In this document: one piece after another, positions 1 to 32,000 of the stretch | Position numbering within the stretch: the stretch's first letter is position 1 | How the letters are laid out: every line of letters starts with the position of its first letter | Assembly (NCBI GenBank): GCA_963704755.1 | Contig: OY969938.1 | Location: forward strand, 660,001-692,000 | Direction: 5' to 3' | Length of the DNA: 32,000 bases | DNA from: an uncultured Chloroflexia bacterium | GTDB lineage: Bacteria > Chloroflexota > Anaerolineae > Anaerolineales > Anaerolineaceae | Made by a program: the position numbers and the translations under genes | Notes under the pieces: model-generated | Seen by the model: the letters and a program-made list of their open reading frames with translations, nothing else | Told to the model about the DNA's origin: nothing | Databases searched by the model: none

Positions 1-478
1 AGCGATTAATTTTCCGCAAATTTTCAGCAATACTTCCCATTGGGTCAGTTTTCCATGTTGATGAGTATGCAAAAATTATTCTTGCTATTGCACTGTTTTC
101 ATGGCTAAGACTTTTTACAGATTTAATCTTTTCCGAAGCATCTCTTAATTCAGCAACAGACAAAACCGATTTTACTTCTATGGTGGCTAATACTGGTTCG
201 ACTGGAAAAACCCTATAATCTTTTCCTGCCAGTAAAAGCGGGCAATTCAAGTGGTCATAAATTACCAAATCACATTGTTTAGTGGTATGCCCCAACTCAT
301 CAACTATTTCACCATTCGCGACAGCATATTTAGAAGGCAAATAAGTGCTTAGAAAGGTTCTTAAACTTGCTTCTCTTTCGCTTCCCCTTTCACCAGCATG
401 GTTGACCTGCGATTGAATTTGTTCAAAGTCCAAAAGCATTTGTTTTCCAATCCCATCAAAAACTTTGCTTAAATCCAT
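1..478 (-). CDS. Partial CDS (N-terminal ~159 aa; the C-terminus lies left of the window). DUF6602-like protein with a restriction-endonuclease (PD-(D/E)xK-type) fold.
   Basis: It is absent from the ORF track because it runs off the window edge. My translation of the minus strand from the ATG at 478..476 is uninterrupted: MDLSKVFDGIGKQMLLDFEQIQSQVNHAGERGSEREASLRTFLSTYLPSKYAVANGEIVDELGHTTKQCDLVIYDHLNCPLL...PVLATIEVKS. The pattern H.GE.G...E...FL...LP...G.I.D..G....Q.D.VIYD ... EVK is what I remember for DUF6602/PD-(D/E)xK proteins. The family name is from memory. Confidence 0.55.
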   Translation of the reverse strand, partial: MDLSKVFDGIGKQMLLDFEQIQSQVNHAGERGSEREASLRTFLSTYLPSKYAVANGEIVDELGHTTKQCDLVIYDHLNCPLLLAGKDYRVFPVEPVLATIEVKSVLSVAELRDASEKIKSVKSLSHENSAIARIIFAYSSTWKTDPMGSIAENLRKINR

Positions 479-525
479 AGATGTTTCCTTGAGTTTTGTT
501 ATAAACGTTTTATTTTTTGAAGTAT

Positions 526-676
526 CTAGCTACCGGATTGGCTCAATGGCAGCGGCGAGACTCTTCCTCAATTATGTCCCATTTCAGGCAAGCTAACGCT
601 GTTTTGAGCGGTGAAATCGCTGTCCGACTGTAGCCGATGTTTGCCCGCCTTCTTGAATTTGAGCCAAGATAGCTAG
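526..676. repeat. Intergenic element of ~150 bp bounded by imperfect inverted repeats
   Basis: CTAGCTACCGGATTGGCTCAA (526..546) faces TTGAGCCAAGATAGCTAG (659..676). The outer 7 nt and inner 9 nt are exactly complementary. The right arm overlaps the TIR gene stop codon (673..675). The enclosed sequence is visibly GC-richer than its flanks. Confidence 0.4.
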
Positions 677-1800
677 CGTTTCTTTTCTGATAACTTCTTA
701 ATCGTAGCCCGCATTTTTTTCTGTGCTGTTTCGGAAGACTTACCATCTTTACAAAACTTCTGTAGAAGTTCTATTGCCTTTTCGCGGTTTGCGTCATTAA
801 ATTTGTCTTGATCGTGAAGATACTCAAAGTATTCACGAATTCTCTTACGTGCTACGTGATATGTCTCGCCGCTATAATGCAACAAAAGTTCGGCACTGTT
901 GGGTTCGTCTGCTCCTATTATCCCTGATATGCCAGAAATGGATATTACCCAATAGGGGTCGTCGATAATATTCTTCTCTAAGAGAATGTTTGATGAGATA
1001 TTCTTATTCTTTACGAGATCGCGAGCAAGTTTAACGGCGTTCTCTAATAATCCGCTTGACGAGGGTGCGTTTGAAATGACGCCTCTTAAAGTTTCTTCAT
1101 CAATCTCAAATCCCTTTTCTCTGTATCCCATTATCATACGTTTGCGAACATCTAGGTCGAAGTCTCTGAGGAGTTTTTTGAATAACTCATCATCTTGTTG
1201 TCCGCTATCTAGCATAACCTTTAATGCCATTATTCTTAAATTTGGTTGTACTGCTTGATTCGCGATAAATTTTCTCAATTCATCTTTATACTTACCCTGT
1301 TTTACTAACTGCAAAAGACCGTCAAAGCCTTCCTTGACCAAAATGTCCCCAATTCTCTCTTGAAAAGGTTCATTCTTTGGTATGCTCTGTTGCAGGTTGA
1401 TATATTTGCTTTGAATGCTTTTCAATAGTTTTGCGAATAAGTCTTGGTACTTCTCTTCCTCCCGAAAATCAGCATAAACCTTATCAAGTAAGAAGCCAGG
1501 CATATCACAGTTGCGCAGTAGAATCGGCAAGACTTTGATATAGGATTCGGAAATTTGAATGTGCAAGGCTTGTTCTAATTCTTCTCGAACCCATGCCGAT
1601 TGCACGGAATCAGGGGAAAGAACTGCACCCAAATAATCCATTTCATATACACCTGATGAAATCTTTCTGATAAGCAAGTCGCCAACCTTAATTTCCGCCT
1701 CATCAAGCCAAACTCGCACCCCTTCTGCTATTAAGTCATTTGCCAAACGGCGTACAAAGGGTTTATCTTTATGGTTGTGGCTTAGAAATATGCTTGTCAT
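673..1800 (-). CDS. TIR-domain protein (N-terminal TIR_2-like domain, C-terminal helical-repeat domain of unknown function)
   Basis: ORF 673..1818. I prefer the start at Met7 (1800) because GGAGG lies 8 nt upstream. The N-terminus MTSIFLSHNHKDKPFVRRLANDLIAEGVRVWLDEAEIKVGD...YLGAVLSPDSVQSAWVREELEQA matches the bacterial TIR pattern (F.SH..D, VW.D..E...G, S.W...E). The last ~230 aa are alpha-helical repeats with no motif I recognise. Confidence 0.85.
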   Translation of the reverse strand: MTSIFLSHNHKDKPFVRRLANDLIAEGVRVWLDEAEIKVGDLLIRKISSGVYEMDYLGAVLSPDSVQSAWVREELEQALHIQISESYIKVLPILLRNCDMPGFLLDKVYADFREEEKYQDLFAKLLKSIQSKYINLQQSIPKNEPFQERIGDILVKEGFDGLLQLVKQGKYKDELRKFIANQAVQPNLRIMALKVMLDSGQQDDELFKKLLRDFDLDVRKRMIMGYREKGFEIDEETLRGVISNAPSSSGLLENAVKLARDLVKNKNISSNILLEKNIIDDPYWVISISGISGIIGADEPNSAELLLHYSGETYHVARKRIREYFEYLHDQDKFNDANREKAIELLQKFCKDGKSSETAQKKMRATIKKLSEKKR

Positions 1801-1862
1801 ATTTGCAACCTCCATCATGTGCCGAGTAATTTTTGCAGTTGTAGGCGTGCTCTGCCACGTGG

Positions 1863-3146
1863 TGCCTCAAAATAAAATGTTACTTTGGGATAATCGTTGC
1901 CTCAAATAGAAATGTTACCGGAGAATTCTTAACAATTGATTGACCTTTTTATTGATACTGGCCTGTAAGGACACAGGGTTCAGATGAACATATTGGGCAG
2001 TAAGACTGGCCTTGACTTTCAGGGGAAGAGAGTCCTGGGCTAAGACCCGGCGATAGGGGGTCTTGGCCAGATCATACTTACGGATCGTCTTGCCGTCAAC
2101 GGTTTCTTTAGCAATCAGTTTGAGAACTGGCTGGAAAAAATTGATGTAAAGACGCAAATCGGAGTAAATGGATTTGAGCAAGGCAAGTTCTTGTGGGGTT
2201 TCGAAGCGGTCATAGCCAATGGTATGTCGAACAACCGACCAATTCTTCTGTTCCACATGAGCCTGATCATTCTTGTGGTAAGGCCGCGAACGCGTAAAGG
2301 TAATGAGTTCGCTCTGGCAGTATCGCAAAAGTGTATCGTTGATGAATTCACTGCCATTGTCTGAATCCAATCCCAAAAGAGGAAAAGGCAGGTTATGGCG
2401 CAATTCCTCAATGGCTTGAGAGACAGCTGTCTGGGTTTTGTTGGCCAGGCCCAGGCACTCGGTCCAGCCGGTGGCTAAATCGGTTGCAGTGAGGGTATTG
2501 AGGTAGGTACCCTCGGTGGTTGTACCACAATGGGCCACCAGGTCGATTTCCAGAAAGCCTGGCTTCTCGTCCTCCCAAGGGGTAAAGGTGCGGATGGGAA
2601 TGGCTTGTTTGAGCAAACTGCCCGGTTTGGTAGTCCCAAGCCCACGTGGGGTGGGGGCGAGGCGTGCCTTTTTCAAACAGCGATCTATGGTGGCCCGGCT
2701 CAAGCTCAACAAAAGCGCTTTGGTTTCCTCGCTCAACTCTATTTCCTGCCAGCGCTCTAAAACATCCACCATTTCAGGAATAAAAGGCTGTAGTCGTTTT
2801 GAGCAGATGCACCCACTAACTTCCCAAATCTTTTCCAGAGCCACGACGACTTCCCCGTTGTATTTCTTCCGTCGCCCGGCTTTCTTCAACCCCTTTGGCT
2901 TGGAACCATGCTTCAACAGCCGAATAGCGTATTTACGATGATATCCGCTTGTGGCGATAAATTCATCCAGAATCTGTTTCTTCTCGGCTTTCCTGGCTTT
3001 CAAATAGCGCGGACGAATGCTTTCTAGCATCTCCCGCCGACTGCGTTAACTCATCATGAGCTCCCTCTGCGGTGCTTTATTCCGCGTTAGGGTAACATTT
3101 ATTTTGAGCCAACGTTATTTCGCAAAGTAAGATTAATTGTGAGGCA
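1863..3146 (-). mobile_element. Insertion sequence (~1.28 kb), single rve/DDE transposase, two copies of a ~21-bp motif at each end in inverted orientation
   Basis: Left end: TGCCTCAAAATAAAATGTTAC (1863..1883) and TGCCTCAAATAGAAATGTTACC (1898..1919). Right end: GTAACATTTATTTTGAG (3092..3108) and GTAAGATTAATTGTGAGGCA (3127..3146), which are reverse complements of the same motif. No clear target-site duplication was seen. Confidence 0.7.
1915..3030 (-). CDS. DDE transposase with integrase-core (rve) fold and an N-terminal HTH
   Basis: 371-aa ORF. DDE signature: EIDLVAHCG ... LDSDNGSEFIN ... HVEQKNWSVVR. The N-terminus (KAEKKQILDEFIATSGYHRKYAIRLLK) is HTH-like. It is flanked by the inverted terminal motifs. 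Confidence 0.9.
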   Translation of the reverse strand: MLESIRPRYLKARKAEKKQILDEFIATSGYHRKYAIRLLKHGSKPKGLKKAGRRKKYNGEVVVALEKIWEVSGCICSKRLQPFIPEMVDVLERWQEIELSEETKALLLSLSRATIDRCLKKARLAPTPRGLGTTKPGSLLKQAIPIRTFTPWEDEKPGFLEIDLVAHCGTTTEGTYLNTLTATDLATGWTECLGLANKTQTAVSQAIEELRHNLPFPLLGLDSDNGSEFINDTLLRYCQSELITFTRSRPYHKNDQAHVEQKNWSVVRHTIGYDRFETPQELALLKSIYSDLRLYINFFQPVLKLIAKETVDGKTIRKYDLAKTPYRRVLAQDSLPLKVKASLTAQYVHLNPVSLQASINKKVNQLLRILR

Positions 3147-3203
3147 ATTCGTGCCATTTCATTTCCCGCTTCAATTAATTATAATTATTCTCCTCTTCAA
3201 TTC

Positions 3204-3240
3204 AACAAAAAACCACCCTCCAATTTTTTGGAGGGTGGTT
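3204..3240 (-). terminator. Rho-independent terminator after the HigA-like gene
   Basis: A perfect 12-bp stem, AACCACCCTCCA (3211..3222) / TGGAGGGTGGTT (3229..3240), with a 6-nt loop. On the minus strand it is followed by TTTTTTGTT. Confidence 0.65.
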
Positions 3241-3280
3241 CACTTGCATTAAATTAATTTACTTCATCATCAGTCTCCAT

Positions 3281-3694
3281 TTATACCCGCATATGTGACT
3301 CGATCCGCGGTTTAATGGTGGACGTAGCCTTATGAGCCTGTTTGCCAACTAAAAGATCCGCGGGGATCCCAAGGCCCGTGTGTAGTCGCCGGATCATCTG
3401 AAGAGAGAGACCACGTTTGCGGTTAAGTATTTCTGAAACGCGTTCTTTGCTACCCAGATAGGCAATTAAATCAGAACAACTCAGCCCCCGGCTTTCCATG
3501 TAATATTCCAGCACCTGTACCGGATCATCCGGTTCAGGGATGGGGAAGTGTTTTGGCTCATACGCTTCGACCTAAGTCACGAACACATCCAGCCGGTCGC
3601 CATCGGGAGTACCAGGCTGGGAATCCACCAATATTTCAATTTCTTTCAACGCTGCCTGATAATCGGTTTCGCTGTGAATAGGTTTAATCTCCAT
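3281..3694 (-). pseudogene. HigA-type (COG5499-like) HTH antitoxin interrupted by an in-frame amber codon; no cognate toxin gene upstream
   Basis: The track ORF 3281..3514 (MLEYYMESRGLSCSDLIAYLGSKERVSEILNRKRGLSLQMIRRLHTGLGIP) continues upstream in frame. It reads MEIKPIHSETDYQAALKEIEILVDSQPGTPDGDRLDVFVT*VEAYEPKHFPIPEPDDPVQ from the ATG at 3694. The only interruption is a TAG at 3574..3572, where a Leu codon (TTG) would fit. Confidence 0.6.
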
Positions 3695-3964
3695 ATTCCG
3701 GAGGATGAAGAGCGATTAATTATTGCTACAGGGAGATATCTGGGGGAAGGGTTTGATGATGCTCGTCTTGATACTTTATTTTTGGCCTTGCCAATTGCCT
3801 GGCGCGGAACAGTCGCACAATATGCAGGTCGTCTTCACCGTAATTATGACTTGAAAAGCGAAGTGATTATTTATGATCATGTAGATGAACAAGTGCCAGT
3901 TCTGGCAGGAATGTTCCGAAAACGTAAAAACGCTTATAAAGCTATTGGTTACAAGGTGGAATAA
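3695..3964 (+). pseudogene. C-terminal remnant (~89 aa) of an SF2 helicase
   Basis: IPEDEERLIIATGRYLGEGFDDARLDTLFLALPIAWRGTVAQYAGRLHRNYD... contains the helicase motif VI pattern (Q..GR..R). There is no N-terminal helicase part. The first 49 codons of track ORF 3548..3964 are simply antisense to the HigA-like gene. Confidence 0.6.
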
Positions 3965-3991
3965 TCTCTTTGGAAAGGATGTAAAGACTTT

Positions 3992-4486
3992 TCATGCCGA
4001 ATATAGAGTGCGAATGGTTTTGCGCGCCTGATTGATTACACGGTCAGAAATCCAAAGTGATGAACCTGCCAAAGCATTTAATGAATTCAATGCCTCGTTT
4101 TCACTCTCGACGTGCCCAACTGCTACTGCCCAAAGCAATAAACCAATCGACCCATGAATTTCCAACCCAAGAGACTCACCAAATTGTCTGGCGATAGCAT
4201 CGTCAGTCAGCAACCATTCCGCTTGCATTTGCATGGTTAGTGCAATGGCAGCTGCTTCACCTTCATCGATCTGTTTTCTCCACTCGAGCGTTTTTCTCTG
4301 ATATGGTTCCTCCAGTTCTTTGATGGTAACCCAATCGGGCAACTTGATATCAGAGGCATTCCGTTTGAATTCTTCTGCCACGACAGATGGAATAATTATT
4401 TCCCCTGCCAGATGCAATAGATTGATGATATTTGCTTCACCAAGATGTAACAGAGGGCCAGTATCGCAAACGACGATACGCCTCAT
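3992..4486 (-). CDS. PIN-domain protein (putative toxin of a type II TA pair)
   Basis: 164 aa. The N-terminus MRRIVVCDTGPLLHLGEANIINLL...IIIPSVVAEEF is typical of PIN-domain proteins (acidic D in VCDTGP). It overlaps the upstream AbrB-type gene by 4 nt. Confidence 0.8.
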   Translation of the reverse strand: MRRIVVCDTGPLLHLGEANIINLLHLAGEIIIPSVVAEEFKRNASDIKLPDWVTIKELEEPYQRKTLEWRKQIDEGEAAAIALTMQMQAEWLLTDDAIARQFGESLGLEIHGSIGLLLWAVAVGHVESENEALNSLNALAGSSLWISDRVINQARKTIRTLYSA

Positions 4487-4704
4487 GCTTTTTGACCTTT
4501 CTGTTTTACTGCCCAGTCAATATCTTCAAGCTGGTATTTTTCAGCCAGAGAACGATCCAGTGCCAGCTTTGGAACTAATCGAATGGTCCCATCGGTATCA
4601 ACAACTGCTTCAAGTAAATCACCTTCAGCGATTTTAGCTTTACGACGCGTTGGAGCAGGTAAGGTAATTTGTCCGTTGCTTCGGACTTGCAGATATTCAG
4701 GCAT
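4483..4704 (-). CDS. AbrB/SpoVT/MazE-family antitoxin
   Basis: MPEYLQVRSNGQITLPAPTRRKAKIAEGDLLEAVVDTDGTIRLVP is a swapped-hairpin AbrB-type motif. I place the start at Met15 (4704) because the track ATG at 4746 sits 2 nt from the -10 box of the promoter below. Confidence 0.8.
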   Translation of the reverse strand: MPEYLQVRSNGQITLPAPTRRKAKIAEGDLLEAVVDTDGTIRLVPKLALDRSLAEKYQLEDIDWAVKQKGQKA

Positions 4705-4748
4705 GGTTAACTCTCTTTCTGATATCCTGATTGTTTGACTTCTCATAA

Positions 4749-4777
4749 ATCATACATCGCCCAAATGCCTTTGTCAA
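4749..4777 (-). promoter_or_regulatory. Sigma-70-type promoter of the AbrB/PIN pair
   Basis: On the minus strand: TTGACA (4777..4772), a 17-nt spacer, then TATGAT (4754..4749). Confidence 0.5.
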
Positions 4778-4900
4778 GGAAAATGGTGAGTTGAAGAATA
4801 AGTCGGCCTGGTTTTATGTTTCTAACTTGTTCCGATAAACCTGAAGCATTATTTCATTTTGTAAATTTATTTTCCAGGCGTAAATTAAAGGAAAGAACCC

Positions 4901-4929
4901 TTGAATTAGTAATACAAATGTATTACAAT
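4901..4929 (+). promoter_or_regulatory. Sigma-70-type promoter with an embedded palindromic operator
   Basis: TTGAAT (4901..4906), a 17-nt spacer, then TACAAT (4924..4929). The inverted repeat GTAATACA-AA-TGTATTAC (4909..4926) covers the spacer and the start of the -10 box. AAGGAG lies ahead of the ATG at 4957. Confidence 0.5.
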
Positions 4930-4956
4930 GTATATAACAAAAAGGAGTTTACAACC

Positions 4957-5184
4957 ATGCCCAGAAAAAATTCGTCCACCAAAGCAGTTCGTTCTTTTCG
5001 CCTCAGCCTCGAATGCGTTCGACAATTGAAAGACCTCTCCGGAAACATGGGACGTAGTGAGGGTGATGTGGTCGAGGTGTCAATCGACCGTATGTATCGA
5101 GAAGAGTTTAGATTTGGGAATTTGATGATCAGCGAAGGTCAAAAACCTGAAGACAACTACAGAATAGGAAAGCAAGAGGAGTAA
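4957..5184 (+). CDS. Small protein (75 aa), possibly a ribbon-helix-helix regulator
   Basis: I place the start at Met48 of track ORF 4816..5184, because the promoter lies inside the longer ORF and AAGGAG precedes 4957. RSFRLSLECVRQLKDLSGNMGRSEGDVVEVSIDRMY fits a strand-helix-helix layout. The assignment is weak. Confidence 0.5.
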   Translation: MPRKNSSTKAVRSFRLSLECVRQLKDLSGNMGRSEGDVVEVSIDRMYREEFRFGNLMISEGQKPEDNYRIGKQEE

Positions 5185-5186
5185 AG

Positions 5187-5657
5187 ATGATTGCGGGATT
5201 ATTTCACTTTGTGTGGAAAATCATTTGGAACACAATTGTAATCCTGGTCTGTGCCGGCCTGGGATTTGTAAGTTACAAAGCCAACCAGCCGATGATGGTC
5301 AAAGAAGCTCCAGCAGGCATGACTTACATTGAGTTTATCCAGGATCGAATCGATGCTGCGAAAACAGTTGAACCTTCGAGATGTGGTTGGGGAATGATGA
5401 TCTCCCTGGCTGTATTAGGTCCAATCTATAGTGTCGTATATACCGACGTGGCAATCTATCCAAATGGAAAGCTTGCTAAATTGACAGCGTCTGACCCGGA
5501 TATTCCGAAAGGCATAGCCGGCGCGAAGTGGACCGAAGTCCCAGGGATTTGGTGGGGAGTGGTGGAACGATTGTCGTGGACAATGCTTGGAAAGCCGGCG
5601 GTGTTTGGATGCAAATTTAGGCCTGTGCTGATAAAATATACTGATAAAGTGAATTGA
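5187..5657 (+). CDS. Hypothetical membrane protein (156 aa)
   Basis: It starts 2 nt after the previous stop. Hydrophobic segments: IIWNTIVILVCAGLGFV and GWGMMISLAVLGPIYSVVY. No recognisable family. Confidence 0.6.
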   Translation: MIAGLFHFVWKIIWNTIVILVCAGLGFVSYKANQPMMVKEAPAGMTYIEFIQDRIDAAKTVEPSRCGWGMMISLAVLGPIYSVVYTDVAIYPNGKLAKLTASDPDIPKGIAGAKWTEVPGIWWGVVERLSWTMLGKPAVFGCKFRPVLIKYTDKVN

Positions 5658-5660
5658 ACC

Positions 5661-5688
5661 TTGATTAATATAACAATATTGTTATAAT
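5661..5688 (+). promoter_or_regulatory. Sigma-70-type promoter with a perfect 16-bp palindrome
   Basis: TTGATT (5661..5666), a 16-nt spacer, then TATAAT (5683..5688). The perfect palindrome ATAACAATATTGTTAT (5670..5685) overlaps the spacer and the -10 box. The ATG at 5703 is 14 nt downstream. Confidence 0.5.
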
Positions 5689-5702
5689 GAATAGGAAACA
5701 TT

Positions 5703-6032
5703 ATGTGGAGCATCGTTTTCTACAAAGACCATCGAGGCAAATGCCCACCTCTAGAATTCATTGAAAAGCTGCCAGTAACGGAGCAGGCGAAAGTTCGCAA
5801 TGCTTTACGACTTCTACAAGAGTTTGGAACTGGCTTGGATATGCCTCATGCCAAACCTATTCAAGGAAAATTATGGGAGTTGCGTCCTGGTGGTGTTCGG
5901 TTATTCTATTTTGCCTATATTAATCAACAATTCGTTATCTTGCATGGATATCGGAAACAAGGGATGAAAGCTCCCGAACGCGAAATCGCAGCGGCTTTAA
6001 GACGCATGGAAGAATTAATGAGTGAGGTATAG
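5703..6032 (+). CDS. Gp49-like / HigB-RelE-superfamily toxin
   Basis: WSIVFYKDHRGKCPPLEFIEKLPVTEQAKVRNALRLLQEFG...GKLWELRPGGVRLFYFAYINQQFVILHGYRKQGMKAPEREI is the classic phage Gp49/DUF891 pattern. It overlaps the downstream XRE gene by 11 nt. Confidence 0.85.
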   Translation: MWSIVFYKDHRGKCPPLEFIEKLPVTEQAKVRNALRLLQEFGTGLDMPHAKPIQGKLWELRPGGVRLFYFAYINQQFVILHGYRKQGMKAPEREIAAALRRMEELMSEV

Positions 6033-6321
6033 TATGGCTCGAAAAGAGTTGACTCGATTTGAAGATTGGGAAGCAGAAAAACTAAAAAACCCTGATTTTG
6101 TAGCGGCAGCTGAAGCGCTTGAACCTGGATATCAGATCGCTCGACTGCGCATTTTACGCGGCTTGACTCAAACCCAATTAGCCGAATTGGTTGGTACACG
6201 CCAACCCTCGATTGCGCGTTTGGAAAATGGATCGAGTGTTCCTAGTATTTCTTTCTTAAAAAAAGTAGCCGCAGCTTTGGATGCTAGAATCGAAGTCAAG
6301 TTGGTGCTGGGGGCAAAGTAA
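6022..6321 (+). CDS. XRE-family HTH antitoxin
   Basis: LRILRGLTQTQLAELVGTRQPSIARLENGSSVPSISFLKKVAAAL is an XRE/Cro-type HTH. It is paired with the Gp49-like gene. Confidence 0.85.
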   Translation: MRYSMARKELTRFEDWEAEKLKNPDFVAAAEALEPGYQIARLRILRGLTQTQLAELVGTRQPSIARLENGSSVPSISFLKKVAAALDARIEVKLVLGAK

Positions 6322-6426
6322 GTTTTCCGAACCTTTAATTGGATTACTGTTTTGAATAATTTTCAAGAGTAGATGGAATACTTGATAGGGTATCTCATTG
6401 TTATTATAGAACCCGGACGCGCTTGA

Positions 6427-6957
6427 TTACTCCAAATCTTTTACAATCTCTCGAAGTCGCCAGGGTCGGTAATTTCTCACTTCTACACACATATTGATAT
6501 GGTTGGGTCCAAGAGTTGAACCCTCAGGTGGTGGCGGATTATTGTGAATATGACCATGCAGATTAATCCAACCATCCTCAAGCGGAACAACTGGCCAGTG
6601 GGAAAAGATTAACTTTATTTTGTCACTGAATTCAACTTGAATCGGTGTATTAATAATGCTCACTCCGTGAGACTCGTATCGGATTCTATTTAGTCGATCA
6701 TGATTGCCACGGATTAAAATTATTTTGCCATTCAATATTTCGGTAAGAATATCAAAATTGCTTCTTTTTCCAAATGCAAAATCGCCCAAGTGAAGGACGG
6801 TATCCTCTGGGGAGATTAAATCATTCCAGTTTTTGATTATTAGTTCTTGCCAATTGTCGGGACGGTTGCAGTATCTTCCAACATTCACATGGAAGAAGTG
6901 TGTATCTGAGATAATCCAAGTATCCTGATTGATTCCAAACGTGTTGTCGAACTGCAT
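6427..6957 (-). CDS. Calcineurin-like metallophosphoesterase
   Basis: Motifs appear in order: ISDTHFFH (D.H), LGDFAFG (GD), IRGNHD (GNHD), LHGHIH (GH.H). Confidence 0.85.
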   Translation of the reverse strand: MQFDNTFGINQDTWIISDTHFFHVNVGRYCNRPDNWQELIIKNWNDLISPEDTVLHLGDFAFGKRSNFDILTEILNGKIILIRGNHDRLNRIRYESHGVSIINTPIQVEFSDKIKLIFSHWPVVPLEDGWINLHGHIHNNPPPPEGSTLGPNHINMCVEVRNYRPWRLREIVKDLE

Positions 6958-7091
6958 CCTTCAATTATAGTTTGATAGTCAATTTTTATTATGACAAATT
7001 AATATATAAAGGTATGACCATTTAGCCCGTTTCCATCATGTGTTCCTTTAGGAACTAATTGTGAGTTTATTATGAAAATTTGAGTAAATCA

Positions 7092-9374
7092 CTAACTAAT
7101 ATTTATCACTCTACAAATTTCGACTGGTATATGGATTTGATCTTTCAGAAAATGGTGCCATGCAATTTGGTGGTCCGCAATCTTTTCTTTTTCCCCTTTT
7201 ACCTCTACAAATAACGGGGTTCCGTTTTGAGAAATCAGAAATAGATCGGGGAGTCCTTTTCGGTTGTCATTGAAATTTTCTAATAATCTTCTCATGATAC
7301 TCATCAATTGGTTTTCATATAGAACCTGGGTGGCAATTGCCAATGAATCAATTGAATAACGTTGCCAGTTCTCAATTGGACGACAAGGTTTTCCGTAATT
7401 CTGTTGGAAAGCAGATCGTAATTCTATCTCGGGTGTGGTCTTAACCAAACCAAATAATTTTGGTGAATAAATATCTTTGATACGATGCTCAATCATTGCT
7501 TTTCGCCGTTGGTAAAACTGGGGGTAAAAGAAATCGTGGGGCATATCTTGCATTTTGCTGGGAAATTCACCAAATTGTGGAGTATAAACACTTTGAAGCT
7601 TAGCAAATATTACATCCCAAAATAGCAAGGCCATAATTTCCCACCAATAATCATTTTCAGTCCAATCTCCCCGATAGCCACGTGAAATGAAATTATTTAG
7701 GACAAATTGCTCAATTGTCAATTCTCTGTTATTTGGTCCCAAATAGTAAGCTTTGCCGGCACCCACGGTCAACTTATGAGCTTCAATCCAACGGATAGGG
7801 CAACCATTTTCTTCAGTGGGTAACTGTTTGGTAATTGCTTTTGGTAAAGGAGGTGGAACTTGGTCAGTAATTTTCTCTGCCTGGTTGTTATCTGCTGGAA
7901 TGAATTTAGGAGGCTCAGGTACGGTACTAAATAGAATTGCATAACGAGTTCCAACCAGTATTCTGCCCGTTTCAAAACATGAAACGGTATGAATTGTTTT
8001 TGCAAACTCAACTTCTGCAAGAAGTTTTCCGCTAATAGTTGTGATTGCCATTTTTTTATCAGACCAGACGGCGATTCGATTGGCTGATTGACTAAAAGCA
8101 AGTTTTCCATAACCAAAGTTTGGAATTTTGCCGATTTTCTTCCCGGAATCGTAGATCAATACATCGCTAGCAGTGCAAATCCCAAACATAGCTTCATTTA
8201 TCCAATAAACCCCAAAAATGGAGTCGTTGTCGATTTTGTATTTTTTGATTGTTCTATCTTCAAAGATTTCATAAACTGCTTCTCTTGAGGCAATTAGCAG
8301 GTTTTTGCCTGATGGTGAAACTGTGATATCTACAGCGGATGGAGCTCCCATAGAAATTGTGAATGTTATCCCTTGAGATTTGCTAGTTTCTACTTCTTCA
8401 GGAATATCCCATTTATATTGAAGTTTCCCAACCGGATTGAGAACATAAAGGGTCCCAAAACTTGTAAATGCAACCAGCTCCTTCCCAGCAGAGACATAAT
8501 ATGGACATGGAAGGAAATAATCATCGTTTTGAGTAGATTTATTTCTTGACAATCCGTACGACCACAAGTTTTGACCGTCGGGTGAAAATGCATAAAGCTT
8601 GCCATTTCGGCAACCGGCATATATCTGATTATCTGAAACCACAACCTCAGATGGTACATCCGGCAGCAATTGCTTGTTTATCAATTTACCATCTGGGTTA
8701 TAGAAGAAAAAGGTAGTTTTTCCATCGCCGATTTTTCCATCTCGGGTATATAAAATTACCCATTCTCCAGATAGTAACAATCCGGTCGGCTCTCCCATTA
8801 TTTGTGTTTCCCAGGTTCGCTCATTTTCACCAATTTGATGGCAGAACAATTTGGGTGTATTTCCCCCAGTTGTGCCATAAAAACGATCACCTGTACTAGC
8901 GAGGGCGGAAAGTTGCGGAGAAATTTGAACTTGCTGTATCAAGGATATATTGCGTTCACCAGCCCGAATTGTAAAATCTGGGATAATTTCTTTTAGCGCG
9001 CCTTTAGGAGTTGTACCGGTTTTTATTTCCAACCGCTGTTTCCGTTTCTTTAATTCAGCTTCCCACCCCGCATCTTTCTGGATTTTGAGGGCTTTTTCAA
9101 TAATTGTTAGAGCTGGCAAATATTGCTTTTGTTTTTCAAGGTTAATCAAATAACGGTTGAATGTAAATGTGTCTGAACTACCTTCTGAGATCGCCTTAGT
9201 ATATAGTTGTACAGCTTCAACGAGATTCCCCGCTTGCTCGTATGCATTAGCAATTAATCCACGAATTCGCCAGTATATTTGTGGATACTGTTGTAAGGGA
9301 AAATAATTGGCTGTTCTATTGAATAATTTGATTGCTTCGTTATAACGCTTTTCTCTAACTAAACGTGAAGACAA
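7092..9374 (-). CDS. Multidomain protein: N-terminal TPR, central PQQ/WD-like beta-propeller, C-terminal FAN1-like VRR-NUC nuclease
   Basis: 760 aa. TPR: YNEAIKLFNRTANYF...GNLVEAVQLYTKAI. Propeller-type repeats: NQIYAGCRNGKLYAFSPDGQNLWSY and ELVAFTSFGTLYVLNPVGKLQYKW. The C-terminus RKGLPDLFLISQNGTPLFVEVKGEKEKIADHQIAWHHFLKDQIHIPVEICRV matches the VRR-NUC/FAN1 core (GLPDL ... EVKG..D.L...Q..W ... EVC.V). Confidence 0.8.
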   Translation of the reverse strand: MSSRLVREKRYNEAIKLFNRTANYFPLQQYPQIYWRIRGLIANAYEQAGNLVEAVQLYTKAISEGSSDTFTFNRYLINLEKQKQYLPALTIIEKALKIQKDAGWEAELKKRKQRLEIKTGTTPKGALKEIIPDFTIRAGERNISLIQQVQISPQLSALASTGDRFYGTTGGNTPKLFCHQIGENERTWETQIMGEPTGLLLSGEWVILYTRDGKIGDGKTTFFFYNPDGKLINKQLLPDVPSEVVVSDNQIYAGCRNGKLYAFSPDGQNLWSYGLSRNKSTQNDDYFLPCPYYVSAGKELVAFTSFGTLYVLNPVGKLQYKWDIPEEVETSKSQGITFTISMGAPSAVDITVSPSGKNLLIASREAVYEIFEDRTIKKYKIDNDSIFGVYWINEAMFGICTASDVLIYDSGKKIGKIPNFGYGKLAFSQSANRIAVWSDKKMAITTISGKLLAEVEFAKTIHTVSCFETGRILVGTRYAILFSTVPEPPKFIPADNNQAEKITDQVPPPLPKAITKQLPTEENGCPIRWIEAHKLTVGAGKAYYLGPNNRELTIEQFVLNNFISRGYRGDWTENDYWWEIMALLFWDVIFAKLQSVYTPQFGEFPSKMQDMPHDFFYPQFYQRRKAMIEHRIKDIYSPKLFGLVKTTPEIELRSAFQQNYGKPCRPIENWQRYSIDSLAIATQVLYENQLMSIMRRLLENFNDNRKGLPDLFLISQNGTPLFVEVKGEKEKIADHQIAWHHFLKDQIHIPVEICRVINIS

Positions 9375-9396
9375 TTCAATGAATATTTCTTGTGGT

Positions 9397-9762
9397 TTAC
9401 CAGAAAGATGCTGTTCCCCTTTTTGCTGCCAGATCTTCTGCTATTTCAAAGGATCGGTCAAATTCACCCGCCATAACAAGGATGGATAGAAGACCGTAAT
9501 AGGTAGCTGGAATATCCGTGCCGATCTGGACGGCTTTCTCATAAGCGGCACGAGCTTTATCAATCAATCCAGCTTGTTCATAACAATCCCCTAATCGACC
9601 CAATCCAAAAGTAACTCCATCTTGATCTTTTTGTTTCTCGTATTCTTGGATTCCTTTTAGAATATACTTTTCAGCTTCAGCAAAGTTCTTTTGCGCTTCT
9701 AGAGCTAATCCTTTTGAAATTAGTTCGATTGGTTCTGGCATAGTCTCACCTGAATCCTTCAA
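9397..9762 (-). CDS. Small TPR-repeat protein
   Basis: 121 aa (or 114 aa from Met8 at 9741). TPR-like repeats: FAEAEKYILKGIQEYEK, LGDCYEQAGLIDKARAAYEKAVQIG. It ends 22 nt before the next gene. Confidence 0.7.
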   Translation of the reverse strand: MKDSGETMPEPIELISKGLALEAQKNFAEAEKYILKGIQEYEKQKDQDGVTFGLGRLGDCYEQAGLIDKARAAYEKAVQIGTDIPATYYGLLSILVMAGEFDRSFEIAEDLAAKRGTASFW

Positions 9763-9831
9763 TTCATTTCACTGAATAGTGTTTTTTGTTATATGATTTT
9801 AGAAATGGTAAGTAGTTATTAGGTTTCTTAT

Positions 9832-11259
9832 TTACATATAGAATTTGAATTGTGGCATTGGCTCACGGTCAGAAGGAATTTCCCTCATAATTTCTCCTAC
9901 GATATCTGAGAATTGAAGAGTAATCGGTGCCTTTCCACCCAGTCGTGAAGAATTCCAGTTCATCTTGGTCATAATGAGCACTTCCTTCAGAAGTGTTTCT
10001 CTCGGCGTATCTTGTCCAACATGATCAGTGATTAGAATAGGCGAAGGCACATGCAAAACATGGGATTGTCCTAACTCAGATATAAATCCTGTTGTATAAA
10101 GGAAATCCATGTCGCCCACCATAAATCGAGTGCCACGTAAGGGGGGGTAGCTGCTGGTTGTTAGTAAGCGGATGTGACTCTGTCTGGTATCAAATGACAT
10201 CAAATCAAATTTGTTTACTCGTTGGCTTAGAGTTTGCCTGAAACCATCTTTTTCTCCCGGCCAGAACTTCGAAGATTTATGAATTACTACTCGACTGGGG
10301 GTCTGTCCCATTTCCTTCTCATACCGATCTAGAACAATATTGATTAAATTACTCGCGTCCTGATTGTTTAGATGTGGAGATCTAGAATCCATTCGATATG
10401 AGTTCCACTGGAATTCGGGTCCTCTAAGAATTAGCCCATCACCATGTTCATCGAATGCCTGAACAAGACTTGTTTGCATGGAATCAAATTTTGATCCTAG
10501 GGGGCGATAGAAGGCGACACCTACATAACAGGTTCCAGGTGTCAATCCAATCGGACCCCAGGGGACTCCACCGGCTTTAAAATAAAGACCTGTGAAAAAA
10601 TTCCAAGCTACTTTTGATGGATCATCTTTTTCCCTACCATCAATTGTTTGTTGGCGGAGAAATTGCGTGGGTATCTGGTATTTCATTGCCAATGCTTTAA
10701 ACGCCCTTCGCAGATCTCTATGCACCAAACCTTTTTCTTGGTCTCGGTATTCAACATCCTTACATTTTTCATATACGTTGTCTGGCAACGCTATAACAAC
10801 ATATTGAGGTGGTTGGTCTTTCTTTGACAATAAATCGAGTTTTTCTTCCAATTTTTCCAGTAGGAACTCAAACCTATCTCTAGGTTTCTTTTCCAGAATT
10901 TCATCTATTTCTTTTTGAGTAAGTTGGCCATTCCAATCTTGATCAAAAATCAATTTTGAGAAAAAACCGCGGTCTTCCATGTAACCCGGAAATTCGACGT
11001 GGTCTTCGTCACATAAAACGCCTTCAGAAGTTTTTTCCAGCCAGCTCCTCGCGGAATCAATTGTCTCAGCGCTTCCAATAAATCCTACTCGTACTGTGTC
11101 TGGGTGTTTTCGTTTTGGGCTAAAAGACTTTGGCCCATATCGAGATATTCCAATTTTAGGGTCAATATGTTCCCCTCCGTTTGCAAATTGTAGTACGGGT
11201 TCTTCCAAGTATTGACACTTGATTATTGGTTCAATCGATTGGTTAATCGTCAATGTCAT
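9832..11259 (-). CDS. Short prokaryotic Argonaute (MID + PIWI only), predicted catalytically inactive
   Basis: 475 aa is too short for N-PAZ domains. pAgo hallmarks: PQYVVIALPDNVYE, HRDLRRAFKALAMKYQIPTQFL (MID 5'-end pocket region), WNFFTGLYFKAGGVPWG, and the C-terminal FKFYM. The DEDX positions are lost: CYVGVAF sits where active Agos have G.DV, and VVIHKSS where they have RDG. Confidence 0.9.
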   Translation of the reverse strand: MTLTINQSIEPIIKCQYLEEPVLQFANGGEHIDPKIGISRYGPKSFSPKRKHPDTVRVGFIGSAETIDSARSWLEKTSEGVLCDEDHVEFPGYMEDRGFFSKLIFDQDWNGQLTQKEIDEILEKKPRDRFEFLLEKLEEKLDLLSKKDQPPQYVVIALPDNVYEKCKDVEYRDQEKGLVHRDLRRAFKALAMKYQIPTQFLRQQTIDGREKDDPSKVAWNFFTGLYFKAGGVPWGPIGLTPGTCYVGVAFYRPLGSKFDSMQTSLVQAFDEHGDGLILRGPEFQWNSYRMDSRSPHLNNQDASNLINIVLDRYEKEMGQTPSRVVIHKSSKFWPGEKDGFRQTLSQRVNKFDLMSFDTRQSHIRLLTTSSYPPLRGTRFMVGDMDFLYTTGFISELGQSHVLHVPSPILITDHVGQDTPRETLLKEVLIMTKMNWNSSRLGGKAPITLQFSDIVGEIMREIPSDREPMPQFKFYM

Positions 11260-12553
11260 CTTCTACCCCCTCGTCAAGATTACTAAATGGATCATCATTT
11301 TCAAGGGCATTTTGCAGTTTTGCCCAGGTGAATAAATCCTCTGCATACTCAACATTGGTAAAGGCTTTTGCATATTTTTCTGGAATACCAGGCCAATCGA
11401 TATCACCAACAAGAAGAGTCGTAGATATTACAAGTGAGGATGATCCAAGATTTATTATGATTCTTGGTTCGTTACTACTAAGAAAACTCCTCCAAAAATT
11501 GATTTCTCCCAATAGATCATAATTGAACATTTTGCTTTTCTTCCGTGTAACTTTAGCCCCAACTTTTTCAGAATCTAAAGGTGTGTTGCCGTCTTTTGTC
11601 ACTCGGAATTCCGGCCGAAGAGTGAGACACCACCGACTAGATGATACATAATAGAATCGAAGGCTAATTGAACGGTGAAGCCAGTAGGATTTGGGTAGTC
11701 CAGTCTTTTTTGTGATTGGCTGCCAAACTACGTATTTTTTCGCCGCAGTTTGATTTAGCGGCTTGTATTCTATATCTTTAGGTTGGCCAGGTTGATCGGG
11801 CACAAAGTAATATCGGTAGTGCATGGGATCATAAGCCAAACCTTTTTGATTTGTAAATATCCTGATTGTGTTATTTAGCAGTTCGACGAACCAACGAGAT
11901 TTGACAGGGTCATCCCACCATTCACGAGATGGTATTTGCCTAACCATATTTGCATCCACGAGAGTGCAGAAAGGACTATCGGTATTTCTGGGATCTTGAA
12001 AGGTGTATAGTCTATCATCCTTGAGAATATAAGGTAAATAAACGTCTGGCGGTATAAATAATGGTAATTGCTCAATCGCATAATTTGTGAGAGTGTTTTT
12101 TGTCGGTGTAGACTGATAAAGGTAAACAGGGGTCTTTACTACCTCAAGAAGAGATGAATAAATTTTTTCTATATGATACTTTTCTCTACGCTGATCACTC
12201 TTTGATTTTTTATCAATGGCATTTCCTAATGCAGTCCGGACGAGTTTTTCGTGATCTTCCTTCATTCCACGCAATCGCTCGACAGTATACAGCTGTGGTT
12301 TGCTATCAATAATTTTATGATGTTCAGGGCAAAGCAGCATTAAGTTGCTTTCTTCATCTCTCTGATCCAACGGCAATGCGAACTTTCCTCTAGGACCATC
12401 CTCTCGTTGAGCAACAATATGAGCCACATTGCTCAAAATAACGGTGCTGTCATCGCCTTCTTGTAAAGTCAGGGTAGTTGGACAACCAGGAAATGCACAC
12501 CTGTTTCCGGATTTTTGTAGGAGAGCTTTTAAATCTGACGGCGAAATCGCCAT
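11243..12553 (-). CDS. HNH-nuclease / APAZ-type partner of the short pAgo
   Basis: 436 aa. It overlaps the pAgo start by 17 nt, the standard effector-APAZ then pAgo order. The N-terminus CAFPGCP...VAHIVAQ...EESNLMLLCPEHHKIID is a Cys-rich HNH (beta-beta-alpha-Me) motif: C19, C24, H45, N70, C75, H78/H79. Calling the remaining ~330 aa APAZ is inferred from position, size and partnership. I cannot verify that fold by eye. Confidence 0.75.
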   Translation of the reverse strand: MAISPSDLKALLQKSGNRCAFPGCPTTLTLQEGDDSTVILSNVAHIVAQREDGPRGKFALPLDQRDEESNLMLLCPEHHKIIDSKPQLYTVERLRGMKEDHEKLVRTALGNAIDKKSKSDQRREKYHIEKIYSSLLEVVKTPVYLYQSTPTKNTLTNYAIEQLPLFIPPDVYLPYILKDDRLYTFQDPRNTDSPFCTLVDANMVRQIPSREWWDDPVKSRWFVELLNNTIRIFTNQKGLAYDPMHYRYYFVPDQPGQPKDIEYKPLNQTAAKKYVVWQPITKKTGLPKSYWLHRSISLRFYYVSSSRWCLTLRPEFRVTKDGNTPLDSEKVGAKVTRKKSKMFNYDLLGEINFWRSFLSSNEPRIIINLGSSSLVISTTLLVGDIDWPGIPEKYAKAFTNVEYAEDLFTWAKLQNALENDDPFSNLDEGVEDDIDD

Positions 12554-12733
12554 AATTTACTCCTATTCAAAAGGATGGTAATAGATCTATTTTACCTTCG
12601 CCACGCTTTTCCTAGATTATAGAAAAACTACATGTCTTACTTCTCAACCACTTTTTTCAAAAAGATTATTATGTATATTAAGTATCAACGATGTAAAATT
12701 TAGCGAACAGAGAATAGGTATTTTTAAATTTGT

Positions 12734-13315
12734 TTATTTTTTTTGTTCCGTTATTGCTTTCCTTCCTGCATTTGTTATAGTCCATATTCCTTTGGGCAAA
12801 TCGTTTGCCATCAACCCATCTTTCACGAGTGCATTCCTTGCCCATTGAACAGTGTTCCGCCAGCGTGGAAAGGAAGGAGCTGATAATAATGGCTGTTTAT
12901 CATAGTCATTTAATGCGCTTGCCATTATTTTCTCTATTTGGGCGATGACATCTGTTATGTTAGCGGTCCCCCCAAAGTGGATAAGGGATTCCAGAATTGG
13001 AGTTTTAAATTCTTCTTCTGGGGTACGCAGACCGCGTTTTAATTTACTCTTTCGTTTAGTGTTGGATCGTTTCCGTTCGCCGGGTGTTTTTGGACCTATT
13101 TGTGACTCCAGCGCGCGCCATTCAATTTGAAGATCCTTGATCTTTCCTCTAAATAAGATCGTAGCCTCAGCTTTCTCAAGCAATAGACGAGCTTTCTTGT
13201 GATCGGAGAGGGAGAACTGATGAGATCCTTCCTGGTTGAGCTCTTCAATAGCAGTTTCAATCTCTTCCAATAGGATTTCGAATGCAGATGAGACTTCGTT
13301 TTCCACCATATTCAT
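12734..13315 (-). CDS. Coiled-coil protein with a C-terminal Mrr_N-like winged-helix domain
   Basis: Track ORF 12734..13390. The start is probably at 13315 or 13309, after AAGGAG. The C-terminus TPILESLIHFGGTANITDVIAQIEKIM...FPRWRNTVQWARNALVKDGLMANDLPKGIWTITNAGRKAI resembles the N-terminal wHTH of Mrr-type restriction proteins. No catalytic domain is present. Confidence 0.6.
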   Translation of the reverse strand: MNMVENEVSSAFEILLEEIETAIEELNQEGSHQFSLSDHKKARLLLEKAEATILFRGKIKDLQIEWRALESQIGPKTPGERKRSNTKRKSKLKRGLRTPEEEFKTPILESLIHFGGTANITDVIAQIEKIMASALNDYDKQPLLSAPSFPRWRNTVQWARNALVKDGLMANDLPKGIWTITNAGRKAITEQKK

Positions 13316-13364
13316 CTCCTTATACAGTATTTCAGAATTGACCTTTTTCAGGAACTTTTCCCCA

Positions 13365-13934
13365 TTAGGAGCCAGTATAGCCATTGGCAATCGGTAAAAT
13401 TCTTGTTGCCGTATAGATAATTATTGGAACCCAGAGATTCTCTTTCGGAAATGAAGCACAAAGGTAAGGTGATCTTTTTCCGGTGTCACCCAGCAATTCC
13501 TGCTTTGTGCCAACCTCTGCGCCAGCTTTCCTAAGTTCGCTGAAAAGTGATAATCCAGCCCCCTGATCCAAATCAAATTCTGATATCGTTGGATGTAGGG
13601 TTTCATGTTTGTCAAAATACTCTTTGGGGTAGGCTTGACGAAGCTCTGTATAGAACCTGCGAGGATTGTCTGGAATAGGTTGAATGGCCAGACGCAACCC
13701 ATGTTTGAGTCTATCAAAGGTATTGTATTCTTTCTGTATTTCAAGAGTTCTGATGTCTCTTTCCCCAGTAATGAATATTGCATACCCTAAACGGATATCA
13801 ATCCTATCGTCTGTAACGTGAAAAGGAATTACCTTTCCAATGGATCTTTTTTTACTGACTGTGTAACTTTCATAACTCTCTGGAGATCTTTGTCGAATGG
13901 TTACCATCCCGAGTGTAATAACATCATCCACCAT
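13365..13934 (-). CDS. Hypothetical protein (189 aa)
   Basis: The ORF follows res after a 38-nt gap on the same strand. No family recognised. There is a weak D-x19-E-x-K pattern (IDIRLGY ... LEIQKEY). Confidence 0.55.
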   Translation of the reverse strand: MVDDVITLGMVTIRQRSPESYESYTVSKKRSIGKVIPFHVTDDRIDIRLGYAIFITGERDIRTLEIQKEYNTFDRLKHGLRLAIQPIPDNPRRFYTELRQAYPKEYFDKHETLHPTISEFDLDQGAGLSLFSELRKAGAEVGTKQELLGDTGKRSPYLCASFPKENLWVPIIIYTATRILPIANGYTGS

Positions 13935-13972
13935 AATAATTTCCCCTTTCTTTTGGTTTCTGTCATAGGCTG

Positions 13973-16951
13973 CTACACTTCCCCTGCGTTTACCACTACT
14001 GCAAATGGTACGTCCAAAGCTTCAAAATGTTTTTTACCGCAGCGGACTTTATCTGCCTCGCTGTTACGTAATTGCAAGAAATCACGTGTGCCCTTGGTTT
14101 CACGTATCAGATAAAGGGTCTGATCGCCTTCTTTGACGATGGCCCAATCGGGGTTGTACTTGCCAACCGGTGTATCGATCTGGAACCAACCAGGCAACTT
14201 AACAAACAGCTTGATATCTTCACGCTGATCTAGCTGGCGAGCAAACTCGCACTCCACTTCAGAATCATACACAACATACTCGTAGATGGACTTATCAACC
14301 TTCAGAGAATTGAGATAATTGACGATCTCTTCATTTTTGAAGAGCAGCATTTCCCATTCAGAATCAGGGTCGCTACCCGGTATTTTTTCATATTTGATGC
14401 CATCCACTAGTAAGCGGTGCAATTCATTATTGATAATATGTGCGGCAGTATCCATAAACCGCTGTGGATCGTTGAAAAACTCGTTCAGACGGCCAGATTC
14501 TTTGAGAATGCGTACCAGGGTGGAGCGCGTCAATTCAGTCTCGTTTTGAAGATAAGCCAGTACATCTGGCACGAGGTGGCTGCCATAGGTCATTTTTTCT
14601 TCTGCTACACTCATAGGCGTTGCAGTTACCCCGCCTTTTGCCACAACGACCTGCCCGGCAACCACATTGACTTTGGGAACTTCAATGGATTCCATCCGTT
14701 TCAATGCGGTCACAGCCTGGCGGACAAGGTCTTCTGTCTGGAACTCGACCCGATAAGTCGTTTTGGGTTTGATACGTTCCCAAAGAGCCTGAAATTCAGG
14801 GCTGAGTTCTATTTGTTTGCGTAAGTGATTGCCACCTTCATCTTTTTCTTTGCGGATATGACGTTCAATCTGATAGGAGGAGAGCAGATCAATTACCGCC
14901 GAGGCCAGGTCTTGATGCGCTGCCGGCAAATTGAGGCTGAAGCCTGCTTGGCGCGGATTAAACGCCGGCTGAATGCGTCCTTCGTTATCCAGCATTTTTT
15001 GGGCGACTAGTGCTGTACGAATTTCTTCTGCTGCAGGGCGCCCGATGGGTTGTTCCTGTCCATCCACTACACGGATTAGTTTCGCAATCGCAGTCAGGGG
15101 CACTTTGCCAAAGGTGACACCGCAATCTTCTTCATATTCTGTTTGCAAAGCGCTGGCAAATTCCTCGTAACTTTCGTTCGCCATTACATACAGCTTATTG
15201 ATGGAATCATCCCGCACACGGAAACCGCTTTGGTCTACCGGTAAGCGCAGACCACGCCCAATTTCCTGACGTTTTTTCATGGAACTGCGAGTTTCATTCA
15301 GGGTACAAATTTGGAAGACATTGGGGTTATCCCAACCTTCACGCAACGCTGAATGGCTGAAGATGAAACGTAAGGGTTCATCCATGGATAATAGACGTTC
15401 CTTTTCTTTCATAATCAGGTTGTAGACGTCATCATCGGCCTGGGTGTCACCGCGAGTATCCTTTAACACCCCTTTCTTATCCTGAGCAAAATAGCCGTTA
15501 TGGAGTTTCTCGACTGGCAGCTTCAGCCAATCCAACATCTGATATCGCGGTTCTTGAACCAATTCGGCCAATGCGGCTTCAAACGCCAGTGCAAACTTTC
15601 CTTTAATTGCGTGACCATCTGCATCATAATCGCGGTAATTGGCCACCCGATCCACAAAGAAGAGACTGAGTACCTTGATGCCGCGCTGCCGCACCAGCAG
15701 TTCATTTTCAAGATGGCGCTTGATCGTGTGTTTGATCTGTACGCGCCAGATATCCTCACGGATGCCACCGCTTTCTTCTCCCAGACGCAGCACCCGTCCA
15801 TTGTTGAAGCGGATATATTCATTACCGGGTTCAGCGTTTATCTCTGCTATTGAGAAACCATCCTGATAAACAGCCCGTTCGTTAGAAAGTTCATAGAGAT
15901 CTGCACCATTCTTTACGGTAATAGGTTTTTCCTTAGGACCGTCTGGTGTCTGCATGTGGATGCGCAGTTTGGCCTTGATACCATTTTTATATTCCACCTG
16001 TTCGACACGCACAAAGGCATCATTCGCATTCCCGCTGCCGCTGGCACTGGCAACAACAATCTGTTTGACCAGTTTCAATTCAAAAGCGCGTACGGGATCC
16101 AGGCGGTAAACCAGGTTATATGGATTGCGATGAGTGGCTGAGTAACGTAAGGTACATAACGGGTTAAGCGCTTTAATGGCTTCCTGGGCTTTATCGGTAT
16201 TATCCACACTCTGGGGTTCGTCAATAATGACAATAGGGCGGGCAGCCTGGACAAACTCAATAGGTTGACGGCCAGACAGTTTGTCGCTCTCCTTGTAGAT
16301 TACGTTGCTCTTTTGTTCAGCCTCAGTACCAGTAAAATTCTTTCGGAAAGCGTCGATATTAATCACCAGGATCTGCAATGTGTTGCTGACTGCAAACTGG
16401 CGCAGGCGGTTGATTTTGCGGGCATCATAGACGAAATGCTCAAATGACAGGTTGTTATAGAGAGCGCGGAAATGGTCTTTGGTAATTTCGATATTCTTCA
16501 GCACCCCTTCACGGATGGCAACGCTGGGGACGACAATAATAAATTTTTGAAATCCATAACGCTGTGAAAGTTCAAAGATCGTGCGCAAATAGACGTACGT
16601 TTTACCAGTGCCGGTCTCCATCTCCACTGAAAAATGAGGACAGAGCCGGGTGGTATTGGCAGGAACATCGAATAGTTCCCAGGCTTCCAGGGGAGCAGCT
16701 TCGTCTGCAACTTCTATATCATTCAGAGTTTGGATTTTGCGAGTATTGGTGTGAAGTTTTTCTTCTGACAACAATAGATGATTGCCAACTCCCAGCTCGG
16801 TGCGCGCCTGGCCGACCAGTAGGCCACCGTAATCGCCTACGTTGATGACGCTATATTCTGGAGTACCCTGCGACTGACCATCGAAAAGGTCAGTGATAGC
16901 TGCTACGGCATCGAGCTGAAACTGCTGGTTGGGGTCAAATTGAAGCTTCAT
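13973..16951 (-). CDS. res: Type III restriction enzyme Res subunit (SF2 helicase plus C-terminal PD-(D/E)xK nuclease)
   Basis: 992 aa. The typical N-terminus is MKLQFDPNQQFQLDAVAAITDLFDGQ. Motifs: Walker A METGTGKTYVY, motif II VIIDEPQ, and C-terminal nuclease YNPDWAIV...LIRETKGT. The start overlaps the rhuM stop (ATGA). Confidence 0.9.
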   Translation of the reverse strand: MKLQFDPNQQFQLDAVAAITDLFDGQSQGTPEYSVINVGDYGGLLVGQARTELGVGNHLLLSEEKLHTNTRKIQTLNDIEVADEAAPLEAWELFDVPANTTRLCPHFSVEMETGTGKTYVYLRTIFELSQRYGFQKFIIVVPSVAIREGVLKNIEITKDHFRALYNNLSFEHFVYDARKINRLRQFAVSNTLQILVINIDAFRKNFTGTEAEQKSNVIYKESDKLSGRQPIEFVQAARPIVIIDEPQSVDNTDKAQEAIKALNPLCTLRYSATHRNPYNLVYRLDPVRAFELKLVKQIVVASASGSGNANDAFVRVEQVEYKNGIKAKLRIHMQTPDGPKEKPITVKNGADLYELSNERAVYQDGFSIAEINAEPGNEYIRFNNGRVLRLGEESGGIREDIWRVQIKHTIKRHLENELLVRQRGIKVLSLFFVDRVANYRDYDADGHAIKGKFALAFEAALAELVQEPRYQMLDWLKLPVEKLHNGYFAQDKKGVLKDTRGDTQADDDVYNLIMKEKERLLSMDEPLRFIFSHSALREGWDNPNVFQICTLNETRSSMKKRQEIGRGLRLPVDQSGFRVRDDSINKLYVMANESYEEFASALQTEYEEDCGVTFGKVPLTAIAKLIRVVDGQEQPIGRPAAEEIRTALVAQKMLDNEGRIQPAFNPRQAGFSLNLPAAHQDLASAVIDLLSSYQIERHIRKEKDEGGNHLRKQIELSPEFQALWERIKPKTTYRVEFQTEDLVRQAVTALKRMESIEVPKVNVVAGQVVVAKGGVTATPMSVAEEKMTYGSHLVPDVLAYLQNETELTRSTLVRILKESGRLNEFFNDPQRFMDTAAHIINNELHRLLVDGIKYEKIPGSDPDSEWEMLLFKNEEIVNYLNSLKVDKSIYEYVVYDSEVECEFARQLDQREDIKLFVKLPGWFQIDTPVGKYNPDWAIVKEGDQTLYLIRETKGTRDFLQLRNSEADKVRCGKKHFEALDVPFAVVVNAGEV

Positions 16952-17982
16952 TGTTTCTTCTTTCCCGTGAGTCGCTTCGTTTCTTTTTCGAAATCGCCCT
17001 CGAAGTTATGATCCTGCTCGACACGGAAGCGTTCATATTCATCCTGAGCCAAATGGGCAGCCACTTCGTGTGAGACTCTGCCGGGATCGTGCAATATATC
17101 ATACTCATTGAACTTGAGAAATGCATCGAGTTTCTCTACCCAATCTTGCATGCGCATGGGAATTTGACGCTCGGCTTGAAGATCAGCATAATCAAGGTAC
17201 ATGGTGACGATACGTTCCAGTTCCTTAATCTCTTTTTCATTCAAGTAATTCTTGGCGACAACGACATCTGATTTGAGAATCTTGCCGTGTGGGGCGTTCT
17301 TCCAGGTGGTCAGACCCATATTGGGCAGTGAGGCTTTGGCGCGAGAAGCAATGATCTCGGCAGCAGTTTGACCCGTGATAGCCCAGTGCAGCTTATTCTG
17401 CACGGTCTGGAAGAATGTCTTGGTTATTTCAGCAGTAGGGGAGTAATCAATGCTGCACTGTTCGTAAATATCAGTGATCTTTAAATAGAAACGGCGTTCA
17501 CTGGCACGGATCTCGCGAATCCGTTCGAGCAGTTCATCGAAATAATCTGGTCCGAGGCGTTTATTTAACTTAAGACGTTCGTCATCCAGCACAAAGCCTT
17601 TGACAATAAACTCGCGCAAGGTTTGTGTGGCCCAAATGCGGAATTGGGTTGCGCGCAAGCTGTTGACACGATAACCGACGGCAATGATCGCATCTAAATG
17701 GTAAAAATTCGTCAGATAACTTTTTCCGTCCGCTGCAGTATTCCGGAATTTCCGGATAACTGAATTCTCTTGCAGCTCTCCGCTAGAGAAAACTCTCTGC
17801 AAATGTTCACTCACTGTTCTTACATCCACATCAAACAGTTCGGCAATCTGTTTTTGGGTCAACCATAAGGTTTCATCCTGAAATAAAACCTCAACCCGGA
17901 TATCCCCTGAAGCAGTCGAATATAGGATGATTTCCCCTTTTGAAGGAGAGGCTCCAGAAGAATGATCAACTTTTTCAGTCAT
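16948..17982 (-). CDS. rhuM: RhuM-family protein
   Basis: IRKFRNTAADGKSYLTNFYHLDAIIAVGYRVNSLRATQFRIWATQTLREFIVKGFVLDDERLK is the RhuM signature. I place the start at Met41 of track ORF 16948..18102 (ATG at 17982 preceded by GGAG). The longer start would overlap the mod C-terminus. Confidence 0.85.
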   Translation of the reverse strand: MTEKVDHSSGASPSKGEIILYSTASGDIRVEVLFQDETLWLTQKQIAELFDVDVRTVSEHLQRVFSSGELQENSVIRKFRNTAADGKSYLTNFYHLDAIIAVGYRVNSLRATQFRIWATQTLREFIVKGFVLDDERLKLNKRLGPDYFDELLERIREIRASERRFYLKITDIYEQCSIDYSPTAEITKTFFQTVQNKLHWAITGQTAAEIIASRAKASLPNMGLTTWKNAPHGKILKSDVVVAKNYLNEKEIKELERIVTMYLDYADLQAERQIPMRMQDWVEKLDAFLKFNEYDILHDPGRVSHEVAAHLAQDEYERFRVEQDHNFEGDFEKETKRLTGKKKQ

Positions 17983-17998
17983 TGATGCTCCTTCAAAA

Positions 17999-19880
17999 TC
18001 ACACCGTCTTGAAACTGGGAACGCCCTGAGTCTTAAAAATTTCAACAGCGTTCGTCTTGAGCTGATCGTTGCCGGCAAAACCAGCGTCCAGACAGACCAC
18101 ACGTTCAGGTTTCAGGGCGGCCATGGCACGGATCACTTCTATGGTCAGATCAGGCTCCAGACAAATCAGAAGTTCTCCGCCGGCCACGCTGAAGACCTGT
18201 TTGCCGGCCAGAGTCTAGAGGTTCATTAGGAGTAGTGAGCGGGAAACCGCTCTTGAGGAGGAGCTCATAGAGAATGTCGGCCTGGCTGCGTCCTTCGCGA
18301 ATATGTTCGATGTGTAGCTCAAGCTGCTTTTCGAGAGCGGCGGTATCTTTGGGCGTGTTGGCATTCCAAGGTTTGAAGTTGGATTCCGCCAGTTTATAGA
18401 CACGGAAACCTCGATCCTGCGGAGCGTCAAGAGGAAGTTGCCCGGCTTCCGCATCGTTGAGCTTTTTGATCACTCGGCGAACACGCTCTTTGGTAATCTC
18501 GGCAATAGTAGAAAATCCAGCTTTACCTGCTTCTGAAGTTTTTTCGCAAGGTTCTGGAAGTTGAATGATAATAAACTTTCTATTACCATTATCTGCTTTA
18601 TTTAATTCAAGAACTGCTTGACCTGTTGAGCCTGAACCTGCAAAAAAATCAAGTATTAAGTCTTCATTGGAAGAAACCATCTTCATCATTCTGATAATTA
18701 ATGATGGTGGTTTTGGATATGTGAATACATCTTTCCCAATTAATGAATCCAATACTTTAGTTCCATCATCAATAGTCCCAGTCTCTTTGTGTGTCCATAA
18801 GTTTATTGGAACAACTCCATCATTTAATTCGGATAAAAACCTTTTTAGCCTAGGATATTGATTATTATTTTCTTGTCCCCAAAATAATCTTCCTTCAGAT
18901 TGATGAATTTTATATTGTTCAAAGCTATATTTCCAAGCATTTGTTGGATGGTCGATCTTTTTACTGTTAAATGGATTGGTAATTGTATATGATAAGTTTG
19001 GTCGTTCATCTTTTGTTCTTTGACTTATATAAGAGACACTTGTCCAAGGACCCCTTGGATCATTATCGGGGTTTGAATATATTGAATCAGTTTTTTCATT
19101 TCTGGGTTCTCGTAGTATATCAAGAGAATCACTCTTTCGATATTCTAAAACATGATCAATTACTGAGGAAATTAATTTTGCATCATTATTCCTTGTAAAC
19201 CGTTTCTCCCAAACAATATCAGCTATAAAATTTTCTTCTCCAAAGATTTCATCGCATAATTTTCGCAAATTAGCGACTTCGCAATCGTCAATAGAAATGA
19301 AGATTACCCCGTCTTCACGCAATAAATTGTGAGCCAGATACAGGCGCGGATACATCATATTCAGCCAACGTGAATGAAAGCGACCGTCCGTATCGCTATT
19401 AGTGCCAAATTTCTTCCCTTCAGTATCTGACTGACCTGTATATTCGAGATAGGTCTGCAAGCTCTCGCTGTAGTTATCGGGATAGATAAAATTATTACCG
19501 GTGTTATATGGAGGATCGATGTAGATCATCTTGACTTTGCCCAAATACGACTTTTGCAGCAGTTTAAGTACTTCGAGGTTATCGCCTTCAATAATCAGGT
19601 TCTCGGTTGTGTCAAAATTGATGCTCTCTTCGGGGCAGGGCAACAACGTGCCGGTACTGGGCGTCTGAATGGCGCGGAAGCAATCCGCTTTACCGGGCCA
19701 ATTCATGCCATAGCGCTCTTTGCCCACGTCTACCGTCTCACCCAGGGCCAGCTTGAGGCGGTCAAAATCAATCTTGCCATCCTCGGTGCGTGCTTCAGGG
19801 AAGAGGTCGAGCAATTCCTGCCGTTTTTCGGCAGAGATATTCAGCGAATTCAGGTCCAGTTTTTCAGGTTGATCGGTCAT
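17999..19880 (-). pseudogene. mod: Type III R-M methyltransferase Mod (beta-class N6-adenine), with the reading frame broken ~70 codons before the natural end
   Basis: Motif IV IYIDPPYNTGN precedes motif I LDFFAGSGSTGQAV. The main frame (18150..19880) ends in ...GFPLTTPNEPLDSGRQTGLQRGRRRTSDLSGA. A different frame reads TLAGKQVFSVAGGELLICLEPDLTIEVIRAMAALKPERVVCLDAGFAGNDQLKTNAVEIFKTQGVPSFKTV (18214..17999), which looks like a normal Mod C-terminus. That second frame is closed upstream by a TAG at 18217..18215. Confidence 0.7.
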
Positions 19881-19926
19881 GAAGGAGAATCTCCAATTTT
19901 CAGAAAAATATAAAGAATAAATGCCC

Positions 19927-20865
19927 TTATTCTTTTAATAATTGCTCAATACCCAGACCAATGGTCCATTCAATACCATTTTCATGTGAGCTGATAGTTA
20001 ATGGAAATGTTTGTTCGTACTGATTTGAATAAATGTCATTATAACTTATCAAGAATTTGTATTCTCCGAGAATTTTTTCTTTTTCTTCATCTTTTACATT
20101 AACTAAAAAATTAAGCTTTTTTTGATCTTTTGACGTCAATGAAAAAACTGTCTTCAAATGTGAAAGCTCATGATTTGTTGATGATTCAAGGGAAACTAAT
20201 AAATTAATTGCCCTTTCTTTTCCAACGTTGATGAACCAAAACGGGCGTAGAAAGGTAACGTTTGGCACCATGAGATAATGTAAATTACCAATTATTTCAT
20301 CTTCGTGGCCATTATTTTTAACCAAACGCATTTCTTCATCTGAAAGGCTACCGGGTCGGATTTCAATTTGTGAGCTAAACAAGACGGTAATTTCTGTGAT
20401 ATCAAATTCTTCATAAAATGGTTTTAATTCGTCTACATAGATTTGTTTTTCCTCTTTTTTTTCTTCTAGATTACCTAGCAGTAAAGCTGCCTGGCTAGTT
20501 TGTCTTGTATTTCTAGGTTGAAGAAGAATCAAAGGCAGTACATCTAATTTTCTTTGTCGTTGTTGTTCCAGATTGGTTTGCTCATAATGACGTTCGGTTT
20601 GTGTTACTGTCCACCAAACTGCAAAGAAAGTTGCAATTCCACCAAAATAAGATCCCCAGAATGTTAACCATTCGGAATTTCCTAAACCAAATGCATTGAT
20701 ATTAATTTTTGCTATTTGAAAAATCCAATTACCAAGTTTTAACCCACCATTAATAAAAATAAAAGGAACGAACACAATTAGGAAGAAAATGATGATCAAA
20801 GCCTTTTTCGTAGTAGATTGTTTGTTCCAAAAACCTCTGTCATTATTATCTGTCTTTTTGTTCAT
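19927..20865 (-). CDS. Hypothetical protein with two N-terminal transmembrane segments (312 aa)
   Basis: TM segments: ALIIIFFLIVFVPFIFINGG and WLTFWGSYFGGIATFFAVWWTV, followed by a ~210-aa soluble domain with no recognised motif. The ATG overlaps the SNF2 stop (ATGA at 20862..20865). Confidence 0.7.
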   Translation of the reverse strand: MNKKTDNNDRGFWNKQSTTKKALIIIFFLIVFVPFIFINGGLKLGNWIFQIAKININAFGLGNSEWLTFWGSYFGGIATFFAVWWTVTQTERHYEQTNLEQQRQRKLDVLPLILLQPRNTRQTSQAALLLGNLEEKKEEKQIYVDELKPFYEEFDITEITVLFSSQIEIRPGSLSDEEMRLVKNNGHEDEIIGNLHYLMVPNVTFLRPFWFINVGKERAINLLVSLESSTNHELSHLKTVFSLTSKDQKKLNFLVNVKDEEKEKILGEYKFLISYNDIYSNQYEQTFPLTISSHENGIEWTIGLGIEQLLKE

Positions 20866-23755
20866 TGAATTCTCCAGCGGATGATGAAAAGATTCTCTTG
20901 ATTAGTTAATTGTTTTAACCTGTGGCTGATTTCATCCAAAAGAGCCTCTTTTTGACGATCTAATTCCCGGCTGGCTTCATCATAATTGTGCCAGGCTGTA
21001 TCTCGTTTTGCCTCCAGCTTTCGCAGCTCTCTCTGGCGTTCGAGCTTCTCAGGTAAATTGGGGGCGTTGCGGGCTGCTTTACGGGTTTCTTTTACTGAAT
21101 CATCTAGTTCTTCAAGTTCTACTTTCAGAGAGGCACGTCGATCTTCAGCCCAATGATCCAGTTTGTCCATTTCAACATCAAACCAGTTCGCATTTCGAGA
21201 GGTCATTTCTTCAAGTAATGCGTGCTGCTGATCTAGTTGTAAGGCTTGAAGCTTTGCGAAGGCTGTTGCTGGGATTTCTATGCTTGATGCATCGCGCTGC
21301 CGGCCGGATAAATCAAACAAACGCTGGCACTGAGTAGTGTCCAAGGGAGTACCATCTTCGACAAACCCTGCCAGCAAAAGGTGGTCTTCTGTCTCCAGGG
21401 CAGTTACCGAGAAGTGTGCACAGTTTATCAAGCCGCTTTTACCAACCAAAGGTTCGAGCGCAGCAATGTGCTTGCCACTTGAGGTGTAATCAAATATCAC
21501 CTCTGTGCATGGTGTAGGAAATATTTTGGCTCGATCAAGGATACGCTGAGCCAAGGGATGGCCGACGCGATAGGTGTTTGCCCCATTTATTTGTGCTCCC
21601 ATCCGATAAGGCCCAGGAAAAATATCTTCTCCGGAAAAGGGGTTGCGTTTGAGTAGAAAACTATAGCCAGTTTCATCAAAGGCTGCATCTTCAGCAAGTA
21701 CATAACGTGTTACTTGCCATAATTCCTGATTGAATCGGTCAAGGAAATCGTGGCTTTGGATACGGACTTTTTCGACCACTTCTTGATCAAAATTATCGAG
21801 GAGTTTCTCCCGCGCATCCTGTTCCCCGGCAGAAATATCTGCTTCCAATTCATGTTGTAACTGATCAAATTCAAACTGAATTTGTTCCAAGGTACGGCAC
21901 TGCTGATAAATTGCTGCAATTCTTTTTTCAAAATCAACGCCAAATTCAACGGACCCCAAGAATCTCGTCGCTTGCGCCAAATACCCCGTCAAATAAGCGG
22001 AACTTCTGATCCAACAACTCATAAACACGTTGATCAGCTGCGTTGCTCTTGTTTAGGAAATTTACAACAACTACATCAAACTTTTGGCCATAGCGGTGAC
22101 AACGTCCGATGCGTTGTTCGATACGCTGAGGGTTCCAAGGTAAATCATAATTGACCACTAGGTTGCAAAATTGCAAATTAATTCCCTCGGCGGCCGCTTC
22201 CGTGGCGATCAATATCGATGCATTATCCCGGAAGTATTCCACCAACGCTGCACGCATATCAGCGCTGGGTGATCCGCTGATCTTGTCAGTGTGGGCATAC
22301 TTTTCCAACCAATGCCGGTAAATTTCTTTTGATTTAGGATCAGTGTTGGTGCCATTGAACATCATTACTTTGCCGGCAAACTCCGTCTGTTCTAAAACAT
22401 GAAACAGATAATCCTGAGTACGCCGGGATTCAGTAAAGATAACTGCTTTTTGCTGAAGTGTGGCTGCTCCCTGATTTTTTTGAGCCTCAGTAGCTGCCGC
22501 GAAGCCACGGCGAAGCGCGGTAAGAAGTACCTCTCCCTTTGAGTTTTTGATGATGGATTTGGCTAAATTATAAAATCCGCGTAATTGAGAAATTTCACGA
22601 CGCACATCAATCAATTCTTCTGGCGTCAATTTTTTGAGATCGGTTTTCCCTGATTCTTCTTCTTCACCCTCCCACTCATCAGCTAATTCTTCCAGCTCTT
22701 CCCAATTCTCTGGTAAGTCTTTTGGAAGGGTTTCGACAGGTTCTGAGGCTGCTGCTGCCGATTCAAGCCGCTGAGCCAGACTATCCAGGGTACCGGAGAT
22801 TGCATAAGTGGATGATGCTAATAATTTTCGAAGGATGAGGGTTACTAACTGACGTTGGCTGGCAGGTAGAGCATAAAGCTTGGGTTGTTGTAAATAACTA
22901 GAAACCAAATCGTACAATTGCTGTTCTTCTGGCGTGGGTATAAATTCTTGAACCAGAGCGTGGCGGTTGGTATATTTTACATATTCGAGCACCTGCCGGC
23001 GTAAGGTACGCTTGCATATTGGTTTGAGCCTTTCCTTTAGCTCACTAAAATCCTCGTCGTCGCTCAACCGAGTGAAGCGGCTCTTGTAACTCTTGAAATC
23101 GCCAAAAGCATAATCATCAATAATGCTCACTAATCCATATAATTCCAATAAGGAATTTTGAAGAGGCGTGGCAGTTAATAAAACTTTTGGAAATGGCGCT
23201 ACTGCCTGTTTAATTGCATTGGCAATCTTGCTGGATGGCTTGTACACATTTCGTAATCGGTGTGCTTCATCGATCACAACCAGCGACCAAGGAGTTTGTC
23301 GAATGTAAGACTCTTTAGCCCGGGCAAATTGGTACGAACATAGAATGATAGCATCTTGTTGGAAAGGATTTAGATTTCCACTGCGAATGAAATCATTAAA
23401 AAGTACAATTTTCTAGAATTATCGAGGGAAGAAAAAATTTATCGGCCAGCTCCTGGCTCCATTGTTTACGCAAGTTAGCTGGCACAATCACCAATAATCG
23501 TCTATTACGCTCCGCCCACTTTTGTGAAAGTAACAATCCAGCTTCAATTGTTTTTCCCAACCCAACTTCATCTGCCAAAATAGCGCCCCGTGAAAAAGGG
23601 CTGCGAAACGCAAAAAGAGCTGCTTCTATCTGATGGGGATTTAAATCCACTTGCGCATCTGCCAGTACTGAGGCAAGCTTTTCAACACTGTCAGATGGAC
23701 AGCGTTTGGTCAATTCGTAAGCGAAGTATTTGGCGTGATAAGAAGTGATTTGCAT
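20862..23755 (-). pseudogene. SNF2-family helicase (~960-1000 aa if intact), split into three ORFs by two frameshifts
   Basis: Pieces: 23396..23755 (motif I ILADEVGLGKTIEAG), 21946..23412 (VVIDEAHRLRN, LLTATPLQNSL, QRIGRCHRYGQK) and 20862..21957 (coiled-coil C-terminus). Junction 1 lies within 23399..23412: ...LPSIILENCTF* versus KIVLFNDFIRSG in the next frame. Junction 2 is at the C4 run 21954..21957: ...SDEILGVR* versus ...FLGSVEFGVDFEKRI. Confidence 0.8.
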
Positions 23756-23806
23756 AATTGAAGTTTTTAGTTTCCAAGCTGAACATTACTTGATAATTGT
23801 TTTCGA

Positions 23807-24016
23807 TCAATGGATTGGTTCTTTTTCAGATACTTTCTGGAAATATTCTTTATCTTTGATCCATTCCATAATAGATTTACGTCTGAATCTCCAATGTTTC
23901 CCCACCTTGAACCCGGGAATGGCTTTATCTTGAGCAAGTTTGTATATTGTTGATAGTGGGATACGTAGGTATTCTGAAACTTCTTCAGCCTTCCAAAACT
24001 CATCTGTATCAGCCAT
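23807..24016 (-). CDS. Excisionase-family (MerR-like) HTH DNA-binding protein
   Basis: WKAEEVSEYLRIPLSTIYKLAQDKAIPGFKVGKHWRFRRKSIMEWI is the excisionase/HTH_17 pattern. It lies 51 nt upstream of the SNF2 gene on the same strand. Confidence 0.8.
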   Translation of the reverse strand: MADTDEFWKAEEVSEYLRIPLSTIYKLAQDKAIPGFKVGKHWRFRRKSIMEWIKDKEYFQKVSEKEPIH

Positions 24017-24573
24017 TACCCACCTCGTTTATCCGTAATTATTCCAGATGCTCCAATTATTATAGCAAAGATAACAAAATCGGATATTCAAAATTTAGAA
24101 GTGGAAGAGGATCAGAGATAGGATTTTCCTACCAGTCTTATTACCGATATTAGTTCTATAGCAATATATTGGCGTAATTGATAAGTAATTGCAATATAAA
24201 TGATTGTATCTCCTTCAAATTTTCTCGTTTTGAAAGAATACAAACTAAAACTTTCAAAATTAATTGATCTTTGAAATGAACACCCCTAATATTTTCAAAG
24301 TTACCCCTCTAGGATTGCCTAATTTCGCTATGTACAATAAGACCAAGTGATCAATACAGATTGATCGTCGCTGAAATCGTTTGGACATTCTTAGAATCGT
24401 TGGAGCGACCTGGCCAATATTCTTGGCAGGTCGTTTTGTTTTCCAGAGCAGAGAGGAGGTGGTCGAGGAAATTATCGATGGAAAGATGAAAAACATACGC
24501 CAGCCACGCCAATTCCTTAAGGGTTTGGCATGGCTGGCGGGTCTCAACCACTCATTTTTGAAAGGATCATTGA

Positions 24574-24798
24574 ATGCAAGAAACGAATACCCAATTTACC
24601 AATTTGCTCACTGGCGAAGAGATCGCCAAAATTCTGCATGTTTCGAGGGCGTATGCCTATCAGCTCATGCGTCAAAGAATGATTCCAACCGTCAAAATCG
24701 GACGTAGCGTGCGTGTCCGGCAAGAAGATTTGGAACGGTTCATCTCCATGAATCTGGCTCAAAACAGCCTAATTCATACTCACAATGGACAGAACTGA
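24574..24798 (+). CDS. Excisionase-family HTH DNA-binding protein (candidate Xis)
   Basis: LLTGEEIAKILHVSRAYAYQLMRQRMIPTVKIGRSVRVRQEDLERFI. It lies directly upstream of the integrase. Confidence 0.8.
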   Translation: MQETNTQFTNLLTGEEIAKILHVSRAYAYQLMRQRMIPTVKIGRSVRVRQEDLERFISMNLAQNSLIHTHNGQN

Positions 24799-24911
24799 TG
24801 TTCCATTCCATTGACAAAAATGTTACAATATCATGTAACAACCGCACCTTAAAAAACGAATATCGAGAAAAACTTGGATTGCTGCCAGACGTTTCGCAAC
24901 AGGAGGAAACA

Positions 24912-26117
24912 ATGAACCAGCAATCCAGGAAAAGCAAAACCAGGCATCGCGGACACAACGAGGGCAGCATCCGGCCGACTCCGAATGGCACCTGGCGGGC
25001 ATGGGTAACTTTGAAGTCCGGGAAACGATTGAGTAAGACGCTTCCTACTAAACCTGAAGCTCGCGATTGGTTGCAACAGAAGATGGCAGAAGAAGAAGAG
25101 GCTCCTCAGTCAGAGGGAACATTTGGTGACTACGTACTGGGATGGTTTGAGAACCATTCCTCGCAGCTGAAAGAATCTACCCGCTGCGACTACCAGATCA
25201 TCATTCACAAGTACATCCTGCCGGCGCTGGGCGAGGTGATTTTGAACACGCTGCATCGCTCCGTGTTTAACTCGTTCTACACCAATCTGAGAAAGGTGCC
25301 GGTGGGTGACACGCAAATCCGCTACATCCATCGCATCATTCACAAAGCTTTGCAGGATGCGGTGAGTGACAGGATTTTACAATACAATCCCTGCGACGGA
25401 GCTAAAGCTCCCAAGAAACAGCGATTGCACCGCATCAACTGTCCGTTGAACGAGGAGGAGAGCATCCAATTGGTCACCAAGGCGATGGAAACCCCACTGG
25501 GACCGCTGATCTACCTGGCGATCAAAACAGGCATGCGGCAGGGCGAGTTGTTCGCTCTCAAGTGGGAGGATGTCCACTGGGAGACCCAGCAAATTCATAT
25601 TCAACGCAATTTGCAGCGGATTCTTCGGGATGGGAAACAGGTACGCGATTTCAGCACACCTAAGACCGTCACCAGCAACCGTGCAATCGTGGTAGGCGAG
25701 AAGACGCTTGAGGTGTTGAGAGCTCAAAAGAAAGACGTGGAACTAAAGAAGATGCTGGCGAAGAGTCGCTGGCAGGAGAACGATCTTGTCTTTCCTTCCA
25801 GTACGGGTACACCGATGAATCAGAGCAACATGCTCAAGCAATACGGAGCGATCCAGAAGGCGGCGAACCTGAAACACATCCGTTTTCACGACCTGCGCCA
25901 CATCGCGGCATCGATCATGCTCAATCACGGCATTCCGCTTTTGACGGTCTCCTACATTCTCGGGCACTCGCAGCCATCGACCACGTTGAACATGTACGGA
26001 CACCAATTCAGCGCCATGGAACTACAAGCTGCCTGTCTGGTGGACGACATCTTCGCCGGGGCTCAACCCAGTTCGTTGCCGGCCGAGTTCCTCTCAGTGG
26101 CCAATCTTAAGAAATGA
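24912..26117 (+). CDS. int: Tyrosine recombinase / phage-type integrase
   Basis: Track ORF 24798..26117. I prefer Met39 (24912), which has AGGAGG 5 nt upstream. N-terminal arm-binding-type motif: GHNEGSIRPTPNGTWRAWVT. Catalytic region: MRQGELFALKWEDV ... IRFHDLRHIAASIMLNHG ... LGHSQPSTTLNMYGH (R, H.LRH, H, Y). Confidence 0.9.
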   Translation: MNQQSRKSKTRHRGHNEGSIRPTPNGTWRAWVTLKSGKRLSKTLPTKPEARDWLQQKMAEEEEAPQSEGTFGDYVLGWFENHSSQLKESTRCDYQIIIHKYILPALGEVILNTLHRSVFNSFYTNLRKVPVGDTQIRYIHRIIHKALQDAVSDRILQYNPCDGAKAPKKQRLHRINCPLNEEESIQLVTKAMETPLGPLIYLAIKTGMRQGELFALKWEDVHWETQQIHIQRNLQRILRDGKQVRDFSTPKTVTSNRAIVVGEKTLEVLRAQKKDVELKKMLAKSRWQENDLVFPSSTGTPMNQSNMLKQYGAIQKAANLKHIRFHDLRHIAASIMLNHGIPLLTVSYILGHSQPSTTLNMYGHQFSAMELQAACLVDDIFAGAQPSSLPAEFLSVANLKK

Positions 26118-26255
26118 TTTCCTAATCTTAAGAAAAGTTGAGAGAAATCCCAAAAGTTTTGCACGTTTTTTGCACGTTTTTTTGCTCAGAATAAGCAATC
26201 GGACGGCACAAACCACCATATGTGCCGTCCGACTATCTCAGTACCCCTACATATA

Positions 26256-26299
26256 GGCGCCCCCGGGGAGGCTCGAACTCCCAACCTACTGATTCGAAG
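26256..26299 (-). tRNA. 3' half of a tRNA only (anticodon loop to acceptor 3' strand). It would read anticodon UCG (Arg). Likely an att-site core, not a complete gene.
   Basis: Minus-strand reading: CTTCGAA (loop, 26299..26293), TCAGT, AGGTT (variable), GGGAG-TTCGAGC-CTCCC (T arm, 26282..26266), CGGGGGC (acceptor 3' strand), G. The sequence 5' of the loop (GCACAC...) cannot pair with TCAGT. No GCCCCCG acceptor 5' strand or D arm is found within 100 nt. Confidence 0.55.
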
Positions 26300-26523
26300 G
26301 TGTGCAATCCCTGAGACGCCCGCTTTGCGATCCTTTCCACCCACGACGAGGTCTCGGCAAGCAGTTACAGTTTATCATGTTTTTTAGGCTGCTATGATTG
26401 TGGTTCAATGGGAATCACCGTGGTGAGGGCCGATAATTAGGAGTGTACGTGAACAAGGCTAAACGTAATACTTCAGTCGAGTGTATAAAAACCTCGAACA
26501 GGGGACTGGATCATTATTGTAAA

Positions 26524-26875
26524 GTAACTGCTCAACTACCGCAAAAGAGAGGGTGTTTTATTGTTTTTAGGGTGCTTCGCACCCAAAAAACAATAAACTC
26601 ACCCCTAATTCCCAAACCGGCCTGATTAGAAACATAGTAAGTAACTGTCCAGCCAACAGAGTAAGAATCCCGAATTTGATGTGTTTGCGGGGGCAAAGCC
26701 CCCGCAAACACATCAAATTCGGGAACACTCTAACACGGGATTGAGTAGTTATCAAAATAAAAAGTAACCGTTCAGGCTGGTTAAGAAGTTGAGAGTGTTT
26801 TTGAAGATTTTCGTGTGCGAAGCACACGAAAATCTTCAAAAACACTCTCTTTCTATCGGGTAGCTGAGTAGTTAC
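26524..26875. repeat. Three tandem ~115-nt palindromic modules, each a conserved outer box pair around a long central hairpin
   Basis: Left boxes GTAAC(T/C)G.. sit at 26524, 26641 and 26764. Inverted right boxes: CTGATTAGAAAC (26622..26633), TTGAGTAGTTAT (26741..26752), CTGAGTAGTTAC (26864..26875). Central hairpin A is imperfect (26551..26604). Hairpin B is a perfect 26-bp stem (26669..26694 / 26698..26723, loop AAA). Hairpin C is a perfect 28-bp stem (26791..26818 / 26822..26849, loop GAA). Confidence 0.65.
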
Positions 26876-26914
26876 AATAAAAATAAAAAAACCGAGGGTA
26901 TGGCTACCCTCGGT
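26873..26914 (-). terminator. Rho-independent terminator of rpoC
   Basis: A 10-bp perfect stem, ACCGAGGGTA (26891..26900) / TACCCTCGGT (26905..26914), with a 4-nt loop. On the minus strand it is followed by TTTTTTTATTTTT. It begins 24 nt after the rpoC stop. Confidence 0.8.
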
Positions 26915-26937
26915 TCCTTGTTAATTCCGATATGCGA

Positions 26938-29900
26938 CTAGTCGGCGCTGGTGATGTTCACCACCGAGATCCGGCGTCCTTCGTCAACCTGATCGCTGCC
27001 CTGGAAACGGCCATATTCAAAGCCTGTTCCGGCCGGGATCAGCTTACCGATGATCACGTTCTCTTTCAAACCGTACAGCGGATCTTCGTTGCCGGCGATC
27101 GCGGCTCCGGCCAGCACTTTGATGGTGTGCTGGAAGGAAGAGGCCGACAGGAACGAATCGGTGCTGAGGGAGGCTTTGGTGACACCCAGCAGTACTTCGG
27201 CGAAACGTGCAGGCTGGCGGCCTGTGGCGATCATCTGTTCGTTCACCCGGCGGATCTCCAGCCGGTCAACCAGGTCCATCGGCAGGTAAGCCGTATCACC
27301 TGGGCGGACCACCTGGATACGTCCGAGCATCTTGCGGATGATCACTTCGAAGTGTTTATCGTTGATGTTCTGGCCCTGAGCCCGGTAAACTTTCTGGATT
27401 TCCACCAGCAAGTACATCTGGCAGGCGTCACGCCCCTTGATGTGCAAGATGGTGTGCGGGTTCAACGAACCTTCGGTCAGCGGTTGGCCCGCTTCCACGT
27501 GTTCGTTATCCTTGATCAGGATACGGGACGTGGTCGGAATGTCGTACTCTTCCGTCTCGCGCTGCTCGTAAGAAACAACTACTTTGCGCTCTTCGATGCG
27601 CACCCGTCCGGTGTGCTGTGTGGTAATGGAGGCCTCACCCTGGACGGCGATTGGATCTCCCAACGAGACGCTGCCTTCGTCCTTGACCGAGATCGTCCAG
27701 GCTTCCGGAATGTCGTACTCGTCGCTGACCATCTCGCTGTGTTCCACACGGATCATGCGCTGATCGCTGTAGCGGTCGGATTGGATGATCTTGGCCACAC
27801 CCGAAATACGGGTGATCACAGCCTCGCCTTTCGGCGTGCGGCGGGCTTCGAAAAGCTCTTCTACACGGGGCAGACCGGTGGTGATGTCACCGCCAGCGGC
27901 CACACCGCCGGTGTGGAAGGTACGCAGGGTCAACTGGGTACCCGGCTCGCCGATGGATTGGGCAGCCACGGTTCCAACCGCTGCGCCTAACTGGACCATC
28001 TTGCCACGACCCAGATCCATACCGTAGCACTTGGAGCAAATACCGTGGATCAACTCGCAGGTCAATGGAGAACGGACTTTGACCTCGTCGATGCCGGCAT
28101 CCACCAGGATGCGGATGCGGTCGTGGTCAAGCATGTCGTCGCGTTCGGCCAAAATTTCACCGGTCTTCGGATCGATCACCCGCTGGGCCAATAAACGGCC
28201 GTACAGGCGCGTGCCCAAAGATTGGCCGGCCACGTCATCGACTTTCCGGATCCAGATACCATCGGTCGTGCCGCAGTCTTCCTCGTTGACGATGATGTCC
28301 TGGGCCACATCGACCAGGCGGCGGGTAAGGTAACCGGCGTCAGCCGTACGCAAAGCCGTATCGGCCAGGCCTTTGCGGGCGCCGTGGGTGGAGATGAAGT
28401 ATTCCAGGGCGGTCAGCCCTTCACGGAAATTGGATTGAATCGGCAGGCGGATGATACGCCCGGCCGGGTCAGCCATCAGACCGCGCATACCGGCCAACTG
28501 CGAGATAGGTCCGAAACCGCCTTTGGTGGCACCGGAATTGGCCATCGTGGCCAGGTTCCCGTTCGGGTTCATCGCGCGGCGGACTGCATCGGACACGTCC
28601 TTGGTCGTTTGCTGCCAGATCTCGATCTCGCGTTCGTTGCGCTCCTGCTCGGTCAGCAGACCACGGCGGTAAGAGCGTTGTACCGTTTCTACATCCTGCT
28701 GAGCTTTTTTGAGGATCTCGGTTTTTTCAACCGGCATGGTGATGTCGGCCACGGCGATTGTCGAACCAGAGCGCATGGCAAACTCAAAGCCGATGTCTTT
28801 AATCCGGTCGGCTACCTCAGTAGTCTGTTCTTCACCACAAACCTCATATACATCGGCGATCAAATCCTTGACACCACCCTTATCCAGGGTCTCGTTTCTG
28901 AATTTGACTTCCAACGGAAGGATGTTGTTGAAAATGGCGCGGCCAACCGTGGTATCGACCAATTGATGGCGCGCAGCCGGGAGCCGGTCGCCTTTTTCAT
29001 CGTACCAGGTATCCACAACCGTCTTGATGCGTGAATGGACGTGAAGCTGGCCAAGCTGGTAAGCCAGTTCGATCTCATCGATATCGTTGAAAGCGCGGCC
29101 GTTACCCGGGTGGGGCAGGTCGTCCATCATGGTCAGGTAATACACACCCAGCACCATATCTTTGGACGGGCTGATGATTGGCTCACCATCGGCAGGCTTC
29201 AACAGGTTCCGCGAGGAAAGCATCAGGTTCCGCGCTTCCCAGACCGCTTTTTCGGAAAGCGGCACGTGAACAGCCATCTGGTCGCCATCGAAGTCAGCGT
29301 TGAAGGCGGTAGTCACCAACGGGTGCAACTGGATCGCGCTGCCTTCGATCAGGATCGGCTCGAAGGCCTGAATACCCAGGCGGTGCAGGGTCGGTGCGCG
29401 GTTCAGCAGGACCGGCCGGTCGCGGATGACTTCTTCGAGCACCTCCCAGACCTCGGGACGGTTGCGTTCGATGAAGCGGCGGGCGCCTTTGACGTTGGCG
29501 GCGTAGTTGTGCGAAACCAACCGGGCAATCACGAACGGGCGGAAGAGTTCCAGCGCCATGGCTTTCGGCAAACCGCACTGGTACAGTTTGAGGGTCGGGC
29601 CGACCACGATGACCGAACGGCCAGAATAGTCCACACGTTTACCCAGCAGGTTACGGCGGAAGCGGCCCTTCTTACCTTTCAGCATATCGCTCAAAGACTT
29701 CAATTCACGGCGGCCGCGGCGAGAAAGCGCCTTACCGCGCTGGGAATTGTCGATCAGCGAATCGACTGCTTCCTGGAGCATACGTTTTTCGTTGCGGACG
29801 ATCACATCCGGCGCACCTAACTCGAGCAGTCGTTTAAGCCGGTTATTGCGGTTGATCACCCGGCGATATAAGTCGTTCAAATCGGAGGTCGCAAAGCGGC

Positions 29901-31173
29901 CACCGTCCAACTGCACCATTGGGCGCAGGTCGGGCGGGATGACCGGCAAGACCGTCAGGATCATCCATTCGGGCCGGTTAGATGAACGGCGGAAGGCTTC
30001 GACCACTTTCAAACGAGTGGTGGCCTTCTTGCGTTTCTGTTTGCTCTTCGAAGTACGCACTTCGTGCCACAGATCCACCGCAAGCTTGTCCAGGTCGAGC
30101 CGGCGCAAAACGTCGTAGAACGCCTCAGCGCCCATATCAGCCCGGAAGACCTGGCCCCAGCGCGATTTTAGTTCACGGTAGCGGCTCTCGCTCAAGAATG
30201 TGAACGGGCGCAGTTCCTGCAGCTCGTCGCGCAGGTGCGAATTATTGGACTGCGACTGGCTGGATTGATCCTCCAGGTTGTTGCGCAGCAGTTCCATCTC
30301 GGTCTCGGCCTGGGCGCGGATCTCTTCGATCTGCATCTTGATCTGTTCCAGTTCACGCTGGACCTGATCCTTGAATTCGTTCTCCAACTCTTCCAGGCGT
30401 TCTTTGACCACGCGCTGGACCCGGCCGATCGCCTGGGTCGAGATGGATCCACCGGCAGGAACGATTTCGACGTTGGCCGAAGCGAACACAATCGGGGTGC
30501 GGGTGACCGTGCCGTCTTTTTCCTGGAGCTGGCGCTCCAGCGATTGGCCTTCCTGAATGACCGGCTCTAATTTCTGGGCGATCATCTCATCGCGGCGATT
30601 TTCCAGGTCCTGGCGGCGCTGAGTCAATTCGCCGACCTTGTGGTCGCGGGCCTGTTTAACTTCCAAAATACGCGAGTTGATTTCGGTAGCCTGTTCACGC
30701 TCCGAAACGCTGATCTCGTCCTCCAGCCGTTTGAGGGCCTTCTGGCGAGCATCTTCATCGACATAGGTCACAATGTATTGGGCGAAGTACAGCACGCGGT
30801 CCAGGTTACGGCGGGAAATATCCAGGAGCAATCCCAGGTAAGAAGGCACCCGGCGCGTATACCAGATGTGTGCCACTGGCGTAGCCAGTTCGATATGCCC
30901 CATCCGCTCACGGCGAACCGAGGAGCGGGTTACTTCAACACCACACTTATCGCAAATAATCCCTTTATAACGGGGATTTTTATACTTTCCACAGTAACAT
31001 TGGTAATCACGGGTTGGGCCAAAAATCGCTTCGCAAAACAAACCATCCTTTTCCGGGCGGAGCCGGCGATAATTGATGGTTTCGGGTTTAAGAACCTCCC
31101 CATAGGACCAGCTACGAATGGTCTCCGGCGATGCAAGGCTGATACGTAATGCGGTTAGACTTTTCGTTTCCAC
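26938..31173 (-). CDS. rpoC: DNA-directed RNA polymerase subunit beta-prime
   Basis: 1411 aa, GTG start with AGGAGG upstream. Zinc-binding CYCGKYK...CDKCGVEV, catalytic [14 protein letters not shown], and trigger-loop and bridge-helix regions are all recognisable. Confidence 0.97.
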
Positions 31174-31541
31174 TAATTCGCCTCCTGAACTGGAACCCTG
31201 GTATTAAACAAGTATAAACGCTCGAGACATCTCTCAGGCGTTAATTTCCGTTAAAAGGGCACTCATAACACACATGCAAACTGAAATTATATCACAAATT
31301 AACAGAATTCAAGTAGTCAATTTGAATTAAATTAAATATTTTAAGATTTATTTTTTTACCCCACTGATCGACGTTTGTGCCCTATGCAATCTTCAGACGC
31401 CCCATATTATACCTCTTTCTGTTAGGGTTTTCCAATTAGAAAGAGAGTGTTTTTCTTTCTTTTTTTCTCCGTGAACTCTGTGGCTCCGTGGTTTTATCCT
31501 CTCCACGCTCTCTGCGCCTCTGCGGTTAATTTTCTCTCCCC

Positions 31542-32000
31542 CTACTCCGCAAAATCCACGGTCGGCGTCAGGTTCATGGGAAATTCGATGCTGAAGGTGC
31601 TGCCTTTGCCTAAATAGCTCTCCACGGTGACTTTTCCGTGGTGCCGTTCGGCGATCTTCTTTACGATCGTCAGGCCCAGGCCGGTGCCACGCTGGTCGAA
31701 GGCCTCTCGCCGGCCGGAGCGGTAGAAACGGTCGAACAGGCGGTTCAGGTCCACCGGCGCGATCCCGATCCCTGAATCGGCCACCTCGATCTTGACCATG
31801 TCTTCCTCCTGCAGCAGCCGCACCGTGACCTCGCCGTTCGAGCGGGTGTATTTGATGGCGTTATCCACCAGGTTGATCAAGGCTTGCTGTAACAACGCTG
31901 CGTCGGCAAACAGATTAATCCGCTTACCCTCCGGCAAGCCAACAAATTTTAGCTGGATATTCTTCTGGGCTGCCTGCGGGTAATACTGCTTGAAGACCTT
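31542..32000 (-). CDS. Sensor histidine kinase, C-terminal HATPase_c part (partial; the N-terminus lies right of the window)
   Basis: N box LINLVDNAIKYT, G1 DSGIGI, G2 GTGLGLTIV. The frame stays open from 31937 to the window edge (KVFKQYYPQAAQKNIQLKFVG...). Confidence 0.85.
   Translation of the reverse strand, partial: KVFKQYYPQAAQKNIQLKFVGLPEGKRINLFADAALLQQALINLVDNAIKYTRSNGEVTVRLLQEEDMVKIEVADSGIGIAPVDLNRLFDRFYRSGRREAFDQRGTGLGLTIVKKIAERHHGKVTVESYLGKGSTFSIEFPMNLTPTVDFAE

Follow-up and report, generated by a model that had tools for sequence, protein, structure and literature searches.

Two open reading frames (ORFs) that lie downstream of a short pAgo gene in a 32,000-nt stretch of DNA from an uncultured Chloroflexia bacterium (hereafter, the window) are parts of one gene, split by a single inserted base. 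The gene encodes a predicted nuclease in which TPRs and a beta-propeller are joined to a FAN1-type nuclease (NUC) domain. We are highly confident in the joint picture of one gene with a frameshift, this architecture and active site, independence from both the pAgo and the neighboring metallophosphoesterase (MPE), and horizontal mobility. The nuclease gene makes up an autonomous cassette of its own; it has been transferred horizontally, lies in a defence hotspot of variable content, and has no obligate partner. As a whole, it is somewhat better explained as a mobile, structure-specific nuclease that stands alone, and as a candidate single-gene defence, than in any other way. The features are listed in the table.

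Features of the window discussed in the text (all on the minus strand)
Feature	Position	Strand	Basis or remark
SPARHA cassette, 2.7 kb (HNH-APAZ 11243..12553; short pAgo 9832..11259)	9833..12564	(-)	PADLOC, L044 homology
Junction between SPARHA and the nuclease gene	9742..9832	(-)	Unique to the window
Nuclease gene (TPR / beta-propeller / FAN1-type)	7092..9741	(-)	882 aa after removing one inserted base
ORF as sequenced, 121 aa	9397..9762	(-)	
ORF as sequenced, 760 aa	7092..9374	(-)	
ORF as sequenced, 176 aa (small calcineurin-like MPE)	6427..6957	(-)	Pfam Metallophos; phrog_547 phosphoesterase 1e-42
Frameshift site, one extra A	9436/9437	(-)	GAAG in the window, GAG in relatives
TPR domain, residues 1-241, 13 helices	9018..9741	(-)	Pfam TPR; AF2 of P0001, pLDDT ~90
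PQQ/WD-like beta-propeller, residues 256-605	7926..8975	(-)	Pfam, PDB sequence matches, AF2, Foldseek
Linker, Pro-rich, poorly conserved, predicted disordered, residues 606-644	7809..7925	(-)	pLDDT, column identity
FAN1-type NUC (VRR-NUC with helical insert), residues 645-882	7095..7808	(-)	Pfam VRR_NUC 9.4e-17
Metal/catalytic residue E695	7656..7658	(-)	NUC domain
Metal/catalytic residue D832	7245..7247	(-)	NUC domain
Metal/catalytic residue E846	7203..7205	(-)	NUC domain
Metal/catalytic residue K848	7197..7199	(-)	NUC domain
Metal/catalytic residue Q858	7167..7169	(-)	NUC domain

The first-pass annotation of this DNA described a small TPR gene, a 760-aa gene and a metallophosphoesterase gene in the same orientation, with gaps of 22 and 134 nt, and considered the first two as a possible pair. 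The ORFs, their order and their spacing were reproduced, but there is no pair: the small ORF is the N-terminal part of the larger gene, put out of frame. Rather than a small TPR gene always preceding a larger one, all 20 full-length homologues aligned are single proteins of 872-883 aa that span both window ORFs. A DNA alignment of the window with four relatives (L011, L013, L004 and L001) reveals the extra A, with GCAGAAGATCTGG in the window versus GCAG-AGATCTGG in the relatives. Deletion of this base creates one unbroken 882-aa ORF, from the ATG at 9741 to the stop at 7092, and the corrected protein is 91% identical to its closest relative, P0001. The TTG “start” at 9374 is a product of ORF definition only, and the distance from the pAgo stop to the true ATG of the nuclease gene is 90 nt, not 69. 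Because the inserted A breaks the gene after ~100 codons, the window copy either has been inactivated very recently or reflects an assembly or sequencing error. Since the window copy is frameshifted, the nuclease may do nothing in this genome.

The domain order proposed earlier, N-terminal TPRs and a PQQ/WD-like propeller ahead of a FAN1-type VRR-NUC, is upheld by Pfam, by alignment to FAN1, and by an AF2 model of P0001 (mean pLDDT 85) and Foldseek. Pfam assigns TPR to the 121-aa ORF, and TPR, a PQQ-like propeller and VRR_NUC to the 760-aa ORF; the model yields the TPR, propeller, linker and NUC regions, for an overall layout of ~6 TPRs, propeller, disordered linker and FAN1-type VRR-NUC. The Pfam matches for the propeller, PQQ_2 and Beta-prop_ACSF4, are both under their curated cut-offs; the propeller also has sequence matches in the PDB to designed PQQ-type propellers, and its modeled strands match Cake8 in Foldseek with a TM of 0.74. 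The linker has a pLDDT < 50 over residues 610-638 and a mean column identity of 0.36; the corresponding identities are 0.71 for the TPR domain, 0.61 for the propeller and 0.73 for NUC. All three domains are under purifying selection (dN/dS 0.10-0.19; 0.19 against L011).

The NUC domain matches 4r89 in a phmmer search of the PDB (1.2e-9 over ~200 residues) and human FAN1 over ~240 residues, and its structural matches 4rib, 4ric and 4ri8, which include human FAN1, cover ~250 columns with 21-22% identity (Foldseek). E695, D832, E846 and K848 align with E386, D507, E522 and K524, the catalytic/metal residues named for PaFAN1 (PMC4201288), and D960, E975 and K977 of human FAN1 also stand opposite the catalytic residues. 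The first-pass annotation had allowed that these residues might be missing; the E, D, E-x-K and Q are all present in the window and invariant across 20 homologues. Judged by alignment, the two-metal active site of the predicted nuclease is complete. Pfam detects no SAP domain in the protein, and the region that aligns with FAN1, whether in sequence or in structure, is confined to NUC. Neither Pfam nor the AF2 model has an NTPase domain, STAND included, or any other obvious switch, which counts against a toxic defence nuclease.

How does this protein compare with known systems? It is like FAN1 and PaFAN1 (PDB 4R89, 4RI8) in its C-terminal ~240 residues, which form a FAN1-type NUC with a VRR-NUC PD-(D/E)xK core and a helical insert, and which keep the metal ligands and the lysine. 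It is unlike them in having no NTD/SAP and no UBZ, and in its family being Chloroflexota-restricted and island-borne. Moreover, its TPRs are N-terminal and do not align with the FAN1 TPR domain (Foldseek); they are separated from NUC by the ~350-aa propeller and the disordered linker, and in the predicted structure would not pack against NUC. PaFAN1 needs its SAP/NTD and its FAN1-type TPR for flap binding; because these are missing here, the substrate of the nuclease may differ from that of PaFAN1. The PD-(D/E)xK VRR-NUC core (Pfam PF08774) is shared with stand-alone or minimal bacterial and phage VRR-NUC proteins and with the T6SS TseV effectors, whose VRR-Nuc domains serve as weapons in bacterial conflicts (PMC9635880). 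However, the minimal proteins are ~100-aa dimeric modules resembling Holliday-junction resolvases, and the TseV effectors are PAAR-fused secreted toxins with immunity genes, whereas the window protein has the longer FAN1 form of the domain behind a TPR and propeller, with no PAAR and no conserved neighboring immunity gene. There is also an analogy, and no more than that, with single-protein sensor-effector defence genes that have repeat-domain sensors, such as the TPR sensors of Avs/STAND proteins: a repeat module is fused to a nuclease effector, and the island location and mobility are shared. Unlike those proteins, the window protein has no STAND or other NTPase domain and matches no PADLOC model. 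Lastly, the N-terminal TPR and propeller are homologous to those of Chloroflexota TPR-propeller-DnaJ paralogues (P0045; a 758-aa protein in L020), with HMM scores of ~200-360 bits over profile positions 3 to ~450. In the paralogues, a J-domain replaces the nuclease, and the one context examined (L020) is among housekeeping genes. Because the same module is fused to J-domains in housekeeping contexts, the TPR-propeller may be a generic protein-interaction scaffold and not an invader sensor.

The nuclease family is small, with 23 matches among 5.8 billion clusters and ~8 full-length representatives at 50% clustering, and every named genome with the gene belongs to the Chloroflexota. No viral or plasmid copies of the family were found, nor any description of it in the literature. 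In PADLOC-DB v2, neither the 760-aa ORF nor the MPE matches a family at E <= 0.1, and the 121-aa TPR ORF has only a chance-level match (0.025). In 12 of 13 loci, the gene has a lower G+C content than almost all of its flanks; for example, it is 0.36 in L004, where the flanks are 0.54-0.58, and 0.47 versus 0.65 in L017. Defence genes occur in ~7 of 13 distinct homologue contexts (a raw count from a small sample) and are not recognizable in ~5 of the 13 (L004, L013, L017, L018 and L025). In the window, the hotspot neighbors of the nuclease are SPARHA, an Mrr_N gene, a type III R-M system, a TIR protein and toxin-antitoxin pairs. Homologues are found with Ppl, a PLD-helicase and a type III-like R-M; with a CapP-like/LmuB-like module, JetA adjoining in one locus; with MZB and PLD; with AbiTii; and with a GajA-like ATPase, a McrA-like HNH and a methyltransferase with DUF87. 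The earlier suggestion of a separate sensor-nuclease defence gene fits with homologues that are mobile, often in defence islands, and without a known family assignment. One of the outcomes that the first-pass annotation had named as refuting, the lack of a conserved partner, is observed.

What might such a nuclease do? The TPR/propeller half would serve as the platform on which a protein or a DNA structure is sensed or recruited, and would position or license the nuclease. The targets of the nuclease would be branched or 5′-flap DNA, for example intermediates formed when invading DNA replicates or recombines, and the protein would act as a stand-alone defence enzyme. This role, suggested through guilt by association, and this mechanism are both tentative, and fall a little short of probable. 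The most specific version is doubtful: a new single-gene anti-phage/anti-plasmid system whose TPR/propeller detects an invader protein or aberrant DNA and unleashes the FAN1-type nuclease on replication intermediates. What are the implications? First, a small uncharacterized family combines a FAN1-type nuclease with a TPR-propeller module, is mobile, and tends toward defence genes. Second, should the protein prove protective against invaders, the immune repertoire of prokaryotes would gain FAN1-type structure-specific nucleases, and this would be the first FAN1-type nuclease shown in prokaryotic immunity. Third, it would be another case in which an enzyme of eukaryotic genome maintenance has relatives among the conflict systems of bacteria. 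Fourth, the same sensor scaffold would have been re-used with a J-domain in the paralogues.

An alternative, though an unlikely one, is that the protein is an accessory DNA-repair nuclease for crosslinks, flaps or stalled forks, recruited by its TPR-propeller to a host replication or repair factor, and that its island location reflects transfer only. The FAN1-type NUC domain with all of its catalytic residues is consistent with repair, as are some housekeeping-like loci: the L004 copy adjoins DnaE and is near UvrC, and the L013 copy is beside sugar-metabolism genes. The propeller fold resembles others that include E. coli YncE (Foldseek), a protein that binds ssDNA. Characterized FAN1 enzymes and PaFAN1 function in crosslink and flap repair (PMC4201288). 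On the other hand, the family is very rare and has a patchy distribution even inside the Chloroflexota, the gene has a foreign G+C content where it sits among housekeeping genes, and many contexts contain defence genes. In addition, the protein lacks the SAP/NTD domains that are required for FAN1 repair function. These points argue against a repair role.

It is more improbable still that the nuclease is the effector arm of a multi-gene system with an adjoining SMC/Rad50-like ATPase, and that the window copy is an orphan. In L007 and L029, a set of genes (sigma-like, M78 [CapP-like], two unknown, SbcD-like and LmuB-like SMC) lies 33 nt upstream of the nuclease gene and, despite just 46% identity between the nucleases, the same module stands next to the gene in divergent orientation in L009. 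Similarly tight spacing is seen in L001, where a Ppl-type PHP-ATPase gene ends 30 nt upstream and a PLD-helicase gene overlaps the nuclease stop by 8 nt. Nonetheless, neighbor families differ from locus to locus, and such neighbors are missing in the window, L011, L004, L013, L016-L019 and L025. Ppl, a single-gene system, is covered by a PADLOC model of its own.

Could the downstream phosphoesterase be the partner? The metallophosphoesterase call itself was correct: the 176-aa ORF has a Pfam match to Metallophos. Next after the nuclease gene comes the MPE in the window and L011, and a remnant of it in L013; L048 has a DUF1883-TIR gene that ends 28 nt before the MPE on the same strand, with a type I R-M also in the upstream slot; and the match to phrog_547 is to a phage-type phosphoesterase family. 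These observations could suggest a two-gene system, or an MPE that is the conserved partner of interchangeable upstream effectors (FAN1-like, DUF1883-TIR). Either arrangement is very improbable. The MPE follows the nuclease in the closest relatives only, with no MPE at any more distant nuclease locus; it is decayed in L013 (frameshifted or uncalled) and N-terminally truncated in L044; and an IS element separates the MPE from the TIR gene in L050. The MPE family also sits beside other cassettes and comprises at least 1422 clusters at 65-92% identity, a number that greatly exceeds the 23 matches for the nuclease. The MPE is a neighbor of the nuclease, not a dedicated partner. Conservation between the window and L048 extends to the genes 3′ of the MPE, which fits a conserved hotspot flank. 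Indeed, the slot upstream of the MPE, which holds FAN1-like, SPARHA or TIR genes depending on the genome, looks like an Anaerolineae defence hotspot, and it could yield more cassettes.

The possibility raised in the first-pass annotation that these genes are accessory factors of the pAgo module, in the form of a nuclease co-transcribed with SPARHA or acting downstream of it, can be dismissed as exceedingly improbable because it is contradicted by the comparative data. The two share a strand and a defence island, each ends in a DNA nuclease, and no terminator-like hairpin was found in the gap that follows the pAgo stop, as had been noted before. Yet each occurs without the other. Neither pAgo nor HNH-APAZ was found by tblastn in any of ~13 distinct nuclease homologue contexts, so the co-occurrence with short pAgos that had been proposed as a check is not seen. 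In L011 and L012, which are syntenic with the window on both sides (92% and 76% nucleotide identity), the SPARHA slot is occupied by an unrelated 226-aa gene. The nuclease gene is missing in the closest SPARHA relative, L044, and likewise in L045-L047, and the pAgo family has 2008 matches versus the 23 of the nuclease. The 90-nt junction is found in the window only: homology to L011 stops at 9742, and homology to L044 begins at 9833. SPARHA has been described as a pAgo + HNH-effector system conferring protection from plasmids and phages (PMC12738770), and in the window it is an independent, self-contained two-gene defence system. The annotation is corrected in two ways, with two “genes” becoming one frameshifted gene and an apparent extension of the pAgo operon becoming an unrelated cassette. 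This is a caution against over-reading gene order in defence islands. The window pair matches pAgo_I at 2e-140 in PADLOC, and the Aga_REase and HNH-effector models also match; the SPARHA block has 86% nucleotide identity to L044, with unlike flanks, and the two pAgo proteins are 92% identical.

The window holds a single nuclease gene (7092..9741, minus strand) with a 1-nt insertion, encoding TPRs, a beta-propeller and a FAN1-type VRR-NUC (NUC) domain with an intact active site; the gene is horizontally mobile and independent of the adjacent SPARHA genes (HNH-APAZ and short pAgo) and metallophosphoesterase (MPE) gene. The first-pass annotation had counted two genes, a small TPR protein and a 760-aa protein. 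That count was wrong: all 20 aligned full-length homologues are single proteins of 872–883 aa, approximately 121 + 760, with N-termini that align to the 121-aa ORF and then run uninterrupted into the 760-aa ORF. DNA alignment with four relatives places an extra A at 9436/9437 in the window (GCAGAAGATCTGG vs GCAG-AGATCTGG). Removing this base restores an unbroken 882-aa ORF from ATG 9741 to the stop at 7092, with 91% identity to the closest homologue, P0001. A programmed frameshift or a true two-protein split is ruled out because the extra base occurs in the window alone and all relatives encode one fused protein; TTG 9374 has no evident Shine-Dalgarno-like sequence ahead of it, which also counts against a split. 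The dN/dS of the gene is 0.19 against its closest relative and 0.10–0.13 in deeper comparisons, which means that the frameshift either arose very recently or is an error of sequencing or assembly. The copy in the window is disrupted. Other parts of the first-pass annotation held: gaps of 22 nt (between the ORFs) and 134 nt (before the MPE gene) were recovered from the ORF coordinates, its domains in the 760-aa ORF are backed by Pfam, and a search for a terminator-like hairpin after the pAgo stop found none. Structured RNAs and tRNAs do not explain the gaps or the island, since neither Rfam (gathering thresholds) nor ARAGORN reported any.

Features of the window, and domains in the AlphaFold2 model of P0001
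Feature	Position	Strand	Evidence or remark
rpoC	26938..31173	-	adjacent to the island
Tyrosine integrase	24798..26117	+	island boundary
SNF2-family helicase gene	21946..23755	-	frameshift-split: ORFs of 119 aa (23396..23755) and 443 aa (21946..23277)
Type III restriction subunit	13973..16951	-	
189-aa gene	between type III restriction subunit and Mrr_N gene	-	no assigned function
Mrr_N-domain gene	12734..13390	-	
HNH-APAZ	11243..12553	-	
Short pAgo	9832..11259	-	PADLOC pAgo_I, 2e-140
121-aa TPR ORF	9397..9762	-	Pfam TPR
760-aa ORF	7092..9374	-	Pfam TPR, PQQ-like propeller, VRR_NUC (9.4e-17)
Metallophosphoesterase (MPE), 176 aa	6427..6957	-	
13 helices, ~6 TPRs	residues 1-241		P0001 model
Beta-propeller	residues 256-605		P0001 model
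Pro-rich linker	residues 610-638		P0001 model; disordered, poorly conserved
Alpha/beta nuclease domain	residues 645-882		P0001 model

The model of P0001 was built on a 20-sequence alignment and has a mean pLDDT of 85. In Foldseek searches of the PDB, its propeller resembles PQQ/WD40-type propellers (Cake8, TM 0.74), and its C-terminal ~250 residues resemble human FAN1 (21–22% identity); fold matches in BFVD are generic WD40/PQQ propellers. Alignment with human FAN1 and the bacterial PaFAN1 (PDB 4R89) equates window residues E695, D832, E846 and K848 with PaFAN1 E386, D507, E522 and K524, which are the two-metal ligands and catalytic lysine (PMC4201288). The alignment check of catalytic residues proposed in the first-pass annotation thus finds them present: these four and Q858, all verified at window coordinates, are invariant throughout the family. 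Purifying selection acts on all domains of the protein. Unlike canonical FAN1, the window protein has no SAP/NTD domain, and its TPRs are placed elsewhere than those of FAN1; its nuclease domain is thus of the FAN1 type, while the protein as a whole departs from canonical FAN1. Literature searches on VRR-NUC or FAN1 together with phage defence, defence islands or beta-propellers turned up no account of the TPR-propeller-FAN1 architecture. The protein is a new arrangement of domains around a known type of nuclease, and its family is rare and restricted to one lineage.

Each half of the protein has relatives in other combinations. Some TPR-propeller paralogues have a J-domain (DnaJ type) in place of the nuclease (P0045–P0049, P0054, P0038 and P0073; locus L020, 9806..12082), and others have no extra domain. 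The L020 paralogue is set among housekeeping genes (sugar-binding protein, RraA-like, PhyH). To our knowledge, the TPR-propeller-J-domain family is undescribed. The NUC half is found in other bacterial proteins too, placed first with a later SAP, as an AAA fusion, or in short TPR-NUC forms. Its closest relatives outside the family (P0050, P0064, P0080 and P0118) have an N-terminal NUC followed by ~300 aa, apart from one AAA-ATPase-NUC fusion; one N-terminal-NUC relative carries a SAP domain after the nuclease. Bacterial FAN1-type nucleases seem to come in a wider range of architectures than the canonical SAP-TPR-NUC. Because both halves recur in other combinations, the TPR-propeller half is suggested to serve as a scaffold for binding or recruitment through which different activities are delivered.

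How is the family distributed? Among 1.84 billion representatives, an exhaustive HMM search yielded only ~8 full-length clusters at 50% identity, and all named genomes with the family are Chloroflexota (Levilinea, Anaerolineales, Caldilineales, Chloroflexia). The G+C content of the nuclease gene is below that of nearly every flank in 12 of 13 loci (for example, 0.36 vs 0.54–0.58 in L004 and 0.47 vs 0.65 in L017), also where the neighbors are housekeeping genes, and this low G+C indicates horizontal acquisition. An origin from a phage or plasmid was rejected: there are no viral relatives in IMG/VR or GenBank phages, and plasmids hold no copy, with matches at the level of the NUC domain only (24–29% identity).

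What is the likely function of the nuclease? Several homologues have defence-type neighbors. At L001/L015 these are a type III-like R-M system, Fic, an SNF2/DUF6094 protein, and zeta and PIN toxins; Ppl (PADLOC 1e-59) stops 30 nt upstream of the nuclease, and a PLD-helicase overlaps its stop. L016 has MZB and PLD genes, DISARM-like in appearance, and L019 has AbiTii. The contig of the homologue P0012 encodes a GajA-like ATPase, a McrA-like HNH, a small VRR_NUC, a methyltransferase with DUF87, and another HNH. The SMC-type module beside the nuclease at L007/L029 and L009, described below, is another context of recognisable defence type, whereas the contexts at L004, L013, L017, L018 and L025 are neutral or unknown. 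PADLOC has no match for the nuclease, the TPR ORF or the MPE, nor for the unknown neighbors in L025, L013, L004 and L019. A metagenome scan for further loci returned short contigs with little extra context. The nuclease may act alone, as a structure-specific enzyme, on invading DNA, with the TPR/propeller half as its putative sensor or recruiter. A stand-alone role in defence against invading DNA is the leading reading, held tentatively, at somewhat short of even chances. The first-pass annotation had suggested a separate sensor-nuclease defence gene pair; the pair has become one gene, and a separate defence nuclease stands as a reasonable hypothesis.

An accessory FAN1-like repair nuclease is a less likely alternative; the NUC domain resembles that of FAN1. 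It is improbable that the protein serves, in some lineages, as the effector arm of neighboring SMC-like systems. At L007/L029 and L009, the nuclease adjoins, in two orientations, a module of sigma-like, CapP-like M78, two unknown, SbcD-like and LmuB-like SMC genes, and the nucleases concerned are only 46% identical; no neighbor is common to the whole family among the loci compared. The module (L007, 606..9968; L029, 1..7968; L009, 359..9597) has seven genes: sigma70-like, 204-aa, M78 peptidase (CapP-like, PADLOC 3e-18), 366-aa, 655-aa, SbcD-like phosphoesterase and LmuB-like SMC ATPase. A JetA gene lies beside it in L009. The module could represent a defence system not yet described, or act jointly with the nuclease.

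A nuclease-MPE pair is more doubtful still. The MPE follows the nuclease gene in the window and in the closest syntenic locus, L011; in L013 it is an uncalled remnant spread over several frames. More distant loci with the nuclease all lack it. MPE homologues are abundant (at least 1422 clusters at 65–92% identity, mostly Anaerolineae) and have other neighbors elsewhere, so an obligate partnership was rejected, and the phosphoesterase, grouped by the first-pass annotation with possible accessory genes, is a neighbor only. The MPE matches phrog_547, a phage-type phosphoesterase family (1e-42). Upstream of the homologue in L004 lies another protein of 176 aa, equal to the MPE in length and unrelated to it. 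The gene upstream of the MPE varies by genome: the window, L011 and L013 have the FAN1-like gene there, L048 has DUF1883-TIR, and L044 has SPARHA, which abuts the truncated MPE region (L044 9434..9739). In L048–L055, the DUF1883-TIR gene lies directly upstream of the MPE and itself follows DUF5131 and a type I R-M system with Abi_C; two small genes past the MPE (window 4816..5184 and 5187..5657) are conserved in L048 (compared block 7001..8246). The slot therefore behaves as an apparent hotspot of defence-cassette insertion in Anaerolineae.

The HNH-APAZ and short pAgo pair is SPARHA, a pAgo and HNH-effector system that defends cells from both plasmids and phages (PMC12738770). The closest relatives of the locus, L011/L012, are syntenic on both sides of the SPARHA slot (92% nucleotide identity over window 6867..9742 and 76% over 12740..17741 for L011), which is occupied there by an unrelated 226-aa gene. 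By tblastn, pAgo and HNH-APAZ are absent from every family-member locus compared (~13 distinct contexts). Conversely, the closest SPARHA locus, L044 (pAgo 92% aa identity; pair 86% nt over the block that corresponds to window 9833..12564), lies behind a type I R-M system and lacks the FAN1-like gene, running directly into an MPE that is truncated at its N-terminus, and L045–47 (pAgo 68% identity) have neither the nuclease gene nor the MPE nearby. The pAgo family has 2008 matches over several phyla, the nuclease 23, and the 90-nt junction (9742..9832) was found in the window only. Thus, SPARHA is a discrete cassette that landed beside the nuclease gene by chance. With linkage rejected from both directions, the first-pass suggestion of a pAgo accessory is unsupported, and such a role is hardly credible.

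The 226-aa protein of L011 (6525..7205, exactly the SPARHA slot) has no match in Pfam, PADLOC, NCBIfam or PHROG; by position, its gene is a candidate defence gene. The 92% identity spans the FAN1-like gene and the MPE start, and the 76% spans the type III R-M/Mrr_N block, which suggests that either the nuclease block was exchanged recently or the R-M genes have diverged faster. Downstream of type III res, the Mrr_N-only and 189-aa proteins (window 12734..13934, minus strand; L011 5258..6454) are conserved together (82–87% aa) and may form a two-gene module; no nuclease domain was detected in the Mrr_N-only protein. The island continues left of the MPE, where 673..1818 (minus), 1915..3030 (minus) and 3992..6321 encode a TIR-domain protein (TIR_2, 3e-28, resembling the TIR domains of retron-TIR and Thoeris systems), a transposase of the rve family, and two pairs that resemble toxin-antitoxin systems (MazE plus a DUF3368 protein; a Gp49/HigB-like protein plus an HTH protein). 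The whole defence island (1..26100) looks like an integrated foreign element, with G+C of 0.43 vs 0.58 for rpoC and the tyrosine integrase at the boundary; no tRNA was found. The SNF2 gene, the second frameshifted gene of the island, breaks in sequence that carries A4 and T5 runs near 23,390–23,410, and the two frameshifts suggest either an assembly prone to indels or an island in decay.

Follow-up and report, generated by a model that had tools for sequence, protein, structure and literature searches.

A very likely SPARHA module of HNH-APAZ and short Argonaute genes in a probable Chloroflexota genome

The gene pair located at positions 9832..12553 of the window (the whole 32,000-nt stretch of DNA that was analysed) very likely encodes a SPARHA system (short prokaryotic Argonaute, HNH-associated), i.e., a short Argonaute (pAgo) and a partner protein combining an HNH nuclease head with an APAZ domain. 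In SPARHA, a guide RNA senses DNA, filaments form, and collateral DNA degradation leads to abortive infection (PMC12738770). With this pair, an intact orthologue under selection from a probable Chloroflexota host joins a family of which just three members have been tested: AcaSPARHA, MllaSPARHA, and LheSPARHA (PMC12738770). Its description is useful for cataloguing, and the system could possibly serve DNA detection as one more programmable collateral DNase. It is a real but ordinary addition to the SPARHA family and raises no new question, since the architecture, structure, and mechanism of SPARHA have been in print since 2025. The sequence-only reading of this DNA had taken the HNH-fused partners for a little-studied, possibly uncharacterised class; this view does not hold, since SPARHA was named and dissected biochemically and structurally in 2025.

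The two minus-strand ORFs, of 475 and 436 aa, are organized as described from the sequence earlier, including the overlap of 17 nt. The features of the module are as follows:

9832..11259, minus strand: short pAgo gene (MID-PIWI, predicted to be catalytically dead), ORF encoding 475 aa
10273..10515, minus strand: PIWI segment with substituted A249 (TtAgo D478) and S329 (D546) and with SL1, aa 291-297 (BLASTP, hhalign, family conservation, Aca SL1 mapping)
10576..10722, minus strand: codons of the MID 5'-end pocket, H180, D182, R184, K188, Q199, D212, and K228 (Aca mapping, conservation)
11243..11259, minus strand: 17-nt overlap of the HNH-APAZ and pAgo genes
11243..12553, minus strand: HNH-APAZ effector gene, ORF encoding 436 aa
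11266..11272, minus strand: Shine-Dalgarno-like site GAGGGGG of the pAgo gene, within the HNH-APAZ coding sequence
11294..12181, minus strand: APAZ domain as predicted, about aa 125-420 (PADLOC, AF2, Foldseek)
12209..12553, minus strand: HNH nuclease domain, aa 1-115 (Cap5/CBASS-type HNH effector models)
12560..12564, minus strand: Shine-Dalgarno sequence AGGAG of the HNH-APAZ gene (from sequence context); upstream limit of DNA homology to relatives
12565..12733, minus strand: AT-rich upstream gap, making up, with the Shine-Dalgarno stretch, the 180-nt gap 12554..12733

The 17-nt overlap is also present in the close relatives L001 and L083; in distant relatives, short intergenic gaps are found in its place. 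Probably, the HNH-APAZ and pAgo genes are translationally coupled.

Both proteins match, over their full length, the chains of PDB entry 9OM4, the AcaSPARHA filament (Kanevskaya et al., Nat Commun 2025; PMC12738770). The HNH-APAZ protein matched 9om4_A, the 'HNH endonuclease' chain, with E = 1.9e-94 and 38.4% identity, and the pAgo matched 9om4_B with E = 4.7e-147 and 50.4% identity. The window proteins are full-length orthologues of the AcaSPARHA pair, with the function inferred across 38-50% identity. The window pair has in common with SPARHA the gene order (the HNH-APAZ gene upstream of the short pAgo gene), a domain architecture colinear over the full length, the catalytic and zinc residues of the HNH, the residues of the MID pocket, and, by alignment, a counterpart of the sensor loop SL1. 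On the other hand, its identity to AcaSPARHA is only 50% (pAgo) and 38% (HNH-APAZ), the 'bridge' Glu is replaced by Asn (N42), the base-contact residues differ from those of AcaSPARHA (K167/D168, S370, and F343 in the window), the genes overlap by 17 nt, and the host, judging by the 90%-cluster members, is probably a member of Anaerolineae (Chloroflexota).

The nuclease head comprises an N-terminal helix, the zinc ligands C19/C24/C75/H78, and the catalytic residues H45/N70/H79; the Cys-rich HNH motif spotted earlier (CAFPGC, AHIV, and SNLMLLCPEHHKIID) does lie within residues 19-83 of the 436-aa protein. In an alignment of 120 HNH-APAZ sequences (the window protein and 119 relatives), H45, N70, H79, and C75 are invariant, C19, C24, and H78 are kept in 118/120 sequences, and the Q13-K14 motif of the N-terminal helix is conserved. 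The AF2 model predicts the layout of a beta-beta-alpha-metal nuclease: strand 43-45 carries H45, N70 precedes strand 71-73, and helix 76-84 contains H79. The residues suggested earlier for mutagenesis were an apt choice: N70/H79 correspond to Aca N71/H80, substitution of which abolished activity (PMC12738770). The Pfam HNH_2 match on the partner was sub-threshold (19.9 vs the gathering score of 21 bits), Pfam returned no Piwi match for the 475-aa pAgo, and NCBIfam returned no match for either protein; the missing Pfam Piwi and NCBIfam matches reflect the limits of those libraries, not the absence of the fold.

The closest solved HNH is that of the CBASS effector Cap5 (HNH-SAVED; 7rwk, 7rwm, and 8fmf; aa 5-108, E 1e-8 to 6e-4), with the structures 7rwk, 8ysq, and 7rwm matching the head at E 1e-8 to 5e-7 in the PDB search. 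Likewise, the PADLOC models of Cap5/CBASS-type HNH effectors matched it at E 1e-28 to 1e-22 (SAVED_HNH / CBASS effector models down to 1e-28), and PDC-M68A at E 2e-33. Tetramerisation into double active sites has been proposed as a common activation mechanism with Cap5 (PMC12738770). However, Cap5 carries a SAVED sensor binding cyclic oligonucleotides, whereas the window partner has APAZ plus pAgo; neither a CD-NTase among the scanned neighbours nor SAVED in the window protein was found. The identity of a CBASS effector was rejected, as residues 120-436 correspond, by their predicted fold, to APAZ and not to SAVED.

The APAZ fold, assumed from the sequence earlier, is present in the model of the C-terminal part of the 436-aa protein. 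The top Foldseek match of the AF2 model (mean pLDDT 83) was 9om4_A (E = 1.9e-25, TM 0.89), with APAZ chains from SPARDA and SPARTA coming next, and in PADLOC this part matched Aga_REase-PNTD1-PNTD2 (E = 1.3e-32) and Aga_SIR2-PNTD1-PNTD2 (E = 2.6e-32). The APAZ fold is shared with SPARDA (DREN/DUF4365-APAZ; 9qbp, 9qbq, 9qcc, and 9jsz), which also has an S2B-type short pAgo, the next-best PDB match; the logic of SPARDA is likewise that of a filament-activated collateral nuclease (PMC12738770). However, its head is a PD-(D/E)xK-type DREN nuclease, whereas that of the window partner is HNH, and the similarity of the DUF4365 proteins to the partner is confined to its APAZ portion (E about 1e-4 for aa 170-359). 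SPARTA (TIR-APAZ) and SPARSA (SIR2-APAZ) also combine a short pAgo with a partner of the common APAZ fold, and in them RNA-guided DNA binding leads to oligomerisation and activation; in contrast, their effectors are NADases depleting NAD+ instead of degrading DNA.

The pAgo features the MID and PIWI domains only, and its full-length matches to the PADLOC model pAgo_I (E = 2e-140) and to AcaAgo 9om4_B point to clade S2B. The pAgo_I match, like the PADLOC matches of the partner to HNH (E about 1e-28) and APAZ (E = 1.3e-32) models, is much stronger than chance would produce. In the PDB search, 9om4_B was followed by the SPARDA pAgos (198-168 bits); the SPARTA pAgos are more distant (157-144 bits), and 8in8, a further short-pAgo ('Piwi domain protein') entry, scored 72 bits. 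The loss of the DEDX positions in the MID-PIWI protein, claimed on the basis of its GVAF and HKSS motifs, was borne out: these motifs occupy positions 247-250 and 327-330, respectively. D546 of the active TtAgo (taken from pTT27), belonging to its 'RDG' motif, falls opposite S329 in BLASTP. TtAgo D478 falls opposite A249 in an hhalign profile alignment of 5% probability anchored on the conserved GLYFKAGG / GLLAKAG motif; this alignment of the short-pAgo profile to the single TtAgo sequence was global and was used for the motif-anchored D478 position only. Asp was never found at positions 249 or 329 when the window pAgo was aligned with 119 relatives (120 sequences in all). At the fourth tetrad position, Asp is retained (D452 opposite TtAgo D660); a Glu-finger equivalence at about S292 was rejected as unreliable (hhalign, very low probability). 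Judging by the sequence, the catalytic tetrad of PIWI seems to be inactivated, with two of its Asp positions replaced (A249, S329).

The putative guide-binding site is conserved, each of the seven MID pocket positions being kept in 115-120 of the 120 pAgo sequences of the alignment. In the cryo-EM structure of the Aca protein, D178/R180/K184/D212 bind the guide 5'-phosphate, A1, and U2 (PMC12738770), and D182/R184/K188/D212 of the window pAgo are their counterparts by alignment. The MID residues singled out earlier were also well chosen: in the Aca protein, the guide 5'-phosphate is held by R180/K184, the equivalents of R184/K188. The Aca SL1 (290-296) aligns to positions 291-297 of the window pAgo without deletion, although the sequence of the loop differs. 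The residues contacting the bases differ as well: K167/D168 take the place of Aca G163/R164, the residues in contact with the 5'-A base, and in the T1' pocket Aca R367 is represented by S370 and Aca APAZ Y340 by F343; therefore, the guide 5'-nucleotide preference of the window system could differ.

A stable heterodimer, Mn2+-dependent collateral DNase activity triggered by guide RNA plus target DNA, filaments, and abortive infection have been reported for the Mlla, Aca, and Lhe systems (PMC12738770). By homology to these systems, the following sequence of events can be proposed. The HNH-APAZ protein and pAgo would associate 1:1, and within this heterodimer the pAgo would keep the HNH nuclease inactive. 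The MID pocket would take up small RNAs, about 17-21 nt long and probably with 5'-AU at their start, which presumably originate from abundant transcripts of the invader. Once the guide has paired with complementary DNA of the invader over more than about 10 bp, the PIWI sensor loop SL1 would be displaced; the displacement would, in turn, extend the connector loop and let the heterodimers polymerise into helical filaments. The HNH heads freed in this way would dimerise via their N-terminal helices and then assemble into tetramers with double active sites. Such tetramers would cut dsDNA indiscriminately in a Mn2+-dependent manner, so the cell's own DNA would be destroyed and the infection aborted. 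The heterodimer of a short pAgo and an APAZ protein with a guide-activated HNH DNase, put forward in the sequence-only reading, is supported by its coincidence with the published SPARHA mechanism and by the full-length orthology of the window proteins to AcaSPARHA.

One point at which the window pair could depart from this scheme is the interface of the HNH heads. In MllaSPARHA, the substitution E50A of the 'bridge' Glu abolished function in vivo and in vitro (PMC12738770). The window protein does not possess this acidic residue: N42 is found at the place of Mlla E50 / Aca E43 (the Mlla numbering was mapped by constant spacing). Therefore, the HNH dimer-dimer interface may differ. Across the 120 sequences, position 42 is occupied by E in 71, N in 23, and K in 19; it co-varies with position 80 (E-H in 40 sequences, K-D in 19, exclusive both ways, and N-K in 16), and N42/K80 is common to all relatives at >=56% identity. 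Mlla-like numbering (Q15 K16 E50 H53 K88) was found in none of the 119 relatives retrieved.

It is unlikely, yet conceivable, that the Anaerolineae-type subclade (N42/K80, 17-nt overlap) builds the active HNH tetramer without the acidic metal-bridged interface essential in MllaSPARHA. If this were true, the subclade would differ in its metal dependence or in the threshold of activation. Along with the charge-swapped K42/D80 clade, it would then show that evolution re-wired the nuclease-activating interface of SPARHA while the sensor stayed constant. A related explanation of the window pair, considered quite unlikely, is that of a SPARHA relative with a differently activated nuclease, in which a direct polar contact of N42/K80 replaces the metal-bridged HNH dimer-dimer contact; such a nuclease could differ in its metal requirement, in the threshold for its activation, or in its oligomeric state (e.g., tetramers, not long filaments). 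The position of N42, the inactivation of MllaSPARHA by E50A, the constancy of N42/K80 among the closer relatives, and the covariation of positions 42 and 80 speak for it. However, the 'bridge' Glu is not family-defining, because about 40% of the natural members, all selected alongside the pAgo, are devoid of it. Furthermore, a substitution by Ala is not equal to one by Asn, the covariation follows clades and thus does not represent independent events, and the match to the Mlla numbering is itself inferred.

The module has 40% GC and resides in a mosaic defence island adjoining rpoC with its 58% GC; it is foreign cargo in this genome. The AT-rich gap upstream of the pair, suggested earlier to provide its own promoter, does span 180 nt with a GC of 0.278, but the promoter part of the claim is weak, the existence of the gap being all that speaks for it. 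The gap contains one -35/-10-like site (12697..12668, TTTACA-18-CATAAT, 10/12 matches), whereas promoter-like sites in the region are no more frequent than in shuffles (8 found vs 11.5 expected). The gap also lacks homology to the closest relatives (blastn); it belongs to the local context and is no conserved component of the module. Neither a tRNA nor an Rfam family was found anywhere in the window; therefore, no att-site or RNA component was assigned.

The pair might, in principle, be part of a larger system with its co-directional neighbours, which is deemed very unlikely. The candidates are the Mrr_N protein and the 189-aa ORF upstream, the TPR and TPR/propeller/VRR-NUC proteins downstream, and the Type III R-M. 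All of them lie on the minus strand, separated by short gaps; a terminator-like site between the pair and its neighbours was not found, in a scan not enriched over shuffles; two of the neighbours possess nuclease-related domains, and Type III R-M is itself a defence system. Still, none of these neighbours is present in any related locus (tblastn), where a TetR gene and transposase fragments lie beside the L001 pair and a Type I R-M beside the L083 pair, and the DNA homology ends at the two ORFs. No EAD10-bearing partner was found beside the Tychonema EAD10-APAZ/pAgo pair, and a literature search on APAZ together with 'effector-associated domain' returned nothing.

Even less probable is a toxin/antitoxin-like pair devoid of guide function, in which HNH-APAZ would be a constitutive DNase, the pAgo a mere protein inhibitor, and the trigger something other than a nucleic acid. 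Free LheHNH-APAZ is indeed constitutively active and silenced by its pAgo (PMC12738770), and the window genes overlap and are probably translationally coupled. However, the 5'-phosphate/base pocket of MID and the sensor loop, needless for an inhibitor alone, are conserved in a pAgo under strong purifying selection (dN/dS of 0.056), and 3/3 tested SPARHAs required guide RNA plus target DNA (PMC12738770).

The assignment to SPARHA is complemented by the evolutionary record of the pair. Against close relatives, dN/dS is 0.056 for the pAgo and 0.10-0.11 for HNH-APAZ (at a dS of about 0.65-0.85), i.e., purifying selection acts on both genes. A decaying or non-functional remnant of a degrading island, hinted at by the DrmD-like helicase of the same island being split into three ORFs, is an exceedingly improbable explanation given the two intact ORFs, the retention of every functional residue, and dN/dS of 0.06-0.11. 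The pAgo lies directly downstream of HNH-APAZ in 49/49 evaluable related loci, which have no neighbours in common; the two genes are strictly co-inherited, their identities co-vary (r = 0.96), and the blastn homology to L001, L003, L004, and L005 extends from 12564 to 9833 (9738 for L001). This shows that the module travels between unrelated defence islands as a bare two-ORF unit. No full-length HNH-APAZ was found in PLSDB plasmids or INPHARED phages. The members of the 90% cluster are Levilinea saccharolytica and Anaerolineaceae MAGs.

Both proteins of the minus-strand pair match, over their full length, the two chains of PDB entry 9OM4, which shows the SPARHA (short prokaryotic Argonaute, HNH-associated) filament of Acidithiobacillus caldus as solved by cryo-EM: the short pAgo aligns with its pAgo chain at 50.4% identity (E = 4.7e-147) and the HNH-APAZ protein with the “HNH endonuclease” chain at 38.4% (E = 1.9e-94). 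Since the pair passes on every feature of SPARHA membership testable in silico, save the non-universal “bridge” glutamate (see below), it is regarded here as a further, experimentally uncharacterised SPARHA member. The HNH-APAZ partners of short pAgos had been known bioinformatically (PMC10810196; introduction of PMC12738770), and the class was characterised under the name SPARHA in 2025 (PMC12738770); with the class already solved, the novelty of the window pair is low. The pair comprises the following elements, including two ORFs which, as noted earlier, have 17 nt in common:

9832..11259, minus strand: ORF of the short pAgo, 475 aa
11243..12553, minus strand: ORF of HNH-APAZ, 436 aa
11266..11272, minus strand: GAGGGGG, Shine-Dalgarno-like, pAgo gene
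12560..12564, minus strand: AGGAG, Shine-Dalgarno-like, HNH-APAZ gene
12428..12430, minus strand: codon N42 of HNH-APAZ
12314..12316, minus strand: codon K80 of HNH-APAZ

Profile searches of both proteins in Pfam and NCBIfam returned almost no matches. The PADLOC library of defence systems recovered all three parts named in the sequence-only reading: pAgo_I, a short-pAgo model, matched the 475-aa protein over its whole length (E = 2e-140), the N-terminal head of the 436-aa protein resembled HNH effector models of the Cap5/CBASS type (E down to 1e-28) and PDC-M68A (2e-33), and the APAZ (“PNTD1-PNTD2”) region behind it resembled the proteins that accompany short pAgos associated with nucleases, SIR2 or TIR (E = 1.3e-32 or weaker). 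The motifs quoted in that reading (CAFPGC, AHIV and SNLMLLCPEHHKIID in the 436-aa protein; GVAF and HKSS in the 475-aa protein) were all found. In the PDB, the pAgos of SPARDA (168–198 bits) ranked second for the window pAgo, followed by those of SPARTA (144–157 bits) and, last, by 8in8, a short pAgo annotated only as “Piwi domain protein” (72 bits); such a ranking of sequence matches is consistent with a position in the S2B clade.

Modelled with AlphaFold2 from 56 aligned sequences (mean pLDDT 83), the 436-aa protein is closest in structure to 9om4_A (E = 1.9e-25; TM 0.89, with the resolved APAZ chain as reference for normalisation), and next to the SPARDA and SPARTA APAZ partners; an APAZ fold is thus predicted in its C-terminal part, as had been expected. 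The modelled HNH head has H45 on a beta-strand, N70 ahead of the second strand and H79 in the next helix, i.e., the beta-beta-alpha-metal layout. Across the 120 aligned sequences (119 relatives plus the window protein), H45, N70, H79 and C75 are invariant, and C19, C24 and H78 are kept in 118 sequences. N70/H79 align with Aca N71/H80, substitution of which abolished activity (PMC12738770).

The mechanism is carried over from the literature (PMC12738770) by homology. The pAgo and HNH-APAZ would form a stable heterodimer holding the nuclease off; HNH-APAZ alone, without pAgo, is constitutively active (PMC12738770). The complex would take up 17–21-nt RNAs starting with 5'-AU, enriched from plasmid origin transcripts; upon pairing with complementary DNA over more than ~10 bp, the sensor loop SL1 would be displaced and the connector loop extended, so that right-handed helical filaments would assemble. 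N-terminal helices would then dimerise the HNH heads, and the dimers would in turn join as tetramers containing double active sites, whose Mn2+-dependent, nearly sequence-independent degradation of dsDNA would end in cell death (abortive infection). As far as their sequences tell, the window proteins carry all testable elements of this scheme, and the initial proposal of guided DNase activation leading to abortive infection gains support from this homology.

The guide-binding pocket is largely retained. In the cryo-EM structure, Aca R180/K184 contact the guide 5'-phosphate, D178/R180 the 5'-A and D212 the U2 (PMC12738770); the window counterparts are R184/K188, D182 and D212. Of the 120 aligned pAgos, 115 to 120 keep each of these residues, and likewise H180, Q199 and K228. 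The peripheral contacts differ from those of AcaSPARHA: K167/D168 replace Aca G163/R164, S370 replaces R367, and F343 stands for the APAZ Y340. Hence, the preferred 5'-nucleotide may differ as well.

As a reference for catalysis, the active Argonaute TtAgo was taken from plasmid pTT27, and the residues of its established tetrad, D478/E512/D546/D660, were verified in the translated sequence. By BLASTP, D546 (“RDG”) lies opposite S329 (“HKSS”) and D660 opposite D452; a profile alignment, weak overall and anchored on the GLYFKAGG motif, places D478 opposite A249 (“GVAF”). With A249 and S329 in place of Asp, the pAgo lacks two of its four tetrad residues, which bears out the loss read from GVAF and HKSS. 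The Glu-finger position falls within SL1 (as named in the SPARHA paper), where the alignment is unreliable. Throughout the 120 aligned pAgos the first and third Asp are replaced, with S, G or A at position 249 and T or S at position 329, never Asp. The fourth position is still Asp in the window pAgo (D452, codon 9904..9906) and in 35 of the 120 sequences.

The bridge glutamate (Mlla E50, Aca E43) is essential in MllaSPARHA, where E50A is inactive (PMC12738770). Unlike MllaSPARHA, the window subclade lacks this acidic residue: the window protein has Asn here (N42), as do all relatives with at least 56% identity. Positions 42 and 80 of the head co-vary among the 120 sequences (E-H 40, K-D 19, N-K 16, E-Q 15), K42 and D80 being exclusive both ways. 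From the constant spacing we infer that position 80 corresponds to the partner Mlla K88, and the covariation fits the published model of both residues meeting across HNH dimers, suggesting that the chemistry of the dimer interface varies among SPARHA subclades. Since the signal is clade-structured and the Mlla numbering inferred, this variation is kept as a minor variant hypothesis.

The upstream gap (12554..12733) is AT-rich as claimed (GC 0.278 over 180 nt), but the promoter placed in it did not find support: a scan with shuffled controls showed no enrichment of promoter-like sites, the single -35/-10-like site lies at 12697..12668, and the gap is local sequence. An own promoter is plausible but unsupported.

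Against relatives ~85% identical in DNA (dS 0.65–0.85), dN/dS was 0.056 for the pAgo and 0.10–0.11 for HNH-APAZ. A probable interface between the two proteins is in line with the solved complex of their homologues (9OM4), with a same-strand pAgo directly following HNH-APAZ in 49/49 related loci whose contig continues, and with the tight correlation between the divergences of the two genes (r = 0.96, 28 loci). DNA homology to the ~85% relatives is limited to 12564 (Shine-Dalgarno site) through 9833 (stop codon); the neighbourhoods of two related loci, L001 (TetR gene, transposase fragments) and L083 (Type I R-M system), are unrelated to that of the window pair, and the genes flanking the pair in the window are absent from every related locus; and the GC of the pair is ~40% in every host vs. 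45–53% in the flanks. The limits of homology, the differing neighbourhoods and the GC contrast thus make the bare two-gene cassette the unit of inheritance. Homology with L001 extends ~95 nt beyond the pAgo stop codon (9738..9832), and that with L004 and L005 ends there; the extension may be left over from a common insertion boundary or be a short 3' element that has been conserved.

The pair sits in a mosaic low-GC block (0.33–0.50; window 1..26500), probably an integrated defence island, at which neither a tRNA nor an att repeat was found:

673..1818, minus strand: TIR-domain protein, 381 aa (PADLOC PDC-S66 / bSEFIR-like)
1915..3030, minus strand: rve-family integrase/transposase
5703..6032, plus strand: Gp49/HigB-like toxin homologue
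7092..9762, minus strand: TPR protein (121 aa) and 760-aa protein, directly downstream of pAgo
12734..13934, minus strand: two overlapping genes (189 aa and 218 aa) between Type III Res and SPARHA
13973..19880, minus strand: Type III R-M system (Mod 18150..19880, Res 13973..16951)
16948..18102, minus strand: RhuM-family gene between Mod and Res (PADLOC PDC-S05)
20862..23755, minus strand: DrmD-like SNF2 helicase in three ORFs (DISARM-type profile PDLC02619, 872 positions)
24798..26117, plus strand: tyrosine integrase, edge of the block
26938..31173, minus strand: single-chain rpoC (1411 aa, 58–60% GC), adjoining the integrase

The RhuM-family gene overlaps the start of Res by 4 nt. The DrmD-like ORFs (23396..23755, 21946..23277 and 20862..22028) cover profile positions 24–113, 157–579 and 574–641, respectively; a frameshift, gene decay or an error in sequencing probably explains the split. 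The 189-aa protein had no match in Pfam, PADLOC, NCBIfam or PHROGs, and the 218-aa protein has only a C-terminal Mrr_N winged-helix domain, without a nuclease domain; their genes, not kept beside SPARHA elsewhere, could form a small, uncharacterised pair with a role in defence or regulation. The 760-aa protein starts with TPR, has a beta-propeller-like middle part and ends in a VRR-NUC nuclease domain; neither it nor the TPR protein matched PADLOC, and in other genomes this unusual architecture is not associated with SPARHA.

Full-length relatives are spread over Chloroflexota, Streptomyces, Planctomycetota, Acidobacteriota, Gemmatimonadota and further groups, none of them on sequenced plasmids or phages (PLSDB, INPHARED); the 90%-identity cluster includes Levilinea saccharolytica and Anaerolineaceae MAGs. 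Some pAgos of related loci, 59–62% identical to the window pAgo and closer to it than AcaAgo, have APAZ partners with other heads:

L031:5791-7017, L033:4749-6002, L036:185-1435 (cyanobacteria): EAD10 adaptor head (PF19954, E ~1e-28 to 1e-30)
L037:4966-7050, L041 (Blastocatellia): ~690 aa, calcineurin-like metallophosphoesterase head (PF00149, E = 2e-12)

Effector heads have thus been exchanged inside one pAgo clade. EAD10 stands for an “effector-associated domain”; beside the Tychonema EAD10-APAZ/pAgo pair, a search for a partner bearing EAD10 found none, and among the papers searched none connects APAZ with effector-associated domains. The EAD10- and metallophosphoesterase-headed pairs may represent uncharacterised short-pAgo systems.
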